In this document: one piece after another, positions 1 to 43,197 of the stretch
How positions within the stretch are numbered: position 1 is the first letter of the stretch
Layout of the letters: the number at the start of each line of letters is the position of its first letter
From: Acidobacteriota bacterium
Lineage (GTDB): Bacteria > Acidobacteriota > Terriglobia > Acidiferrales > UBA7541
Reading direction: 5' to 3'
DNA length: 43,197 bases
Assembly (NCBI GenBank): GCA_003131985.1
Contig: PKWH01000231.1
Span: 1 to 43,197, forward strand
Position numbers and translations under genes: made by a program
Notes under the pieces: generated by a model
What the model saw: only the letters and a program-made list of their open reading frames with translations
Told to the model about the DNA's origin: nothing
Database searches by the model: none

Positions 1-1160
1 ACTTCTCCCTGCTTCCCGCTCTGAATCAGGATATGCGGAAAAGGGCCCGTCGTCTGATCCGGCAGGACGAGTACTCCGCCAGAGGCTAGGTCCGTATCGG
101 AACTATCCAGCGAGGCTTGATTCCATGGGGTGAAATAATCTGTCGGAACTGGAACCCCATTTGTCAGGCTCAGTCGCACCAGGCTGTCGCCGTAGTCGAT
201 TGTTGTAGAGGGAGGAGGCGCAGGAGTGGCGACAGTATCGTCACCATTGCCGGTGGCGATATAAGCGTTTCCCGAGGCGTCAGCGGCAATTCCCGCACCG
301 GATTCCCATATTCCGTTGCCTTTCCCATTTGGGGAAGTGCACCAGACTCCGCTCTGGGCCAAAGTAGTTTTATTGTAGGCGAGAATCCAGCCATGCCAGG
401 GCCCATTGTCCCCGTGCGCTGCAAAACCGATATAAACGAATCCATTAAGCAGAAGAAGCCCAGGCCGCTGATTCTCCCACTGCCCGTTGAAGGGCACGCT
501 GGAACCGTTGCCGTCAGTAGCAGTTCCCGGCGCCGAAGCAGTCATCAATACCGGGCCGCCGAGTTTCTCCGCACCCGTGGTGATATCTATGGCGTGCAGG
601 CGGTAAATAATATCGCTGCTCTCTACTGTGTTCACAACAACGTAAAGCGTATTTGTGGTGGGATCAATCGTAGGCGTGCCGGTAATTCCTATTTCAGGAT
701 TGATGTCCTGCGTGCCGCCCACATTGCTGGGAGTAAGCGTGGTTGCGCCGTTTAAAAGAAAAGTTACGTGCCATAGCTGAGAACCGGTGTCGGCATCAAA
801 TGCATAGAGGCTGTCATGCTCCGTGGCAACATACAAAACATTGTGAGTTCCATTCCCCGGAATAGCGACGGCGGGAACGTACAGCGGTTGGGCGTACACA
901 TAGCCATCCACAGTTAGCGAAAATAGCTTTCCGAACGATGTGGAGTTGACATTCGATGGAGTCAACACGGTCTCTGTCGTGTTTTGTCCCGTGCGAGCTG
1001 TATCGTAATGCTGTGTGAGGATGCTGGTCTGGGCAGACACTGGAATCGATGTGAACAAAGCTCCGAGAAGTACAAGAGTCACGTATCGAACAATCACTAG
1101 AGAACGCAGTCGGTAAGCGCTAAGAAATGATCGAGAACGGCTACAAAGAATTAGGGTCAT
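1..1160 (-). CDS. Secreted PQQ-like beta-propeller repeat protein, N-terminal part (3' end runs off the window at position 1)
   Basis: My hand translation of the minus strand from the ATG at 1160..1158 is open to the window edge, so the ORF is absent from the track. It reads MTLILCSRSRSFLSAYRLRSLVIVRYVTLVLLGALFTSIPVSAQTSILTQHYDTARTGQNTTETVLTPSNVNSTSFGKLFSLTVDGYVYAQPLYV..., a signal-peptide-like N-terminus followed by beta-propeller-type repeats. The start codon is uncertain. The + ORF 117..755 is its antisense shadow. Confidence 0.6.
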   Translation of the reverse strand, partial: MTLILCSRSRSFLSAYRLRSLVIVRYVTLVLLGALFTSIPVSAQTSILTQHYDTARTGQNTTETVLTPSNVNSTSFGKLFSLTVDGYVYAQPLYVPAVAIPGNGTHNVLYVATEHDSLYAFDADTGSQLWHVTFLLNGATTLTPSNVGGTQDINPEIGITGTPTIDPTTNTLYVVVNTVESSDIIYRLHAIDITTGAEKLGGPVLMTASAPGTATDGNGSSVPFNGQWENQRPGLLLLNGFVYIGFAAHGDNGPWHGWILAYNKTTLAQSGVWCTSPNGKGNGIWESGAGIAADASGNAYIATGNGDDTVATPAPPPSTTIDYGDSLVRLSLTNGVPVPTDYFTPWNQASLDSSDTDLASGGVLVLPDQTTGPFPHILIQSGKQGE

Positions 1161-1500
1161 CGGTTTTCGCCTGGGAATAACTGGAATAAGAGGACTGGGT
1201 TGTGTAACGGTACCGGAGATCGCTCGAAACTTCATCACAATTCGCACGAATTCGCGGTGCTTTTAGTCCTAGTACTGATTTTTTTTTCGGCGGACCGGTG
1301 GAACGGTGCATTCGGATGGCCGAACTAAAGATTTGATAGACGTCGAGAATGGTTCAAAAGAGGGCACCAAAACCAACACTTTGTGACAATGACGGTGGGA
1401 ACTCGCCTTAGCGGAACGCAGCCCGTATTTTTTTCGCGGTTACGAAGGACAGCAACAGAAAAAAGAACGATGTCGCGCTGGCCTTTCGAGCGTCGAGGCT

Positions 1501-3792
1501 TTATTTGTCGGGGGCTGGAGACGCTCCAAGCAATTTGTTGATCTCATCCGCCTGACTAATCTTCGGATTGATCTCGAGCGCACGTGCGAATTCCTTCTTG
1601 GCCATCGAGAGATTGTTGGCCTTCTGATAAGCCATGCCGAGGTGATAATGATACGTCGCGCTGTTCGGGCTGCCTTTAACTGCTTCCTGCAACGCTTCGA
1701 TAGCGGCGTTATAAGCGCCTTGCTGATAGTAGGCCCAACCGAGAGTATCTGCCGAATTCGGCAAATTGGGCAGACCCTTGCGCGCGGTTTGAGCCAACGA
1801 AAATGCCACGTTGGCGTTACCCCCATGCTCCAGCATTAGGTATGCGAGGTTATTTGCTGCTAGCGGATAATCTGGTTGGATCTCCAAGGCCTTCTGGTAG
1901 ATATCTTCCGCCTGCTGCCAATCATTGCGTGCTTCTAATGCGCTACCGAGACCAAGGTAGAGGCGCACATCATTCGGATTGTCCTGAATAGCTCGCTGGT
2001 AGGTGGCGATAACCTGATCAATCGATCCCCGGGCCGCCTGAATGTTTGCGAACAAAAGAACTGCCTGCACGTTGTGCTTATCAAGCTCAACAGCCTTCTG
2101 AGCTGCGTTCTCGGCTTTCTCCTGTTCTTTGCTGCGAAGTTCGATTTGGCCGAGCAGAAGATAAAAAGGGCTACTGTTAGGCACAAGCGCGATCTGCTCT
2201 TGCACCATGCGCAAAGCTTTGGCTGGCTCGTTGCGTGCAACAGCTATGTCCAAGAGCCCGGTGAGCGCATCGGCAGATGACGGAGCAAGTTTAAGCGCCT
2301 GACCAAAGTATTTCTCGGCTTCGTCGTACTTCTTCTGCGCCATGCGCAGATTGCCCATTTTGATATATCCGTCAGGATTCTGTGGCGCCACCTCGATGGC
2401 CTTCTTCAAATCGGTTTCCGCAGCACCCGGATTTCCCAGCCAGAAAAAAGCTTCGCCCTCGTAGATGTATCCGTCGGATGCGCCAGGAGAGATAGACTTG
2501 AGGTCCGCGCCACTTTCCGCCAAGAGTTTCGAATCGTGCTTTTGCAATGCGAGGGCCGCAAGCGCCCGATGGGCGTCGGCCATGGACGGCTGTAGCCGGG
2601 CAGCGTTTCGCCATTCGGTCTCAGCTTGACCCAAGTTTTTTGTGCCCGCGTAAGCAAGTCCAAGTTGAAAATGTCCGACTGCGTTGTCGGGCGCGTCCTT
2701 AAGCGCCGGCTCCAGCATGTGGATTGCATCGGCATATTTCTGCTGGCGATTAAAAATTGCGCCGCGGAGGATCATGGCGGCAGGATCCGAAGGAAGATTT
2801 TTCAGGATGGCGTCGCTGACCTTGGCAGCTTCGTCCAATTGGTTTTGCTGGATCAGTAGTTGGGCGTATGCCTCGGCGATGGCATTGTCTTTCGGATGCT
2901 GAGAATAGAGCGTGCCGAACTCCGCGACTGCTTTGTCTAATTCGCCCTGGCTTGCATAGAAATCTCCGAGCAACCGGTAGCCGGCAGGATTGTCTTTCAA
3001 TGCGGTCTTGGCTTGCTGAATCGTTTGTTCGGCCGCGGGCTTCTTATCCTCTGCGAGATAAAGATTAGCCAGAGCAATCCGAGGCGACGGGCTCTGTGGA
3101 TCGAGAGCGATGGCCGCTTGATATTGCTTTTCCGCATCCGGCCAGCGTTTTTGCCGCTGGTAAAAATTTCCGAGGGCAATTAACGAAGGCATGGATTTCG
3201 GATCAAACGAAATCGCTTTCGAATAGTTTTGTTCCGCAGCAGCCATTTCATTCGATCTTTCATACATAAATGCGAGGCTCAGATAAGACTGGGAGCGCTT
3301 TGGATCCATCTGTACGGCTTGTTGAGCCTCACTCAAGCCTTTTTTCGCGTCTCCGAGCGCCGCATCCGAATTGGAAAGAATCACCTCCGCCTGCGCATTG
3401 CGGGGATCGTTTTTCAACACGATCGCGGCGCGATCGTGCGCGTCTTGAAACCTCCGGCCGGTGAAATACAGTTCCGCAAGATCGAGCTGCGCTTTTAAGT
3501 TGGAAGGATCGAGTTCGACGGCGCGGCTCAGCTCCTGAAAACCATGGGTCCAGTCGCCTTTTTTGACAAGAGAGCGCCCCAACTCGTAATGCGCTTCCGC
3601 GAACTTCGGATCGATCTGGATAGCATTTTGATATTCGATAACGGCTTCCTCGTATTTGCCCTTCTCGAAGTATGAAAGCCCTTTGTCGAGATATTCCTTC
3701 TTACGGATCTGCGGATCGCGAGTGCATCCGGCTATTAGCGCGGCGGCTATAAGCAAGCCAGCCCATGGGTACAGCATCTTGCTAGATTTCAT
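1501..3792 (-). CDS. TPR-repeat lipoprotein, PrsT-like (PEP-CTERM/exosortase-system TPR protein type)
   Basis: 763-aa ORF with a lipoprotein signal and lipobox (LLIAAALIAGC). The rest is tandem TPR units with repeated A..Y..G/A..A...Y..AL..DP patterns. Subfamily assignment rests on locus context only. Confidence 0.8.
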   Translation of the reverse strand: MKSSKMLYPWAGLLIAAALIAGCTRDPQIRKKEYLDKGLSYFEKGKYEEAVIEYQNAIQIDPKFAEAHYELGRSLVKKGDWTHGFQELSRAVELDPSNLKAQLDLAELYFTGRRFQDAHDRAAIVLKNDPRNAQAEVILSNSDAALGDAKKGLSEAQQAVQMDPKRSQSYLSLAFMYERSNEMAAAEQNYSKAISFDPKSMPSLIALGNFYQRQKRWPDAEKQYQAAIALDPQSPSPRIALANLYLAEDKKPAAEQTIQQAKTALKDNPAGYRLLGDFYASQGELDKAVAEFGTLYSQHPKDNAIAEAYAQLLIQQNQLDEAAKVSDAILKNLPSDPAAMILRGAIFNRQQKYADAIHMLEPALKDAPDNAVGHFQLGLAYAGTKNLGQAETEWRNAARLQPSMADAHRALAALALQKHDSKLLAESGADLKSISPGASDGYIYEGEAFFWLGNPGAAETDLKKAIEVAPQNPDGYIKMGNLRMAQKKYDEAEKYFGQALKLAPSSADALTGLLDIAVARNEPAKALRMVQEQIALVPNSSPFYLLLGQIELRSKEQEKAENAAQKAVELDKHNVQAVLLFANIQAARGSIDQVIATYQRAIQDNPNDVRLYLGLGSALEARNDWQQAEDIYQKALEIQPDYPLAANNLAYLMLEHGGNANVAFSLAQTARKGLPNLPNSADTLGWAYYQQGAYNAAIEALQEAVKGSPNSATYHYHLGMAYQKANNLSMAKKEFARALEINPKISQADEINKLLGASPAPDK

Positions 3793-4152
3793 TTCGACCT
3801 TTCGTAGCTAGCTTCGACCGGCTCGTAGAATTCTATCGCTTCGAACGAACGCAATCCAGCTAGCCGTTGCATATTGCGCCCGTTCAGCTAACTGCCTTTC
3901 TATCTAATTCAAAACAAGTACTTTACTATCATCCCATGACAGCCTTACCTCTATCGGAGGTCTCTACCACGATTGTGAGATAATATGTTCTCGGCAGACG
4001 GGCATAAAGGGAAAGTATTTTACCCATTCGTGGAAAGTTCCTAGGATTTCGGCAGGGCGCTCGGTTAGCCTACTCTGGATTAAATTGTCTGTAAGTCTAA
4101 CAACAACTGATGGTTAGCAGCATACTGATGCAATAGAAGCAATTTTGGACCC

Positions 4153-4168
4153 TGGCAACCCCGTTGCA
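4153..4168 (+). promoter_or_regulatory. Candidate sigma-54 (-24/-12) promoter, TGGCAA-N5-TTGCA
   Basis: Sequence cTGGCAAccccgTTGCAg has canonical GG-N10-GC spacing and matches 10 of the specified consensus positions (TGGCAC-N5-TTGCW). It lies in the 445-bp divergent intergenic region, about 70 nt upstream of the first + strand gene (ATG 4238). Confidence 0.55.
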
Positions 4169-4237
4169 GTCATTACTGGGCGTACGGTAGTTCCATATAC
4201 GTGCGGGCTACTGTGAATAAGGATAAGAAGGACAATT

Positions 4238-5203
4238 ATGGCGAGCAACGGGGTCGGAATCGCATCTGTGAAAGAGGAATGGGGCTTTGTGGGCGGCATG
4301 TGCGCCGCAATGCAAACACTGGAAAACGTGGTTGCTGAGATTGCGCCGACCAATATACCGGTTCTGCTTGTAGGGGAAAGCGGCACTGGCAAAGAAATGT
4401 TCGCTCGAAGAATTCACCACCTTTCGGCGAATGCTGACGAGCCGCTGATGAAGATCGCTTGCGCTTCCATGAATCTGCCGAATTTTGCAGGCGAGCTTGG
4501 ATTAAACAAAGCAGACGTATCTGGAGAAGGGTTTAAAACCCTGACCGGGACCGTTTTCTTCGATGAGATCAGTGAGCTTGACGCACCCTGTCAGCGCAGT
4601 CTCCTTTACGCATTGCCGGACGGCGAAGCGCAACCTCGTCGGGGATCGCTTGGTGCTCGAGTGATTTCTACAACCAACCGGAACCTCGATGATGAAATGA
4701 GAGCGGGACGTTTTCGCAGCGAGCTTTACTATCGCATCAACGGGGTGTGCTTGCGTCTGCCTCCCCTGCGAGATCGCAAAGAAGACATCCCTCTTCTCGT
4801 GGAGTCTTTTTTGACGAAGTATGCAGCGGAATTTGGCCGACCGCGGCCTTCGTTGAGCCCGCGCGCGCTCCGAATGTTACTGGATTATTCCTGGCCGGGG
4901 AATATACGTGAACTTGAGAATGCAGTGAAGAAAATTGTGGCGTTAGGTGCGGAAAATCTCGGACTGCCTGAGCTGGTTGCCGAACCAGTCGAGGTGAGGA
5001 CCGAGGTTACTGAGTTGCGCAGCTACTCCTTAAAGGCTGCTGCCCGAGCCGCGTCTCGAGAGGCTGAGCGGGAAATGATATTGGAAGCACTGGCGCGCAC
5101 CCGCTGGAATCGTAAGCGAGCCGCACAAGAATTGCAGATCAGCTACAAGTCCCTTCTCTATAAGTTGAAGCAGATCGGCCTGCCGGATTCCAGAACCGAA
5201 TAG
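4238..5203 (+). CDS. AAA+ enhancer-binding-protein-family transcriptional regulator with no receiver domain and a degenerate GAFTGA loop
   Basis: Walker A VLLVGESGTGKE, Walker B VFFDEISEL, RFRSELYYRINGV, PLRDRKEDIP and WPGNIRELEN are all present. The C-terminal Fis-type HTH reads RWNRKRAAQELQISYKSLLYKLK. The ORF starts directly at the AAA+ core. The GAFTGA position aligns to ADVSGE. RBS aagaagga lies upstream. Confidence 0.8.
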   Translation: MASNGVGIASVKEEWGFVGGMCAAMQTLENVVAEIAPTNIPVLLVGESGTGKEMFARRIHHLSANADEPLMKIACASMNLPNFAGELGLNKADVSGEGFKTLTGTVFFDEISELDAPCQRSLLYALPDGEAQPRRGSLGARVISTTNRNLDDEMRAGRFRSELYYRINGVCLRLPPLRDRKEDIPLLVESFLTKYAAEFGRPRPSLSPRALRMLLDYSWPGNIRELENAVKKIVALGAENLGLPELVAEPVEVRTEVTELRSYSLKAAARAASREAEREMILEALARTRWNRKRAAQELQISYKSLLYKLKQIGLPDSRTE

Positions 5204-5221
5204 CCGAAGTAGGAGAGCAAG

Positions 5222-5857
5222 ATGCTTAGACGATTGCAGGTGTGGATGATTCTTTCGCTGATCGCGGTCGTAATGCCCGCGCAAGCTCAGCAAGCTCCGA
5301 GCGATAAGCAGCCGGCGGCGCAGTCTGGCGCGGCGGACACAAACGCTGCGGCTCAGAAAGCCGTTACGCAGGATCCTAATTACATCATTGGGGCGCAGGA
5401 TGTGTTGGACGTCAGTGTGTGGAAAGAGCCCGAGGTTTCCCGTACGGTTCCGGTTCGCCCCGACGGGAAAATTTCGCTGCCGCTGCTGAACGACGTGCAG
5501 GCCGCCGGCATGACGCCGTCCCAATTGGCGGCGCAGATCACCGTGAGCCTGAAAAAATTTGTTACCACCCCGCAGGTAACGGTGATCGTTACGACCATCA
5601 ACAGCCAGCGAATTTACATCATCGGCGAAGTGACACGCCCTGGCGCGTTTCCGATGCTGCCAGGAATGAACGTGCTGCAGGGTCTTTCAAGCGCGGGAGG
5701 ATTTACACAATTCGCGAAGACCAAGAGTATCTACGTTCTGAGGATGGAAAACGGAAAGCAGCAGAAATATCCAGTGAATTATAAAGAAGTAGTTAGCGGG
5801 AAACACCCGGAGCAAGACATTTCGCTAAAGGCCGGGGACACGATCGTGGTGCCGTAG
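5222..5857 (+). CDS. Periplasmic polysaccharide export protein (Wza/EpsE-like, Poly_export plus SLBB)
   Basis: Signal peptide MLRRLQVWMILSLIAVVMPAQA. The motif block YIIGAQDVLDVSVWKEPEVSRTVPVRPDGKISLPLLNDVQAAGMTPSQLA...IYIIGEVTRPGAF is typical of this family. Confidence 0.85.
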   Translation: MLRRLQVWMILSLIAVVMPAQAQQAPSDKQPAAQSGAADTNAAAQKAVTQDPNYIIGAQDVLDVSVWKEPEVSRTVPVRPDGKISLPLLNDVQAAGMTPSQLAAQITVSLKKFVTTPQVTVIVTTINSQRIYIIGEVTRPGAFPMLPGMNVLQGLSSAGGFTQFAKTKSIYVLRMENGKQQKYPVNYKEVVSGKHPEQDISLKAGDTIVVP

Positions 5858-5865
5858 AAGAGCCA

Positions 5866-7314
5866 ATGCGCAAAACGCTTCACATATTCGGAGCTGCAAT
5901 TTGTGTTGTGGCGCTAGGTGCGTCATCGGCCCGGGCTCAGCAGCAGACCCAGGATCAGCCGATCCCCGCCTATCATTCACCGCTTGCTTCGCAGGCCGAC
6001 AACGGTGATCCAAATGCTCCTCCGCCTCAGCTTTTGCCCGACAACCACGCCTTAACCGGGCCCCAGGACCCATCTCTGGGAGTGCCCTCGAGCAACCACA
6101 GCTATTGGACTCCGCACGTTGACCTGTCGGTCACACTTGATTCGGAGCCTCCCGTTACGGGCGGCGATGGAGGATGGACCACTTGGACTAGCCTCACAGG
6201 AGGCGTTGACCTGCGCTGGATGTCGGGACGGTCTGACATGACGTTGAATTATGTAGGCGGTGGTGTTTTTTCGAACGACGGAAGTGCCAGCAATGGAGTT
6301 GTGCAGGACTTAAATTTCGTGGACAGATTCACCTTTCGGCGTTGGGCGCTCACTGTTATTGAACAAGCGTCTTACACGCCTGAAACTGCTTTCGGGTCCG
6401 GTGGATTCCCGGGGATTTCCGTGCCCGGTGGAGCGCCGGGGCTGGGAGGACTTATTCCCGGCCAGACCATTATCACCAACGAAGGACAGCGCTTCTTTAA
6501 TACTTCTCTCGGTGAGGTTGACGTATTTCTTACACCGCGCTCGTCTCTGACGTTTTCGGGAGGTTATTCTCTCTTGCATACTTTCGACGAGAATCTCCTG
6601 GATTACGGAGATGAAATCGCTGAGGCGGGATACAACTACCAGGTCACTCGGAAAGACTCCGTCGGGGTTTCCTATGTGTTTAGCGGATTCCGTTATAACA
6701 ACTTCGACGAGTCAATCAATACGAACACCTTACTGCTATCTTACGGTCGAAGTATTACGGGCCGCTTGGCATTCCGTATTGGAGCCGGGCCGGAATTTGC
6801 CTCGATCAATACCCCCATCATTCCAGGAACTGGCGTCGGCACCATCGGGCCGCCTTCGGGGGGCTCCGTAAACAACCTATATTGGTTCCTCTCGACGTCG
6901 GTGCAATATCAAATGGAACGGACTGCATTATCGGCAGCTTATAGCCATGGCGTCGCCGGCGGATCTGGTGTGCTGGGCGGCTCACTGGCTGACACGGTGA
7001 CGGGTTCCGCGTCGCGGCAATTATCGCGAGTTTCTAGCGGCAACTGGAACGTCGGATACTCCAGAAACTCAGGATTGACTGCTACCGGGTTGCCGCAGAT
7101 CCCGAATTCAAATCAAACCTACGACTATTGGTTTACCGGCGTGAATTATACGCGTTCGTGGGGACGATCCTTAAACATGAACGTGGGATACCAATTGCAG
7201 TACCAAAATTCGAATTCTTCTTTCTGTACCGGAGCCGGATGTGGAGGAAGCTTTACTCGTAATCTGATTACATTTGGTGTGGGTTGGCGTAAACAGCCAA
7301 TCCCGATTGAATAA
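5866..7314 (+). CDS. Putative outer-membrane beta-barrel protein of the EPS export module (EpsL-like by position)
   Basis: Signal peptide (ICVVALGASSARAQQ). The sequence is Gly/Ser/Tyr/Asn-rich with alternating amphipathic strands, for example VGVSYVFSGFRYNN and NVGYQLQYQNSN. It sits between the Wza-like and Wzz-like genes. No specific family motif was recognised. Confidence 0.5.
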   Translation: MRKTLHIFGAAICVVALGASSARAQQQTQDQPIPAYHSPLASQADNGDPNAPPPQLLPDNHALTGPQDPSLGVPSSNHSYWTPHVDLSVTLDSEPPVTGGDGGWTTWTSLTGGVDLRWMSGRSDMTLNYVGGGVFSNDGSASNGVVQDLNFVDRFTFRRWALTVIEQASYTPETAFGSGGFPGISVPGGAPGLGGLIPGQTIITNEGQRFFNTSLGEVDVFLTPRSSLTFSGGYSLLHTFDENLLDYGDEIAEAGYNYQVTRKDSVGVSYVFSGFRYNNFDESINTNTLLLSYGRSITGRLAFRIGAGPEFASINTPIIPGTGVGTIGPPSGGSVNNLYWFLSTSVQYQMERTALSAAYSHGVAGGSGVLGGSLADTVTGSASRQLSRVSSGNWNVGYSRNSGLTATGLPQIPNSNQTYDYWFTGVNYTRSWGRSLNMNVGYQLQYQNSNSSFCTGAGCGGSFTRNLITFGVGWRKQPIPIE

Positions 7315-7349
7315 CGACATTAAATCGAGAATCGGAAAAAGAGGGTGGA

Positions 7350-8870
7350 ATGGCTCAACGTGAATTAACTCAAGCAGACTACATCGCTATCTTAAAGCGC
7401 CGGTGGGTGCTGATAACTGTTTTGGCTTTGATTGGAGCTCCGCTGGCGTACGGCGTCTCGCGGATGCTGCCGAACCGCTACAAGTCGCAAACCCTCGTGC
7501 TCGTAGAGCCGCCCACGGTGCCAACAGACTTTGTGAAGCCGGTAATTACGACGGAAATCAACGAACGTTTGGCGAGTATGCAGGAAGAAATCCTAAGCAG
7601 AACGCGACTTGAGCCCATTATCCATCAATACGGGTTGTATTCCGGAGATGTGAACCGAGTACCTCCCGACGCGCTCGTAGCGCGACTTCAAAAGGATATT
7701 GAAATAACTCCGATTGAGCCAATGGCTGAGACACGCTCACAAGAGCTGCCGGGTTTTCACATTATCGTGACCTTGGACAATCCGCGGACGGCTCAGGAGG
7801 TTTGTTCGGCCGTCACGCACATGTTCATTGAAGAGAGCATTCGCCTCCGACAACAGCGTTCGGAAGATACCACCCAGTTCATAGCTCAACAGCTTGTAGA
7901 TGCAAAAGCAAAACTCGATGAACAGGACACGAAGCTGGCGGCGTTCAAGAGCCGCTATATCGGATCACTCCCGGATGAAGAGCAAGGAAACCTGAATCTC
8001 TTAATGGGACTGACTTCGCAACTTGATGCGGCGACACAAGCGCTGGCACGCGCCCAACAAGACAAGAGTTTTGCGGAATCCATGCTGGCGCAACAGGTGG
8101 GAGCTTGGCAAGCGGCTCAAAGCGGCACGAGTCCCGAAACAGTGGATATGCAGCTGACTGCGTTGCAAACGCAGCTCGCAAATCTCCAATCGAAATATAC
8201 CGATGACTATCCGGATGTGATAAAGACCAAAAATGCGATCGCTGCGCTGCAAAAAAGGCTAGCCGATAGCGATCCTCCCAAAGCCTCTAATGATGGTAAG
8301 CCTTCGAAAACGACCTCGGAACCGGCTCAAATCGCGCAATTGCGAGCTGAAATTCACACTACGGACCAAGTGATCGCTGAGAAGACCAAGGAACAAGCCA
8401 AGATTCAGCAGGAGATCAAAGTTTATCAGGACCGCGTGCAATCGAGCCCCGCTGTGGAACAGCAATACAAAGAGCTGACACGCGATTACCAAACGGCACT
8501 CGATTTCTATAACGATCTATTGAAGAAGAGAGACCAATCGACAATGGCGACTGACCTTGAACGTCACCAGGAAGGTGAACAGTTCAAGATTCTCGACCCT
8601 GCCAATTTACCGGATCAGCCTTCATTTCCAAATCGCCCGGCTTTCACACTGGGAGGATTGGGAGGAGGCTTAGCCTTGGGCCTCGCCATTGCGTTTCTTC
8701 TGGAGTCCCGAGACACCTCATTTAGAACCGAGCGAGACGTCGAATTCGCCTTGCGGCTGCCAGTGCTCGCCATGGTTCCGGCGATCGAACTATTGGTGGG
8801 TCCGAAGTCTAAGCATTCCGTTGTTCAGAAACCGGACGATGCTTCCATAGAAGCCGGAGCGAGGGCCTAA
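7350..8870 (+). CDS. Polysaccharide chain-length determinant (Wzz/GumC/EpsF-like)
   Basis: N-terminal Wzz motif (DYIAILKRRWVLITVLALIGAPLAYGVSRMLPNRYKS), a long coiled-coil middle region, and a C-terminal TM segment (FTLGGLGGGLALGLAIAFLLE). Confidence 0.8.
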   Translation: MAQRELTQADYIAILKRRWVLITVLALIGAPLAYGVSRMLPNRYKSQTLVLVEPPTVPTDFVKPVITTEINERLASMQEEILSRTRLEPIIHQYGLYSGDVNRVPPDALVARLQKDIEITPIEPMAETRSQELPGFHIIVTLDNPRTAQEVCSAVTHMFIEESIRLRQQRSEDTTQFIAQQLVDAKAKLDEQDTKLAAFKSRYIGSLPDEEQGNLNLLMGLTSQLDAATQALARAQQDKSFAESMLAQQVGAWQAAQSGTSPETVDMQLTALQTQLANLQSKYTDDYPDVIKTKNAIAALQKRLADSDPPKASNDGKPSKTTSEPAQIAQLRAEIHTTDQVIAEKTKEQAKIQQEIKVYQDRVQSSPAVEQQYKELTRDYQTALDFYNDLLKKRDQSTMATDLERHQEGEQFKILDPANLPDQPSFPNRPAFTLGGLGGGLALGLAIAFLLESRDTSFRTERDVEFALRLPVLAMVPAIELLVGPKSKHSVVQKPDDASIEAGARA

Positions 8871-8875
8871 ACGAA

Positions 8876-9832
8876 ATGTACCAGAAATTTTTTGGGCTTC
8901 GCGAAAGCCCGTTCAATGTTAACCCCGATCCTCGTTATCTCTTTCTGACGAAACAAATTCAGGAAGCGCTAGCAGGCTTGACCTACGGCATTCAGAATCG
9001 TAAGGGCTTCATTTTGCTTACGGGAGAGGTTGGCACAGGCAAGACAACGCTGCTGAACCGGTTGCTCGATTGGTTGCACGGGCAGAGAGTGGCGACGGCA
9101 TTCGTCTTCAATTCACAAGTCAATGTCAGCCAGCTTTTTGATTTCATGATGGCTGACTTCGAAATTCCGTGCGAGACGCGGCACAAGAGCCAGGTGTTGC
9201 TCCGTCTCAACGCGTGGTTACTCGATCGGTATCGAGCCGGCGAGACAGCGGTTCTGATTGTGGACGAGGCCCAGAACCTGTCGCTTCAAGTACTCGAGGA
9301 AATTCGTTTGCTGACCAATCTCGAAACCTCGACGGAAAAATTGCTTCAGATCGTGCTCACAGGGCAGCCGGAACTGGAAGAGAAACTGAAATTGCCACAA
9401 TTGCGGCAGCTGCGGCAACGGATCACGTTAAGGTGCCGGACCGGCGCATTAACCCTGGAGGAGACGTTCGGGTACATCGCTGAACGTTTACGTATCGCCG
9501 GCGCAAATGGGGAGCCGATATTTTCGAAAGAGGCTATTCAGACCGTTCACTTATATTCACGAGGAATTCCTCGAATCGTCAACTTGCTTTGCGAACATGC
9601 TTTGATCAATGCGTACGTTGACCATTTGCGGCCCGTTCCTGCCTATTTGGTGGAAGAGGTAGCGCGGGAATTTCAGCTTGACGAGATCGAGCCCATCGCA
9701 CCTGCAGGGGTTTCGAATGGTAACAAGCAGCCCATAGACGCCCAGGTCTTGCTCCAGAATCTAGATGAATTGCTCAATCGTTTGCGCGAGGCGAATATCA
9801 TGCCGGTAACGATGCGCGAAAGGAAACCATGA
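8876..9832 (+). CDS. ExeA-like AAA ATPase (XrtA/PEP-CTERM-system-associated ATPase type)
   Basis: FFGLRESPFNVNPDPRYLFLTKQIQEAL...GFILLTGEVGTGKTTLL and Walker B VLIVDEAQNL are characteristic of ExeA/GspA-type ATPases found in these loci. Confidence 0.8.
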   Translation: MYQKFFGLRESPFNVNPDPRYLFLTKQIQEALAGLTYGIQNRKGFILLTGEVGTGKTTLLNRLLDWLHGQRVATAFVFNSQVNVSQLFDFMMADFEIPCETRHKSQVLLRLNAWLLDRYRAGETAVLIVDEAQNLSLQVLEEIRLLTNLETSTEKLLQIVLTGQPELEEKLKLPQLRQLRQRITLRCRTGALTLEETFGYIAERLRIAGANGEPIFSKEAIQTVHLYSRGIPRIVNLLCEHALINAYVDHLRPVPAYLVEEVAREFQLDEIEPIAPAGVSNGNKQPIDAQVLLQNLDELLNRLREANIMPVTMRERKP

Positions 9833-10761
9833 GTCGCATTCACGAAGCGTTAAAAAAAGCTGAACAAGAAAGAGCTGCGGCCCAGACGCCCGATAACTCG
9901 CCTTCTCTACCGAGCACGGCGACGGAGGTCCTCCCGCGTGCACGTGAAGGATCGGATGACGCTCCCAGCATATTCAAGCATTCGACCGCTATCGCTTCCC
10001 AGCCTGGGAATCTAAAACGGTTCGAAGACCTGTGCCAACAGTGCGCGCATCCTCACTGGCACCCGGATCCGAATGTAAACATTTTTTCCAATCCGGCTTT
10101 AAGTGCAAACGCGGCGGAACAATTTCGGACTTTGCGATCACGGCTTTACCAATTGCGCGGGAGCCAACAGCTCCGCACTCTCTTGGTTGCCAGTTCCGTG
10201 CCCGCGGAAGGCAAAACGTTTGTAACCAACAATTTGGCGCAAGCAATTGTCCGTCAGCCCGATCGTAGATGTTTGATTATCGACGCGGACCTGCGGTGTT
10301 CCCGTCTCCACGTGCCGCTCGGCGCACCACCTTCTCCGGGTTTGACGGATTATTTGCTGGGAGATGCCGACGAGGTGACGGTTATTCAGCACGGTCATGA
10401 AGGGAATCTTTGCTTTATTCCAGGCGGGAAAGAGGTGGCCAACCCAAGCGAATTACTGTTAAACGGCCGGCTGAAGACATTGTTGGAGCGGGTAACGCCA
10501 ATTTTTGACTGGGTCATCCTGGACTCCCCACCATTACTTCCCGTGGCAGACGCAAGCTTGCTCGCCGACCATGTTGATGGTGTGATTTTGGTGGTGCGTG
10601 CGGCTTCGACCCCAACCGGAGCGGCTGAACGAGCCTGTCAAGAACTGCAAGGTAGGAACGTAATAGGCGTGGTGTTGAATGCTGTAGAGCAGTCTCAGAC
10701 TTATGGATCTTACTATTACGCAGGTTACGGATACGGGCAAGAAGAAGCCAAATCAGGTTAG
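9829..10761 (+). CDS. BY-type protein tyrosine kinase (EpsG/CpsD-like)
   Basis: Walker A SSVPAEGKTFV, Walker A' LIIDADLR, Walker B VILDSPP, and a C-terminal tyrosine cluster YGSYYYAGYGYG. The start overlaps the upstream stop (ATGA). Confidence 0.85.
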   Translation: MSRIHEALKKAEQERAAAQTPDNSPSLPSTATEVLPRAREGSDDAPSIFKHSTAIASQPGNLKRFEDLCQQCAHPHWHPDPNVNIFSNPALSANAAEQFRTLRSRLYQLRGSQQLRTLLVASSVPAEGKTFVTNNLAQAIVRQPDRRCLIIDADLRCSRLHVPLGAPPSPGLTDYLLGDADEVTVIQHGHEGNLCFIPGGKEVANPSELLLNGRLKTLLERVTPIFDWVILDSPPLLPVADASLLADHVDGVILVVRAASTPTGAAERACQELQGRNVIGVVLNAVEQSQTYGSYYYAGYGYGQEEAKSG

Positions 10762-10866
10762 CCCTAGAGTACCATTTGGCCAAGCGAATGCTTCGTACAG
10801 GACCTGCTAAGATGGGAGTTGTTTCAGGCATACGCGAGTTGAAGATGGGCACCCGGGAAATCTACT

Positions 10867-11102
10867 CTATGTCCTTTATAAGGCTGGTCTTGGGTGTAGG
10901 AAAACAAGTGGAACTCTGGGATAGCAATGTTCATAGAGTGATTCGAACTGGTGTCCCAAAGACGGCAAGTGCCCAAAGGATTTCTCAATTAAGGCATTAA
11001 GCTTCATAGATTTACCCAAAACGCGACTAGAGCTTGCAGTGGCATTCGTCGTGCAAACCTGTAGTCGAGGGTCAATTGTGACTCTCATGGCGGTAGCATA
11101 AG
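10867..11102 (+). promoter_or_regulatory. Conserved ~235-nt leader element, copy A, ending in a hairpin plus an ops-like GGCGGTAGC
   Basis: Direct repeat of 36610..36844. By my hand alignment the first 79 nt match at 65/79. A 29-nt block (11070..11098) is identical to 36813..36841. Hairpin gagggtca-attg-tgactctc is at 11067..11086 and GGCGGTAGCA at 11089..11098, 17 nt before the NusG-like ATG. Confidence 0.5.
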
Positions 11103-11114
11103 CGCAGTGGCAAA

Positions 11115-11732
11115 ATGAGACCAAATCTCAAATCCGAATGCGACACTGAGAAAGCAGCCAGGCAGGATGGTGTCATTGGGTATCCCTGGTTCGCTTTGCA
11201 GGTTCGAACGCGCCATGAGTCAGGCGTTGCGAATTATTTGCTTGGCCAAGGTTACGAGTCGTTTCTTCCGCTTTACAAGTGCCGCAAGCGCTGGTCCGAC
11301 AGGGTTAAGGAAGTGCAGACTCCCTTGTTTCCTGGTTACTTATTTTGCCGGTTCGATCCTCAGGACCGGCTGCCCATTATGAAGACTCCGGGCGTAATGC
11401 AAATAGTGGGAGTGAACCGCGTGCCGGCTCCGGTGGATGAAGTTGAAATCGGCGCTATCCAGACTTTGGTAGCGTCGGGTATTCCAAATCAGCCCTGGCC
11501 ATTTTTGCAGGTAGGCGAGAGGGTGCGAATTGAGTCAGGTTCTTTGAGCGGTCTTGAAGGAATCCTGATGGATTTTAAGGGGACTCAGCGGCTCGTACTT
11601 TCGATCACGCTGCTTCAACGTTCCGTATCAGTGGAAATCGATAGTGCGTTTGTTTCGTCTACGGCCTCGTCGCAGCGATCGCGATTGGAAAAAACATTGG
11701 CCGTGTGCAGGCCAGTTCAGATCGTGGTCTAA
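11115..11732 (+). CDS. NusG-family paralog (RfaH/UpxY/LoaP-like operon-specific transcription antiterminator)
   Basis: NGN domain WFALQVRTRHESGVANYLLGQGYESFLPLY...LFPGYLFCRF and KOW-like VGERVRIESGSLSGLEGILMDF. It is the first gene after the conserved leader, at the head of the biosynthetic genes. Confidence 0.85.
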   Translation: MRPNLKSECDTEKAARQDGVIGYPWFALQVRTRHESGVANYLLGQGYESFLPLYKCRKRWSDRVKEVQTPLFPGYLFCRFDPQDRLPIMKTPGVMQIVGVNRVPAPVDEVEIGAIQTLVASGIPNQPWPFLQVGERVRIESGSLSGLEGILMDFKGTQRLVLSITLLQRSVSVEIDSAFVSSTASSQRSRLEKTLAVCRPVQIVV

Positions 11733-11790
11733 CAGCGAAATTGGCTGACGCTGAAATGAGTTTCGGAGAACGATTTAGCAAAGAGGTTGA

Positions 11791-12954
11791 GTGAGCGGCG
11801 TGTCTACTACAAAGCCACGAATTGTTGAACATATGAAGAAGTCGATCGGAACTGACGGGAATTCCGCCAGCTCGATGGCGGGTTTCCTTTCCGAAGAACA
11901 GTTTCGTCGAATGCTGGCCCGAGAAAGAAAGCGATCAGAGCGTTCACGAAAACATTTGGTTCTAATGTTGATCGACGGCGGATTGAAGAATAAGAAGACG
12001 GATGCTCTTTTGGAACAGATTGCAGTGGTCCTCTGCGCATCGATTCGCGAGACTGACCTGGCGGGATGGTTCGAGGCGAATTCTGTTTTTGGTGTAATTT
12101 TCACTGAGTTCGGAGACTGCGATGTGAGCGCAGCCGTCAAAATTATCGAGGCCAAAGTTACAGCGGGACTGCAAAACTCATTCAAGGCCACTCAACTGAG
12201 CAGTTTCCAAATCTCCTTCTATGCCTTCCCGGAGGGCTGGGAAGGAGACGGGCATCAGCGGCCGGTGGACCCAACGATGTATCCCGATCTGTTCGAAGTT
12301 AAGGAGAAAAAAAAGCTGTCATTGCTGACCAAACGCGTGATGGATCTCGTAGGGGCATCGCTAGCCGTGGCGATTCTCTCACCGGCATTTCTGCTGCTAG
12401 CTGTGATTATCAAGCTAACATCGAAGGGTCCGATTTTCTTTCGCCAAGAACGAGTCGGCCAGTTCGGGTCGCGGTTTGTGTTCATTAAGTTCCGGTCGAT
12501 GTACGTTTCAACCGACGCCGCTATTCACAAGGAGTACGTCAGAAAATTCATCGTGGGGAAGGCAAATTCTTCCGCTCAGGAAGGAAGCAAGAAGGGCGTC
12601 TATAAGATTACGAACGATCCTCGAGTCACTTGGATTGGAAGACTCTTGCGGCGCACGAGCCTTGACGAGATACCTCAATTCTGGAACGTGTTGAAAGGCG
12701 AGATGTCCCTGGTGGGGCCGCGGCCTCCTATTCCCTATGAAATCGAAGCCTACGATATCTGGCATCGCCGCCGATTGCTGGAGTCGAAGCCGGGCATTAC
12801 AGGATTGTGGCAAGTACACGGCCGGAGCAAGACTACGTTCGACGAAATGGTTAGGTTGGATCTGCAGTACTCCAGAATGTGGACACCTATGTTGGATGTG
12901 AAAATACTTCTCCAGACTCCTCGCGCAGTTTTTTCAGGCGATGGCGCCTATTAG
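11791..12954 (+). CDS. Priming polyprenyl-phosphate sugar-phosphate transferase (Bac_transf family) with an N-terminal degenerate GGDEF-like domain
   Basis: The C-terminal half carries KRVMDLVGASLAVAILSPAFLLLAVIIKLTSKGPIFFRQERVG..G..F...KFRSM...DPRVT.IGR.LRRTSLDEIPQFWNVLKGEMSLVGPRP. The N-terminal ~170 aa follow the GGDEF-fold pattern (see findings). GTG start with aagagg RBS; an alternative ATG is at 11833. Confidence 0.85.
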   Translation: MSGVSTTKPRIVEHMKKSIGTDGNSASSMAGFLSEEQFRRMLARERKRSERSRKHLVLMLIDGGLKNKKTDALLEQIAVVLCASIRETDLAGWFEANSVFGVIFTEFGDCDVSAAVKIIEAKVTAGLQNSFKATQLSSFQISFYAFPEGWEGDGHQRPVDPTMYPDLFEVKEKKKLSLLTKRVMDLVGASLAVAILSPAFLLLAVIIKLTSKGPIFFRQERVGQFGSRFVFIKFRSMYVSTDAAIHKEYVRKFIVGKANSSAQEGSKKGVYKITNDPRVTWIGRLLRRTSLDEIPQFWNVLKGEMSLVGPRPPIPYEIEAYDIWHRRRLLESKPGITGLWQVHGRSKTTFDEMVRLDLQYSRMWTPMLDVKILLQTPRAVFSGDGAY

Positions 12955-13019
12955 TCTGATGACACTCCTGGAAAAATCCGAACGTTTCGAAGCTCTCTGG
13001 CTTAGCGCGCCGGGGATTT

Positions 13020-13041
13020 AGACCGCTTGCGCGGTTTGTTT
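13020..13041 (+). terminator. Weak candidate intrinsic terminator after the priming transferase
   Basis: agaccgc-ttgc-gcggttt stem (7 bp including one G-U) followed by gttt. The stem is short and the U-tract poor. Confidence 0.3.
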
Positions 13042-13097
13042 CGACGGCCGCAAAAATTCTGTCCTTTCAGGATTTGAACTCTCAGGGTGAAAAAAAG

Positions 13098-14162
13098 ATG
13101 GCTACTAGTCTAGATGTTGACGCTGCGACAAAACTCGGGAAACAGCGGGATTCAAACGAGAGCGTGATTAGGATGGGCGTGATCGGGTACGGTTACTGGG
13201 GCCCGAACATTGTCCGGAATTTTCACGGACAAGAGCGTTCCCGCGTGGTCGCCATTTGCGACAAGACGCCTAAGTCACTGCAGCGCGCCCGGCAGGCCTA
13301 TCCGGAAATTCGTGCGATCGATGATTGTAATGACATCCTCACTGCTACGGATATCGATGCGATCGCGATCGTGACACCGGTTTGGACCCACTATGAACTT
13401 GCCAAAATCGCCTTGGAAAATGGCAAACACGTGTTCGTTGAGAAGCCGTTTACGTGCACTACGGCGCAAGCCGAGGAACTGATCGAACTAGCGGAGCGCA
13501 AGAAGCTGAAGATCATGGTGGACCACACGTTTTTGTTCACCGGCGCCGTCAAGCGCATCAAGGAATTCATTGATAACGGTACGCTCGGAGATCTCTATTA
13601 CTACGACTCCACGCGCGTAAACCTCGGACTCTTTCAGCATGATGTAAATGTGCTCTGGGATCTGGCGCCGCACGATCTTTCGATTATGGATTATCTGCTC
13701 AAGGATAAGCCCGAGGCGATCGTCGCCACCGGTGAGCGCCATTTAAATGGTGTTGCCGATATCGCATTTCTCACTCTCTACTATCCGAACAACATGATCG
13801 GGCACATTAACGTGAACTGGCTGTCGCCGGTAAAGGTGCGTACAACTCTCATCGGCGGTGAGAAGAAAATGCTGGTTTGGAACGATCTCGAAGCTGACGA
13901 AAAGCTGAAAATATACGACAAGGGTGTGCAAATGAGCGGCGACGGAGTCTATCAACTGCTCGTGAGCTACCGTTCCGGCGATATGTGGGCGCCTCGAGTC
14001 GAACAGGTGGAAGCGCTCAAGTTAGAAGCGGCGTATTTCGTTGACTGCATTCTAAACAATAAAAAGCCGTTTAATGATGGAGCCGCGGGATTGCACGTTG
14101 TACAGGTGCTGGAAGCCGCCGATCAGTCGTTGCAGCAAAGAGGAAAAGTAATCCGGTTGTAG
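13098..14162 (+). CDS. Gfo/Idh/MocA-family NAD-dependent sugar-nucleotide oxidoreductase (WbpB/WlbA-like)
   Basis: Rossmann motif MGVIGYGYWGPNIVRNF and EKP motif VFVEKPF. The track ORF starts at TTG 13074. I prefer the in-frame ATG at 13098. Confidence 0.8.
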   Translation: MATSLDVDAATKLGKQRDSNESVIRMGVIGYGYWGPNIVRNFHGQERSRVVAICDKTPKSLQRARQAYPEIRAIDDCNDILTATDIDAIAIVTPVWTHYELAKIALENGKHVFVEKPFTCTTAQAEELIELAERKKLKIMVDHTFLFTGAVKRIKEFIDNGTLGDLYYYDSTRVNLGLFQHDVNVLWDLAPHDLSIMDYLLKDKPEAIVATGERHLNGVADIAFLTLYYPNNMIGHINVNWLSPVKVRTTLIGGEKKMLVWNDLEADEKLKIYDKGVQMSGDGVYQLLVSYRSGDMWAPRVEQVEALKLEAAYFVDCILNNKKPFNDGAAGLHVVQVLEAADQSLQQRGKVIRL

Positions 14163-14209
14163 CCGCCTTCGTACCGAATCTGCGGTTTAGAAGACAAGAA
14201 GCGGCGAAA

Positions 14210-14950
14210 TCACTCCCTGATATAGTACGTCATTTCTCCGCCGTCGGTTGTGACGCGAAAACCTTGGCACGCGGCATCAAGCACCGCCTTGCACCCTGGA
14301 CGCATATAATCGTGCAATTCAATCACAATTCCTTTGACTCCACGCATCCAATCGGCGCAGTTCGCGAAGGCTTCGATTTCTCCGCTTTCGATGTCCATTT
14401 TGAGGAGGTCAATCGATTCAATCCCGGTTTCGCGCATCAAGGTTTGCATAGTAATGCCGCGAACGGGGATACCGGTCTCGGTGACCATGAACGCCCACTT
14501 TCCCTCGTCCGTCGGAACTATTCTTATAGGCCCGAGATGAAGGTTGCCATCAGAGTTCCACAAGGCCGCGTTAACTGGAACGACGTTGGGGTACGCCGCC
14601 ACGTTTTTCAGCAACATGGCATAGTTGGACGGCTCAGGCTCAACGGCAACTATCCTTGCGAGGGGATATTTATTCGCGTAGAACAAAGTGGCCATTCCGA
14701 CGTTCGCCCCGGCATCAATAATCGTTCTGGGCGTGAACGGCAAAGCTATGTTGTATGCTTGACGAAGCAGAAGATCGTTGAACAACGAGACGTCGGATGT
14801 TCTGATCCGGATATGGACGGGATGTTTGACGCCGCGCGGCGAGACCGAAATCTCCTTCGGTATGCCGAAAAGTCGGTTGGAACAGGCGCAAAGAAGCCCA
14901 CGAATTCCAAAGACCTGGTAATACCCGACTATGCCTTCGTAGACGCTCAA
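14210..14950 (-). CDS. FkbM-family SAM-dependent methyltransferase
   Basis: IIDAGANVGMATLFYANKYPLARIVAVEPEPSNYAMLLKNV and LLKMDIESGE are typical FkbM signatures. The + ORF 14264..14992 is antisense shadow. Confidence 0.8.
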   Translation of the reverse strand: MSVYEGIVGYYQVFGIRGLLCACSNRLFGIPKEISVSPRGVKHPVHIRIRTSDVSLFNDLLLRQAYNIALPFTPRTIIDAGANVGMATLFYANKYPLARIVAVEPEPSNYAMLLKNVAAYPNVVPVNAALWNSDGNLHLGPIRIVPTDEGKWAFMVTETGIPVRGITMQTLMRETGIESIDLLKMDIESGEIEAFANCADWMRGVKGIVIELHDYMRPGCKAVLDAACQGFRVTTDGGEMTYYIRE

Positions 14951-15142
14951 GGTGGAATCTGCCTCGTGACTTCACACGCATTGCCGGAATGATCCCACAA
15001 TCGGTTACTGAATGGAAGACATAACCAATCTCTAAAGTCCGTCTCGTCATCGGCTACTGCGTCTGGACAGGATCGAACTCTAGTACCTGACGTGGTTCAT
15101 CTCGTAGCTTTGAATTTCCAATAAAAGAGGAAGAAGCCAAAT

Positions 15143-15637
15143 ATGGACCAGTACTTGTGTGTGGCGCCGGACGTAAAGCTTGGCAAGAACGTAAAACTGG
15201 CGAAGTTCATTAATCTGTACGGATGTGAAGTAGGCGACGATACAAAGATCGGCGCATTCGTGGAAATCCAGAAGAATTCAAAGGTCGGGAAAAACTGCAA
15301 AATTTCGAGCCATACGTTCATCTGTGAAGGCGTCTTCATTGAAGACGGCGTTTTTGTGGGTCATGGGGTCACCTTCATTAACGATTCTTATCCGCGCGCG
15401 ACGACAGAGGAAGGTCAGTTGCAAAGCGAGCAAGACTGGAAGGTGGAGCAGACACTGGTGAAGTCTCGTGCGTCAATTGGGTCGGGCTCCACAATTCTTT
15501 CGAAGGTTGTTATCGGCGAGAACGCGATCGTCGGCGCGGGGAGCGTGGTGACAAAAGACGTTCCGGCAAACGCCATTGTGGCTGGCAATCCGGCAAAAAT
15601 CCTGCGCTACATCACGCCGGAAAAAACAACGGCATAG
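15143..15637 (+). CDS. Left-handed beta-helix (hexapeptide-repeat) sugar N-acetyltransferase (WbpD/QdtC-like)
   Basis: Repeated [LIV]-G-x-x-x-x hexapeptides, for example [36 protein letters not shown] and [17 protein letters not shown] aaagaggaag lies upstream. Confidence 0.8.
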
Positions 15638-15662
15638 CTGCCCTATGAGCGAGGCGTAATCG

Positions 15663-17102
15663 GTGGTACCCAACAAGCATTTCCAATTTGGCGGCGGTCT
15701 TCAGGAGACACTGCTGCACCCCATTGTGCTGGTCGCAATGGTTGTGTCAGTTATCCTGATACTATTTCTGCCCCGAAAATATGTGATCGTGCCGGTGCTC
15801 GTTACCTCGTTACTTGTACCCCTAGGGCAGCAAGTGGTGGTGGGCGGATTACATCTTTTTGTGATGCGGATCATCATTCTGTTCGGCTGCATCCGCATGC
15901 TGATTTCAAAGATGTCATCACAAGACGAGCTTCTTGCCGGTGGATTCAACTCCGTGGACAAGTGGTTCACGCTGTGGGCCGTTTTCCGGACCTTAACAGC
16001 CCTCGTTTTGTACGCATCGGTAGCGGCTGTGATTGGCGAATCCGGTTTCCTCTGGGACGTGTTTGGAGGATATTTTCTTTTGAGGTTTCTAATTCGCGAC
16101 TACGAGGACATTACTCGGGCCGCCAAGGTTCTTGCGCTAATCGCGGTTGTTGCTGCTGCGGGTATGTTGAACGAGAGGCTGCACTTTCAGAATGTATTCG
16201 GGTTTCTGGGAGGCGTCCCCATCGTACCGACCATTCGCATGGGAACCATCCGGGCGCAAGGCCCATTTATGCACGCTATTTTGGCTGGCACATTCGGCGG
16301 TACTGTGGCGCCGTTGTTCTTCTGGCTATGGAAGATCGCGAAATCCAAATTCCTCGCCGTGATTGGCGTAATTTCATCGGCAGTCATCGTAGTGGCAGCG
16401 GCATCGAGTACGGCCTTGATGGCCTTTGGCGGAGGCATCTTCGCGATATGTTTGTGGCCGTTCCGGAAGAAGATGCGGCAGGTCCGCTGGGGAATCGTCA
16501 TTTTGCTTCTCGCGTTGAGTCTCGTTATGAAGGCGCCCGTTTGGTTCGTGATTTCTCACGTGGATATAGTAGGCGGGAACTCAAGCTACCAGCGCGCTTA
16601 CCTGATCGACCAGTTCATAAGGCATTTCGGCGATTGGTGGCTCCTAGGCACCTTTCAAAGCGATTCCTGGGGAGTTGACATGTGGGATCACACCAATCAA
16701 TTCGTCGCCGAGGGTGAATCCGGCGGTTTGATCACACTGTACTGTTTCATTGCCATGATCTCTGTCAGTTTTGGAATGATCGGGAAGGCGAGGAAAGCCA
16801 TAGAAGGGGATAAAGAAAAGGAGTGGATGCTCTGGATCCTCGGCGCCGGGCTTTTCGCCCACATCGTCGGGTATTTCGGAATCAGCTATTTCGACCAGAC
16901 TCGCGTGGCCTGGTTTGTATTGCTGGCTATGATCAGCGCAGCCAGCGCTCCCATGCTGGCGTCGCAGGCAGCAACGGAGACCGTACCCGATCGGGGATTG
17001 TTCGCCTCACGCCTTGCGAATCGGCCTGCCCTGGCACATACAGCGGCCGGAGGCGTCCCCAGCTTCAGATGGGACAGCAAACGTTCGGGACGCTTGAATT
17101 AG
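15663..17102 (+). CDS. Polytopic membrane protein, putative O-antigen/EPS polymerase or ligase-like (Wzy-like)
   Basis: 479 aa with about 10 or more hydrophobic segments and one larger loop, located among glycosyltransferase and flippase genes. The assignment rests on topology and context only. Confidence 0.5.
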   Translation: MVPNKHFQFGGGLQETLLHPIVLVAMVVSVILILFLPRKYVIVPVLVTSLLVPLGQQVVVGGLHLFVMRIIILFGCIRMLISKMSSQDELLAGGFNSVDKWFTLWAVFRTLTALVLYASVAAVIGESGFLWDVFGGYFLLRFLIRDYEDITRAAKVLALIAVVAAAGMLNERLHFQNVFGFLGGVPIVPTIRMGTIRAQGPFMHAILAGTFGGTVAPLFFWLWKIAKSKFLAVIGVISSAVIVVAAASSTALMAFGGGIFAICLWPFRKKMRQVRWGIVILLLALSLVMKAPVWFVISHVDIVGGNSSYQRAYLIDQFIRHFGDWWLLGTFQSDSWGVDMWDHTNQFVAEGESGGLITLYCFIAMISVSFGMIGKARKAIEGDKEKEWMLWILGAGLFAHIVGYFGISYFDQTRVAWFVLLAMISAASAPMLASQAATETVPDRGLFASRLANRPALAHTAAGGVPSFRWDSKRSGRLN

Positions 17103-17339
17103 AAGGGTTTAACCTTTGTTCGGACCTGTGAGGCGCGTGGAGGAGCCTCCGACCTGTCCTCAAACTGTCCCCGCGGGCAGTAGTCGCCCTAAGCGGTTGT
17201 GGATAACATCATCCCAGTTGCATTTCACAGAGCTGAAAGTGAAAGAACTTTTGGCATGGAATGTCTCGGCTGGATGATGAGGGAGACGATGCGTAAAACA
17301 GTTCTTTTTAGGGGAATTCAGGTCCTTCGTGGTGTCCGA

Positions 17340-19139
17340 ATGAAAAAAACATATCTTTTTATGCTGGTCCTGTTGTTCGCTCCGCTCGCGGCTCGCGCCG
17401 CTGGAGGTGGAGCATGCCCTTCCGACGCACAGTACGTTAATCCGACCAATCCGACTGGACCACTTGTAACGCTTTCCAGTATCGGCATCACGAGTTGCTT
17501 CTACTTTGCTGACAGTGGCCTCGACACCAATGCCGGCACCACGGAAGCTGCCCCATTTTTGCATGCTCCCTTCATGCCGAACTGCGCATCATCGTGCGCT
17601 GCAGCTCAGGCTGCTTTTGGCCCGGGAGAGGGAATCATTGCGCGTGGAGGTGATACCTGGCACTACTTTTCGGGCACTCCTCTAATCGGCTTGCCGAGCG
17701 GCTGGCCTACAGGCAAAAATGGCTACGCATGGCATATGACTGTGAGCGGGACAAGCGCGAATCCAGTCTACATCGGCGTGGACAAAAATTGGTTCTCGGG
17801 CAGCGCATGGACGCGCCCGGTAATCACTACGGACAACCCTATTTTCACGCCATCTGCTCCAGCGTTTTCAAACCCTGCCTCGACATCTGTTTCACGTTGC
17901 GCCTTTCCGCAAGGGAATTTAGATGACTTCGCGGTTACCGGCCCCACGTTCTGGATATTCGATAATTTCGAATTCACGGGCATGTGCTGGAACGATAGAA
18001 CCGATGGCGGCACCGGCTCGAACGAGCACAATATGATTAAGCAGTTTCAGGGCGGCGGCACGGGAAGTTCTCCCCGCTATATTTTCAATACCTACACACA
18101 CGGCTGGAGCCACACGAGTTTCGCAGATTGCGCCAGCTCGGGAGCCTGCAACGGTCCATCCGCATTTCTGGGGAGCACTCAGGCGATCGACTCTGGACTT
18201 GTACTCGCATTCAACGTAGTGGATGGCTCGGATTCCGACGATTTCTCATTCAGCTTCGGATTCGGTGATGGTTACGACGTGGAAGAAAACGTCTTTAGGC
18301 ACTTAGGTGGGACGCAGATATTTGATAATTGCCATTCGGTCCATGACAACCTGTTCGAGTACATCAATAATGGGAACGATAATATGACTCACGGGGATAT
18401 GTTTTTCTGCGAGAGCGATGTCCAGCCGACGCAGAACAATTTCTTCTATAATAATTTAGTTCGGTATATAGCTACGGAATACAATCAAGACGCGCTCTCG
18501 GCGGTTTGGTGGCTCACTCCGTCACCCGGAAAAGCCGACTATTTTTACAATAACGTGGGCCATGACGTGAACTGTGATGGCGACTGCAACAATATGGGGC
18601 AATCGGGGCAATCTAATAGCAGTTCGCAAATTCTGATCTACAATAACACCTGGCAGTCGGTGCCCGTCAATGGACAGAATTTTAAGATTTTCGGCAACAC
18701 TTCATTCCCGGGAGCCATCACCAGTCAAAACAATCACTGGATTACGAATGGAGGAACCGGCTGCGGAAATATATTCACCGGAACCGCAAACGTCAACGGC
18801 GGAAACACCGCGTGCTCGGGCGACGTATTCCAGACGATTGCAGCAGCGAATGCGCAGGGATACACGTCCGCCAACGACTATGCCCCGACGGCAGCATCTA
18901 CAGCCACGGCAGGGAAAGTGGAGAACGAAACCGGCATCGCCGGCACATTCGGTCTAGCGTTCCTACAGAGCACCTCGAATGGGTGTGCTTACAACCCCGC
19001 AGGCCATACGGTGACTTGCCCGGCGATAACCGTATCCAATCGGCCATCCATCGGAAACTGGGATGCCGGAGCATACGTATCCGGCAGCTCCGACCAGCCC
19101 CCAGCACCGGCGAATCTGGCAGCAACCGTCAACAACTAG
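17340..19139 (+). CDS. Secreted Cys-rich protein with parallel beta-helix-like repeats (possible polysaccharide lyase or hydrolase)
   Basis: The internal ATG at 17340 gives a clean signal peptide, MKKTYLFMLVLLFAPLAARAAGG. Recurrent N-N/aromatic rungs occur (NNFFYNNLVRY, DYFYNNVGHD, ILIYNNTWQS, SQNNHWITNG). The track ORF start at 17199 is probably an upstream extension. Confidence 0.45.
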   Translation: MKKTYLFMLVLLFAPLAARAAGGGACPSDAQYVNPTNPTGPLVTLSSIGITSCFYFADSGLDTNAGTTEAAPFLHAPFMPNCASSCAAAQAAFGPGEGIIARGGDTWHYFSGTPLIGLPSGWPTGKNGYAWHMTVSGTSANPVYIGVDKNWFSGSAWTRPVITTDNPIFTPSAPAFSNPASTSVSRCAFPQGNLDDFAVTGPTFWIFDNFEFTGMCWNDRTDGGTGSNEHNMIKQFQGGGTGSSPRYIFNTYTHGWSHTSFADCASSGACNGPSAFLGSTQAIDSGLVLAFNVVDGSDSDDFSFSFGFGDGYDVEENVFRHLGGTQIFDNCHSVHDNLFEYINNGNDNMTHGDMFFCESDVQPTQNNFFYNNLVRYIATEYNQDALSAVWWLTPSPGKADYFYNNVGHDVNCDGDCNNMGQSGQSNSSSQILIYNNTWQSVPVNGQNFKIFGNTSFPGAITSQNNHWITNGGTGCGNIFTGTANVNGGNTACSGDVFQTIAAANAQGYTSANDYAPTAASTATAGKVENETGIAGTFGLAFLQSTSNGCAYNPAGHTVTCPAITVSNRPSIGNWDAGAYVSGSSDQPPAPANLAATVNN

Positions 19140-19272
19140 GTTTTTAGCAGGAGTTTGAACTTGCCGCAGCCCCGGAATTAAGATACGAAAAAGGCCCGGT
19201 CCAGCGTTTCCACGCGGGCCGGGTCCCAGCACTCCTTAGCTCACTCTCCCAAATACTCGTGAAGTGTTAGAT

Positions 19273-20103
19273 ATGGCCGATACGAAATCAATTACATTTG
19301 TTATCGCTGTTAATAATAAGAACGTCTTCGAGAGCAATTTTCTGGCGTCGCCGTGCCTTAACGGCTCTCATCCTCACCAGATTCTTGTGCAAGAGGGCTT
19401 TTCTTCCGCGTCGATTGCCTATAATGACGCCATCGATCGAAGTACCAACGATTTGATCGTTTTCGCGCATCAGGACATGATATTCCCCGAATTCTGGCTG
19501 TTGGATTTGCAGCGCGCGCTCGATTCGTTGCAACAGACAGACCCAGAGTGGGGAGTTTTGGGATGCTATGGCGTTACGCTCGATGAAGGCCGCGGATACA
19601 TATACTCCGGCGGCCTGGGAGTCATGGGGAAACCCACGGATCGTCCCGGACCTGTGCAGACTCTGGACGAAATCGTTCTAATATTGAGGAAATCCTCGGG
19701 GCTGCGCTTTGACGACCGCTTGCCGCACTTCCACTTTTATGGCGCGGACATTTGCATGACAGCAGCCGCTCGCGGCTTGAAGAGTTACGCCATCACCGCA
19801 TTCTGCATCCACAACACGCAACAGATTTTCATTCTTCCCAAGGAATTCTACGAAAGTTACAGATATATGAAGTGCAAGTGGAAAAACTCGCTCCCGATCA
19901 GCACCACTTGCGTGACAATAACCAGATTCGATTTCTATACGTACCAGAGGCGGCTCTTGGAACTTTACCTGCGCTTCATCCGCAGGAAAGAAACTGGCGC
20001 GGTCCGCGTAAAGGATGGACGAGCGCTTCTGGCCGAACTCGGAGACATATCGAGAGGCGGCGCTGAACTTGCCTCTCAGAACGACGGGTGCGCACGCTCT
20101 TGA
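19273..20103 (+). CDS. Putative glycosyltransferase-like protein (GT-A-like N-terminus)
   Basis: ITFVIAVNNKNVFESNFLASP...ASIAYNDAIDRSTNDLIVFAHQDMIF resembles the nucleotide-sugar-binding half of GT-A enzymes. Family not resolved. An alternative GTG start is at 19264. Confidence 0.45.
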   Translation: MADTKSITFVIAVNNKNVFESNFLASPCLNGSHPHQILVQEGFSSASIAYNDAIDRSTNDLIVFAHQDMIFPEFWLLDLQRALDSLQQTDPEWGVLGCYGVTLDEGRGYIYSGGLGVMGKPTDRPGPVQTLDEIVLILRKSSGLRFDDRLPHFHFYGADICMTAAARGLKSYAITAFCIHNTQQIFILPKEFYESYRYMKCKWKNSLPISTTCVTITRFDFYTYQRRLLELYLRFIRRKETGAVRVKDGRALLAELGDISRGGAELASQNDGCARS

Positions 20104-21578
20104 TCTCTCAATCGTACGGACAGTTGAAGAAGTATCTCGCAGGTGCGCTTTCTGGAGAAGGTCTCAAAGCCAAAGTTTTCCGCGGAGGCGCCTGGCTGGG
20201 CACCGGGAGTGTTGTAGAGCAGATGTTCCGGTTCGGCCGCAGTATGCTCTTGACCCGGTTGCTCGCACCAGAAGCATTCGGGATCATGGCCGTTATTATG
20301 TCGGCAACTTCGGCAATCCACACGATCACGGATATCGGCGTCAAAGAAGCTCTGATTCAAAATCCCCGGGGCACGGAAGAGCATTACATGCGTGCAGCAT
20401 GGTGGCTGGCGTTGGGACGCGCGGTGGCGATCGCCTCTTTCGTTTGCCTTATTGCTCCTTGGATTGCGAAGTTCTACGGAAATTCGGAGATGACGCCCCT
20501 CCTGCGCGTGGCTACGCTTGCAGTTGTTTTTGACGGTGCCTTCAGCTCTAAAGCGTACATAGCCATGAAGGAAATGAAGTTCTCAAAATGGGCATGGATC
20601 AATCACGGCGGCGGAATCGTCGGCATACTCATTACGATAACCCTGAGTTTTTTCCTTCGGGATGTCTGGGCACTCGTGCTGGGCGTTTGCGCCGAAAGCG
20701 CCGCGCGATGCACGCTATCTTTTATAATTTGTCCGTATCTTCCGTTGTTTTCGTGGGACAAAGAGGCCATGAAAGATCTGCTGACGTTTTCGAAAGGGTT
20801 ATTCGGGCTATCCTTTTTGAATCTCATCTTCGCGCGCACCGATATTTTCGTGCTGGCTAAGCTATACCCTGCGGCACAGTTGGGCTTGTACAGCATGGCG
20901 ATTTATTTGGCGCAGACACCGGTAAATTACATTATGAATTTGCTGGGGCAAACAATGTTGCCGACATTTTCCCAGATTCAGAACGATAACTTGCGAGTAA
21001 ATCGAATTATGATACAAGTGTCGTCTCTCCTTTTATTTCTCGGTGTACCTGCGCTCGTGTTCGTGTTCTTCTGCGGGCATTCTTTGCTCGCAATTGTCTT
21101 CGGTCAGCGCTATAGCGCGGCGACGGCAGCTCTGATCGCGACTTGTGCCGTCGCTTTGGTGAACCTTTTGAATTCACAGATAACGGTCGTTTTCTATGCA
21201 AAGGGCCGTCCTCAACTCCACCGTCGGTGCGTCCTGATCATGGCGATAATCATGATCGTCATCACGTATCCTTTCGCTAAGTGGTTTGGCCTTGTGGGCG
21301 GGCAGTTGGCATGCCTGGTCGCGGTTGTTGTCGGCTACCTTTTTCAGGTTGCGCGCGTTCGAGGCCTCACCGACCTTGATCTTTCGCGGTACTGGAAGAG
21401 CTTTCCGATTGCCGTCGGAGTGTCTGTTAGCGTTGCCGCAGTTTGCTTAGGTGCGAGGCTTTCGCCGGCGCTGGCACACCCTGTCCCGACCATTATCGTT
21501 GGTGTATTGGGATGCTTGCTGGCCTATGTATTCAGTGCGGCGTTCGTTCTCCATAACAATCGAAGCATAGCGGAGTAG
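20088..21578 (+). CDS. MOP-superfamily polysaccharide flippase (Wzx/PST-type)
   Basis: 496 aa with about 12-14 TM segments. The N-terminal pattern LKAKVFRGGAWLGTGSVVEQMFRFGRSMLLTRLLAPEAFGIMAV is typical of Wzx/RfbX-type transporters. Confidence 0.8.
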   Translation: MRTLLISQSYGQLKKYLAGALSGEGLKAKVFRGGAWLGTGSVVEQMFRFGRSMLLTRLLAPEAFGIMAVIMSATSAIHTITDIGVKEALIQNPRGTEEHYMRAAWWLALGRAVAIASFVCLIAPWIAKFYGNSEMTPLLRVATLAVVFDGAFSSKAYIAMKEMKFSKWAWINHGGGIVGILITITLSFFLRDVWALVLGVCAESAARCTLSFIICPYLPLFSWDKEAMKDLLTFSKGLFGLSFLNLIFARTDIFVLAKLYPAAQLGLYSMAIYLAQTPVNYIMNLLGQTMLPTFSQIQNDNLRVNRIMIQVSSLLLFLGVPALVFVFFCGHSLLAIVFGQRYSAATAALIATCAVALVNLLNSQITVVFYAKGRPQLHRRCVLIMAIIMIVITYPFAKWFGLVGGQLACLVAVVVGYLFQVARVRGLTDLDLSRYWKSFPIAVGVSVSVAAVCLGARLSPALAHPVPTIIVGVLGCLLAYVFSAAFVLHNNRSIAE

Positions 21579-21581
21579 AAA

Positions 21582-22283
21582 ATGAATGCATCGCGTGCCG
21601 CGAAGGACCTACAACGCATCGACCAATCTGGAGGAGTAGAGGCATATTCGTCGAAGGATGCGGCTTATTTTGCCGGTGCTCGGCGTGACTATGTAGCTGA
21701 ATTGCCGCGAAATGCCAATGGCAAGATTCTGGAGGTCGGATGCGCAAGCGGAATGACCGGCGCGCTGGCTCTCTCAGAAGGAAAGTGTGGATTCTATTGC
21801 GGCATCGAGATTTGCGAAGGGGCCGCGGAAAACGCGAAGAGTAAAATTAACGAAGTTCTCTTGGGAAATGTTGAGACACTGGAATTGCCGTGGGATCCGG
21901 AAACATTTGACGCTCTGATTCTTAGCGAGGTGCTGGAACACCTGGTCGACCCCTGGACGACACTTCGAAAATTGCGCCCGCTCTTAAAGTCAGGGAGTTT
22001 GGTTTTCGCGAGTTCTCCCAATATTTCTTACTACAGAGTCATATCGATGTTAGCCGGAGGAAAATGGACGTTGACGGACTTCGGACCGATGGACCGAACT
22101 CATTTGAGATGGTTCACCCCTGACGCTTATCGGAACCTTTTTGAGTCGTGTAATTACCAAGTTGATGGTTTGCGAGAGCATCAACCGCTAGGCAAGAAGG
22201 CCCATGTAATTGATCTGCTGACTTTTGGTCGTTTCAAGTATCTATTCATTGAACAAATCGATCTGAGAGCCCACTGCGTCTGA
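21582..22283 (+). CDS. Class I SAM-dependent methyltransferase
   Basis: Motif I ILEVGCASGMTG and the post-I/II block FDALILSEVLEHLVDPW. Confidence 0.8.
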   Translation: MNASRAAKDLQRIDQSGGVEAYSSKDAAYFAGARRDYVAELPRNANGKILEVGCASGMTGALALSEGKCGFYCGIEICEGAAENAKSKINEVLLGNVETLELPWDPETFDALILSEVLEHLVDPWTTLRKLRPLLKSGSLVFASSPNISYYRVISMLAGGKWTLTDFGPMDRTHLRWFTPDAYRNLFESCNYQVDGLREHQPLGKKAHVIDLLTFGRFKYLFIEQIDLRAHCV

Positions 22284-22358
22284 GCGGACCTTGTTCGAGT
22301 TCGGCAAACAATCACGATGAATTCCCTCCTACGACCTTTAACCCAAATGGGGAAATAA

Positions 22359-23588
22359 GTGAACCGGAAGACAGATCGAGTGCGGGTGCTTTACAGCTTT
22401 CCGCACAAACTCGGGGCGGATCGGATTTGCCATACCGCGTGGCAACAGGTGAACGGGATCGCGGCAGCTGGCGCGGACGTCCTGCTGTTTCCCGGCGCAC
22501 TCAGCAGATCTGCACCACCAGGGGTAAGAGTTCAACCCACCCTGGCCAAGGGAAAGCTGCGCATTCCGTACAAGGTGCTCGGCAGCATGCGCGCCTTTGC
22601 CCTCCACGACTACATCGTTTCGCGCCGCCTGGAAAAATTGGCCGGAGAAGTTGACATTGTCCACGCGTGGCCCCTCGGCTCGCTTCGAACCCTGCAGGTG
22701 GCAGCAAGACTTGGGATTCCGACTGTGCTTGAGAGACCCAATGCACACACGCGGTTCGCTTACGAGGTAGTGCAGAAGGAATGCGAACGGCTGGGAGTGA
22801 CGCTGCCCGCCGGTCACGAGCACGCCTACAAAGAAGGCGTCCTTATAAAAGAAGAAGCGGAATACAAGCTGGCGACCCGTCTTTTGTGCCCTTCTGATTT
22901 CGTTGCGCGGACGTTTCTGGAACGTGGCTTTTCTGCGGAACAACTTGCTCGGCATCAGTATGGCTATGACGAGCGCATTTACCATCCCGGCGTGACGCCG
23001 CGGGAAAAGGGTACTGGGTTAACCATTTTGTTTGTTGGCGGCTGCGCACCCAGAAAGGGCGTCCATTACGCCTTGGAAGCCTGGTTGCAATCGCCGGCTC
23101 ACCGGAATGGAAGTTTCCTGATTGCAGGGGAGTTTCTGCCGGCATACGCCGAAAAACTCGGGCCCATGCTATCCGACCGCAGCGTGCACGTGCTGGGACA
23201 CCGAAAAGATGTCCCGGAACTGATGCGGGAAGCCGACATCCTCATTCTGCCAAGCATTGAGGAAGGGAGCGCACTGGTGACTTCGGAAGCAAGGGGCAGC
23301 GGATGTGTGTTGCTGGTATCGGATGCCGCCGGCGCGATTTGTAAGCATATGGAAAATGGTCTCGTGCACTCCGTCGGAGATGTCGCAGCGCTTAGTCAGC
23401 ACATCACAATGTTGCATGAGGATCGCGCACTCTTGGAGAGACTGCGCGTGAACTCGTTGCGCACCATCAACGAAATCACTTGGACGGCTGCGGGGAAGAT
23501 ACTAGTGGATGTGTATCGAGAGACGATCGAAATGAAAAAGAGCGAAGCGCGGCCGGCAGAGTACCGCTTGGCGGATGCGCGAGAGTGA
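22359..23588 (+). CDS. GT-B glycosyltransferase (GT4/group 1)
   Basis: C-terminal donor-binding signature ADILILPSIEEGSALVTSEARGSGCVLLVSD (E-x7-E type). GTG start. Confidence 0.85.
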   Translation: MNRKTDRVRVLYSFPHKLGADRICHTAWQQVNGIAAAGADVLLFPGALSRSAPPGVRVQPTLAKGKLRIPYKVLGSMRAFALHDYIVSRRLEKLAGEVDIVHAWPLGSLRTLQVAARLGIPTVLERPNAHTRFAYEVVQKECERLGVTLPAGHEHAYKEGVLIKEEAEYKLATRLLCPSDFVARTFLERGFSAEQLARHQYGYDERIYHPGVTPREKGTGLTILFVGGCAPRKGVHYALEAWLQSPAHRNGSFLIAGEFLPAYAEKLGPMLSDRSVHVLGHRKDVPELMREADILILPSIEEGSALVTSEARGSGCVLLVSDAAGAICKHMENGLVHSVGDVAALSQHITMLHEDRALLERLRVNSLRTINEITWTAAGKILVDVYRETIEMKKSEARPAEYRLADARE

Positions 23589-23638
23589 CGGCCGACTTTC
23601 CGCAATCCGGCAGGGAAAAACAAGAAAACGAGACGCGC

Positions 23639-24577
23639 ATGGATGTGTCGATCGTTTACGTGAACTGGAACTCGGCGGACTATATCGCCGAGTCCATCCG
23701 CAGTGTTTACGAACAGACTCACGGAATCCAATTTGAAATTATTGTGGTGGACAATGCTTCATCCGCCGGGAATGTGGACCTGCTTAAAGAGCAGTTCCCG
23801 GCTATCACACTGATAAAAAGCGCGACGAATGTTGGATTTGCGGGAGCAAACAATCTTGGTTACAAAAGTTGCTCGGGCGAAAACATACTTTTTCTGAATC
23901 CGGACACGAAGCTGGTGAGCCCGGCGATCAACGCCATGCTGCGGCATCTTCGGTCGTTGCCGGACGCCGGAATCATCGGATGCAAGTTGTTGAATTCCGA
24001 CCTGTCCGTGCAGACGAGTTGCATTCAGACCTTTCCGACCATTCTTAATCAGGTTCTCGATGTCGATTTTCTGCGACGGCGCTGGCCGAAGAGTCCATTG
24101 TGGGGGATTGGCCCGCTTTACTCAGATAGCACTGAACCCGCAAAGGTGGAAGTCGTGTCTGGCGCGTGTTTGATGATCAAGCGCGCTGTGTTTGAAAAGG
24201 TCTCTTTGTTCAGCGAAGACTATTTCATGTATGCCGAAGATTTGGATCTTTGCTACAAAGTCGTCCAGGCTGGTTTCGCAAATTACTATACCGGCGAAGG
24301 GACGGTCATCCATTACGGAGGGAAGAGCAGCGAACCTCAGTCAGCGACCATGATGAAATGGAGAGCCATCCCGCGCTTTTGCGACAAGAGCCGGGGACGA
24401 TTCTACGGGTTTATTTTCCGAATCGTCATGGCATTGACTGCCATGGGGCGCCTTGCGGTTATTAAGATTGCGTCGGTGTTCGGAAACACGTTTGCGCCGA
24501 AGACGGATTTGAATTCGGCTCTGGCGAAGTGGCGCACCATTCTAAGCGTCTTGTTGACTCAATCTGCGCCGAGCTGA
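23639..24577 (+). CDS. GT2-family glycosyltransferase
   Basis: VSIVYVNWNSADYIAESIRSVYEQT...IIVVDNASS...GFAGANNLG...LFLNPD are GT2 hallmarks. The track ORF (23480) extends upstream into the previous gene, so I chose ATG 23639. GTG 23585 is an alternative. Confidence 0.8.
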   Translation: MDVSIVYVNWNSADYIAESIRSVYEQTHGIQFEIIVVDNASSAGNVDLLKEQFPAITLIKSATNVGFAGANNLGYKSCSGENILFLNPDTKLVSPAINAMLRHLRSLPDAGIIGCKLLNSDLSVQTSCIQTFPTILNQVLDVDFLRRRWPKSPLWGIGPLYSDSTEPAKVEVVSGACLMIKRAVFEKVSLFSEDYFMYAEDLDLCYKVVQAGFANYYTGEGTVIHYGGKSSEPQSATMMKWRAIPRFCDKSRGRFYGFIFRIVMALTAMGRLAVIKIASVFGNTFAPKTDLNSALAKWRTILSVLLTQSAPS

Positions 24578-24723
24578 GACTCGAGAGTCAAGGAATTTGC
24601 GGCGGCTTCTCGAATTCAGCTCACGGTTCGAGCAGTGCGTTCGACAACAGGCCGCACCGCTAGTTTGTTACTGATGCATAAAGATATATCCCGTCCGCCA
24701 AGCGGCTCGATTCCCTATAGAAT

Positions 24724-25605
24724 ATGAATATGAGTGCATCGACCACAAACTATGTAGTCATAAGCCCCGTTCGCGATGAAGAGGCTTATATTCGATTTAC
24801 GGTCGACTGCATGGCCCGTCAAACGATTCTTCCCAAAGAATGGATCATCGTAGATGACGGCTCCACGGACAATACGGGAAGCATCATCGATGAATATGCC
24901 CGGCAATATCCCTGGATTCGGGTCATTCACCGCGGGAACCGGGGCTTTCGAAAAGCGGGCGGCGGCGTTGTGGATGCGTTCAATGAGGGCTACCAAGCGA
25001 TCCAATTTCAAGACTGGGACTTCGTGGTCAAACTGGATGGCGATCTTTCCTTTGAGCCTGATTATTTCGAAAAGTGTTTTGCGAATTTTGAGAGCGATCC
25101 TCGCTTGGGTGTAGGCGGAGGCGCGATTTGCTACATCATTAATGGAGTGAAGGAATTCGAAAAGTGCCCGGCTTTTCACGTTCGGGGAGCCACTAAGATT
25201 TACAGGCGCGGCTGTTGGGATGCCATCGGCGGGTTTTGGCCCGCGCCCGGCTGGGACACGATGGATGAAGTAAAAGCCAGCATGCTGGGTTGGACAACCA
25301 TGAGTTTTCCAGACCTCCATATTCTCCACCACAGGTTTACGGGAACAGCGGAGGGTTGGTGGGCCGGCATGGTCAAGAACGGAAGAGCGAACTACATCTG
25401 CGGCTATCATCCGCTGTTCATGGTTTCCAAATGTCTGCTCCGGCTGGTCCAAAGACCTTATGTCATCGGTTCTACTGCGCTATTTTATGGATTCATCAGC
25501 GGATACTTGAAACGAGTTCCGCAGGTGAATGATCCCGAGACGATCAACTATCTGCGACGCCAGCAGCTCAGCCGCTTGTGGGGTCGTGAAACGATTTGGA
25601 GATGA
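24724..25605 (+). CDS. GT2-family glycosyltransferase
   Basis: VVISPVRDEEAYIRFTVDCMARQTILPKEWIIVDDGSTDNTGSIIDEY plus the KLDGDL (DxD-like) motif. The minus ORF 24715..25452 is antisense shadow. Confidence 0.8.
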   Translation: MNMSASTTNYVVISPVRDEEAYIRFTVDCMARQTILPKEWIIVDDGSTDNTGSIIDEYARQYPWIRVIHRGNRGFRKAGGGVVDAFNEGYQAIQFQDWDFVVKLDGDLSFEPDYFEKCFANFESDPRLGVGGGAICYIINGVKEFEKCPAFHVRGATKIYRRGCWDAIGGFWPAPGWDTMDEVKASMLGWTTMSFPDLHILHHRFTGTAEGWWAGMVKNGRANYICGYHPLFMVSKCLLRLVQRPYVIGSTALFYGFISGYLKRVPQVNDPETINYLRRQQLSRLWGRETIWR

Positions 25606-25900
25606 CATTCTCTGGAACAAATTTGAAGAGCGGAACATTTTCCGCACTTTTGGGGACCGTTTTTCCGTAATTAGGTTCAGCGGGATGTGATGGCCACTGC
25701 TCCGGTCGAATATCTACGTATCAATAAGAAAATAAATGAGTTATTGAGCTAGTAATCTCAAGATTCACGCACCTTGGTACGATAAGTGCGTTTATCTTTA
25801 TCGGTTACGTCGTTGTGGTGTACGTTTAGCAACTTTGGGCGATTTGATTCGAACGTTCCGGGCGCCGCTTGAGTCGGCTCTTCGGAAATGAGAGGAATCC

Positions 25901-26677
25901 ATGAAAGGTGTAGTACTGGCGGGCGGGACGGGCAGTCGGCTGAATCCGTTGACCCGGGTAACGAACAAGCATCTGCTGCCCATTTACGACAAGCCCATGG
26001 TGTATTACCCGATCCAGACTCTTGTAAACGCCGGGATTGAAGAAATCCTGCTGGTCACCGGCGGCAAGAACGCCGGAGATTTCCTCAGGCTCCTGGGAAA
26101 CGGCCGAGATTTCGGCTTGAAACATTTGAACTACACCTATCAAGAAGGAGAAGGCGGCATCGCTGAAGCCCTGGGCTTGGCGGAATTCTTTGCAGGCGGT
26201 GAACCAATCTGCGTGATCCTTGGCGACAACATCATCGAAAACAACGTCTGCGACGCGGTTAAGAATTTCCAGAAGCAGGAAAGCGGCGCAAAAATTCTTC
26301 TCAAAGAAGTGACGGACGCCCAGCGATTTGGCGTTGCGGAACTTCGCGGCGAGCACGTTGTGGGGATCGAGGAAAAGCCCAAAGCTCCGAAATCAAACTA
26401 TGCCGTGATCGGCATCTATCTGTACGACGCGAGCGTGTTTCAAAAGATCCGCCGCCTCAAGCCTTCGGGCCGCGGCGAGCTGGAAATCACCGACGTCAAC
26501 AACTTCTACATCGAGGAAGATAAGTTGACGTATGAAATTCTCGACGGTTGGTGGACCGATGCCGGAACGTTCGAATCGCTGCTCCACGCCAACACGCTGG
26601 TCGCTAAAACAGGCGCGAACAAGTTGGCGCACGGCAGCCGCGGTGCGGTGGCCGCACGGCAGGAAGTGACTCGATGA
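25901..26677 (+). CDS. rmlA: Glucose-1-phosphate thymidylyltransferase (short form)
   Basis: MKGVVLAGGTGSRLNPLTRVTNKHLLPIYDKPMVYYPIQTLVNAGI, immediately followed by rmlB, rmlC and rmlD. Confidence 0.85.
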   Translation: MKGVVLAGGTGSRLNPLTRVTNKHLLPIYDKPMVYYPIQTLVNAGIEEILLVTGGKNAGDFLRLLGNGRDFGLKHLNYTYQEGEGGIAEALGLAEFFAGGEPICVILGDNIIENNVCDAVKNFQKQESGAKILLKEVTDAQRFGVAELRGEHVVGIEEKPKAPKSNYAVIGIYLYDASVFQKIRRLKPSGRGELEITDVNNFYIEEDKLTYEILDGWWTDAGTFESLLHANTLVAKTGANKLAHGSRGAVAARQEVTR

Positions 26678-27723
26678 AGCTCTTCGTTACAGGCGGAGCC
26701 GGTTTCATCGGCTCGAACTTTATCCGTCATGTCCTGGCTTTGAAGAAGGGTTATTCGGTCGTTAACTACGACAAGTTGACCTATGCCGGCAATCTGGCGA
26801 ACCTGGAATCGATTGCGGAAGACCCTCGCTATTCGTTCGTCAGAGGCGACATTTGCGATGCAGCCGCAGTGGAACAAGCTTTGCGAGGCTGCAACGCGAT
26901 AGTTCACTTCGCGGCGGAATCGCACGTGGATCGCAGCATCTATGAGCCCGCCGCTTCGATCGAGACGAATGTGAAGGGTACATTCGTTCTTCTGCAAATC
27001 GCCCGAAAACTGGGCGTCGAACGGTTCGTTCACATCTCCACCGATGAAGTCTATGGCGACATGCTTCCCGGCGCTTTCGCTGACGAAAACTCGCCGTTGC
27101 AACCCAGCAGTCCGTATTCTTCGTCCAAGGCCGGTTCGGATCTGCTTGTGCGTTCGTACGTGCGCACTTACGGATTCCCGGCGCTGATCACGCGCTCGTC
27201 GAACAATTACGGTCCTTTTCAGTTTCCGGAAAAATTTATGCCTTTGATGATCACGAATGCCCTAGACGACAAACCGCTTCCCATCTACGGCGATGGGAAG
27301 CAGCAACGCGATTGGCTCCACGTTGAGGATAATTGTCGCGGCGTCGTAGCGGTGCTCGAAAGAGGACGCATCGGCGAGGTTTACAACATTGGAGGGCTCG
27401 ACGTAGAAGAAAATTTGACCATGTTGCATCGTCTGCTTCGCGTACTCGGGAAGCCGGATTCGCTGCTCACCTACGTAAAAGACCGGCCCGGACACGATCG
27501 CCGGTACGCGCTCGATTGCGCGAAGATGGAAAAGGAACTCGGCTGGAAGCCGGCTATTTCGCTCGACGAAGGACTGCGTCAGACGATCGGCTGGTACCAA
27601 AGCAATTCGGATTGGATGGCGGGGGTTCGCAAGGGCGACTACCTCTCCTACTACGACAAGTATTACGTGAACCGCGATACTTCGCTTCACGCAATCGCGG
27701 ACGGTGGGAAAGCTCCACGGTAG
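26674..27723 (+). CDS. rmlB: dTDP-glucose 4,6-dehydratase
   Basis: MKLFVTGGAGFIGSNF, HFAAESHVDRS, STDEVYG and the YSSSKA catalytic motif. ATGA overlap with rmlA. Confidence 0.9.
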   Translation: MKLFVTGGAGFIGSNFIRHVLALKKGYSVVNYDKLTYAGNLANLESIAEDPRYSFVRGDICDAAAVEQALRGCNAIVHFAAESHVDRSIYEPAASIETNVKGTFVLLQIARKLGVERFVHISTDEVYGDMLPGAFADENSPLQPSSPYSSSKAGSDLLVRSYVRTYGFPALITRSSNNYGPFQFPEKFMPLMITNALDDKPLPIYGDGKQQRDWLHVEDNCRGVVAVLERGRIGEVYNIGGLDVEENLTMLHRLLRVLGKPDSLLTYVKDRPGHDRRYALDCAKMEKELGWKPAISLDEGLRQTIGWYQSNSDWMAGVRKGDYLSYYDKYYVNRDTSLHAIADGGKAPR

Positions 27724-27795
27724 CGAAAATCCGCCGTCCTCGCACGATGTTAGACTCTCCAGGCGAGCCCGATATTTTCATAGGGTGTGAATTCG

Positions 27796-28356
27796 ATGCA
27801 ACGGATCGAAACAAATCTTCCAGGTGTCTGGGAACTTCGGCCCAAAGTTTTCTCTGACGCGCGCGGCTTTTTCATGGAGACCTACAACCGCGGGGCTTTC
27901 GCGAAACTGGGAATCGTAGATTCCTTCGTTCAGGACAATCATTCGCGCTCGTCAAAAGGAACACTACGCGGGCTTCACTACCAATTGCACCATCCGCAAG
28001 CCAAGCTTTGCCGCGTAGTGGAGGGAGAAGCGCTCGATGTCGCGGTGGACATCCGAACCGGTTCGCCCCATTTCGGAAAATGGGCCAGCGTGGTTCTCTC
28101 TTCAAAAGACCACAATCAGATTTATATTCCGCGAGGGTTTGCACATGGATTCCTGGCTCTCACCGATTCCGTGCAGTTCCTCTATAAATGCGACGAGTTC
28201 TACGATCCAGCCGACGAACGCGGTGTCGCATGGAACGATTCTGATCTCAACATCTCCTGGGGCTTTGCCAGTCCTCTTATTTCCGGAAAAGACGCTGGCT
28301 TTTCGCGGCTCGCCGATGTGCGCCCGGAATTTCTTCCCCAGTATCCGGTAAGATGA
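27796..28356 (+). CDS. rmlC: dTDP-4-dehydrorhamnose 3,5-epimerase
   Basis: PGVWELRPKVFSDARGFFMETYN...QDNHSRSSKGTLRGLHYQ...KLCRVVEGEALDVAVDIR...IYIPRGFAHGF. ATG 27796 is preferred over GTG 27787. Confidence 0.9.
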   Translation: MQRIETNLPGVWELRPKVFSDARGFFMETYNRGAFAKLGIVDSFVQDNHSRSSKGTLRGLHYQLHHPQAKLCRVVEGEALDVAVDIRTGSPHFGKWASVVLSSKDHNQIYIPRGFAHGFLALTDSVQFLYKCDEFYDPADERGVAWNDSDLNISWGFASPLISGKDAGFSRLADVRPEFLPQYPVR

Positions 28357-29282
28357 GACCCAAGATTTTGCTGACCGGGAAGAACGGTCAAGTTGGTGAA
28401 GATCTCGAGCGGCTCTTGCCGCAACTCGGCGAAGTTGTCGCGTTGGGCCGGCAAGAACTAGATCTATCGAACCCGGAAGATATTCGCCGGACGATTCGAG
28501 AAATCCGGCCGAACCTGATCGTCAACGCCGCCGCCTACACCGCCGTGGACCAAGCCGAAAAGGAAGAAACTGCGGCTAACGAAATTAATTGTAACGCTGT
28601 TGCGATAATGGCTGAGGAAGCGAAGAAAATCGGTGCGTCGCTAGTGCACTATTCCACCGACTATGTATTCGACGGACTGAAGGGAAATCCGTACGTGGAA
28701 GACGATCCGACCGGCCCCATCAATGTATACGGAATGACGAAGCTCGCCGGCGAACAGGCAATTCGCGCTTCCGGGATGCCTCACCTGATCTTTCGGACTT
28801 CCTGGGTGTATGCGACACGCGCTCGAAATTTTCTGCTCACCATTTTGCGACTAGCGACTCAACGGGAAGAGCTAAGAATTGTTCGGGACCAGATCGGTGC
28901 GCCGACTTGGAGCCGCGAAATCGCCGATGCGACTACTAAAATCCTGTCGCGACTTTACGGCAGAGAAAGCGGCCAGGATTCTTTATCTACTGTGAGCGGG
29001 ACCTATCACATGACCGCCGCCGGTGTGACGAATTGGCACGAATTTGCAACGGCGATTTTGGAGGAGGCTTCACACGCGCCGAAAGCCACGCCCTGGTTCG
29101 CCGCCGCGACCGGCGGAAATCCGGTGATTACGCGTCGCGTCATTCCCATCACGACGCAAGAATTTCCAACTCCCGCTCGCCGCCCGGCTTATTCAATTTT
29201 GTCGAATGCTCGCCTGATGAAGACATTTGGCTTCCAGTTACCGGCATGGCGAACGCAGCTGCATCGAGCTTTTTACGGCTAA
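28353..29282 (+). CDS. rmlD: dTDP-4-dehydrorhamnose reductase
   Basis: ILLTGKNGQVG...NAAAYTAVDQAE...VHYSTDYVFDG...YGMTKLAGE. Overlaps the rmlC stop. Confidence 0.9.
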   Translation: MRPKILLTGKNGQVGEDLERLLPQLGEVVALGRQELDLSNPEDIRRTIREIRPNLIVNAAAYTAVDQAEKEETAANEINCNAVAIMAEEAKKIGASLVHYSTDYVFDGLKGNPYVEDDPTGPINVYGMTKLAGEQAIRASGMPHLIFRTSWVYATRARNFLLTILRLATQREELRIVRDQIGAPTWSREIADATTKILSRLYGRESGQDSLSTVSGTYHMTAAGVTNWHEFATAILEEASHAPKATPWFAAATGGNPVITRRVIPITTQEFPTPARRPAYSILSNARLMKTFGFQLPAWRTQLHRAFYG

Positions 29283-29407
29283 CACTTGTTATTTCGTATG
29301 ACATGCATCCTGCACCTCATATTTATCGAGGCCGGAATAATTTAATATATAATGGCCATTTACGATGGATGTAGTACTGACGATTAATCCTTGTTGTTAC
29401 AGGGACG

Positions 29408-32329
29408 ATGCCTTTTGACATGCAGACAAACCTAAAAAATGCGGGACGCCAGATCGAGGCCCAACATGGAGCTCCAGGGCTTGTCTTCTGGATTACCGGC
29501 TTATCCGGCGCGGGCAAGACAAGCGTGGGGCGTGAATTGTGGAACCGGCTGCGCGCCGCCGGGCGTCCGGTCACCTTCCTCGACGGCGACGCGCTCCGTG
29601 CTGTGATCGCCGAAGATCTTGGCCACAGCACGGCCGACCGGCGGCGATCGGCGATGCGCAACGCGCGGTTGTGTCGGTTGCTGGCGGCGCAAGGCGCCGA
29701 TGTCGTCTGCGCGACCATCTCACTGTTTCACGAGGTGCAGCGTTGGAACCGCGAGAACATTCCCGGATATCGCGAAATCTACCTACGGGTCCCGATAGAT
29801 GAGCTAAAGCGTCGGGATAGCAAGGGCATCTATGCCGGGGCTGAACGCGGCGACGCGCGCGACGTCGTTGGCCTTGACGTGCCGGCGGAGGCTCCCGAGG
29901 CGCCGGACCTGGTCCTGGACAATCATGGCGGGCTCGATGTTGCCACCGCGGTCGAGCGCATCTTGTCGGTTTGCGACAGGCGGGATGGCACGGCACGGAC
30001 GGCGCACCTCGTTACCTTCAAGACGAAGGCGGAATCTCTGGAAGCGCTGGCGCCGCTGCTGCGCAATGGGCGCGTCCTGCCGCAGGTCCGATTTTCAGTT
30101 GGCGATTGGCGCTCGGACGCCGCTGGCGTGCTCGCTGCCGTCGCCGCCGTGCCCTGGGGTTCAAAACGGGTCATCGTGCGTAGCAGTGCACGGAGCGAAG
30201 ACGGCGCAGAGAGCTCCCAGGCCGGGAGATACGATTCCGTACTCGGTGTCGTCGGCAGCGCAGCACTGGCACAGGCAATCGATCAGGTGATTGACTCCTT
30301 TGCCGATGAGAGTAGCGACGACCAGATCTTCGTGCAACCCATGCTTGACCGCGTATCGATGGCCGGCGTGGCTTTCTCGCGCAGTCCCGGCGGCGGCCCT
30401 TATTTTGTTATCAATTACGACGACCGTTCCGGCCTGACCGATCGCGTGACCGCCGGTGTCGGAGACAATCTCGAGACTTTTCTTTGCCTCAAATCGCGGC
30501 CTGAGGCTTGTCCCCCGTTGCTGGCGCCGGTTATCGCTCTCATGAGCGAGCTCGAAACTCTCTTGGGGTGTGATGCAATCGACGTGGAATTCGCCGTTGG
30601 TGACGACGAGCAGCTCTACCTTCTGCAAGTTCGCCCACTCGCCGTCGACCGGTGGGAGCGGGCAGCAGACGCAAAGGTCGACGCCGCGCTTGCTGATGTC
30701 GCGCGCAAGGTCGAGCTGCTCAGCCGCCCGCATCCATACTTGCACGGTAGCAAAGCAGTATTCGGAGTCATGCCGGACTGGAACCCGGCGGAAATCATCG
30801 GGGTGCGGCCCTGGCCACTCTCGTTGTCGCTCTACCGCGAACTTATCACCGACGCGATCTGGGCGTATCAGAGAGACAACTACGGATACAAGAATCTTCG
30901 CAGTTTTCCGCTGCTGGTCAGCTTTCACGGACTGCCCTACATCGACGTGCGTGTCAGCTTCAACTCCTTCATACCAAGCGACGTACCCGACGATCTAGCC
31001 GGGCGTCTCGTAAATTACTACATCGCTCGCCTCCTATCCGAACCGCATCTCCATGACAAAGTCGAATTCGAGATCATCTTCTCCTGCTACACGTTGGATT
31101 TGCCGAAACGAATGCGCAGGCTGGCCGAGCACGGATTTTCCGCAGAAGACCTTGCCGAAGTTTCGGGCGCCCTACGGCGCCTCACCAATCGCATCATCCA
31201 TGGCGACACCGCGCTGTGGCGGGGCGACCGCGCTAAGATTGACCTGCTGGCACGGCGGTTACCGACGATCTGCAACGCAAAAATCGACAAGATCAGCCGC
31301 ATTTACTGGCTGATCGAAGACTGCAAGCGATACGGCACGCTGCCGTTCGCCGGTCTGGCGCGAGCGGGCTTCATAGCGGTTCAGCTGCTCCAGTCTTTCG
31401 TTGAAGTGGGCGTTCTCACTGCCGAAGAGGCTGCGACATTCATGGCGAGTGTCGATACCGTCGGGTCTCGCATCGGCCAAGATTTCGCGCAACTTCCGAA
31501 GGCAGATTTCCTCGCACGCTACGGCCACCTCCGGCCGGGCACTTACGACATCCTTTCGCCGCGCTACGACGAGGCGCCCGATCTCTATTTCGACTGGTCG
31601 AGTGCCCGAACGACGGCGTCCGCGTCCCCGCGCTTTGCGCTGTCGATCGAGCAGTTGCGACGCATCGAACAGCTGCTCAAGGAACATGAGCTCGACATCG
31701 ACGTCTTGAGCTTGATCGAGTTCATCAGGGCTGGCATTGAAGGCCGCGAATACGCAAAGTTCGTGTTCACGCGAAGCTTGAGCGACGCTCTGTCGCTGAT
31801 CAGGGAGCTGGGCGAGGATCATGGTGTTTCGGCGGAGGATTGTGCGTTTCTAAATTACGACGCCATCCGCACGCTCTATAGCGAGAGCGCTCCGGTGCGC
31901 GAGGTGTTGCTGGAGAGCATCGCGCATGGTAGAGAGCGTCACGCGCTCACCCGCAACCTCGTTCTTCCACCGAACATCACATCGCCCGACGAAGTGTTCG
32001 CATTTTATCTCCCCCCAAGCCAGCCTAATTTCATCACGCGAAAAAGCGTCACCGCACCGGTCGCGTCCATCGGCGACCCACCGGAGAGCTTCGCTGGACG
32101 GATTCTTTTCGTGCCAAGCGCGGACCCCGGCTTCGATTGGATCTTCACTCGTGGTATCAGCGGATTCGTCACCCAGTTCGGCGGTGCCAATTCGCACATG
32201 GCGATCCGTGCCGGCGAGCTCGGCATACCCGCCGTAATCGGCGCCGGCGAAGCGCTGTTCCGGCGATGGCAGTCGGCGCGCAAGCTATGCCTCGATTGCA
32301 CGAACCAGAAGGTCTTGGTCATCGCATGA
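29408..32329 (+). CDS. Two-kinase fusion: N-terminal APS-kinase-fold domain (CysC/Cj1415-like) plus a PEP-utilising/PPDK-type phosphohistidine kinase (Cj1418 L-glutamine-kinase-like)
   Basis: Residues ~25-190 read VFWITGLSGAGKTSVG...FLDGDALR...ADRRRSAMRNARL...ISLFHEVQRWNR...EIYLRVPIDELKRRDSKGIY, an adenylylsulfate-kinase pattern. Residues ~200-973 contain a PPDK_N-like nucleotide-binding region (GVAFSRSPGGGPYFVINYDD). The C-terminal swivel domain reads ILFVPSADPGFDWIFTRGISGFVTQFGGANSHMAIRAGELGIPAVIG, with the candidate phospho-His at codon 930 (nt 32195..32197). RBS aggga. Confidence 0.75.
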   Translation: MPFDMQTNLKNAGRQIEAQHGAPGLVFWITGLSGAGKTSVGRELWNRLRAAGRPVTFLDGDALRAVIAEDLGHSTADRRRSAMRNARLCRLLAAQGADVVCATISLFHEVQRWNRENIPGYREIYLRVPIDELKRRDSKGIYAGAERGDARDVVGLDVPAEAPEAPDLVLDNHGGLDVATAVERILSVCDRRDGTARTAHLVTFKTKAESLEALAPLLRNGRVLPQVRFSVGDWRSDAAGVLAAVAAVPWGSKRVIVRSSARSEDGAESSQAGRYDSVLGVVGSAALAQAIDQVIDSFADESSDDQIFVQPMLDRVSMAGVAFSRSPGGGPYFVINYDDRSGLTDRVTAGVGDNLETFLCLKSRPEACPPLLAPVIALMSELETLLGCDAIDVEFAVGDDEQLYLLQVRPLAVDRWERAADAKVDAALADVARKVELLSRPHPYLHGSKAVFGVMPDWNPAEIIGVRPWPLSLSLYRELITDAIWAYQRDNYGYKNLRSFPLLVSFHGLPYIDVRVSFNSFIPSDVPDDLAGRLVNYYIARLLSEPHLHDKVEFEIIFSCYTLDLPKRMRRLAEHGFSAEDLAEVSGALRRLTNRIIHGDTALWRGDRAKIDLLARRLPTICNAKIDKISRIYWLIEDCKRYGTLPFAGLARAGFIAVQLLQSFVEVGVLTAEEAATFMASVDTVGSRIGQDFAQLPKADFLARYGHLRPGTYDILSPRYDEAPDLYFDWSSARTTASASPRFALSIEQLRRIEQLLKEHELDIDVLSLIEFIRAGIEGREYAKFVFTRSLSDALSLIRELGEDHGVSAEDCAFLNYDAIRTLYSESAPVREVLLESIAHGRERHALTRNLVLPPNITSPDEVFAFYLPPSQPNFITRKSVTAPVASIGDPPESFAGRILFVPSADPGFDWIFTRGISGFVTQFGGANSHMAIRAGELGIPAVIGAGEALFRRWQSARKLCLDCTNQKVLVIA

Positions 32330-32351
32330 AAGCGGTCGCCATCACTCACAG
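32286..32351 (+). repeat. Gene-junction repeat, copy 1 (functional 3' end of the kinase gene plus a truncated 5' stub of the amidohydrolase gene)
   Basis: It aligns with 33207..33272 at about 47/66 nt by hand. It encodes ..CLDCTNQKVLVIA* and then ATGA-overlapped MKAVAITHS.., which runs into a stop after 26 codons. Confidence 0.6.
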
Positions 32352-32395
32352 CAGGCAAACACAATCATCGAATATCAGACTGACGGAGGAAAACG

Positions 32396-33169
32396 ATGGT
32401 CAATAGCACATCCCAGCCCAAAGTAACTTGGGATTACACCGAGCACGCTTCTCATTACGATAAGAGAGCAGACTACTCCCACGATGCGATCAATAATTTG
32501 CTGAAGGCAATTGGCTGCACCCCTTCCAAGCCCGTAGCCGAGATTGGCGCAGGCACGGGTAAGCTCACGAAGGAGCTGCTCAGTCATGGATTAACGGTCA
32601 GCTCCGTCGAGCCGAACGACGCGATGCGGACAATCGGAATTCAAAATACCAAGGGCAAATCAGCTACCTGGTCTGTTGGCACAGGTGAGGCGACAGGATT
32701 GCCCACAAGCGGTGCTTACGCCGTTTTTTTCGGCAGCTCATTTAATGTAGTTGATCAGAGCCTCACTCTATCAGAGGTTTCCAGAGTGCTTGTACCCAAG
32801 GGCTGGTTTGCATGTATGTGGAATCATCGGGATTTAGATGATCCGATTCAACAGCGGATAGAGTCCATCATCAAATCCTCGATTCCAGCTTACTCGTATG
32901 GATCTAGAAGGGAAGATCCGACAAGCGTTATCAATGCAAGTGGGCACTTCTCTGCCACGAAATCGATAGATGGAAGTTTTGTATGGAAAATGTCAAAGTC
33001 AGACATTATTGTTGCTTGGAAATCACACGCGACTCTCAAACGCCAGGCAGGCAGTGACTCGGTTTTCAATCACATCATCGAGGAAATCGCGAGCTATTTG
33101 GACAAACTGCCTGAAATAATCGATGTGCCCTACACAACTCGGATATATTTTGCGCAAAAGATCAAGTAG
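32396..33169 (+). CDS. Class I SAM-dependent methyltransferase (candidate O-methyltransferase of the phosphoramidate block)
   Basis: Motif I VAEIGAGTGKLTKELL, with LTVSSVEPNDAMR and AVFFGSSFN. Strong RBS ggagg. By spot counts its GC is clearly lower than that of the genes on either side. Confidence 0.8.
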   Translation: MVNSTSQPKVTWDYTEHASHYDKRADYSHDAINNLLKAIGCTPSKPVAEIGAGTGKLTKELLSHGLTVSSVEPNDAMRTIGIQNTKGKSATWSVGTGEATGLPTSGAYAVFFGSSFNVVDQSLTLSEVSRVLVPKGWFACMWNHRDLDDPIQQRIESIIKSSIPAYSYGSRREDPTSVINASGHFSATKSIDGSFVWKMSKSDIIVAWKSHATLKRQAGSDSVFNHIIEEIASYLDKLPEIIDVPYTTRIYFAQKIK

Positions 33170-33206
33170 GGAGGGGTTTTACCGCTTGGCGGACTGCGAA
33201 TACAGT

Positions 33207-33272
33207 TGTGCCTGGACTGTACAAGCCGGAAGGTTCTAGACATCGCATGAAGAAAGTCGCAATTACCCAGAG
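33207..33272 (+). repeat. Gene-junction repeat, copy 2 (orphan 3' end of a kinase gene plus the functional 5' end of the amidohydrolase gene)
   Basis: The frame opened after the methyltransferase TAG reads ..LCLDCTSRKVLDIA*, against ..LCLDCTNQKVLVIA* at the real kinase C-terminus. It is followed by ATGA-overlapped MKKVAITQR.., the real start of the next gene. Confidence 0.6.
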
Positions 33273-33849
33273 GGTATCAGTCGTCCCGGGATATGGTGAG
33301 CGTCGTGATTGTCTCGATCAGGCGTGGCCACGGTTCCTGGCAGCGTGCGGACTGATGCCGGTGGCGCTTCCCAACGTGATTGAGGTAGCCGTGGCGCTTT
33401 GCTCAGGCGCGGACGTTACCGGATTGGTGTTGACCGGCGGCAACGACCTCGCTGCTCTCGGTGGCGATGCCCCAGAACGGGATGCCACCGAGAATGCGGT
33501 TCTTGACGTCGCAGAATCGCGCGGGCTGCCTGTGCTCGGCGTCTGTCGCGGGATGCAGGTGGTGCAGCAGCGTTGCGCAATCCCGCTGTGTCGCGTCGAA
33601 GGCCACGTGACACCACACCAGGTAATTCGGATCGACGGCGAGCCCACAGAGGTCAACAGCTATCATCGTTTCGCCGCCTTAGAATCACGACCACCCCTTG
33701 ACGTTTGGGCGGTCGCTGACGACGGCGTCGTCAAGGCTATCCGGCATGCGGCCCACTCGACCACCGGTATCATGTGGCATCCAGAGAGAATGGATCCTTT
33801 CACGTCTGCCGACGTCGCTCTGTTCCGCCGCGTCTTCAAGGTGGCGTGA
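33247..33849 (+). CDS. Class I glutamine-amidotransferase-fold / peptidase C26 hydrolase (Cj1417-like gamma-glutamyl hydrolase candidate)
   Basis: GLVLTGGNDL, nucleophile elbow LPVLGVCRGMQVV, and the His-Glu pair in GIMWHPE. I prefer ATG 33247 (MKKVAITQ) to the track GTG 33208, which lies in the orphan kinase remnant. Confidence 0.8.
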   Translation: MKKVAITQRVSVVPGYGERRDCLDQAWPRFLAACGLMPVALPNVIEVAVALCSGADVTGLVLTGGNDLAALGGDAPERDATENAVLDVAESRGLPVLGVCRGMQVVQQRCAIPLCRVEGHVTPHQVIRIDGEPTEVNSYHRFAALESRPPLDVWAVADDGVVKAIRHAAHSTTGIMWHPERMDPFTSADVALFRRVFKVA

Positions 33850-34628
33850 TGCGCGCCTTGATCCTTGCCGCTGGTCGCGGTAGTCGCATGGGGCAGCTGG
33901 GCGATGGCCGCCCGAAATGCTTGGTGGACCTGAATGGCCATCCGCTGATTGAGCGCCAGATCGCGGCACTCCGGCGCGGTGGGATGGACGAGATTGGAGT
34001 GGTCCGCGGCTATCGCGCCGACATGATCGATTTCCCCGGCATCACCTATTTCGCCAACGAACGATGGGCTGAAACCAACATGGTGATGTCGCTCGTCGCG
34101 GCCGCTTCTTGGCTACGCTCGGGGCCAGTCATCGTCAGCTATGCCGACATCTTCTACCTCAGCGAATTGGTGCGCGGTCTGTCCGGCGCCCCAGGCCAAC
34201 TGGTCATCAGTTACGACCGGGCCTGGCGCCGCTTGTGGACCCGGCGTTTCACTGATCCTTTGGCCGACGCCGAAACGTTCCAGATTGATGCCGCGGGGCA
34301 ATTGCTGGAGATCGGCGGCAAGACGGCGCGGATCGAAGATATCGAGGGGCAATATATGGGTCTCTTGAAATTCACGCCAGCTGCTTGGGGTGCCGTGGAG
34401 ACGCTACTCAGTACACTCGAGCCACCGGTCCGCGATCGCCTCGACGCGACCGGATTGCTGCGCCGACTGCTAGCGGGTAAGAAGCTCCCTATTGCCACTT
34501 TTGGCACCGATGGCCAATGGGGCGAAATCGACAATCCGGAGGATGTGACGCTGTACCAAAACATGGTAAGGGAAGGGGAACTCCGGCTCGAAGATGTGAT
34601 ACCCAGCGGAGAGCGGAGGGTGGGATGA
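33849..34628 (+). CDS. Nucleotidyltransferase (NTP_transferase fold, Cj1416-like cytidylyltransferase candidate)
   Basis: MRALILAAGRGSRMGQLGDGRPKCLVDLNGHPLIERQI is the signature N-terminal G-rich loop. The ATG overlaps the upstream TGA by 1 nt. The track ORF start (33774) lies inside the previous gene. Confidence 0.8.
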   Translation: MRALILAAGRGSRMGQLGDGRPKCLVDLNGHPLIERQIAALRRGGMDEIGVVRGYRADMIDFPGITYFANERWAETNMVMSLVAAASWLRSGPVIVSYADIFYLSELVRGLSGAPGQLVISYDRAWRRLWTRRFTDPLADAETFQIDAAGQLLEIGGKTARIEDIEGQYMGLLKFTPAAWGAVETLLSTLEPPVRDRLDATGLLRRLLAGKKLPIATFGTDGQWGEIDNPEDVTLYQNMVREGELRLEDVIPSGERRVG

Positions 34629-34661
34629 CGGTGATCGATTCGCGCGGCGCCTTATTTAGAC

Positions 34662-35522
34662 CTACAAACTGTAGCCCATTTGCTCGATCCGTCTTTTTGT
34701 CTCCGCATCCAACTCATTGATAAAGTTTCTGAATCGAGGAACTCTTTCTTTAACAGCTAAATAGCCATAAGGCTTGGTTCTCGGAGGGACCACCCGTAAA
34801 CGGCTCAAATCAAGATTAACCGACATGACTTCAGCGATCTTGGAAAACTCCTTTAATGGATTGATCGTGAAGTCCTCAAACCGCAACGTGAGCGTGGCGG
34901 TTTGGAGATAAATCTCAGTTTCCTCGACAAATTCCGGGAAAGACAAAAATCGTAAGCCCGGCGACGCCTTCCAAAAAGCATGGTCGCCATCGGCAAAGGC
35001 CTTGAATTCTGAGAAATTCTGCTCCAAACCGGCGCACAACTCGTCTGCGTTCTTGTAAACCTGGGAGATACTAAAAATTTTGCTTCCGTCGCGCCAGTTT
35101 TCTGCGGCTGATATAGTAATCCAATTTGTTAGCAATGAATCGAGAGGATGCCGATAGAGAAAAATCAAATCGGCAAATCCCGATTTGACCGCTTCCAATA
35201 TACGGCTGGTTACCGCCGGCAATGCTTGACCGCCGGAAACATACTTGATCGTGGCATGGCCGCTGTAGATCATGGATGTCGGACGTGCATGGAAGCGGAT
35301 CGTCTGTCTCAAATATCGTGTTCTTTCTCCAATATTCTGCAGCATCAGTTCGGTGACATATTGACGTCCGCTGCCGAAGAGGCCAATAACATAAGCTGTC
35401 CTGTCTTTCCCTGGATGGATTTTCCAATACCATTCCGTTTCCACCCATTTGTCGCGGAGGAACTGCAATTGTTCCCGAGGGGATTTTCGCGCGAATCTGA
35501 TGAGCTTAGGGAGTACCTGCAT
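34662..35522 (-). CDS. Sulfotransferase-fold protein (PAPS-type donor-binding motifs)
   Basis: A 5'-phosphosulfate-binding-loop-like YVIGLFGSGRQYVTELM and a 3'-phosphate-binding-like FLYRHPLDSLLTNW (compare R-D-P-x-D-x-x-x-S). Strong RBS aagaggag. Convergent with the nucleotidyltransferase gene. Confidence 0.65.
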   Translation of the reverse strand: MQVLPKLIRFARKSPREQLQFLRDKWVETEWYWKIHPGKDRTAYVIGLFGSGRQYVTELMLQNIGERTRYLRQTIRFHARPTSMIYSGHATIKYVSGGQALPAVTSRILEAVKSGFADLIFLYRHPLDSLLTNWITISAAENWRDGSKIFSISQVYKNADELCAGLEQNFSEFKAFADGDHAFWKASPGLRFLSFPEFVEETEIYLQTATLTLRFEDFTINPLKEFSKIAEVMSVNLDLSRLRVVPPRTKPYGYLAVKERVPRFRNFINELDAETKRRIEQMGYSL

Positions 35523-35578
35523 CCGGCTCCTCTTGCGGCGAGTTTATCGCTGTTTTAGTGCTTCGGTTCAATTGAAAA

Positions 35579-36463
35579 ATGGTACTTGTTTGGAAAGAAA
35601 TGAATAAAACAAAAAATAAAAGGATTCAAAAAGATCTGGACCGAATTGTAGCAGCGCTAGATGCAGGCGGCAAAATCTATCGGTCGAGATCGATGGGAAA
35701 TGTGCGTGTGCACAAGAAGGGAAGCGGTGACGCTGTCACGGACGTAGAGCTTCAAGTGAATCAACTGTTGTTTGAAATGCTGGTAGAAGCCGGAGATGGC
35801 TGGCTTTCCGAAGAAGACGTCGATAACGAGGATCGATTGCGATGTTCGCGGGTTTGGCTCGTCGATCCACTCGATGGAACAATAGAATATGTCGAGGGAA
35901 TACCAGAATGGTGCATTTCGATCGCCTTAATGGAAGGTGGCGAACTTATTGCCGGGGGAATATTGAATCCCCAGACCGATGAACTCATATACGGATCGCG
36001 CGAAATCGGGGTCGTCTGCCGTAATGGGCAGGCTCATAGTGCTGAAATGAAAATTCCGCCGCGCGAAGCGCTCGTGCTTGCGAGCCGCAGTGAAGTAAAG
36101 CGCGGAGAATGGAAGCGATTCAGCCAAGGTCCGTTTCAGACCCTAGCCGTGGGATCGGTAGCTTACAAACTAGCCTTGGTTGCGGCTGGCAAAGCCGATG
36201 CCACTTGGACGCTGGTGCCAAAGAGCGAGTGGGATGTTGCAGCCGGAGTCGCACTCTTGCAGTTCGCGCAAGGACATTTGCTAACGACGGAAGGCTTCCC
36301 ACCTACTTTTAATCGAAGAAACACTCGTTTCCCAGGTTTAGTTGGATTTTCTGCGGCGGGACTCGATCGACTGCGCCCTTTCCTCAAGTCCGTATTGGAA
36401 GCCGATGAGTTTCGTGATTGCCTTGCGTGGGCCCGCCCGTTGGCAGCCCTGGACCAGAAATAA
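35579..36463 (+). CDS. Inositol-monophosphatase/CysQ-superfamily phosphatase (candidate 3'(2'),5'-bisphosphate nucleotidase)
   Basis: Metal and substrate motifs LSEED, WLVDPLDGTIEYVEG.PEWCISIAL and WDVAAG. The CysQ-versus-SuhB subfamily cannot be decided by eye. An alternative start is at ATG 35600. Confidence 0.75.
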   Translation: MVLVWKEMNKTKNKRIQKDLDRIVAALDAGGKIYRSRSMGNVRVHKKGSGDAVTDVELQVNQLLFEMLVEAGDGWLSEEDVDNEDRLRCSRVWLVDPLDGTIEYVEGIPEWCISIALMEGGELIAGGILNPQTDELIYGSREIGVVCRNGQAHSAEMKIPPREALVLASRSEVKRGEWKRFSQGPFQTLAVGSVAYKLALVAAGKADATWTLVPKSEWDVAAGVALLQFAQGHLLTTEGFPPTFNRRNTRFPGLVGFSAAGLDRLRPFLKSVLEADEFRDCLAWARPLAALDQK

Positions 36464-36560
36464 AACGGAGAAGGATGAAGTCGCGGTAAATAGTTTAAGT
36501 AATAATTCTTCAAGGCCGGATATACCCCGTTTCTTTGGTGCTATGATTGGAAAGCTCTTT

Positions 36561-36581
36561 GCAGGCGTCGGCCTGCTTTTT
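36561..36581 (+). terminator. Rho-independent terminator
   Basis: gcaggc-gtcg-gcctgc forms a perfect 6-bp GC-rich stem with a 4-nt loop, followed by ttttt. It lies about 100 nt after the phosphatase stop and about 30 nt before leader copy B. Confidence 0.6.
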
Positions 36582-36609
36582 GACATACGCGACGCATGAG
36601 AATCTGGTT

Positions 36610-36844
36610 CTATGTCCTTTATTAGGTTTAGTTTGGGTGTGGGAAAACGAGTGGCATTCTGGGATAGCAATATTCATAAAGATATTCGGCCACCGTCCCA
36701 TTGGCTGCCAGCGCCCTCGGCCGTTACAAATTAAGGTATTCATTGTCATATACTTACGAGGATGAGGGCAAAGGTTCGTCATGGCATCCATCGTGCAATC
36801 CGGTAGGTGAGAGGTCAATTGTGACTCTCATGGCGGTAGCACAA
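36610..36844 (+). promoter_or_regulatory. Conserved ~235-nt leader element, copy B, ending in a hairpin plus an ops-like GGCGGTAGC
   Basis: Direct repeat of 10867..11102. Hairpin gagaggtca-attg-tgactctc is at 36809..36829 and GGCGGTAGCA at 36832..36841, 90 nt upstream of the DegT ATG. It starts just after a terminator, so it probably contains a promoter as well. Confidence 0.5.
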
Positions 36845-36930
36845 GATTTCGTTCAGAAGCGGCATTCGGCGACTGCAGCTCTAATCCCTTCAGCGCGCAC
36901 GACTAAACCATCACGGAGCAAAACCAGATT

Positions 36931-38169
36931 ATGTCAAACAACGAAAAAATCCCATTCTTGGACTTGGTGAGCCTGCACGAGGAGCTGGAAGCCGAGCTGG
37001 TTCCTGTTTTTCAAAAGGTGCTGCGCACGGCGTCCTTTGTCGGCGGGCCGATGGTGGAGGATTTCGAGCGCGAATTTGCCGCCTTTTGCGATGCGAAATA
37101 CTGCGTCGGGCTTGCTAGCGGCACAGACGCGGTGCGATTTGCGCTGATGGCCGCGGGAGTACAGCCCGGGGATGTGGTCATCACTGTTGCCCACACATTC
37201 ATCGCCACCACCGAGGGAATCAGCCAGGCGGGCGCGCGTCCGGACTTCGTGGATATCGATGAACGCACATACTGCATGGACCCCGTAAAGCTGAAGGAAT
37301 ATATCGAGCGGGAATGCTATGTGGATCGCGAAACCGGAACGCCATACCACCGAAAGCTTAGAGCGCCAGTGACGGCGATTGTGCCAGTGCACATCTACGG
37401 CCAGATGGCGGACATGGATCCGATCATGGAATTAGCGCGTCGCTACAACTTGATTGTTGTAGAGGACGCCTGCCAAGCCCACGGCGCCGAGTATTTTTCG
37501 AAGAAAGAGAATCGCTGGATGAAAGCCGGGTCCATGGGACATGCCGGAGCGTTTAGCTTCTATCCGGGGAAAAATCTGGGTGCCTGTGGCGAAGCCGGCG
37601 CCGCCACCACCAATAGTGAAGACATTGCGCGAAAAATGCGCATGTTGCGCGATCATGGCCAGTCGAAGAAGTACTATCACGATATCGAGGGATACAACGG
37701 CCGTTTGGATTCGCTTCAGGCCGGAATTCTAAGCGTCAAGCTCCGGCACCTGGCTGATTGGAATCGCAAACGTCAGGAAGTTGCGGGGCGCTATCACGAG
37801 TTGTTTTCCGATGCCAAGGGCGTCACTCTGCCGCACGAGCCTGAATCATCCCGCGCCGTGTACCACTTATATGTAGTTCGGGTCCGAGACCGAGAAGGAC
37901 TGCAGAAACATCTTGGCGAAGCCAAAATCGATACCGGCATTCACTACCCTGTTCCGTTGCACATGCAGAAGGCGTATGCGAATTACGGTTATAAATTCGG
38001 CGACTTTCCGGTTACCGAGAGAATCGCCGCGGAAATTGTCTCTCTTCCGATGTTTCCGCAATTGACTGAAAAGCAACAGCGTGGTGTTGTAGAAAACGTA
38101 AAAGAATTTGCATCAAAGGAAATCGGGAAGCGGGATGCGGTGCGTGAGCCGCAGACCTCTTCCGTCTAA
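36931..38169 (+). CDS. DegT/DnrJ/EryC1/StrS-family PLP-dependent sugar aminotransferase
   Basis: IPFLDL...FE.EFA.F...KYCVGLASGTDAVRFAL, VPVHIYGQMADMD, and the PLP-lysine region AFSFYPGKNLGACGEAG. Confidence 0.9.
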   Translation: MSNNEKIPFLDLVSLHEELEAELVPVFQKVLRTASFVGGPMVEDFEREFAAFCDAKYCVGLASGTDAVRFALMAAGVQPGDVVITVAHTFIATTEGISQAGARPDFVDIDERTYCMDPVKLKEYIERECYVDRETGTPYHRKLRAPVTAIVPVHIYGQMADMDPIMELARRYNLIVVEDACQAHGAEYFSKKENRWMKAGSMGHAGAFSFYPGKNLGACGEAGAATTNSEDIARKMRMLRDHGQSKKYYHDIEGYNGRLDSLQAGILSVKLRHLADWNRKRQEVAGRYHELFSDAKGVTLPHEPESSRAVYHLYVVRVRDREGLQKHLGEAKIDTGIHYPVPLHMQKAYANYGYKFGDFPVTERIAAEIVSLPMFPQLTEKQQRGVVENVKEFASKEIGKRDAVREPQTSSV

Positions 38170-38260
38170 TCGTCGGATGTTCTGTGCGCTTTCGCAATTT
38201 CAATCGTCGCATCACAGAGCATTCCCTACCATGCAGTATCCGCTGATACAGCTGTGAATC

Positions 38261-39451
38261 ATGGCTAGACCCCTTTTCGCATTATCGGTGGAAGCCGATA
38301 CCCTGACGCAGATTGCTTCTCTGAACCAATCTGTTGTGGCGGGGCTCGTTTCCATGTTCGATCCCGAGCGAAAACTCTTCTGCCACCGGCTGCGGCTGGG
38401 CGAAAGTGGATTAGTTCGAGAGGGAATTTCTCATCGCTACACCATGATCGCGCTGTTGGGTCTCCAACGATTGCGATCCACCGGAGTCTCGATTCCGCTG
38501 GATCTTCCATCGATTTTGCAGGTTCTGATTCAGGACACCCGCTGGCTTGAAAATGTCGGCGACCTCGGTTTGCTTGTGTGGCTTTGTGCCTTGGTGTCTC
38601 CCGAGCGCCTAGCCGAAATTGATTCCCAATTCGATTTGAAACATGCTCTGGCTCACTTCCACGAGACTCGCCGGGGAAGAACGATGGAGCTGTCCTGGTT
38701 TCTCTCGGGCCTCGCCCACCAGAAGCTAGCGTGCCCGGACCTGCTTCCGCACCTGCGCGATACCGCCATGGAGACGTATCAGCTTCTGAGGAAGAATCAG
38801 GGCGAGCACGGAGTGTTCAGCCACCTCGCGGAAAACGGAGGCTTGACCGGGCTGATGCGCGGACGCATGGGAAGTTTTGCGGATCAAGTTTATCCCATCT
38901 ATGCGTTGGCCAAATTTTCTAGAGCGTATCAAGTGCCGAAGGCTGCCGAGCGTGCGCTGGACGCCGCGTTGACGCTGTGCGAATTGCAGGGTCCTCATGG
39001 TCAGTGGTGGTGGCACTACGACGCGGCCACTGGGAAGGTATTGGGTCAGTATCCTGTTTACTCTGTGCACCAATATGGCATTGCGCCCATGGCCCTTCTA
39101 GCGTTGGGAGAAGAGACTCAATCAGATTTTACTCCCTGGATTTATAAGGGACTACGATGGATTCACGGGGACAACGAGCTTGAACAGGATATGCGAGATA
39201 GTTCGGCAAACGTAATTTGGAGATATATTTATCGCAACGATTACAAAAAACATTGGGATGTCGCTCTCGCGGTGCTAATGGCGCGCGGAGATGCCCAACC
39301 TCACAAGGAACTTGCGGTCCTGCACGAGTGCCGTCCATACGAACTCGGCTGGCTGCTCTATGCTTTCGCCGGGCACCGAATGGGACAGCAAGGTCTGCCC
39401 GGCACGGCTCCTATAATAGCGACGCGATTGACCGAACGCATTCAACAATGA
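38261..39451 (+). CDS. Conserved hypothetical protein (helix-rich, possibly alpha/alpha-toroid-like)
   Basis: 396-aa ORF in an operon-like position between the DegT and deacetylase genes. It has periodic aromatic/Leu-rich helical segments (ELSWFLSGLAH, VYPIYALAKFSRAY, GQWWWHYD..YPVYSVHQYGIAPMALLALGE). No catalytic motif was recognised. Confidence 0.4.
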   Translation: MARPLFALSVEADTLTQIASLNQSVVAGLVSMFDPERKLFCHRLRLGESGLVREGISHRYTMIALLGLQRLRSTGVSIPLDLPSILQVLIQDTRWLENVGDLGLLVWLCALVSPERLAEIDSQFDLKHALAHFHETRRGRTMELSWFLSGLAHQKLACPDLLPHLRDTAMETYQLLRKNQGEHGVFSHLAENGGLTGLMRGRMGSFADQVYPIYALAKFSRAYQVPKAAERALDAALTLCELQGPHGQWWWHYDAATGKVLGQYPVYSVHQYGIAPMALLALGEETQSDFTPWIYKGLRWIHGDNELEQDMRDSSANVIWRYIYRNDYKKHWDVALAVLMARGDAQPHKELAVLHECRPYELGWLLYAFAGHRMGQQGLPGTAPIIATRLTERIQQ

Positions 39452-39486
39452 CATCGCCGCGATCTAAAATCTGATTCGTACCGGAA

Positions 39487-40410
39487 ATGGATAAATCTAA
39501 GACAGCTTCGCGTAGTGAGGCGGCGACCAAGCCGGGATTCCGCTTGGATCGCGCCGTCACTCTTGGATTGATTCGTCCCGCAAGGGAAGCATTTTCTCGA
39601 CAGGCTCAAAATCGAATTCCAATATTGATGTACCACAGCATCCAGGACGGGGCGAGTGACAGGCGTCCGTATTTCGACATCAACACATCTCCAGGTCGAT
39701 TCGCTCAACAGATGAAGTTCCTGCGCGAGCAGGGATACCGAGCGGTGCATTTGGAAGAGGCTTGGAAGTTACTTGCAGCGGATCACTGGGATTCCCGCTA
39801 CGTGGTCATCACTTTCGATGATGGTTATCGCGACTTTCTGACGGCCGCCTACCCAATCATGGCGGAATTCGGTCACACAGCGGCGCTATTCGTTCCGTCC
39901 GGCTTGATTCAGGATGAACGCGCGCATTTTCAGCAAAGGGAGTGCCTGACTTGGGACGAGATTCGAGAGCTTCATACGAATGGCATTGAGATTGGATCGC
40001 ATTCCGTTACGCACCGTGAGTTGAAATTCTTGCGAACGTCAGAGTTGGAGGCAGAGGTGTCGGACTCGAAGCAGACTATCGAGGATAAGATCGGCCACTC
40101 CATAAGATCGTTCTCCTATCCCTACGCGTTCCCGGAGTCCGAGGCCGTATTTTCCCAAACTCTTCGAGAACTGCTTGAGAAGCACGGTTATAAGAACGGA
40201 GTCACCACAATTATTGGGAGCTCCGGCCGTGAGTCAGATAGATTTCTTCTTCCCAGGCTGCCCGTGAATTCCTGGGACGACATTCCGCTGTTTCGCGCGA
40301 AACTAGAAGGCCACTACGATTGGCTGCACGCCGCGCAATACCTGGCAAAAAAGGTCCGGCGTTCCGCACGGCCGCGACAAACGCCCGCTGCCATCGAAAC
40401 CTCCTCATGA
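39487..40410 (+). CDS. Polysaccharide deacetylase (NodB homology domain)
   Basis: VVITFDDGYRDF (the D-D metal/catalytic motif), LTWDEIRELHTNGIEIGSHSVTH (H-x-x-x-H region) and SFSYPY. Confidence 0.85.
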   Translation: MDKSKTASRSEAATKPGFRLDRAVTLGLIRPAREAFSRQAQNRIPILMYHSIQDGASDRRPYFDINTSPGRFAQQMKFLREQGYRAVHLEEAWKLLAADHWDSRYVVITFDDGYRDFLTAAYPIMAEFGHTAALFVPSGLIQDERAHFQQRECLTWDEIRELHTNGIEIGSHSVTHRELKFLRTSELEAEVSDSKQTIEDKIGHSIRSFSYPYAFPESEAVFSQTLRELLEKHGYKNGVTTIIGSSGRESDRFLLPRLPVNSWDDIPLFRAKLEGHYDWLHAAQYLAKKVRRSARPRQTPAAIETSS

Positions 40411-40553
40411 TGGATGTGCATGGAAGCGAGGTTTGTTTTTTGCGGAACCCGACGCTTATTGCAACTTAACGCGAATTTAAAACGGCTTAAGATTTCTTAT
40501 TTAGAAGTTAGGCGACCAACCGCATTATTCCAATAGAGGTGATCTGAGATTGT

Positions 40554-42506
40554 ATGTGCGGTATCTGCGGCAAATTCGAATTTGACCTTCAGGCGAGTGT
40601 CTCGCCGGCGCTCGTAAAGGCGATGGCCGACGCGATTTCGCATCGAGGTCCAGATGATGAGGGGTATTACGTCTCTGGCCCGATCGGCTTGGGCTTTCGC
40701 CGCCTTTCTATCATCGATCTAAACACGGGTCACCAACCCATCTCAAACGAAGATGGCAGCGTCTGGATCGTCTTTAACGGCGAGATCTACAACTACCAGG
40801 AATTGCGCGAGCACTTATTGTCTCGGGGACATGTCTTCAAGACGCGAACTGATACGGAGGTAATCGTTCATCTCTATGAAGAGTTCGGCGAGGGTTGCGT
40901 CGAGAAGCTGCGGGGAATGTTCGCCTTCGCCATTTGGGATAATCGCAACAAGCTGCTCTTTATCGCGCGGGATCGTCTGGGGATCAAACCGCTTTACTAT
41001 GCGTCGTCCTCCAAATCGTTAGTCTTCGCGTCCGAGATGAAGGCGATTTTGGCGGATCCCGAAGTTCGCCGAGAAGTCGAACCTGCCACAATCGACCGGT
41101 TTCTCTCTTTTAACTACACTCCAGGAGAGGAAACTTTCTTCAAGAATATCCGCAAGCTTCAGCCCGGCCACTACATCGTAGTACGTCAAGGCGAATTGCA
41201 CATTCGCCAGTATTGGGATCTGCATTTCTCGACCGAGCCAGAGCATCCGAATCAGAAGCAAGCTGAAGAACAACTGGTGAATTTACTCGAAGAGTCAGTC
41301 CGGCTGCACATGATCAGCGACGTTCCGGTCGGTTTCTTACTGAGCGGCGGTTTGGATTCAACCGCGATGCTGTCTCTGGCAGCCGGTAAGAGCGACCAAC
41401 CGATTAGCAGTTATACGATTGGTTTTTCCGAACCAGGGATTGAAGACGAAAGACCCTACGCTCGTCTGGCAGCAAGCCGATACGGCGTGAAGCACTATGA
41501 GATGACGATCACGTCGAAAGATTTCGTGGATTTTCTGCCCCAGTATGTCTGGCACATGGAAGAGGGAGTTTGCGAGCCGCCTGCGGTCGCGCTCTATTAC
41601 ATCTCAAAATTGGCGAAAGAACATGTGAAGGTTTTGATTTCCGGAGAAGGCGGGGACGAGGCTTTCGCGGGGTACCCAAACTACAGAAATCTTCTTTGGC
41701 TGGAGCGCCTGAAATCCGCTGCGGGCCCGTTGAAAAGCGTTTTTTCAGGGGTCCTTGGCGCTTTTAATTCTGTCGCGCGGTCAAAGAAAATTGCGAAATA
41801 CCTGCCGCTGCTTGATATGCCATTAAGTTCGTATTACTACAGCCGAACGGCGAGCCCGTTTAGTTTTTTCAATCTGCCCACCAATCCCGTGTATTCATCG
41901 GCTTTCGCCAGTGTTGTGGACAAGAGAAAGTCCGTGTCTGTCGTGCAGAAGTATCTCCAAGGCGACCTGAACAATCTAAACAAGATGTTATATGTGGACA
42001 CGAAAACCTGGCTACCTGACGATTTGCTTATAAAAGCCGATAAGATCACGATGGCTAATTCCATCGAATTGCGTGTTCCGTTTCTCGATCATAAGGTAAT
42101 GGAATTCGCAGCTTCGCTTCCCACCAACTTCAAGGTCCACGGTTTCACTACGAAATATCTGGCAAAGAAAGCTCTGAGCCACAGGGTTCCGCAAGAGATT
42201 ATTAATCGAAAGAAGACCGGATTCCCGGTCCCGTACGAATCCTGGCTCCGGACGGATTTAAACTCATGGCTTCGGGATCTGCTGTTCTCGCAGCGCGCGA
42301 TGGAAAGGGGCTACTTCGATCGGCGCGGCGTTGAGAATTTGTTTTCGAAGAATTCGGAAACCGGCGCTTACTCAAAGGAAATCTTTTGTCTCGCAGTTCT
42401 AGAATTGTGGCATCGCATCTTCTCCGACGGAGGCAATGTGCCCGTCTCTCATGAAGGCGGCAGACTGAGTGACAACGAAAGGTATTCTTGTCCCGTTGCA
42501 GAATAA
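40554..42506 (+). CDS. Asparagine synthase (glutamine-hydrolysing) family amidotransferase, of the type associated with exosortase loci
   Basis: The N-terminal nucleophile MCGICG and RGPDDEG..GLGFRRLSIIDL..GHQP. The synthetase domain carries the SGGLDS PP-loop (FLLSGGLDSTAM). Confidence 0.9.
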   Translation: MCGICGKFEFDLQASVSPALVKAMADAISHRGPDDEGYYVSGPIGLGFRRLSIIDLNTGHQPISNEDGSVWIVFNGEIYNYQELREHLLSRGHVFKTRTDTEVIVHLYEEFGEGCVEKLRGMFAFAIWDNRNKLLFIARDRLGIKPLYYASSSKSLVFASEMKAILADPEVRREVEPATIDRFLSFNYTPGEETFFKNIRKLQPGHYIVVRQGELHIRQYWDLHFSTEPEHPNQKQAEEQLVNLLEESVRLHMISDVPVGFLLSGGLDSTAMLSLAAGKSDQPISSYTIGFSEPGIEDERPYARLAASRYGVKHYEMTITSKDFVDFLPQYVWHMEEGVCEPPAVALYYISKLAKEHVKVLISGEGGDEAFAGYPNYRNLLWLERLKSAAGPLKSVFSGVLGAFNSVARSKKIAKYLPLLDMPLSSYYYSRTASPFSFFNLPTNPVYSSAFASVVDKRKSVSVVQKYLQGDLNNLNKMLYVDTKTWLPDDLLIKADKITMANSIELRVPFLDHKVMEFAASLPTNFKVHGFTTKYLAKKALSHRVPQEIINRKKTGFPVPYESWLRTDLNSWLRDLLFSQRAMERGYFDRRGVENLFSKNSETGAYSKEIFCLAVLELWHRIFSDGGNVPVSHEGGRLSDNERYSCPVAE

Positions 42507-42551
42507 ACTTGCTCGGGCAGGGATTGACGATGTCTGGCCCAGTTCAAAGAA

Positions 42552-43197
42552 TTGACTCCCGTTTATCAAATTTCTCCTCTCCAAGACCCGCGATGGGAGG
42601 AGTTTCTAGCCAGGCATCCTCGCTCGTCGGTGTTTCATACAACTGCTTGGCTCGATACGCTTCGGCGTACCTACGGTTACCAGCCAATCTGTCTCACAAC
42701 CTCTCCTCCGAGTGATCCTCTCCAAAACGGACTTGTGTTTTGTCGAGTGGAGAGCTGGATCACAGGCCGTCGGTTTGTCTCGCTGCCTTTTTCGGATCAT
42801 TGCGACTTTCTAATTAATACTCCAGCAAGCGTCCCAGCCCTGCTGGCTACTCTGGCGCGGGAGTGCGAGAAACAGAAACAAGCTTATGTTGAGATACGTC
42901 CACTTTGCCCGCCCGACGGGATTCAGCCATTTTTTAGCCCCACCGCGGCGTATTGCTTTCACGCGCTGAACCTCGAGCCAACCCTCGAGACTCTTTTCCA
43001 CAATTTCCATAAGGATTCCACGCAAAGAAAAATCAAACGCGCCGAACGCGAAAGGTTAACGGAGCAAGTGGGACGCTCCGAATCGATCCTTGAGAAGTTC
43101 TATCGTTTGCAGTTGCTTACGCGCCGTAGGCATGGTGTCCCGCCACAGCCCCGCAGCTGGTTTCGAAACATGATCGATTGTTTTGGTGAAGCGCTCC
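42552..43197 (+). CDS. FemAB/GNAT-like acyl(aminoacyl)transferase-family protein, 5' part (runs off the window)
   Basis: By hand translation this frame is open from the stop at 42525..42527 to the window end. It reads ..DPRWEEFLARHPRSSVFHTTAWLDTLRRTYGYQPICL...LPFSDHCD...FHKDSTQRKIKRAERE...RLQLLTRRRHGVPPQPRSWFRNM, which resembles the FemAB-related proteins of PEP-CTERM loci. The start is uncertain: TTG 42552 is my guess and there is no in-frame ATG. Confidence 0.5.
   Translation, partial: MTPVYQISPLQDPRWEEFLARHPRSSVFHTTAWLDTLRRTYGYQPICLTTSPPSDPLQNGLVFCRVESWITGRRFVSLPFSDHCDFLINTPASVPALLATLARECEKQKQAYVEIRPLCPPDGIQPFFSPTAAYCFHALNLEPTLETLFHNFHKDSTQRKIKRAERERLTEQVGRSESILEKFYRLQLLTRRRHGVPPQPRSWFRNMIDCFGEAL

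Follow-up and report, generated by a model that had tools for sequence, protein, structure and literature searches.

The stretch of DNA analysed (43,197 nucleotides; hereafter the window) carries, between positions 29408 and 34628, four genes on the + strand, which together encode five domains, the first gene being a fusion. These encode an APS-kinase-like::PPDK-like protein of 973 aa (29408-32329), a SAM methyltransferase of 257 aa (32396-33169), a hydrolase of 200 aa (33247-33849) and a nucleotidyltransferase of 259 aa (33849-34628). A preliminary description of this DNA had five contiguous reading frames on the + strand; the frames lie where it placed them, but they amount to four genes. 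Its family assignments are borne out, with Pfam APS_kinase, PPDK_N plus PEP-utilizers, Methyltransf_11, Peptidase_C26/GATase and NTP_transf_3 all being matched. Of the tight packing with ATGA and TGATG overlaps that it proposed, the TGATG (1 nt) at the hydrolase/nucleotidyltransferase junction stands, as the sole true overlap inside the block; by contrast, the methyltransferase gene has gaps of 66 and 77 nt on its two sides, and the ATGA with which the kinase gene ends is part of no live gene but of a relic duplicate of the hydrolase start. For the hydrolase, ATG 33247 is favoured as the start, both by public gene calls and by an alignment of the family, over the GTG 33208 of the ORF list, and the true start of the nucleotidyltransferase is ATG 33849, rather than the listed 33774. 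The identical 973-aa protein recurs on 21 public metagenome contigs with gene order unchanged, so the reading frames are not a matter of chance.

Relatives of RmlB place the host, a soil bacterium, in the Acidobacteriota, i.e. in a different phylum from Campylobacter, and the surrounding genes form an XrtA/PEP-CTERM-type EPS locus of the Wzx/Wzy type, with rmlABCD and glycosyltransferases; both the difference in phylum and the exosortase-type setting are as the preliminary description had proposed.

The fused kinases

The N-terminal domain of the 973-aa protein (residues 1-201; 29408-30010, + strand) clearly has the fold of an APS-kinase-type P-loop kinase: Pfam APS_kinase covers residues 24-171 (E 4.5e-33), and PDB 2yvu is matched with 94 bits. 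This fold is what would be seen if the domain were a true APS kinase making PAPS, its fusion to a PPDK-like enzyme being functionally meaningless. However, the domain passes only the model for the cassette-linked subfamily, NCBIfam NF004041 (173 bits; cut-off 127), and fails all the canonical APS-kinase cut-offs, i.e. those of TIGR00455 (117.5 versus 138.7), NF003013 (103.6 versus 163) and NF002059 (118.8 versus 244); seven stand-alone cassette kinases show the identical pattern. The consensus of 40 cassette kinases departs from CysC at the substrate-binding motifs GDN, LGF, ISP and NFTG, and in 76 of 80 related loci the glutamine-kinase gene is either accompanied by such a domain or fused to it. 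A true APS kinase is accordingly very improbable. No sulfurylase motif was found in the window or the related loci. The Campylobacter sequences compared are without Cj1415 itself, so the assignment of the domain, from its sequence, as a Cj1415-type (CDP-amidate 3'-kinase) enzyme rests on the subfamily model, synteny and fusion.

The C-terminal domain (residues 202-973; 30011-32329, + strand) is of the L-glutamine kinase (Cj1418) type, i.e. a PPDK-like phosphohistidine enzyme. Its PPDK_N and PEP-utilizers domains, spanning residues 252-966, are shared with PEP synthases and rifampin phosphotransferases, so that a large protein of one of these types, with only a coincidental resemblance to the Campylobacter enzymes for the rare sugar decoration O-methyl phosphoramidate (MeOPN), has to be weighed. 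The domain scores 936 bits with the Cj1418 family model NF004508 (cut-off 501; 1113 bits for the Campylobacter Cj1418 orthologue), compared with at most 54 bits for the PEP synthase and rifampin phosphotransferase models, and is 41% identical along its full length (785 aa, 628 bits) to the Campylobacter orthologue, the histidine of the GGxNSHMAIR motif being H930 here and H739 there. Together with conservation of the five-part synteny, these values effectively refute the PEP synthase/rifampin phosphotransferase assignment, which is now scarcely credible, and place the protein with the glutamine kinases.

Methyltransferase, hydrolase and nucleotidyltransferase

The class I SAM methyltransferase (32396-33169, + strand) is of the Cj1419 type, with 42% identity to Cj1419 (186 bits) and 30% to Cj1420 (100 bits), and has motif I, VAEIGAGTG, at residues 47-55. 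The GC content of its gene is 0.48, compared with 0.61 for its neighbours. A repeat search and alignment revealed that the gene is flanked by the two copies of a 69-nt imperfect direct repeat (repeat family D1; + strand; 71% identity), the left copy (32283-32351) comprising the 3' end of the kinase gene and a relic hydrolase start, and the right copy (33204-33272) a relic 3' end of the kinase gene and the live hydrolase start. In most relatives, 32348 is joined directly to 33204.

The hydrolase (33247-33849, + strand), with a class-I amidotransferase fold, is assigned to the gamma-glutamyl-CDP-amidate hydrolase (Cj1417) type. It is 28% identical to the Campylobacter Cj1417 orthologue (E 6e-28), its Cys/His/Glu triad is intact, as previously described (C100, H178, E180), and the motifs ITQR, ERRDxLDQ, GGND and VNSYH are kept. 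Its best NCBIfam match is NF045546, at 112 bits (runner-up family, 33 bits; Campylobacter orthologue, 316 bits); this lies under the curated equivalog cut-off of 250 bits, a point against a MeOPN-type pathway. The nucleotidyltransferase (33849-34628, + strand; NTP_transf_3, E 4e-19) is of the CTP:phosphoglutamine cytidylyltransferase (Cj1416) type, being 34% identical to the Campylobacter orthologue over 252 aa (E 8e-47). A further point against is that relatives of this enzyme use other phospho-substrates elsewhere, e.g. CpgD, which is reported to be a phosphoglycerate cytidylyltransferase (PMC12275187).

Distribution and relation to the Campylobacter pathway

The comparison set comprised 80 verified species genomes from many phyla, with 40 close and 40 distant loci. 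In these the hydrolase is present in 71, the nucleotidyltransferase in 73 and a methyltransferase of the Cj1419 or Cj1420 type in 67-68 of the 80 loci, the remaining genes of the window being essentially absent. Rosetta-stone fusions, including APS_kinase::kinase and NTP_transf_3::kinase, occur in many lineages. The neighbourhood survey that the preliminary description had called for thus finds the five domains travelling together, in about 70-80 of the 80 genomes; since they co-occur across phyla while the surrounding polysaccharide genes vary between genomes, the block is a mobile cassette, widespread in genomes. The earlier picture of a rarity of this locus has to be given up: the cassette was verified in at least 80 species genomes, a scan suggests about 580, and the proteins fall into 1632 clusters at 50% identity. 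MeOPN-type cassettes are therefore spread over many bacterial phyla, beyond Campylobacter, where, and to our knowledge only where, the MeOPN-type product itself has been seen.

Campylobacter MeOPN loci were retrieved by means of a published cj1420 primer and compared directly, with Cj1415-Cj1418 assigned to the pathway as reported (PMC11800397). By model scores and, for the Cj1418, Cj1416, Cj1417 and Cj1419 homologues, identities (28-42%), all five domains, the Cj1415-type kinase domain included, are related specifically to the enzymes of the MeOPN pathway rather than to CysC, PpsA/rifampin phosphotransferase, PuuD or LicC, as had been anticipated. Catalytic residues are intact, and in both organisms the genes are clustered within a surface-polysaccharide locus. 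The polymer system, however, differs, being a Wzx/Wzy, XrtA-type EPS here and a KpsMT-type capsule in Campylobacter. The acidobacterial cassette fuses the two kinases into one protein and has one methyltransferase, whereas C. jejuni has two (Cj1419/Cj1420). It also lacks the Cj1421/Cj1422 transferases of C. jejuni: neither the window nor any of 86 related loci yielded a homologue (NF058596, DUF2972), which speaks against a MeOPN-type pathway and means that the preliminary term 'full set' does not apply. Attached to the cassette are genes for a protein with a predicted sulfotransferase fold and for a CysQ-like phosphatase, and the whole would encode a known pathway, that of Campylobacter MeOPN, in changed form.

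Flanking genes and the proposed pathway

The two attached genes had gone unmentioned in the preliminary description. The first, orf286 (286 aa; 34662-35522, - strand), matched no Pfam or NCBIfam family, and its more than 1000 homologues are all labelled 'hypothetical'. An AlphaFold2 model (alignment supplied; pLDDT 84.8) has a predicted sulfotransferase fold, the best 33 Foldseek matches in the PDB all being PAPS sulfotransferases (probability mostly 1.0, range 0.54-1.00; TM about 0.4). In 28 of the 40 close loci, the kinase gene and a member of the orf286 family are 0.7-4.4 kb apart, and at least 50 of the 80 loci across phyla (19 of the 40 distant ones) have a gene with a sulfotransferase fold, of the orf286 family or Pfam Sulfotransfer_3, next to the cassette and often inside it. 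Profile comparisons between orf286, Sulfotransfer_3 and Cj1421/22 gave no significant link.

The second gene (35579-36463, + strand) encodes a CysQ/inositol-monophosphatase-family protein (Pfam Inositol_P, E 1e-37; best NCBIfam match CysQ TIGR01331, 99 bits, under the cut-off of 229). Homologues occur in 9-10 of the 80 loci; in five, from several phyla, the gene is within the cassette, between those for the hydrolase and nucleotidyltransferase (directly in four, with one additional ORF before the nucleotidyltransferase in L078), and it is also adjacent in L011 and L091.

The side-by-side occurrence of APS-kinase, sulfotransferase and CysQ folds recalls PAPS-dependent sulfation (the APS kinase CysC, a sulfotransferase and the 3'(2'),5'-bisphosphate nucleotidase CysQ), in which likewise a 3'-phosphorylated nucleotide donor serves group transfer and a 3',5'-bisphosphate by-product is hydrolysed. 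The flanking genes might indeed be an ordinary sulfation unit, with orf286 a PAPS-dependent EPS sulfotransferase, the CysQ-like enzyme recycling PAP, and any phosphoramidyl transfer left to another protein, e.g. one encoded at 17199-19139 or 38261-39451, where the ORFs match no family. Consistent with this are the fold itself, the presence of cysDN beside a related cassette on a Vibrio alfacsensis plasmid, and the occurrence of the orf286 family away from the cassette: in three of four sampled homologues with usable flanks no kinase cassette lies within 7-10 kb, so members of the family could be ordinary sulfotransferases. The window, however, has neither a sulfurylase nor a canonical APS kinase, the cassette kinase domain being fused to a glutamine kinase; the adjacency spans phyla; and clustering of all neighbouring ORFs gave no other conserved candidate transferase. 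A sulfation unit is thus rather unlikely, though it is the most substantial of the alternatives.

The reading that we prefer, at a probability of roughly 0.7, is that the cassette at 29.4-36.5 kb, self-contained and horizontally mobile, produces an activated donor of phosphoramidate along the MeOPN route and uses it to decorate the EPS of the surrounding locus, phosphoramidate on EPS being predicted from homology. By analogy with the homologues, the C-terminal domain would use ATP and phosphohistidine H930 to phosphorylate L-glutamine on its amide nitrogen; the nucleotidyltransferase would convert the product with CTP to CDP-L-glutamine; the hydrolase would remove glutamate to give cytidine diphosphoramidate; the N-terminal domain would phosphorylate the 3'-OH of the latter, yielding 3'-phospho-CDP-amidate; and the Cj1419-type methyltransferase would provide the O-methyl group. 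The predicted donor thus resembles PAPS but carries phosphoramidate on CDP, rather than sulfate on AMP, and orf286 and the CysQ-like protein fit it as candidates for the remaining steps. Going by gene context, the divergently oriented orf286 may transfer the phosphoramidyl group to a sugar hydroxyl, and the CysQ-like phosphatase may take the 3'-phosphate off the released cytidine 3',5'-bisphosphate; these steps are tentative, with the odds slightly against them.

Alternatively, a CDP-amidate-type nucleotide might be made, but en route to an end product other than O-methyl phosphoramidate on EPS, e.g. an unmethylated or differently substituted phosphoramidate, another decorated glycoconjugate or a small molecule. 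The acceptor and transferase are candidates only, the partners of the cassette vary by lineage (Sulfotransfer_3, a TagF-like protein in Vibrio, DegT-type aminotransferases), and C. jejuni phosphoramidate occurs with or without the methyl group (PMC9561416). Given the position within a Wzx/Wzy-type EPS locus and the methyltransferase accompanying the cassette (68/80 loci), such an outcome seems improbable. Whereas in C. jejuni the MeOPN product is observed, the acidobacterial cassette is known here from its genes. An MeOPN-like four-gene cluster has also been described in archaeal Borg elements (bioRxiv 10.1101/2024.11.05.622173), where glutamine kinase, cytidylyltransferase and hydrolase homologues were likewise predicted outside Campylobacter by sequence and structure. 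That cluster, assigned by structure search, is on an archaeal extrachromosomal element and has no described 3'-kinase or methyltransferase, whereas the acidobacterial cassette is bacterial, was aligned directly to Campylobacter sequences and has had its distribution surveyed.

Composition of the cassette and the predicted donor pathway

All five enzyme families assigned to 29408-34628 (+) in the preliminary description are identified by Pfam; they are, however, encoded by four genes rather than five contiguous reading frames, the first (29408-32329, +) specifying a 973-aa fusion with an APS_kinase domain (residues 24-171) and a region matching PPDK_N and PEP-utilizers (residues 252-966). An identical 973-aa protein, with the same neighbours, is present on 21 metagenome contigs, so the fusion is no assembly artefact. 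There follow genes for a 257-aa methyltransferase (32396-33169, +; Methyltransf_11), a 200-aa hydrolase (33247-33849, +; Peptidase_C26/GATase) and a 259-aa nucleotidyltransferase (33849-34628, +; NTP_transf_3), the starts of the latter two being set by public gene calls on identical contigs and by family alignment. The ATGA/TGATG overlaps of the preliminary description reduce to one, TGATG at the hydrolase/nucleotidyltransferase junction, and the methyltransferase gene is set off by gaps of 66 and 77 nt. The GC content of the cassette genes is 0.61, compared with 0.52 for the window.

In Campylobacter jejuni, Cj1415-Cj1418 jointly convert glutamine, ATP and CTP to CDP-phosphoramidate 3'-phosphate, the likely donor (PMC11800397). 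The PDB sequence set lacks the Cj1415-Cj1418 structures, so a metagenome collection was searched instead with primer CS-1246 for cj1420 (PMC3907429), giving two Campylobacter-type loci of 28% GC with genuine MeOPN genes, L088 and L089; searches of the PDB sequences for relatives of Cj1415-Cj1418, Cj1421 and orf286 (a 286-aa protein encoded downstream of the cassette) found nothing beyond generic folds. L089 encodes a 202-aa protein scoring 316 bits against NF045546 (gamma-glutamyl-CDP-amidate hydrolase, cut-off 250), L088 encodes 612- and 625-aa proteins that pass NF058596 (O-methyl phosphoramidate transferase, cut-off 600), and cj1415 is in neither. At L089:5729-7075, cj1416 is followed by a cytidylyltransferase::PEP mutase fusion gene (TIGR02320, 412 bits) in place of cj1415, so that phosphonate and phosphoramidate genes are adjacent there. 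Comparison with the Campylobacter proteins, as proposed earlier, gives specific matches to Cj1416, Cj1417, Cj1418 and Cj1419 (28-42% identity).

The kinase domain of the fusion is a full-length match to the L-glutamine kinase family model NF004508/PRK05849 (936 bits, cut-off 501), against which the 781-aa Cj1418 orthologue of L089 scores 1113 bits, and is 41% identical to the Campylobacter orthologue over 785 aa (628 bits). A grouping with PEP synthases or rifampin phosphotransferases, the alternative previously raised, is not observed, models of both giving at most 54 bits. The phosphohistidine of the GGxNSHMAIR motif in the PEP-utilizers mobile domain, H930 in the window protein, aligns with Campylobacter H739 and is unchanged in 20 diverse relatives. 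The kinase occurs in stand-alone form (~775 aa), as an APS_kinase::kinase fusion (~975 aa) and as an NTP_transf_3::kinase fusion (~1020-1050 aa).

With respect to the possibility that the N-terminal domain is a bona fide APS kinase working beside a sulfurylase, the domain passes the NF004041/PRK05541 subfamily model (173 bits, cut-off 127) and falls below the cut-offs of the canonical APS-kinase models TIGR00455, NF003013 and NF002059, a pattern shared by 7 stand-alone cassette kinases, among them those of Lachnospiraceae, Paenibacillus, Pseudomonas and Chitinibacter. No ATP sulfurylase was detected when the window and the best 80 of at least 580 related loci were scanned with a simple motif. 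The consensus of 40 cassette kinases (LDGDxLRxVFG, VVCATISxF, WNRxNIP) differs from E. coli CysC at GDN, LGF, ISP and NFTG, a comparison that is indicative only. The domain is accordingly placed as a putative cytidine diphosphoramidate 3'-kinase of Cj1415 type and not with the canonical APS kinases.

The hydrolase scores 112 bits against NF045546, under the equivalog cut-off of 250, yet this is its best family by 79 bits. It is 28% identical to the Campylobacter Cj1417 orthologue over 192 aa (E 6e-28) and keeps the class-I amidotransferase Cys/His/Glu triad (C100, H178, E180); the motifs ITQR, ERRDxLDQ, GGND and VNSYH are common to 73 cassette hydrolases, including that of Campylobacter. The nucleotidyltransferase is 34% identical to the orthologue of Cj1416 (CTP:phosphoglutamine cytidylyltransferase) over 252 aa (E 8e-47), Cj1416 being a family without a curated model. 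This similarity is specific and full-length, unlike that to sugar-1-phosphate/phosphocholine transferases, of which LicC (PDB 1jyk) aligns to residues 2-95 only (E 2e-10).

The core of the pathway assignment is one of homology, and on the specific matches we put at about 0.8 the probability that the cassette would encode the four donor-pathway steps leading to 3'-phospho-CDP-amidate. The predicted biosynthetic enzymes are the same as those of the Campylobacter MeOPN (O-methyl phosphoramidate) pathway, whereas the architecture is new (fused bifunctional kinase, single methyltransferase, cassette form) and the predicted transfer and recycling enzymes differ.

Recurrence of the cassette and its polysaccharide setting

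When 1.84 billion representative proteins were searched by HMMER with the kinase domain as query (E <= 1e-30), relatives fell into 1632 clusters at 50% identity, some 145 of the best 150 being full-length matches. A second scan, in which each GTDB species was represented by one genome, confirmed at least 580 relatives, the best 80 loci of which were analysed. In these best 80, homologues encoded no more than 10 kb from the kinase gene are those of the APS-kinase-like domain (76 loci), the nucleotidyltransferase (73), the hydrolase (71) and the methyltransferase (67-68). Of the remaining window genes, almost all recur in 0-5 loci each, and the DegT-type aminotransferase in as many as 9. The neighbourhood survey recommended in the preliminary description thus finds the five-family block recurring, at 67-76 of 80 per partner. 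The cassette is common rather than peculiar to the window, and it is mobile, dropped into varied polysaccharide loci: nucleotide similarity to the closest relatives is limited to 29.4-35.5 kb, reaching as far as 36.4 kb in one locus (L011). A repeat search for mobile-element boundaries found no terminal repeats at the cassette ends.

Uncultured carriers among the best 80 of at least 580 are labelled Acidobacteriota, Bryobacterales, Gemmatimonadales, Planctomycetota, Eremiobacterota, Chlamydiales, Sericytochromatia and Lachnospiraceae; cultured carriers in the same set are Pseudomonas taiwanensis, Azospirillum, Chitinibacter, Chitinilyticum, Clostridium guangxiense and Paenibacillus. As a mobile cassette, this set of enzymes extends across Acidobacteriota and many further phyla, with Azospirillum, Pseudomonas, Paenibacillus and Chitinibacter among its cultured carriers, and, given this spread, P-N-containing polysaccharides may be common in soils, which is of relevance to EPS chemistry, phage receptors and phosphorus/nitrogen cycling. 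The RefSeq annotation of the cultured carriers does not recognise the pathway, and the public names of its genes ("PEP-utilizing enzyme", "adenylyl-sulfate kinase", "gamma-glutamyl-GABA hydrolase family", "phosphocholine cytidylyltransferase family") render it invisible in genome surveys. In the literature it is treated as restricted to Campylobacter (PMC9561416, PMC6429109, PMC3907429), with the exception of a preprint in which a MeOPN-like cluster of four genes is predicted for archaeal Borg elements (bioRxiv 10.1101/2024.11.05.622173). Full-text searches of papers available without subscription found no survey of its bacterial distribution, though an earlier mention may exist.

MAGs titled Isosphaeraceae, Gemmatimonadales, Binataceae, Actinomycetota and Gammaproteobacteria (e.g. 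L015, L036, L050, L058) encode kinases 79-91% identical to that of the window, some on contigs of 1.5-3.7 Mb, reflecting either recent movement of the cassette between phyla or unreliable record labels. In six Bryobacterales/Acidobacteriota loci (L018, L019, L022, L028, L033, L044) the cassette is directly followed by a gene for a BrxC-like protein (BREX P-loop, ~935-970 aa; NF033441, 343 bits, under the cut-off of 400), e.g. at L019:13875-16682 (-). On a Vibrio alfacsensis plasmid (NZ_CP140104.1; L095), a 995-aa nucleotidyltransferase-like::kinase fusion, a hydrolase and a second nucleotidyltransferase adjoin cysD/cysN, an SLC13 permease gene and a CDP-glycerol glycerophosphotransferase-family gene, with no methyltransferase or APS-kinase-like gene annotated there. 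That fusion was considered as an APS-kinase fusion beside cysDN, a reading rejected on its nucleotidyltransferase-like N terminus; the locus may represent a different use of a CDP-amidate donor.

The host of the window is probably an acidobacterium, its RmlB being 82-83% identical to Candidatus Acidiferrales proteins. Around the cassette lie genes for the export protein, chain-length determinant, ATPase, tyrosine kinase and amidotransferase of a putative XrtA/PEP-CTERM system, together with Wzx, a Wzy-like protein, glycosyltransferases and rmlABCD. TIGR03007 is passed narrowly (280 bits, cut-off 278.85); TIGR03027, TIGR03015, TIGR03018 and TIGR03108 are the best matches of the other proteins, below their own cut-offs, and no exosortase gene is present among the window ORFs scanned. 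The surrounding locus is thus assigned as putatively of the XrtA/PEP-CTERM EPS type, and this context makes it fairly probable that its EPS is decorated by the cassette. ORFs of 482, 646 and 396 aa in the EPS locus (5866-7314, 17199-19139 and 38261-39451) match no Pfam or NCBIfam family. A DegT/PseC-type sugar aminotransferase gene, at 36931-38169 in the window, is also encoded close to the cassette in several loci of Proteobacteria and Lachnospiraceae (L054, L056, L057, L058, L064, L074, L085, L086), which may hint at an amino sugar as acceptor.

The methyltransferase gene and its position

The methyltransferase is closer to Cj1419 (42%, 186 bits) than to Cj1420 (30%, 100 bits), generic class I SAM models giving at most 36 bits. 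Cj1419 and Cj1420 are without assigned function, since their knockouts left the capsule unchanged (PMC11800397). Among the 68 methyltransferase-bearing loci in the best 80 of at least 580, 43 have the Cj1420 type only and 23 the Cj1419 type only, while two, from Lachnospiraceae, have both, like Campylobacter. This almost mutually exclusive occurrence suggests a shared function for both types, a redundancy that would explain the silent single knockouts in Campylobacter.

In most close relatives the gene order is kinase, hydrolase, nucleotidyltransferase, Cj1420-type methyltransferase, orf286; in the window and in L011, L034 and L050, a low-GC Cj1419-type gene lies instead between kinase and hydrolase. 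In the window this gene (GC 0.48, compared with 0.61 for its neighbours) is bracketed by an imperfect direct repeat of 69 nt (32283-32351 and 33204-33272; 71% identity), in which the last kinase codons and first hydrolase codons, i.e. the old junction, are duplicated ('HRMKxVAIT'). The low GC and the flanking duplication suggest that the methyltransferase gene was inserted into a once ATGA-overlapped kinase/hydrolase junction.

Candidate transferases and a proposed reuse of a sulfation logic

The preliminary description had spoken of a full set of enzymes. This holds for the five donor and methyl-step families, but the set is not full, since relatives of the Campylobacter MeOPN transferases Cj1421/Cj1422 (NF058596, DUF2972) were found neither in the window (best tblastn E-value 0.68; no NF058596 match among the proteins scanned) nor, at 1e-4, in 86 related loci.

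A candidate for this role is orf286 (34662-35522, -), encoded immediately downstream of the nucleotidyltransferase gene. It matches no Pfam (E up to 10) or NCBIfam family, including Sulfotransfer_1/2/3, and has more than 1000 homologues, all named hypothetical (64-94% identity among the matches listed). Its AlphaFold2 model (pLDDT 84.8 with an alignment, 34 from the single sequence) gives as its best 33 Foldseek matches in the PDB exclusively PAPS-dependent sulfotransferases (E down to 2e-5; probability mostly 1.0, range 0.54-1.00; TM only ~0.4). By eye, the unchanged residues of the family, which include G50, G52, R53, H89, R124, H125, P126 and D128, resemble the sulfotransferase 5'-phosphosulfate loop, catalytic histidine and 3'-phosphate motif, GSGR (50-53) being 5'-PSB-like and RHPLDS (124-129) 3'-PB-like. 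Of the 40 close loci, 28 encode a homologue at a distance of 0.7-4.4 kb from the kinase gene; in other lineages the position is taken by another family, which matches Pfam Sulfotransfer_3 and is encoded beside or inside the cassette in 25 loci, of which 19 belong to the 40 distant ones. Overall, at least 50 of these best 80 of at least 580 loci have a sulfotransferase-fold neighbour, and beside the cassette on the Azospirillum lipoferum plasmid AZO_p6 two sulfotransferase-domain genes are annotated.

Against orf286 as the transferase stand its incomplete linkage and the absence of significant profile links between it, Sulfotransfer_3 and Cj1421/Cj1422. Among four independently sampled homologues with usable flanks, one is near a complete cassette with cysQ and three have no cassette within 7-10 kb, so that strict linkage was rejected; profile comparisons gave no significant match between the orf286 family and Cj1421 or between Sulfotransfer_3 and Cj1422, and hhalign of orf286 with the Sulfotransfer_3 neighbours gave a probability of 2.9%.

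Next after orf286 is a CysQ/inositol-monophosphatase-family gene (35579-36463), homologues of which are present in 9-10 of the best 80 of at least 580 loci; in L056, L064, L066 and L083 these are directly flanked by the hydrolase and nucleotidyltransferase genes, and in L078 another ORF intervenes before the nucleotidyltransferase gene. In the window, the CysQ-like gene is followed by a 467-nt gap (36464-36930) before the aminotransferase gene; this gap includes a terminator-like hairpin (36561-36576) and, according to public annotation, a 64-aa gene.

CDP-phosphoramidate 3'-phosphate is laid out like PAPS, i.e. a 3'-phosphorylated nucleotide with the transferable group on the 5' side, and around the cassette three elements are repeatedly found in company: an APS-kinase fold, a sulfotransferase fold and a CysQ-like phosphatase. 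This is most simply explained by reuse of the logic of sulfation: the kinase would activate the donor, a sulfotransferase-fold enzyme would transfer the phosphoramidyl group, using 3'-phospho-CDP-amidate as a PAPS analogue, and the CysQ-like phosphatase would hydrolyse the resulting cytidine 3',5'-bisphosphate. The identity of the transferase and the substrate of the phosphatase are proposed tentatively, at somewhat below even odds. Slightly less likely again is the wider proposal, in which sulfotransferase-fold phosphoramidyl transferases (orf286 family, Sulfotransfer_3) have been recruited outside Campylobacter, CysQ-like enzymes clear the by-product, MeOPN-type decorations are common on soil-bacterial EPS and the Cj1419 and Cj1420 types are interchangeable. 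If it is correct, sulfation and phosphoramidation would be mechanistic siblings, and Cj1419 and Cj1420 interchangeable O-methyltransferases of the pathway. The comparative data make two questions testable in Campylobacter, namely which enzyme methylates and what kind of enzyme transfers.

The MeOPN transferases of L088 (2895-6665) have a glycine-rich loop (FFSHGAGAF / FFLHTSGEK) upstream of DUF2972 and, ~80 residues past it, LLRDPIDSLKS / QIRDPIELIK, like the sulfotransferase 3'-phosphate-binding motif; the Sulfotransfer_3 HMM aligned the RDP motif alone on Cj1422 (5.9 bits), which is suggestive and not evidence. On AZO_p6 of Azospirillum lipoferum 4B (L094:4638-7178), an 846-aa protein annotated 'adenylyl-sulfate kinase' shares 50% identity in its C-terminal domain with the window APS-kinase-like domain, while a search of PDB sequences gave no match. 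Its long N-terminal part, by eye only, opens with sulfotransferase-like motifs (IHFDLPRAAGDS, FVRNPFDWYISS), so that the protein may combine a transferase with a 3'-kinase.

Follow-up and report, generated by a model that had tools for sequence, protein, structure and literature searches.

The 973-residue protein encoded at 29408..32329 of the window, the 43,197-nucleotide stretch of acidobacterial DNA analysed here, is probably a real two-function enzyme in which both ATP-dependent kinases of a nucleotide-phosphoramidate donor pathway are united. It most likely arose by read-through and probably serves exopolysaccharide decoration. In Campylobacter this pathway builds a methyl-phosphoramidate decoration of sugars, and a 2019 review gave the modification as reported from Campylobacter only (PMC6429109). 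The fusion provides Campylobacter-independent sequence support for placing an APS-kinase-like enzyme and a glutamine kinase in one pathway. It is also a simple genome marker for that pathway. With an intact fusion in 45 of the best 80 species genomes, the marker shows the pathway to be common among uncultured soil bacteria. In itself it is an ordinary fusion of operon neighbours and no evidence for channelling: it links the two enzymes functionally but does not show that intermediates pass from one to the other. The open-access literature yielded nothing relevant on this two-kinase fusion.

Integrity and distribution of the fusion

The gene begins with ATG and runs as one open reading frame to a sole, terminal stop codon (ORF listing and translation; Table 1), as the earlier note had it. 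Pfam recognizes three domains in the product: APS_kinase at residues 24–171 (E = 4.5e-33), PPDK_N (E = 1.5e-14, strongest over residues 252–328) and the PEP-utilizers swivel domain at residues 897–966 (E = 3.3e-14). The NCBIfam models NF004041 and NF004508 cover residues 24–189 and 202–972, respectively. These boundaries agree with the earlier placing of the APS-kinase blocks in the first ~190 residues (PF01583, NF004041). The P-loop GLSGAGKT falls exactly where it had been located (residues 31–38, nucleotides 29498..29521), and the swivel-domain histidine is indeed codon 930 (nucleotides 32195..32197), within GGANSHMAIRAGELGIP, which begins at residue 925. The AF2 model of the fusion has a mean pLDDT of 92 and a pTM of 0.80, with both modules at high confidence. 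Between them, the ~8 residues 192–199 are disordered (pLDDT below 50), and in the family alignment stand-alone glutamine kinases start immediately before Lys207 of the fusion.

Table 1. Coordinates of the fusion gene, its landmarks and the adjoining genes in the window.
Feature	Position	Strand	Basis
Fusion gene, 973 aa: APS-kinase-like domain, short linker, glutamine-kinase-type module	29408..32329	+	Pfam, NCBIfam, AF2
APS-kinase-fold domain (residues ~24-191), predicted cytidine diphosphoramidate 3'-kinase, Cj1415-like	29477..29980	+	PF01583, NF004041, Foldseek, signature
Walker-A P-loop GLSGAGKT (residues 31-38)	29498..29521	+	Alignment to P-loop of solved APS kinases
Inter-domain linker (residues ~192-203)	29981..30016	+	AF2 pLDDT; start of stand-alone glutamine kinases
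Glutamine-kinase-type module (residues ~204-973): ATP-grasp, central helical domain, swivel phosphohistidine domain	30017..32326	+	NF004508, Foldseek
His930 codon, GGANSH motif, predicted phospho-carrier histidine	32195..32197	+	Family alignments
Junction copy 1 (69-nt duplication): fusion 3' end, ATGA stop/start overlap, vestigial hydrolase start	32283..32351	+	Repeat search, family D1
SAM-dependent methyltransferase, between fusion and hydrolase genes	32396..33169	+	PF08241, PF13649
Junction copy 2, 71% identical: relic of fusion 3' end and likely hydrolase ATG at 33247	33204..33272	+	Repeat search
Cj1417-like class-I amidotransferase-fold hydrolase, predicted gamma-glutamyl-CDP-amidate hydrolase	33247..33849	+	PF07722, E = 3.9e-21
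Cj1416-like nucleotidyltransferase, predicted CTP:phosphoglutamine cytidylyltransferase	33849..34628	+	PF12804, E = 5.3e-19
286-aa protein, predicted sulfotransferase fold, candidate transferase for the 3'-phosphorylated donor	34662..35522	-	AF2, Foldseek
CysQ-like 3'(2'),5'-bisphosphate nucleotidase family, candidate phosphatase for the 3'-phosphonucleotide by-product	35579..36463	+	PF00459, E = 1.2e-37

More than 120 protein clusters, which come from several sources, contain the single-ORF fusion. The best 120 of the 4,201 matches (E ≤ 1e-10) are ~933–1018 residues long, show 85–97% identity and contain all three Pfam domains. Of the best 80 species-representative genomes, 45 encode both domains in one intact ORF, several of these fusions being on Mb-sized long-read contigs, and the linker region (nucleotides ~29950..30050, residues ~181–214) is open in every close relative. 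The intact frames in close relatives and in the 45 genomes exclude a missed stop or frameshift; the assembly error that the earlier note had considered fatal to its reading is likewise excluded. Split or frameshifted versions in a few related loci (L031, L043, L044 and L070) would suit an artefact of assembly or sequencing, or a pseudogene-like read-through without activity. Weighed against the more than 120 clusters and 45 independent species genomes with intact ORFs, catalytic motifs kept in both halves and a high-confidence AF2 model for both modules, the probability of any such artefact is negligible.

The fusion is common in soil bacteria, and it is retained at 42–49% identity in distant lineages (P0242, P0246, P0270 and a Chlamydiales locus, L049). 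The cassette to which it belongs (fusion, C26 hydrolase, NTP transferase and methyltransferase) is conserved in about 45 species genomes. No Campylobacter was found among the best 80 loci of the genome scan. MAGs whose labels span many different phyla also carry the cassette, at 74–89% nucleotide identity.

Two kinase modules of distinct families

We compared the N-terminal domain with solved APS kinases and with family models. Foldseek superposed it on APS kinases with target-normalized TM scores of 0.85–0.89 and an r.m.s.d. of about 2 Å, and its GLSGAGKT and LDGD sequences align with those of the solved enzymes, the Walker A and DGD motifs being intact. The domain passes NF004041, the PRK05541 subfamily model (173 bits; cut-off 127), of which Cj1415 itself is presumably a member, whereas the CysC models TIGR00455 (117.5 versus a cut-off of 138.7), NF002059 (118.8 versus 244) and NF003013 (103.6 versus 163) all fail. 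It has a signature of its own, LG(H/Y)S for LGFS, TIS(L/M) for FISP and VVG(L/I)D for FTGID together with WNR, in common with the stand-alone APS-kinase-like genes of the cassette in about 22 unfused loci. In P. chrysogenum, Phe75 and Phe165 stack on the adenine of APS. The positions presumed to do so (the Phe of LGFS and that of FTGID) are His and Val in the fusion, and His/Tyr and Val in the stand-alone homologues from cassettes L048–L080. Moreover, the Pfam-scanned ORFs of the window include none of the sulfate-activation or reduction genes sought (cysD/cysN, sat and cysH). An assimilatory CysC role, which the earlier note had thought less likely, was rejected on the sub-threshold CysC scores and the gene context; with the distinct signature and no sulfate-activation gene among the scanned ORFs of the window, it is indeed unlikely. 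Judged by its sequence, the domain belongs to a non-CysC subfamily linked with phosphoramidate-pathway genes.

The C-terminal module scores 936.4 bits with NF004508 (PRK05849), whose cut-off is 501, residues 202–972 aligning with positions 9–788 of the 789 in the profile. The model's own name is 'hypothetical protein', and relatives bear the JGI label 'glutamine kinase'. PF01326 and PF00391 identify the ATP-grasp and swivel domains, and the best Foldseek matches are the rifampin phosphotransferases 5hv1 and 5fbs (E about 1e-19). His930 is invariant in family alignments of 29 and 104 sequences, as are many further residues across the 104 members, which are 37–97% identical. The module is encoded alongside the cytidylyltransferase and hydrolase, neighbours also seen in most of the unfused loci and in about 45 loci with the fusion. 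Going by family models, database names and context, from which orthology is taken, it is a Cj1418-like member of the PRK05849 family. Family models and folds support the earlier assignment of the two halves to the APS-kinase-fold and phosphohistidine glutamine-kinase families. ORF integrity, domain families and folds, conservation of catalytic motifs, gene neighbourhood and distribution were all established directly.

The cassette and its proposed pathway

The low-GC (0.48) methyltransferase gene is, on the arrangement of the sequence, inserted between the fusion and hydrolase genes, and the ATG at 33247 is likely the true start of the hydrolase. The stop/start overlap ATGA joining the fusion gene to the hydrolase gene counts in favour of the proposed pathway. 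Homologues of the methyltransferase are encoded in most cassettes, usually after the cytidylyltransferase, which itself is present in nearly all of them and whose closest solved relative is CTP:phosphocholine cytidylyltransferase (1jyk). The best NCBIfam match of the hydrolase is NF045546, 'gamma-glutamyl-CDP-amidate hydrolase', at 112 bits; this score lies below the equivalog cut-off of 250 and counts against the proposed pathway.

We infer every substrate and product of the pathway, as well as the acceptor and the origin of the fusion. The C-terminal module would work like Cj1418, its ATP-grasp domain loading a phosphoryl group onto His930 of the swivelling domain. The cytidylyltransferase would then make CDP-glutamine, from which the amidotransferase-fold hydrolase would free cytidine diphosphoramidate. 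The N-terminal domain, working like Cj1415, would add a 3'-phosphate to give the PAPS-like 3'-phospho-cytidine 5'-diphosphoramidate. The step order and His-737 follow secondary sources (PMC11800397, PMC10971088 and PMC6429109).

The window as a whole forms an exopolysaccharide locus: besides rmlABCD, its genes include those for Wza, Wzz, a priming transferase, a Wzy-like protein, a flippase and glycosyltransferases. From this setting the cassette probably decorates the exopolysaccharide of its locus with (methyl) phosphoramidate. The window's other exopolysaccharide genes have few phmmer matches in the flanks of related loci, so the cassette does not depend on this particular type of locus. 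Glycan genes do not always flank it in other genomes, a point against the proposed role; in L030, for instance, the flanks encode a beta-lactamase-family protein, a protein kinase and a fumarase. The window contains no tRNA genes, and promoter and terminator scans gave fewer sites than in shuffled controls.

Beyond the cytidylyltransferase gene lie candidates for further steps. The 286-residue protein matches nothing in Pfam or NCBIfam, including any Pfam sulfotransferase family. When its AF2 model (pLDDT 84, pTM 0.81) was searched against the PDB with Foldseek, PAPS sulfotransferases took each of the first 46 places (E = 1e-5 to 2e-2), at TM scores of just 0.33–0.45. Gly49, Gly51, Arg52 and R123-H-P-x-D127 are invariant, and the invariant sequences GxGR and R-H-P-x-D-x3-T are reminiscent of the PSB and PB motifs. 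A homologue adjoins the cassette in about 35 loci, and none is present in cassettes L048–L080. Proteins of 680–1026 residues with a C-terminal sulfotransferase-like domain likewise belong to no Pfam family, and their N-terminal parts gave no further match to an HMM of that domain. The CysQ-like protein has TIGR01331 (CysQ) as its best NCBIfam match, at 99 bits and below cut-off, and its gene recurs in L002, L005, L031, L036, L049, L059, L066, L067 and L080.

These neighbours suggest candidates for the transfer and recycling steps, both still uncharacterized. We tentatively propose, at somewhat less than even probability, that a horizontally mobile, self-contained cassette rebuilds the logic of PAPS on phosphoramidate. 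The two-kinase fusion, cytidylyltransferase and hydrolase would make 3'-phospho-CDP-amidate; a previously unrecognized sulfotransferase-fold enzyme would transfer the phosphoramidate; the methyltransferase would cap it; and the CysQ-like enzyme would recycle cytidine 3',5'-bisphosphate. If so, the surface polymers of soil bacteria would widely carry methyl-phosphoramidate-type decorations, across many phyla. The open-access literature gave nothing relevant on a link between sulfotransferases and MeOPN transferases.

The sulfotransferase-fold and CysQ-like neighbours would also suit a true APS kinase with a PAPS sulfation module. The N-terminal domain would then feed PAPS to the sulfotransferase-fold protein and the CysQ-like enzyme would remove PAP, the glutamine-kinase pathway being independent. 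The APS-kinase fold with its intact P-loop and DGD motif fits this arrangement, as do the predicted fold of the 286-residue protein, the adjacent CysQ-family gene and a Pfam Sulfotransfer_3 protein downstream of the cassette in L026. It is nevertheless quite improbable, given that the CysC equivalog models fail where the PRK05541 model passes and that the presumed adenine-stacking residues are replaced by His/Tyr and Val, in the stand-alone homologues of L048–L080 too. Moreover, in every examined lineage the domain is fused to, or positioned with, the glutamine kinase, hydrolase, cytidylyltransferase and methyltransferase; the scanned ORFs of the window include no ATP sulfurylase; and the conserved methyltransferase would be superfluous for sulfation.

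Origin of the fusion and comparison with known systems

In the unfused loci L048, L050, L054, L055 and L062 the APS-kinase-like gene directly precedes that of the glutamine kinase, with gaps of -3 to 54 nucleotides. Since the parent genes are already adjacent in this order, losing one stop codon would suffice to fuse them, and read-through joining the two neighbouring, co-transcribed genes is, on this gene order, its most likely origin. Fusion would secure 1:1 stoichiometric co-expression; channelling need not be invoked. The Rosetta-stone link drawn in the earlier note is valid and follows from the families of the two halves and their Cj1417-like, Cj1416-like and methyltransferase neighbours.

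That note had also taken the joining of steps 1 and 4 as an argument for a complex or channelling, which is not supported in the light of the unfused adjacency, the disordered linker and the more common step-2 fusions: of the best 150 representatives of the family, 32 have the glutamine kinase joined to the cytidylyltransferase of step 2 and only 5 have it joined to an APS-kinase-like domain. A fusion that channels, or nucleates a metabolon with the cytidylyltransferase and hydrolase to shield labile P–N intermediates, would account for its strong conservation (85–97% identity across more than 120 clusters) and its persistence at 42–49% identity in the distant lineages P0242, P0246, P0270 and L049. 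The frequent fusion of glutamine kinase to the step-2 enzyme also indicates that physical association recurs in the pathway, and the overall pTM of 0.80 may be compatible with a fixed domain arrangement. Against this, the fused steps are the first and fourth, with two freely diffusing enzymes in between; the linker (residues 192–199) is short and of low confidence; many lineages use the same cassette as separate genes in varied orders; and adjacency of the parent genes is a simpler origin. We therefore consider channelling unlikely.

In C. jejuni, Cj1415–Cj1418 jointly convert glutamine, ATP and CTP to CDP-phosphoramidate 3'-phosphate (PMC11800397); the PDB has no entries for these four proteins. 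Cj1418, the L-glutamine kinase (EC 2.7.3.13), and the C-terminal module belong to the PRK05849/NF004508 family from end to end, with the same ATP-grasp, central and swivel His domains and the same C26 hydrolase and cytidylyltransferase neighbours. Cj1418 is separate from the APS-kinase-like protein in C. jejuni (PMC11800397), whereas the two are fused here, and it comes from a Kdo-linked capsule locus rather than an acidobacterial exopolysaccharide locus. Cj1415, the cytidine diphosphoramidate kinase, has the APS-kinase fold, P-loop and DGD motif of the N-terminal domain, to which it is likened through family models, database names and literature. It too presumably falls in the PRK05541 subfamily, outside the CysC equivalogs, and is encoded with other phosphoramidate-pathway genes, but is free-standing where the domain described here is joined to the pathway's first enzyme.

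The rifampin phosphotransferase (RPH-Lm)/PEP synthase family is the best structural match to residues ~204–973, with three domains and a swivelling phosphohistidine, and was also matched in a PDB sequence search; identity to rifampin phosphotransferase is about 15%. RPH differs in its central substrate-binding domain and in having no APS-kinase domain, and the predicted acceptor here is the amide nitrogen of glutamine. PAPS synthase and CysN/CysC-type enzymes (1x6v, 3cr8 and 4rfv) likewise fuse an APS-kinase-fold domain to a donor-pathway partner and have a 3'-phosphorylated nucleotide donor as end product. Their partner is a sulfurylase and the steps are consecutive, ATP sulfurylase then APS kinase, whereas here a phosphohistidine ATP-grasp enzyme is the partner and the first and last of four steps are joined. 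Finally, fusions of Cj1416-like and Cj1418-like proteins (~1000–1050 residues) also place a pathway partner at the N terminus of the glutamine kinase; there the partner is the step-2 enzyme, making the steps consecutive, whereas here it is the step-4 kinase.

Sequence and occurrence of the fusion

The fusion gene (29408..32329, +) is a single uninterrupted ORF with an ATG start, 973 codons and one terminal stop. The ORF listing, sequence and Pfam matches bear out what an earlier note read from the DNA: the unbroken ORF, the position of the P-loop and a histidine at codon 930. Searched against 5.8 billion proteins, the fusion protein has 4201 relatives at E <= 1e-10; the best 120 of these, all of about 933-1018 residues and 85-97% identical, have all three of its Pfam domains. 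In JGI they are called 'adenylylsulfate kinase-like enzyme/phosphohistidine swiveling domain-containing protein' or 'glutamine kinase'. A scan with one genome per bacterial species gave 595 relatives, from which the best 80 loci (L-numbers) were taken for ORF and phmmer analysis. Both domains lie in one intact ORF in 45 of these 80, which, together with the architecture shared by the best 120 relatives, rules out an assembly artefact; four further loci have a fusion that is truncated or split. Several intact fusions come from long contigs (1-4 Mb). The closest of the 80 loci, L036 on an Acidobacteriota MAG chromosome (OY969113.1), encodes a fusion protein 96% identical to that of the window, and 20 kb of its DNA align collinearly with the window at 91% identity, which identifies the window as acidobacterial. 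The fusion is genuine and common in databases. In L031, L043, L044 and L070, frameshifts or stops break the gene into two or three ORFs, which could be long-read sequencing errors or pseudogenisation.

Gene annotation identifies the window as an exopolysaccharide locus. Upstream of the fusion are genes for a TPR protein, a sigma-54 activator, a Wza-like exporter, a Wzz/GNVR protein, ATPases, a NusG-like protein, a priming sugar transferase, a Wzy-like membrane protein, a flippase, several glycosyltransferases and rmlABCD, with 125 nt between the end of rmlD and the fusion gene; downstream lie genes for a DegT aminotransferase, a polysaccharide deacetylase and an AsnB-type asparagine synthase. 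Two conserved ORFs of the window matched no Pfam or NCBIfam family: one of 646 aa (17199-19139, +), which is rich in Asn/Gly/Ser/Thr and has a hydrophobic, signal-like segment at the N-terminus, and one for a 396-aa cytoplasmic protein (38261-39451, +) that is also present in L036.

Features of the fusion protein, its neighbours and related loci (L-numbers, loci of the genome scan)
Feature	Location	Strand	Basis or remark
Walker-A motif GLSGAGKT	residues 31-38, nt 29498..29521	+	sequence
Motif GGANSHMAIRAGELGIP	starts residue 925; its histidine is residue 930	+	sequence
APS_kinase	residues 24-171		Pfam, E 4.5e-33
PPDK_N	best stretch residues 252-328		Pfam
PEP-utilizers swivel domain	residues 897-966		Pfam
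SAM-dependent methyltransferase	32396-33169	+	directly after fusion gene
286-aa protein	34662-35522	-	sulfotransferase-like predicted fold
CysQ/inositol-monophosphatase family gene	35579-36463	+	next gene after 286-aa gene
Sulfotransferase-like C-terminal protein	L008 14463-17270	-	
Sulfotransferase-like C-terminal protein	L010 8835-11711	-	
Sulfotransferase-like C-terminal protein	L013 15089-17923	-	
Sulfotransferase-like C-terminal protein	L034 15087-18167	-	
Sulfotransferase-like C-terminal protein	L043 8116-11034	-	
CysQ-like gene	L049 6267-7010		
CysQ-like gene	L059 14227-15042		
CysQ-like gene	L067 12875-13702		
CysQ-like gene	L080 12903-13670		

Predicted functions of the two halves

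The C-terminal module (residues 202-972) is a full-length match to NCBIfam NF004508 (PRK05849; 936 bits, cut-off 501). An AlphaFold2 model of the fusion, built with 104 sequences as input, has a mean pLDDT of 92 and a pTM of 0.80. The best PDB matches of its C-terminal part are Listeria rifampin phosphotransferase (5hv1, 5fbs; E about 1e-19), an enzyme in which a swivelling phosphohistidine domain accompanies an ATP-grasp and a substrate-binding domain. Family members at 37-97% identity all keep His930 and about 40 further residues unchanged.

In the predicted structure the N-terminal domain resembles solved APS kinases closely (target-normalised TM 0.85-0.89, rmsd about 2 Å). The only model passed by residues 24-189 is that of the APS-kinase subfamily NF004041 (PRK05541; 173 bits, cut-off 127), and the domain falls under the cut-off of all three NCBIfam CysC models (TIGR00455, NF002059 and NF003013). 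When the fused domain is aligned to solved APS kinases and to the stand-alone APS-kinase-like genes of related cassettes, a signature emerges that is common to the fused and stand-alone cassette proteins and absent from true APS kinases. The residue after the DGD motif, Asn in human PAPSS1 (DGDN), is Ala in this protein (DGDA) and varies in the cassette subfamily; LGFS becomes LG(H/Y)S, FISP becomes TIS(L/M) and FTG(I/L)D becomes VVG(L/I)D, and the subfamily has an extra motif, WNR, that canonical enzymes lack. In the APS kinase of P. chrysogenum the adenine of the substrate is sandwiched between two phenylalanines, presumably the pair replaced here; loss of this pair would fit a non-adenine substrate. 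The failed CysC cut-offs, the match to NF004041 and the distinct signature make an assimilatory CysC role unlikely, in line with the earlier note, and the signature and failed cut-offs reinforce the Rosetta-stone link between the two kinases, which stands.

The Peptidase_C26/GATase protein encoded after the methyltransferase has 'gamma-glutamyl-CDP-amidate hydrolase' as its best NCBIfam match (112 bits, under the equivalog cut-off of 250), and the closest solved relative of the MobA-like nucleotidyltransferase is CTP:phosphocholine cytidylyltransferase. The five families of the cassette are presumably those of the C. jejuni cj1415-cj1420 block, of which papers name Cj1415-Cj1418 and give no assignment for Cj1419 and Cj1420. 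The order of steps worked out by the Raushel laboratory is reportedly kinase, cytidylyltransferase, hydrolase and 3'-kinase. Together, Cj1415, Cj1416, Cj1417 and Cj1418 convert glutamine, ATP and CTP to CDP-phosphoramidate 3'-phosphate (PMC11800397). Family models, folds, motifs and context together give good support to the functions predicted for both halves of the fusion.

Probable origin and spread of the fusion cassette

The usual gene order in related cassettes is fusion, hydrolase, cytidylyltransferase, methyltransferase. In distant unfused relatives the APS-kinase-like gene is nearly always within the same cassette. In L048, L050, L054, L055 and L062 it directly precedes the glutamine-kinase gene and shares its strand, with gaps of -3 to 54 nt; in others, including Azospirillum sp. 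TSO22-1 and Chitinibacter tainanensis, a methyltransferase gene separates the two. With the parent genes adjacent, loss of one stop codon would suffice to join non-consecutive steps, and the fusion is best explained as one between operon neighbours.

We counted fusion partners among the best 150 representatives of the glutamine-kinase family at 50% identity: 106 are stand-alone, 32 carry a Cj1416-like cytidylyltransferase, 7 are extended N-terminally and 5 carry an APS-kinase-like domain. The linker between the modules of the fusion protein is short, residues 192-199 being the only internal stretch of the AlphaFold2 model with pLDDT below 50. The joining of steps 1 and 4 had been held to argue for channelling; given parent genes that adjoin in five unfused loci, the partner counts and the short, disordered linker, we find no positive support for it. 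The commoner type of fusion (32/150; P0323-P0390, about 1000-1050 aa) places a Cj1416-like NTP_transf_3 domain N-terminal to the kinase. The seven N-terminal extensions, of 170-230 residues, gave no match to the window's APS-kinase-like domain or to its Cj1416-like one, and the two scanned with Pfam showed no family.

Composition differs along the cassette: GC is 0.61 (GC3 0.65-0.72) in the fusion, hydrolase and cytidylyltransferase genes, 0.48 in the methyltransferase and 286-aa genes and 0.53 in the rest of the window. The low-GC methyltransferase gene is bracketed by a 69-nt direct repeat (32283-32351 and 33204-33272, 71% identity) that duplicates the junction where the fusion stop overlaps the hydrolase start (ATGA). 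The methyltransferase therefore entered at what had been a translationally coupled fusion/hydrolase junction, and ATG 33247, not GTG 33208, is most likely the start codon of the hydrolase.

In blastn comparisons of 29408-34628 with L003, L007, L014, L015, L022, L023, L025, L026, L030, L044 and L061, the cassette genes alone align, at 74-89% nucleotide identity, with no alignment of the flanks between the window and these loci. Their MAGs are labelled Gemmatimonadales, Binataceae, Solirubrobacteraceae, Eremiobacterota families, Alpha- and Gammaproteobacteria, Isosphaeraceae and Actinomycetota, at least seven other phyla or classes by label; the Isosphaeraceae-labelled MAG reaches 89.3% nucleotide identity over the fusion gene. 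Flank content varies, with glycan genes in L007 and a beta-lactamase-family gene, a protein kinase and fumarase in L030. Provided that the MAG labels are right, cassette-only alignment, differing flanks and the higher GC of the core genes suggest a self-contained cassette that has spread horizontally across phyla.

Neighbouring genes and a possible parallel with PAPS metabolism

The 286-aa protein has about 1000 homologues and matches no Pfam or NCBIfam family. The top 46 PDB matches of its AlphaFold2 model (pLDDT 84, pTM 0.81) are all PAPS-dependent sulfotransferases, at E 1e-5 to 2e-2 and modest TM (0.33-0.45). Two of its motifs, G49-x-G51-R52 and R123-H-P-x-D127-x3-T, are invariant and similar to those with which sulfotransferases bind the 5'- and 3'-phosphates. 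A homologue adjoins the cassette in about 35 fusion loci among the best 80, often as the C-terminal domain of proteins of 680-1026 residues whose conserved, unannotated N-terminal part has a Walker-A-like motif. In Bryobacterales-type loci, proteins of 930-1030 aa end in the sulfotransferase-like domain, which takes up their last ~250 residues. The N-terminal ~670 residues of these proteins are conserved at 50-66% identity, include a Walker-A-like GPFGSGKSS and have no Pfam match. The L026 cassette lacks a 286-aa homologue and has a 465-aa Pfam Sulfotransfer_3 protein just downstream (16524-17921, +), a second, independent link between cassette and sulfotransferase fold. CysQ-like genes recur inside or beside the cassettes of distant lineages: L049 (Chlamydiales), L059 (Chitinibacter), L067 (Chitinilyticum) and L080.

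APS-kinase-fold domain, sulfotransferase-fold protein and CysQ-like protein could also be read as APS kinase, sulfotransferase and CysQ, that is, as a true sulfation module. We rate this lower because the subfamily signature is present also in cassettes without the 286-aa protein, the N-terminal domain fails the CysC cut-offs, the methyltransferase is conserved in the cassette and the APS-kinase-fold domain is always linked to glutamine-kinase genes. We favour phosphoramidate synthesis. No paper describing the fusion architecture was found in the open-access literature searched; the architecture is new within a pathway already known, and some sources already use the label 'glutamine kinase'. 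Of more interest as leads are the wide, apparently horizontal distribution of the cassette in soil bacteria and its PAPS-like completeness. The predicted product of the pathway is a structural analogue of PAPS, which makes the 286-aa sulfotransferase-fold protein an attractive candidate for a phosphoramidate transferase using a PAPS-like donor. The CysQ-like protein may likewise be the phosphatase for the by-product, cytidine 3',5'-bisphosphate, by analogy with the removal of PAP by CysQ.

Follow-up and report, generated by a model that had tools for sequence, protein, structure and literature searches.

To our knowledge, the final steps of O-methyl-phosphoramidate (MeOPN) decoration, methylation and transfer to a sugar, have never been reconstituted, and P–N decorations of this type have been regarded as almost exclusive to Campylobacter. 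The cofactor, 3′-phospho-cytidine-5′-diphosphoramidate, mimics PAPS in shape and charge. Sulfotransferases, which use PAPS, carry a catalytic lysine or arginine in their 5′-PSB loop (PKxGTT or PRSGT), and His108 is the catalytic base of the cytosolic enzymes. In Campylobacter, the phosphoramidate transfer step is known only from genetics and knockouts (PMC11800397, PMC3907429); the MeOPN transferases of strain 81-176 have lengths of 592 and 603 aa and carry phase-variable poly-G (G9) tracts (PMC13317227). The literature searched yielded no domain information on Cj1421/Cj1422 (CJJ81176_1420/1435).

The target gene and its neighbours

We analysed a window of 43,197 nucleotides, the whole stretch of DNA under study, from an Acidobacteriota bacterium. 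The target gene occupies positions 34662–35522 on the minus strand, where the preliminary description had placed an ORF of 286 aa; our ORF call bears this out, with an ATG start. The product belongs to an unannotated family with a predicted, divergent sulfotransferase fold and is a candidate (methyl)phosphoramidate transferase. We consider the gene real because it has more than 1000 homologues at E ≤ 1e-3, with 64–100% identity among the 120 matches listed. The family, some 1000 sequences, comes mainly from peat and soil Acidobacteriota; homologues were absent from the plasmid and phage collections searched. By inspection of the sequence, no signal peptide or membrane segment is evident in the protein, and a scan for terminators and promoters around the gene found nothing exceeding shuffled background.

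The window has a cassette that covers the four known steps of cofactor biosynthesis and adds a methyltransferase, all on the plus strand. The first gene (29408–32329) encodes an APS-kinase-like domain (residues ~15–195) fused to a PRK05849/PEP-utilising L-glutamine-kinase homologue, with Pfam matches to APS_kinase, PPDK_N and PEP-utilizers and a score of 936 bits against NCBIfam NF004508 (cutoff 501); we take the two parts to be of the Cj1415 and Cj1418 types, respectively. A SAM-dependent methyltransferase (32396–33169; Methyltransf_11, Methyltransf_25), a candidate O-methylase of the phosphoramidate, comes next, and a methyltransferase gene is found with the cassette at almost every related locus. 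It is followed by a class-I glutamine amidotransferase of the peptidase C26 type (33208–33849; Peptidase_C26), a homologue of the gamma-glutamyl-CDP-amidate hydrolase and presumably Cj1417-type, whose best NCBIfam match, NF045546, scores 111.9 bits, under the cutoff of 250. Its stop codon overlaps the ATG (TGATG) of a MobA-like nucleotidyltransferase gene (33849–34628; NTP_transf_3), a candidate CTP:phosphoglutamine cytidylyltransferase that we assume to be Cj1416-type; among proteins of solved structure, it is closest in sequence to CTP:phosphocholine cytidylyltransferase. This last gene ends at 34628 and the stop codon of the target begins at 34662, so that the two converge across a 33-nt spacer between their stop codons (34629–34661), as had been described. 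On its other side, 56 nt away and divergent from it, the target has a gene for a CysQ-like protein of the inositol-monophosphatase family (35579–36463, plus strand; Inositol_P), a candidate 3′-phosphatase for 3′,5′-cytidine bisphosphate (3′,5′-CBP) or PAP.

Like the target, Cj1421/Cj1422 adjoin cj1415–cj1418 homologues and methyltransferases, and the role proposed for both is the same, the placing of phosphoramidate on capsule or EPS sugars. Both groups have several paralogues per genome, one possibly lying off the biosynthesis locus (PMC3907429 for Campylobacter). The Campylobacter proteins differ in their length of ~600 aa and in their poly-G tract, whereas the target has 286 aa and its gene has no homopolymer run longer than 5 nt (T5). 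They were also defined genetically, whereas the present family consists of putative transferases.

A predicted sulfotransferase fold

The kinship to sulfotransferases proposed in the preliminary description was not recovered with curated models, but it emerged from a custom family profile and from Foldseek. Searched against the Pfam and NCBIfam HMMs, the target had no match at E ≤ 0.01, and no sulfotransferase model matched even at E ≤ 10; the sole direct matches were DUF7941 (E = 0.016) and UMP1 (E = 1.4), the latter spurious. A direct PDB sequence search with the protein likewise found no relative. With an HMM built from the family, the 13 best PDB matches were all sulfotransferases, LGS1 and SULT2A1 being among the matches, and the top one, 22ga_A (E = 7.2e-6), spans the region from the 3′-phosphate-binding (3′-PB) motif through the YEDL-like strand. 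Distant members of the family give sub-threshold matches to Pfam Sulfotransfer_3 and Sulfotransfer_1; one relative, P0171, matches Sulfotransfer_3 at E = 6.6e-4 with 20.4 bits, below the cutoff of 27.

An AF2 model of the target, computed from a 23-sequence alignment that reached 21% identity, had a pLDDT of 88.6 and a pTM of 0.83; 29 close homologues alone had given a pLDDT of 51. Foldseek returned 58 PDB matches to this model at E ≤ 1e-3, and the best 50 of the 58 were all PAPS sulfotransferases (E ~1e-5, probability 1.0), with low TM-scores of 0.33–0.45, which mark the target as a distant relative of these enzymes whose active-site geometry is uncertain. Family-profile and structure searches, and these alone, support a divergent sulfotransferase fold for the target. 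The predicted fold is common to cytosolic SULTs, plant SOTs/LGS1, heparan-sulfate 3-OSTs and the glycopeptide sulfotransferases StaL and Teg14, and the size is similar, ~250–290 aa.

Putative active-site motifs

Both motifs named in the preliminary description, GLFGSGRQY and RHPLDSLLT, were located in the protein. The first (residues 47–55; 35358–35384, minus strand) is a P-loop or 5′-PSB-like loop between strand 42–47 and helix 53–63, in which G50, G52 and R53 are conserved. The second (residues 124–132; 35127–35153, minus strand) resembles a 3′-phosphate-binding motif, with Arg124 at a strand end and Thr/Ser132 in a helix. HMMER pairs it with the RNPxDxxVS motif of crystallised sulfotransferases (RNPRDVLVS in SULT2A1; also LGS1). 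Further along the chain, the LRFEDF strand (residues 213–218; 34869–34886, minus strand), with an invariant E216, corresponds to the YEDL strand of sulfotransferases. In an alignment reaching down to 21% identity, G52, R53 and R124 are invariant, G50, H125, P126, D128 and N133 are nearly so, and residue 132 is serine or threonine in every aligned family member. Across this alignment, the two motifs count among the best-conserved stretches of the family, and they are therefore no chance matches.

The identification of the first motif as a PSB loop holds in part: the loop and its glycines are present, but the loop is non-canonical, with G50 at the basic catalytic position. When the Ser-Gly that it shares with PKSGTTW or PRSGTT is used to anchor a visual alignment of the loop, the position of the canonical Lys/Arg falls on the conserved G50, and an arginine, R53, occurs three residues on, after the second glycine. 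The canonical PSB motif, sought as P[KR][ST]G[ST][TS], did not occur in any of the six frames of the window. Like PAPS sulfotransferases, the target has a strand-loop-helix phosphate loop, an R-x7-S/T 3′-phosphate motif and, before a helix, a YEDL-like strand; a histidine behind the strand that follows the loop helix may be a further parallel. This histidine, H89 (codon 35256–35258, minus strand, in SGHAT), is a candidate catalytic base; it is nearly invariant in both family alignments and directly follows strand 85–88 in the AF2 secondary structure. From the order of the motifs, we infer that His89 is topologically like His108 of the cytosolic sulfotransferases.

The same loop could be read as Walker-A-like (GxxGxGR), in which case the target would be an NTPase or P-loop kinase and would phosphorylate a sugar or the cofactor rather than transfer a group from a PAPS-like donor. 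GLFGSGRQY does resemble GxxGxGK[ST], the P-loop of APS kinases reads GLSGSGKST, and the weaker PDB matches of the family HMM include a designed ‘phosphate-loop protein’ and, at E = 0.2, a shikimate kinase. However, the target departs from the Walker A pattern of such kinases, GxxxxGK[ST], in that arginine replaces the lysine and the next Ser/Thr is missing. Kinases appeared in the profile search only at E ≥ 0.2; the significant profile matches and the listed Foldseek matches are all sulfotransferases, and the R-x7-S/T motif with the YEDL-like strand is a sulfotransferase hallmark. We regard a kinase as very improbable.

Linkage to the cassette across genomes

The target family is tied to the MeOPN cofactor cassette across phyla, down to 27% identity. 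A core cassette gene lies within 10 kb of the family member at 50 of 80 genomic loci, with a median gap of 0.9 kb, and at least three of the four core functions are present at 43 of the 80. Against an assumed background rate of 0.5%, the binomial probability of such linkage is ~1e-93. Of 68 MAGs, 50 have a cassette-linked locus; these belong to Acidobacteriota, Gemmatimonadales, Eremiobacterota, Verrucomicrobia, Binataceae, Alphaproteobacteria and Nevskia (Gammaproteobacteria). Of the 12 MAGs that have two copies, 9 keep just one of the two with the cassette. All six of the deeply divergent members examined (27–35% identity) adjoin a cassette, there with stand-alone kinase genes. The convergent arrangement is also kept: at 39 of 44 loci, the family gene and the GlnK gene occupy opposite strands. 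The consistent placement beside the cofactor genes makes the target probably the missing enzyme that attaches the group to a surface polysaccharide.

The remaining 30 loci have no cassette gene inside 10 kb, and solitary paralogues occur in miscellaneous non-glycan contexts, beside an HD-domain protein, a phosphoesterase or peptidases. These observations suggest that some members may act on an acceptor other than a polysaccharide, and that the family may have further roles. The target could thus belong to the phosphoramidate pathway without being a sugar transferase, holding the cofactor for the methyltransferase, hydrolysing or recycling it, or passing the group to a lipid, a protein, a small molecule or some other acceptor that is not a carbohydrate. 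Genomic coupling yields a link to the pathway and not to a reaction; besides the solitary paralogues, the frequent pairing of target and methyltransferase genes among relatives fits such a role, as does the fact that the fusion partner of many relatives is no glycan enzyme but a BrxC-like P-loop ATPase domain. On the other side, one relative, P0122, joins a methyltransferase, a GT2 glycosyltransferase and a target-type domain in a single fusion, and the window makes up a complete EPS locus of the Wzx/Wzy type, in which the ORFs scanned include no second transferase candidate. The conserved histidine, which may correspond to the sulfotransferase base, also suggests activation of an acceptor over mere binding. 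We consider a role other than sugar transfer rather unlikely.

We looked for other candidates within the window. The TagF-like, LicD-like and canonical sulfotransferase families had no match among the window ORFs scanned. A 646-aa ORF (17199–19139), whose product is secreted and Gly/Asn-rich, and a 396-aa ORF (38261–39451) without a Pfam match were both set aside; neither resembles proteins found beside other cassettes.

Sulfate activation near the loci

The preliminary description offered two exclusive readings of the target, as a sulfotransferase scaffold that transfers (methyl)phosphoramidate or as a genuine PAPS-dependent polysaccharide sulfotransferase. In the latter reading, the neighbouring kinase domain or a housekeeping CysC would supply PAPS, the CysQ-like protein would remove PAP, and the EPS would be sulfated. 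The fold and the 3′-phosphate-binding motif are those of PAPS sulfotransferases, a comparison with solved structures pairs the kinase domain of the fusion with APS kinases (E ~1e-26), and the adjoining CysQ-like gene fits PAP removal equally well. That protein has TIGR01331 (CysQ) as its best NCBIfam match, at a sub-cutoff 99 bits, and its gene is close to the target only in loci L004/L007 (one contig), L005, L013, L017 and L047. In one case, on a Vibrio plasmid, a cassette with the same fusion adjoins cysD, cysN and a sulfate-type permease.

Against sulfation stands, first, the target itself, which fails every curated sulfotransferase model and has a conserved glycine in place of the catalytic Lys/Arg of the PSB loop. 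The linked cytidylyltransferase, gamma-glutamyl hydrolase and glutamine kinase would have no role in PAPS sulfation, and their linkage holds at 27% identity; the genomic ties of the target family are to CDP-amidate biosynthesis and not to sulfate activation. CysD, CysN and Sat motifs were found neither in the window nor at 87 target-family loci or 120 marine cassette loci, which places ATP sulfurylase near none of ~200 loci examined. Of the NCBIfam models, the kinase domain clears that of the PRK05541 subfamily alone and stays below the CysC equivalog cutoffs; its fusion to the L-glutamine-kinase homologue puts it outside any sulfate-activation module. We therefore favour phosphoramidate transfer over PAPS sulfation, because of the cassette linkage across phyla, the kinase fusion and the lack of ATP sulfurylase near related loci. 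Sulfation, less favoured with the kinase fused to a GlnK homologue, is in our judgement distinctly unlikely.

Cassettes without the family

The target family was absent from 14 cassette-bearing plasmids, and 120 marine cassettes, collected by scanning metagenomes for an AT-rich codon pattern, contained just two weak matches to it. The family is therefore no universal partner of the pathway. Among the ORFs of at least 100 aa at three plasmid loci, none was homologous to the family; TPR proteins beside Azospirillum cassettes and a 539-aa Vibrio protein were considered as members and rejected for lack of homology. At the AT-rich marine cassettes, a Pfam Sulfotransfer_3 family apparently unrelated to that of the target adjoins the cassette in 8 loci. 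In hhalign comparisons of the target family with the eight commonest families of marine cassette neighbours, Sulfotransfer_3 included, no match was significant, and the two sulfotransferase-like groups are thus not demonstrably one family. Marine bacteria often have sulfotransferases beside glycan genes, and for this reason we count their recurrence as weak support.

TagF-like (Glyphos_transf) and LicD-like genes take the same cassette-adjacent position elsewhere, on the Vibrio plasmid and at 9 (TagF-like) and 7 (LicD-like) marine loci. Homologues of the LicD-like neighbour include Pelagibacter, Halorhodospira and gut Lachnospiraceae proteins. Both families use a CDP-linked donor and attack it at the beta-phosphorus, the chemistry that we propose for the target, but their clusters showed no homology to the target family (hhalign E = 0.38–0.55; no significant match in HMM searches). 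Neither family is known to need a 3′-phosphate on its donor, whereas a sulfotransferase-type site would explain the 3′-phosphorylation of the MeOPN cofactor.

A proposed mechanism

We propose that the target is probably a cytoplasmic, P-loop-type enzyme of sulfotransferase fold that moves (methyl)phosphoramidate from 3′-phospho-CDP-amidate to a sugar. The fold, the motif conservation and the genomic coupling come from the results above; the donor, acceptor, residue roles and phosphatase role set out here are inferred. The GlnK–3′-kinase fusion, cytidylyltransferase and gamma-glutamyl hydrolase of the cassette would make 3′-phospho-cytidine-5′-diphosphoramidate. Arg124 and Thr132 would hold the 3′-phosphate of this donor, and the GSGR loop its 5′-diphosphate. 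His89 would activate a sugar hydroxyl on a lipid-linked repeat unit, and the terminal P(O)(NH2)O− group would pass to the sugar with release of 3′,5′-cytidine bisphosphate, which the adjacent CysQ-like phosphatase could clear. Methylation of the phosphoramidate by the cassette methyltransferase may come before or after transfer.

Implications

A small protein that shows no obvious signal peptide or membrane segment and is tightly co-inherited with the cofactor genes is a directly testable candidate for the transferase. We see a roughly even chance that its family uses 3′-phospho-CDP-amidate exactly as sulfotransferases use PAPS, which would imply that MeOPN-type decorations are common on the polysaccharides of soil and probably of marine bacteria. 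If the proposal holds, the sulfotransferase fold would gain a new donor chemistry and reaction class, and a ‘rare’, pathogen-associated capsule decoration would extend to abundant soil Acidobacteriota; the survey of marine cassettes points toward ocean bacteria too. It would then bear on EPS chemistry, on recognition by phages and predators, and on the organic P–N compounds of peat and seawater.

A phosphoramidate cassette in an exopolysaccharide locus

The window is a Wzx/Wzy-type exopolysaccharide (EPS) locus, with genes for Wza-like and Wzz/GNVR proteins, a ParA-like kinase, an initiating sugar transferase, a flippase, GT2 and GT4 glycosyltransferases, and rmlABCD, the last assigned by Pfam matches and sequence similarity. 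Directly upstream of the target gene lie, in order toward it, a kinase fusion, a SAM methyltransferase, a C26 amidotransferase and a MobA-like nucleotidyltransferase. The 973-aa fusion (29408-32329) joins an APS-kinase-like domain to a PRK05849 PEP-utilising protein (NF004508, 936 bits against a cutoff of 501); the APS-kinase-like domain passes the PRK05541 subfamily model only and falls below every CysC equivalog cutoff. The top NCBIfam match of the amidotransferase is gamma-glutamyl-CDP-amidate hydrolase. In C. jejuni, 3'-phospho-CDP-amidate is made by four activities, Cj1418, Cj1416, Cj1417 and Cj1415 (PMC11800397), which the window cassette genes, judged by their sequences, would jointly provide. 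Downstream of the target, and divergent from it, is a CysQ-like phosphatase gene.

The Cj1415-type 3'-kinase and Cj1418-type glutamine kinase, separate genes in Campylobacter, are fused in the window, in most acidobacterial loci and on a Vibrio plasmid; they are unfused in distant lineages (fetched loci L086:9560-13199 and L090-L093) and on Azospirillum and Deltaproteobacteria plasmids. At 33847-33851 the amidotransferase stop overlaps the cytidylyltransferase start (TGATG), suggesting translational coupling inside the cassette. The segment 29408-36463 is mosaic in composition: GC content is 61% in the genes for the kinase fusion, the amidotransferase and the cytidylyltransferase, against 48.2% for the cassette methyltransferase and 47.5% for the target, both well under the window mean of 53.4%, which suggests that the transferase/methylase parts differ in origin from the biosynthetic core.

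Among public sequences, L005 (OY969113.1, uncultured Acidobacteriota MFD03399.bin.1.55, 3385234-3406091) is the nearest to the window; genes from AsnB through the kinase fusion are ordered alike in the two, with protein identities of 85-98%. A related Acidobacteriota genome of peat or soil is therefore the most likely source of the window. Two plus-strand window proteins had no Pfam match: a Gly/Asn-rich protein of 646 aa whose N-terminus looks like a signal peptide (17199-19139), possibly a beta-helix glycanase, and a 396-aa protein (38261-39451) conserved beside DegT (95% identity in L005, 43% in loci L001 and L011).

Fold and predicted active site of the target

The ORF call bears out the minus-strand gene at 34662-35522 (ATG start, 286 aa) of the preliminary description, together with its 33-nt spacer to the convergent nucleotidyltransferase ORF, which lies upstream on the plus strand and stops at 34628. 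Pfam and NCBIfam scans of the target, permissive thresholds included, matched no model, and a PDB sequence search with the target alone gave no match; remote relatives gave sub-threshold Pfam matches to Sulfotransfer_3 and Sulfotransfer_1. When a profile of 23 diverse family members (alignment A2) was run against PDB sequences, the 13 best matches were all sulfotransferases, led by sorghum LGS1 (22ga_A, E=7.2e-6), with the alignment spanning the RHPLDSLLTNW motif to the LRFEDF strand. AlphaFold2 gave no confident model with close homologues only (pLDDT 51) and a confident one with A2 (pLDDT 88.6, pTM 0.83). Foldseek of this model against the PDB returned 58 matches at E<=1e-3, of which the best 50 were all PAPS sulfotransferases, including SULT1, SULT2, SULT7, plant SOT16, SOT18 and LGS1, heparan 3-OSTs, Teg14 and StaL. 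Their probability was 1.0 throughout but TM-scores were low (0.33-0.45), so the sulfotransferase fold proposed earlier holds in profile and model searches alike, with the target modelled as a far outlier of the superfamily.

The active site was assigned from sequence and predicted secondary structure. A predicted strand (residues 42-47) leads into the GSGR loop, which is followed by a helix (53-63); further predicted strands at 85-88 and 117-123 precede His89 and Arg124, respectively, a helix at 126-141 contains Thr132, and the LRFEDF strand spans 211-214. G52, R53, R124, E201 and E216 are invariant in A2, and G50, H89, H125, P126, D128, N133, F176, S194, P247 and G283 nearly so. Both motifs singled out earlier were located in the translation, GLFGSGRQY at residues 47-55 and RHPLDSLLT at 124-132. 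In the latter, R124 and Thr/Ser at 132 match the sulfotransferase 3'-phosphate motif in the A2 profile alignment, as had been proposed. The former does resemble a 5'-phosphosulfate-binding (PSB) loop, but an atypical one: aligned by eye, the catalytic Lys/Arg position is the conserved Gly50. A motif search found no canonical PSB motif anywhere in the window. Aligned by eye on the Ser-Gly of PKSGTT/PRSGT, the invariant Arg53 falls at the Walker-A lysine position; that the target is a kinase nevertheless seems to us very improbable. From the topology, H89 is a candidate catalytic base. The target thus resembles sulfotransferases in its predicted fold and 3'-phosphate recognition, and differs from them in lacking family-HMM membership and the canonical catalytic Lys/Arg.

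A compact family linked to the cassette

The homologue search returned more than 1000 relatives at E<=1e-3; the 120 listed share 64-100% identity with the target, and every one of them lacks a Pfam domain and has either no name or the label 'hypothetical'. Searched exhaustively with phmmer, 1.84 billion cluster representatives yielded just 119 clusters at 50% identity. Compact as the family is, its members reach down to about 27% identity. In distant members (P0161, P0170, P0171, P0187, P0194 and others) the N-terminal basic helices of the target (residues 1-40, lower pLDDT) are replaced by about 100 aa of repeated 'FDxxFY...Y...G...E.R.PnP.F' motifs with no Pfam match.

A GTDB scan of one genome per species gave 144 relatives, and 80 of the loci were retained. 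Most belong to MAGs of peat and soil; the sources are Terriglobia, Bryobacterales, Gemmatimonadales and Eremiobacterota, plus one MAG each of Verrucomicrobia, Binataceae and Alphaproteobacteria and a Nevskia soli assembly. By tblastn with the window cassette proteins, 50 of the 80 had at least one core cassette gene within 10 kb of the target (median gap 0.9 kb), and 43 had at least three of four core functions, as did 31 of the 52 whose flanks each extend 7 kb or more. Under an assumed background rate of 0.5%, almost no such linkage would be expected by chance (binomial P ~1e-93). Target and glutamine kinase lie on opposite strands in 39/44 loci, and their identities are correlated (rho=0.59). 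The cassette also directly adjoins all six deeply divergent members checked (P0187, P0240, P0246, P0241, P0216 and P0243; 27-35% identity; contig GC 40-59%, one contig Herbaspirillum-like), there comprising a stand-alone 175-180-aa kinase, methyltransferase(s), a glutamine kinase of about 770 aa, a hydrolase and a cytidylyltransferase.

At least one target copy lies beside the cassette in 50 of 68 MAGs, and in 9 of 12 two-copy MAGs just one of the copies is at the cassette, an arrangement that recalls Campylobacter strain 81-176, where one transferase is located off the biosynthesis locus (PMC3907429). Cassette-free paralogues (no cassette gene within 10 kb) occur at L014, L022, L037, L048 and L055 (target at about 10001-10860), where the neighbouring genes are unrelated ones, for a methyltransferase with an HD-domain protein, a class-I aminotransferase, a prolyl oligopeptidase, a PLC-type phosphoesterase and a Double-GTPase, and no glycan locus is obvious.

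Many close relatives, 57-64% identical over the target domain, run to 600-1030 aa; their N-terminal part shows homology to the BrxC (BREX) P-loop ATPase region, scoring up to 255 bits against NF033441, under its cutoff of 400. One such fusion (L063:7673-10753, plus strand) adjoins the cassette; others are P0123, P0127, P0129, P0131, P0134 and P0135. These fusions and the solitary paralogues in miscellaneous contexts speak for another role in the phosphoramidate pathway, or for a non-glycan acceptor, a reading we regard as unlikely. A different fusion, P0122 (903 aa; contigs up to 687 kb), combines a SAM methyltransferase (residues ~40-190), a GT2 glycosyltransferase (~404-630) and the target domain (631-900), a Rosetta-stone hint that the three act on one glycan.

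Possible transferase partners in other lineages

The glutamine-kinase cassette was found on 14 plasmids (Azospirillum, Vibrio, Cupriavidus, Agrobacterium and others), none of which carries the target family. A metagenome scan with AT-rich codons for the invariant MPDWNPAE peptide gave at least 120 loci (L095-L214; GC 20-48%), mostly marine by record names; on such AT-rich, apparently marine contigs the cassette is abundant. Among the 120 listed, all had the glutamine kinase, and the target family was essentially missing (two weak matches only). Sulfotransfer_3 proteins abutted the cytidylyltransferase, methyltransferase or kinase in 8 of them, and TagF-like Glyphos_transf and LicD-family proteins lay near the cassette in 9 and 7; NeuB, DegT and CapD were other frequent neighbours. 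By hhalign, no link was found between the target family and the marine Sulfotransfer_3 group. TagF and LicD enzymes use CDP-linked donors and sulfotransferases a 3'-phospho-nucleotide, so the cassette appears to be partnered with differing transferase scaffolds by lineage, sulfotransferase-like ones at least twice. This supports the general idea of (methyl)phosphoramidate transfer from 3'-phospho-CDP-amidate, though sulfotransferases are in any case common in marine glycan loci.

Proposed function

A true PAPS sulfotransferase would fit the fold, and we judge this improbable. Signature motifs of CysD, CysN, SLC13 and Sat (QxRNPxHxxH, GRDHAG) were found neither in the window nor in the 87 loci fetched via the target family, nor in the 120 marine cassette loci. 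A Vibrio alfacsensis plasmid (L089, NZ_CP140104.1), which lacks the target family, has the sole cysDN seen beside a cassette; there cysD, cysN and an SLC13 permease directly precede the same fused APS-kinase-like/glutamine-kinase cassette (4645-16716), and a TagF-like CDP-glycerol glycerophosphotransferase-family gene follows it.

The most economical explanation, and the one we lean towards, is that in these bacteria the target family carries out the group transfer of the phosphoramidate pathway; it would be a family of sulfotransferase fold for which a new donor is predicted. The target would bind 3'-phospho-CDP-amidate the way sulfotransferases hold PAPS and pass the terminal phosphoramidate to a sugar hydroxyl, with O-methylation occurring earlier or later. 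With a nucleotide donor in the cytoplasm and a locus of the Wzx/Wzy type, the probable acceptor is the undecaprenyl-linked repeat unit while it faces the cytoplasm. The adjoining CysQ-like enzyme would have a natural substrate in the by-product, 3',5'-CBP. We infer donor, acceptor, residue roles and the phosphatase role alike.

The target resembles Cj1421/Cj1422 in genomic position, but it is only half as long and lacks a poly-G tract (PMC13317227). Full-text literature searches found no paper tying O-methyl-phosphoramidate (MeOPN) transfer to sulfotransferases, and none on phosphoramidate of acidobacterial EPS. So small a protein makes the MeOPN transfer step directly testable, and phosphoramidate-type glycan decoration may be far wider than the Campylobacter literature implies.

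Follow-up and report, generated by a model that had tools for sequence, protein, structure and literature searches.

The stretch of acidobacterial DNA analysed here (the window, 43,197 nt) carries two long gene sets on the plus strand, each preceded by a copy of the same composite element (Table 1). The first, comprising about 23.5 kb of co-directional polysaccharide genes, opens with the gene for a NusG paralog, followed 58 nt downstream by that for a priming glycosyl-phosphotransferase. Beyond these, it codes for an oxidoreductase, an acetyltransferase, a flippase, methyltransferases, GT2 and GT4 glycosyltransferases and RmlA-D, among others. The second contains genes for a DegT/PseC-type aminotransferase, an unknown 396-aa protein, a polysaccharide deacetylase and an amidotransferase of the XrtA/PEP-CTERM type. 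No gene for an UpxZ inhibitor was found next to the paralog.

Table 1. Features of the two element copies (A and B), their putative promoters and the associated genes in the window.
Feature	Position	Strand	Basis
Sigma-54-dependent activator, AAA+ plus HTH, without receiver domain	4238..5203	+	
Conserved upstream module, copy A, GGAAAACAAGTGGAACTCTGGGATAGCAATGTTCATAGAG, about 170 nt upstream of ops	10899..10938	+	
Sigma-54-type promoter, copy A (-24 TGGCAT, -12 TGCA)	11040..11055	+	
Hairpin, copy A, GAGGGTCA-ATTG-TGACTCTC, 8 bp, one G-U pair	11067..11086	+	
Ops-type element, copy A, GGCGGTAGCATA	11089..11100	+	Direct sequence reading, family position matrix
NusG paralog, 205 aa, UpxY family, first gene of long glycan operon	11115..11732	+	
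Target operon 1	11115..34628	+	ORF map, family scans
Conserved upstream module, copy B	36642..36681	+	
Sigma-54-type promoter, copy B, TGGCATCCATCGTGCA	36782..36797	+	
Hairpin, copy B, GAGAGGTCA-ATTG-TGACTCTC, one bulged G; predicted nascent-RNA pause hairpin	36809..36829	+	
Ops-type element, copy B, GGCGGTAGCACA	36832..36843	+	Direct sequence reading, family position matrix
Target operon 2, after copy B	36931..42506	+	ORF map, family scans

In E. coli, ops is a 12-nt sequence, GGCGGTAGnnTG, on the non-template strand of the operon leader; the polymerase pauses at its position 11, and RfaH delays escape at positions 12/13. Bases 3-8 of the element serve RfaH contact, while the flanks serve pausing at U11 (PMC5995543). 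A sequence-only reading of the window had pointed to an ops-like motif with a hairpin 2 nt upstream, and direct inspection bears this out for both copies: GGCGGTAGCA is found on the plus strand at 11089-11098 and 36832-36841, separated from the hairpin by AT in each case, and positions 1-9 (GGCGGTAGC) are an exact match to ops. In copy B, positions 2-9 (GCGGTAGC) are those of the E. coli ops non-template hairpin, and the loop and 3' arm of the preceding RNA hairpin hold a block conserved throughout the family, TGTGACTCT. The RNA fold of copy A has a predicted energy of -12.5 kcal/mol (z = -2.8), as against -7.0 for the opposite strand, and that of copy B -11.9 kcal/mol. A covariance model combining hairpin and motif recovers exactly two sites in the window, copy B at 36805-36845 with 43.3 bits and copy A at 11063-11102 with 38.7 bits, the next best match scoring 9.1.

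Taken by itself, the evidence from the window is weak, since the two exact 9-mers sit in one duplicated segment of about 250 nt with approximately 77% identity, and are, as had been cautioned, a single evolutionary event. The computed chance expectation for the exact 9-mer in the window, 0.27, agrees with the earlier estimate of about 0.3; 3 of 100 shuffles also reach two matches, and the motif with one mismatch shows no enrichment in the window (7 versus 9.0 expected). These figures would leave room for a functionless 9-mer that arose by chance and was duplicated once. The comparative data refute this, and we consider its probability negligible: in a set of 80 homologous loci from Acidobacteriota, with paralogs 55-95% identical and scrambled flanks, GCGGTAGC precedes the NusG-paralog gene by no more than about 135 nt in 74, always on one strand and at a fixed spacing. 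This amounts to 74 occurrences in the 11.6 kb upstream windows of the 80 loci versus 0.49 expected from the remainder of the same loci. The check on homologous loci that the sequence-only reading had called for thus finds the motif kept at an invariant distance from the hairpin. In six loci with near variants the core is mostly kept; two (L014 and L015) are the only ones to read GCGGAGC. The core is missing upstream only in L017, L023 and L072, the first two of which have a copy about 2.2 kb downstream.

Across the family, the consensus TGKGACTCTnaT-GGCGGTAGC-n-Y-R fits the E. coli ops core along with its pause flanks, and three loci have GGCGGTAGCGTG, the same sequence as E. coli ops. The position matrix shows G1 in 68/76 sites, a pyrimidine at position 11 in 75/76 (T in 58/76, C in 17/76) and a purine at position 12 in 71/76 (A in 38/76, G in 33/76), with positions 11 and 12 corresponding to -1 and +1 of the pause consensus. 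Positions 10-12 are ATA and ACA in the window copies, which both lack the G12 of ops and had been described as deviating there; at the level of the family, the pyrimidine and purine preferences speak against treating this as a departure. A pause is predicted at T11 (11099) in copy A and with its 3' end at C11 (36842), a pyrimidine followed by A12, in copy B. The start codon mostly follows the ops motif by 20-45 nt, and by 26 nt from G1 in copy A.

The upstream hairpin is coupled to the motif with comparable rigidity: indels in the intervening spacer are absent in 75/76 sites, and the 3' end of the hairpin lies at -14 from the predicted pause. The covariance model detects 91 matches in the window and the 80 loci, including the window's own two, all on the gene strand, and the frequent G-U pairs in the helix are compatible with the plus strand only. 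Across these 91 sites, 82% of the helix cells are paired (82-85% overall) and 77 cells show double changes (18 and 77 in the two counts), whereas slid controls pair in 30-55% of cells and none of 500 shuffles was as high. MAFFT alignments of the hairpin were ungapped and out of register, and were replaced by a fixed-loop seed and the covariance model; the choice of the best register biases that seed towards pairing, and it was checked by the slid controls and the model-wide alignment. The loop nucleotides U(-11) and G(-10) are kept in 67-70 of 76 sites. About 10 loci retain TGGGAC and the motif with no obvious stem, and the hairpin is therefore not universal.

A 5' leader with a conserved hairpin and a conserved single-stranded run could also be a small structured cis-regulatory RNA, riboswitch-like or an sRNA-target leader, with no link to a NusG-type factor, and GGCGG can indeed pair with a downstream CCGCC in a few loci (e.g. 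L030, L032 and L041). We rejected this pairing as a general feature, as it is confined to those few and absent from both window copies. With one short helix only, and with Rfam families unmatched even at E <= 10 in 10700-11200, and at gathering score across the whole window (its JUMPstart family included), such an RNA seems very improbable; it would also leave unexplained the strong and specific association of the element with NusG-paralog genes.

This association also emerges when the search begins from the motif. A motif-first metagenome scan yielded 25 strong sites, and in 20 of the 24 with a downstream ORF this ORF was of the NusG family. The pattern TGKGAC-N6-GGCGGTAGC alone was too unspecific, about 45 of its 120 metagenome matches being one conserved coding stretch on the opposite strand, so that the covariance model and a paralog HMM were applied as filters; by the latter, the paralog adjoins 33 of the pattern matches. 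Additional copies of the element stand before the gene for the priming sugar transferase or before that for a second paralog. The four remaining motif-first sites precede other genes, and this would suit a pause or attenuation signal, or a duplex-DNA operator, for some other factor, which was co-inherited with a paralog recruited elsewhere or non-specifically. The flanks do fit the general pause consensus, and the element lies 20-36 nt after the putative sigma-54 start (see below), where a roadblock or operator is possible. However, the non-paralog genes after the element are glycan-cluster genes (sugar transferase, oxidoreductase, aminotransferase), which is the pattern expected of the paralog's own regulon, and the site is asymmetric and strictly oriented. 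Moreover, the centre of the core is invariant though pausing does not need it, which argues for read-out by a protein rather than pausing alone. Accordingly, we regard a signal for another factor as improbable, and favor the paralog as the protein in question.

The protein next to the motif had been described as a NusG paralog, with RfaH-type paralogs as the known model. Its place among the NusG paralogs stands: the Pfam NusG NGN domain is present (E = 1.2e-18), and the protein passes the cut-off of the UpxY family (NF033644, 110 bits versus 100). It is not RfaH, the score against TIGR01955 being 82.9 bits, below the cut-off of 144.5. It is likewise below cut-off for NF006534 (63.6 versus 124), LoaP (NF033641, 61.1 versus 125) and the NusG family (39.8 versus 135.7). 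RfaH chains are its best relatives of solved structure (E = 4.5e-8), and 7922 relatives are found at E <= 1e-10; Acidobacteriota-type MAGs are the source of all 80 fetched loci and the sole named relative among the top matches listed. In the alignment to 2OUG/5OND, the residues with which RfaH contacts ops are mostly absent, K10 being replaced by R31, H20 by Y41, R23 by G44 and R73 by P92, while Q24 corresponds to Q45. Within the paralog family P92 is invariant, Q45 is not conserved, and a basic beta-hairpin, CRKRWSDRxKE, is nearly invariant. With the RfaH contacts mostly missing, reading the same DNA would need a different pocket. An AlphaFold2 model suggests an all-beta KOW domain at residues 136-182 (pLDDT 73-81); its mean pLDDT of 57.8 (pTM 0.35) is too low for a fold search or an interdomain conclusion.

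The absence of these contacts bears on a further alternative, namely LoaP-like recognition at the RNA level, whereby the paralog, through its KOW or NGN domain, or another protein would bind the RNA hairpin with its single-stranded GGCGGUAGC tail. Consistent with this, the hairpin is conserved with covariation and a constrained loop, every site is on the transcribed sense strand, and LoaP reportedly works via a leader RNA hairpin (cited in PMC11685472). Nevertheless, the eight invariant bases coincide exactly with the non-template hairpin of E. coli, the sequence at positions 11 and 12 is not fixed but obeys pause rules (Y, R), TGGGAC and the motif persist in several loci that have no stem, the equivalent upstream region in Bacteroides acts as duplex DNA recognized by the NGN domain, and the LoaP score falls far short of its cut-off. 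While sequence alone cannot separate RNA-level from DNA-level read-out, we hold the former to be unlikely, if less so than the other alternatives above, and prefer recognition of DNA.

The context in which the element would be transcribed is set by a putative sigma-54-type promoter. In both copies, the sequence TGGCAT-N6-TGCA precedes the motif by 35-36 nt, and TGGCAY-N6-TGCW has only these two matches in the window versus 0.36 expected. In the family, GG-N10-GC occurs 32-48 nt upstream of ops G1 in 58/76 sites, the sigma-54 element not being found at the other 18, and a stricter sigma-54 pattern occurs in 51/74 versus 0.85 expected. Around copy A, neither a sigma-70-type promoter nor a terminator was found. 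The standard -12 spacing predicts starts at about 11066, the base before the copy A hairpin, and about 36808 for copy B. The hairpin had been placed at the 3' end of a long leader; the predicted start instead puts it at the 5' end of the transcript and, with such a promoter so close to the motif, promoter and enhancer DNA probably make up most of the repeated 'leader'. A candidate enhancer (UAS) is the conserved upstream module, which is present in 35/76 sites, mostly 154-180 nt upstream of ops and on the plus strand in 29 of 31 occurrences. In NCBIfam, the activator encoded in the window matches NifA, AtoC, ZraR and the PEP-CTERM-box regulator, but covers only the AAA+ and HTH parts of these families, and we infer that it likely drives both promoters.

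Metatranscriptomes were consulted for start sites as assembled contigs. These extend upstream of the predicted start, and the copy B promoter lies inside one adapter-bounded RNA-library insert (36564-36889), which may reflect an upstream start or read-through at copy B. Contigs from three RNA runs begin at 10906; we rejected this position as a transcript 5' end, and consider it an assembly artefact, because four DNA runs break at the same base owing to a 37-nt repeat (10899-10935), which has raised depth in the DNA runs. Terminator-like sites within the operons are not above chance, and only one, at 36561-36576 with its T-run, looks real.

The earlier proposal that the paralog is recruited at these sites with the help of a pause hairpin is best supported by the conservation at fixed spacing, the compensatory changes in the hairpin and the motif-first association, and sequence comparison favors it as the best reading. 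The hairpin, AT and GGCGGTAGCnYR together thus probably make up a composite site of the ops type, at which the polymerase pauses and is joined by the operon-encoded UpxY-family paralog, presumed to be the factor loaded at both sites. The parts of the site are best read as a pause hairpin in the nascent RNA, a block of conserved sequence in the upstream duplex and, on the non-template strand, the GCGGTAGC hairpin. From these comparisons we infer a course of events running from transcription start and pause through binding and upstream-duplex read-out to antitermination. The enhancer-dependent sigma-54 promoter would fire 35-36 nt upstream of the motif, making the hairpin the first RNA synthesized. 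The polymerase would then pause once the RNA 3' end has reached position 11 of the motif, where the elemental pause consensus is matched by a pyrimidine followed by a purine and by G1G2 at -11/-10, and the nascent hairpin, ending at -14, would stabilize this pause much as class-I pause hairpins do. Within the open bubble, the GCGGTAGC mini-hairpin known from E. coli ops would form in the non-template strand, to be bound by the NGN domain of the paralog; this domain probably also reads the duplex block TGKGACTCT at -23 to -15, the zone contacted by Bacteroides UpxY. Once loaded, the paralog would remain on the polymerase, suppressing pausing and termination through the 23.5-kb glycan operon and operon 2. 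Since it is encoded by the first gene after site A, it would be made even without antitermination, and positive feedback could follow.

On the best reading, the closest known relative of this system is UpxY/opsX of Bacteroides. For B. fragilis UpxY, recruitment at opsX sites is established experimentally (Saba et al., Nat Commun 2024, PMC11685472); UpxY there makes use of a pause hairpin, contacts with the upstream duplex (-16 to -18, -21 to -24) and, on the non-template strand, a GCG..AGC hairpin. In both systems, a polysaccharide operon opens with the gene for an UpxY-family paralog, whose own leader holds the site. The site has several parts spread over about 35-40 nt, which for the acidobacterial copies are a predicted pause hairpin, a conserved block at -15 to -23 that would be duplex DNA upstream of the pause, and a putative non-template hairpin, and the start codon follows the pause, here a predicted one, by a few tens of nt. 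They differ in that the non-template core here is GCGGTAGC, with a 2-nt loop of the E. coli type, as opposed to YGCGNAGCR in Bacteroides; that one core is common to diverged paralog clades, whereas the Bacteroides cores are locus-specific; that an UpxZ partner gene is lacking; and that the promoter is of the sigma-54 type rather than invertible and sigma-A-type. The Acidobacteriota system is, furthermore, known from its sequence.

With E. coli RfaH/ops, it shares identity at positions 1-9 (GGCGGTAGC), the pyrimidine at 11 and purine at 12, and a location in the leaders of long glycan operons. In contrast to RfaH, the paralog scores below the RfaH cut-off, lacks H20, R23 and R73, and is encoded in cis, in the operon that it presumably controls; a conserved hairpin and upstream block are attached to its site, where RfaH needs the 12-mer only. 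The RfaH KOW domain is autoinhibited and alpha-helical, and refolds; for that of the paralog, a low-confidence model predicts a beta-barrel. LoaP of Bacillus is likewise a NusG paralog beside its target cluster and needs a leader hairpin, but the paralog scores far below the LoaP cut-off, and LoaP has been proposed to read RNA; we know of no ops-like DNA core for it. In class-I hairpin-stabilized pauses, such as those of the his and trp leaders, the nascent hairpin similarly ends slightly over ten nt (13-14 in the acidobacterial element) behind a Y/R pause site, although these serve attenuation timing and not factor loading. PrfaH of IncX plasmids, as outlined in its report, has the same autoregulatory layout, an RfaH-like factor with an ops-like site just downstream of its own promoter, though in a plasmid conjugation system of Enterobacteriaceae (Commun Biol 2025, PMC11880322).

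In the literature searched, the coverage of which was incomplete, we found no report of an acidobacterial ops element or NusG paralog, and most likely the acidobacterial example is new while the mechanism is already known from E. coli and Bacteroides. A more far-reaching possibility, which we offer tentatively and deem somewhat doubtful, is that the GCGGTAGC hairpin is a signal at which NusG paralogs board across phyla, either ancient or invented repeatedly, rather than a late proteobacterial invention tied to H20/R23/R73, with the acidobacterial UpxY-type protein reading it via other residues and the signal joined to a pause hairpin and an upstream-duplex code in the style of Bacteroides. In that case, the signal would be constrained less by the reader protein than by the DNA hairpin that the polymerase presents, and the model of a late acquisition of the ops contacts (PMC7593976) would need revision.

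More generally, our observations would extend ops-type loading of NusG paralogs to the Acidobacteriota, a dominant yet poorly studied phylum of soil and peat, where it would control the long XrtA/PEP-CTERM-type exopolysaccharide operons behind biofilm and soil-aggregate formation. They provide about 100 natural site variants, in which the ops core of E. coli is kept exactly and joined to a pause hairpin and upstream block resembling those of Bacteroides, and a covariance model that can be used to define the regulon of the paralog in any acidobacterial genome. A reader protein without the RfaH pocket, in turn, makes it testable how, and how often, NusG paralogs have evolved sequence-specific recruitment.

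The window is an exopolysaccharide locus of the XrtA/PEP-CTERM type, with an export block of PrsT, export protein, chain-length determinant, system ATPase and tyrosine kinase, headed by a sigma-54-dependent activator; family scans also identified an amidotransferase. Five sizeable glycan-cluster ORFs (14264-14992, 15663-17102, 17199-19139, 38261-39451 and 5866-7314) lack a significant Pfam or NCBIfam match, the last showing only a faint one to the PEP-CTERM outer-membrane family TIGR03016. A 973-aa fusion of an adenylyl-sulfate kinase with a PEP-utilising/PPDK-like enzyme (29408-32329; NF004508, 936 bits) and, near it, a CysQ-like bisphosphate nucleotidase (35579-36463) tentatively suggest a polysaccharide that is sulfated or phosphorylated. 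Close relatives of the NusG paralog are found in Acidobacteriota of peat and soil (Acidoferrales/Terriglobia MAGs), and sequence near-identical to 10300-13300 and 35900-38300 turns up in numerous metagenomes of peat, permafrost and soil, and in metatranscriptomes as well, so that the locus would belong to a widely distributed lineage and is probably expressed in situ.

Features of the two element copies and the transcription units that they precede
Feature	Coordinates	Strand	Remarks
Sigma-54-dependent activator	4238-5203		AAA+ and HTH parts only, without receiver or sensor domain
Conserved module, GGAAAAC...TCTGGGATAGCAATGTTCA	10899-10938 and 36642-36681		~170 nt upstream of motif
Sigma-54 -24/-12 element, TGGCAT-N6-TGCA	11040-11055 and 36782-36797		only matches in window
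Hairpin, copy A	11067-11086	+	8 bp, one G-U; ends 2 nt before motif
Hairpin, copy B	36809-36829	+	one bulged G; ends 2 nt before motif
Motif GGCGGTAGCA	11089-11098 and 36832-36841	+	read from sequence
NusG paralog	11115-11732		first after site A
Glycan gene array	ends 34628		~23.5 kb, co-directional; downstream of site A and paralog
Intrinsic terminator	36561-36585 (stem-loop 36561-36576)		GCAGGC-GTCG-GCCTGC then TTTTT, clean
Second operon	starts 36931		downstream of site B

A sequence-only reading had proposed that an RfaH-ops-like motif, preceded in two leaders by a hairpin that may provide the pause, recruits the adjacent NusG paralog, and both motif and hairpin are indeed present in each copy. 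The predicted RNA folding energies are -12.5 (A) and -11.9 (B) kcal/mol, the opposite strand of copy A reaching only -7.0 kcal/mol. As that reading had cautioned, the window by itself makes a weak case: the exact 9-mer occurs twice, both times at these sites, against 0.27 expected, two were reached in 3 of 100 shuffles, allowing one mismatch gives no enrichment within the window, and both sites lie in one duplicated segment (~77% identity over ~250 nt).

The case for conservation in orthologous leaders comes from 80 genome loci encoding relatives that share 55-95% identity with the paralog. In 74 of them GCGGTAGC precedes the paralog gene, where the remaining sequence of these loci would predict 0.49, and in 66 the exact GGCGGTAG does, so that a chance match, conceivable from the window counts, is scarcely credible. 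Three of the six loci without GCGGTAGC have GGCGG-AGC (loci L014 and L015) or GGCGGTGGC (L071) upstream, and 3 of the 80 have neither motif nor near-variant there. Aligned without gaps, 76 sites give the consensus T G K G A C T C T n a T - G G C G G T A G C - n - Y - R. Positions 10-12, taken earlier to deviate from ops, the E. coli RfaH element, need amending: counted from G1, the family keeps Y at 11 (T in 58, C in 17 of 76 sites) and R at 12 (A in 38, G in 33), and three loci carry GGCGGTAGCGTG, which is E. coli ops itself. Conservation is confined to a ~35-nt block with unconserved flanks, and 75 of 76 sites have no indel between the 3' arm of the hairpin and the motif. In L014 (2937-2976) and L015 (2922-2961) the missing T6 yields GCGGAGC, which fits the Bacteroides GCGNAGC non-template hairpin and makes these sites a natural intermediate between two known site types. 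In locus L123 two tandem elements (8309-8383), set 54 nt apart, precede the paralog gene. In L066 two paralog genes separated by ~2.4 kb have an element apiece (587-632 and 2889-2930), and these elements differ at position 1 and in the upstream block.

The hairpin also covaries. In a seed alignment of 24 sites of equal loop length, 85% of cells are paired and 18 are changed on both sides (paired cells in slid controls, 35-54%), a level that none of 500 shuffles attained. The covariance model derived from this seed recovered exactly two sites in the window (43.3 and 38.7 bits, with the next candidate at 9.1) and 91 in the window and 80 loci together, all on the paralog's strand; in their alignment 82% of cells pair (slid controls, 30-55%) and 77 are double changes, one pair switching from U-A to C-G in 14 sequences, for instance. 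The seed was picked by best register and the 91-site alignment fitted to the model, biasing both towards structure; even so, both exceed their controls by a wide margin. The frequent G-U pairs are compatible with the + strand only. About ten loci retain both TGGGAC and the motif yet show no clear stem, so the block has a sequence role beyond pairing. We regard an unrelated structured RNA as a very improbable explanation of the element.

Scanning metagenome contigs with TGKGAC-N6-GGCGGTAGC gave 120 stretches. About 45 are false positives that all come from one conserved coding sequence of the opposite strand, unrelated to the element (L081, L083-L086 and ~40 further metagenome loci); its reverse-strand translation, C-Y-R-R-x-G-H-N, resembles 2-oxoglutarate dehydrogenase E1. 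The model score is at least 20 bits in 25 of the first 80 metagenome loci, and the next ORF encodes a NusG-family protein at 20 of the 24 strong sites having a downstream ORF; the other four are an oxidoreductase like that of 13074-14162, an HTH protein and, twice, one small unknown ORF. By a paralog HMM, the gene adjoins 33 pattern matches. Extra copies in the genome loci precede a second paralog gene or a priming glycosyl-phosphotransferase (49% identical to the 11791-12954 product). These associations indicate that the element stands where transcription units of the glycan clusters begin, chiefly at the start of the paralog-led one. That it is a pause or operator serving another factor appears improbable.

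The leader of the sequence-only reading probably gives way to a promoter, a sigma-54 element standing directly upstream of the hairpin in both copies. Of 76 sites, 58 have GG-N10-GC ahead of motif position 1, at a distance of 32-48 nt with a mode of 43; a stricter sigma-54 pattern is present in 51 of 74, against 0.85 expected. Given the usual spacing, transcripts would start at ~11066 and ~36808, immediately ahead of each hairpin, placing the motif at ~+24 to +35. The module farther upstream (more fully, GGAAAAC..(A/G)GTGG(A/C)A(C/T)TCTGGGATAGCAAT(G/A)TTCATA) is carried by 35 of 76 homologous sites, in the same orientation in 29 of 31 occurrences, and is a candidate sigma-54 enhancer or second promoter, its placement suiting an enhancer. 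Taken together, these suggest that the 250-nt repeat consists, for the most part, of promoter and enhancer DNA rather than leader RNA. The intrinsic terminator separates the end of the first gene array from the copy B promoter module, and the 37-mer at 10899-10935 stands at 2-6x flanking depth in peat DNA runs. In peat and permafrost metatranscriptomes the locus is present as contigs, and one adapter-bounded insert (36564-36889) crosses the copy B promoter; given such data, an upstream start, read-through or DNA carry-over may lie behind this coverage. A shared contig start at 10906 was rejected as a transcription start because it recurs in DNA runs and is thus an assembly break.

The paralog, earlier likened to RfaH-type factors, passes the NCBIfam cut-off for UpxY (110 vs 100) and falls below those for RfaH (82.9 vs 144.5), LoaP (61.1 vs 125) and NusG (39.8 vs 135.7); no UpxZ-like gene was found after it. 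Its best solved relatives are RfaH chains (E = 4.5e-8), with RfaH K10, H20, R23, Q24 and R73 aligning with R31, Y41, G44, Q45 and P92. P92 is invariant in the paralog family, as is K90 two residues earlier, and the basic beta-hairpin CRKRWSDRxKE is nearly so. In an AlphaFold2 model of low overall confidence, the KOW domain is all-beta. That the same sequence is read as RNA, in LoaP-like fashion, would accord with the + strand helix, and is unlikely in view of the LoaP score.

In E. coli, ops bases 3-8 are required for RfaH contact and dispensable for pausing, the flanks G1G2, T11 and G12 bring about pausing at U11, and a GCGGTAGC hairpin forms in the non-template strand, T6 being flipped into a pocket of H20, R23, Q24 and R73 (PMC5995543). 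RfaH is reportedly mostly limited to Proteobacteria, its ops contacts acquired late (PMC7593976). The UpxY proteins of Bacteroides fragilis load at ~40-bp opsX sites, which combine a pause hairpin enhanced by NusA, a YGCGNAGCR non-template hairpin, and duplex DNA upstream that the UpxY NGN domain reads through contacts near -16 to -18, -21 to -24 and -31 to -34 (PMC11685472). With a pause at position 11, the element matches the elemental pause consensus (G1G2 at -11/-10, Y at -1, R at +1); its hairpin ends at -14, as in class-2 opsX, and its conserved block TGKGACTCT, at -23 to -15, coincides with the UpxY upstream-contact zone. By analogy, the invariant centre GCGGTAGC would be the part needed by a reader protein and not by pausing.

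The most economical model, which we consider likely, casts the element as a composite site of the ops type, at which RNA polymerase would pause and the adjacent UpxY-family paralog would load; in it an E. coli-type core would be joined to a hairpin and upstream code of the Bacteroides type, the whole presumably driven by a sigma-54 promoter. The original interpretation is thus supported once protein family, positions 10-12 and leader are corrected, its functional steps being those we infer. We found no published account of such a site in Acidobacteriota within an incomplete coverage of the literature. It is a known kind of site in a new phylum, the Acidobacteriota, and its specialist interest lies in the retention of the exact ops core although the paralog does not have the recognition pocket of RfaH.
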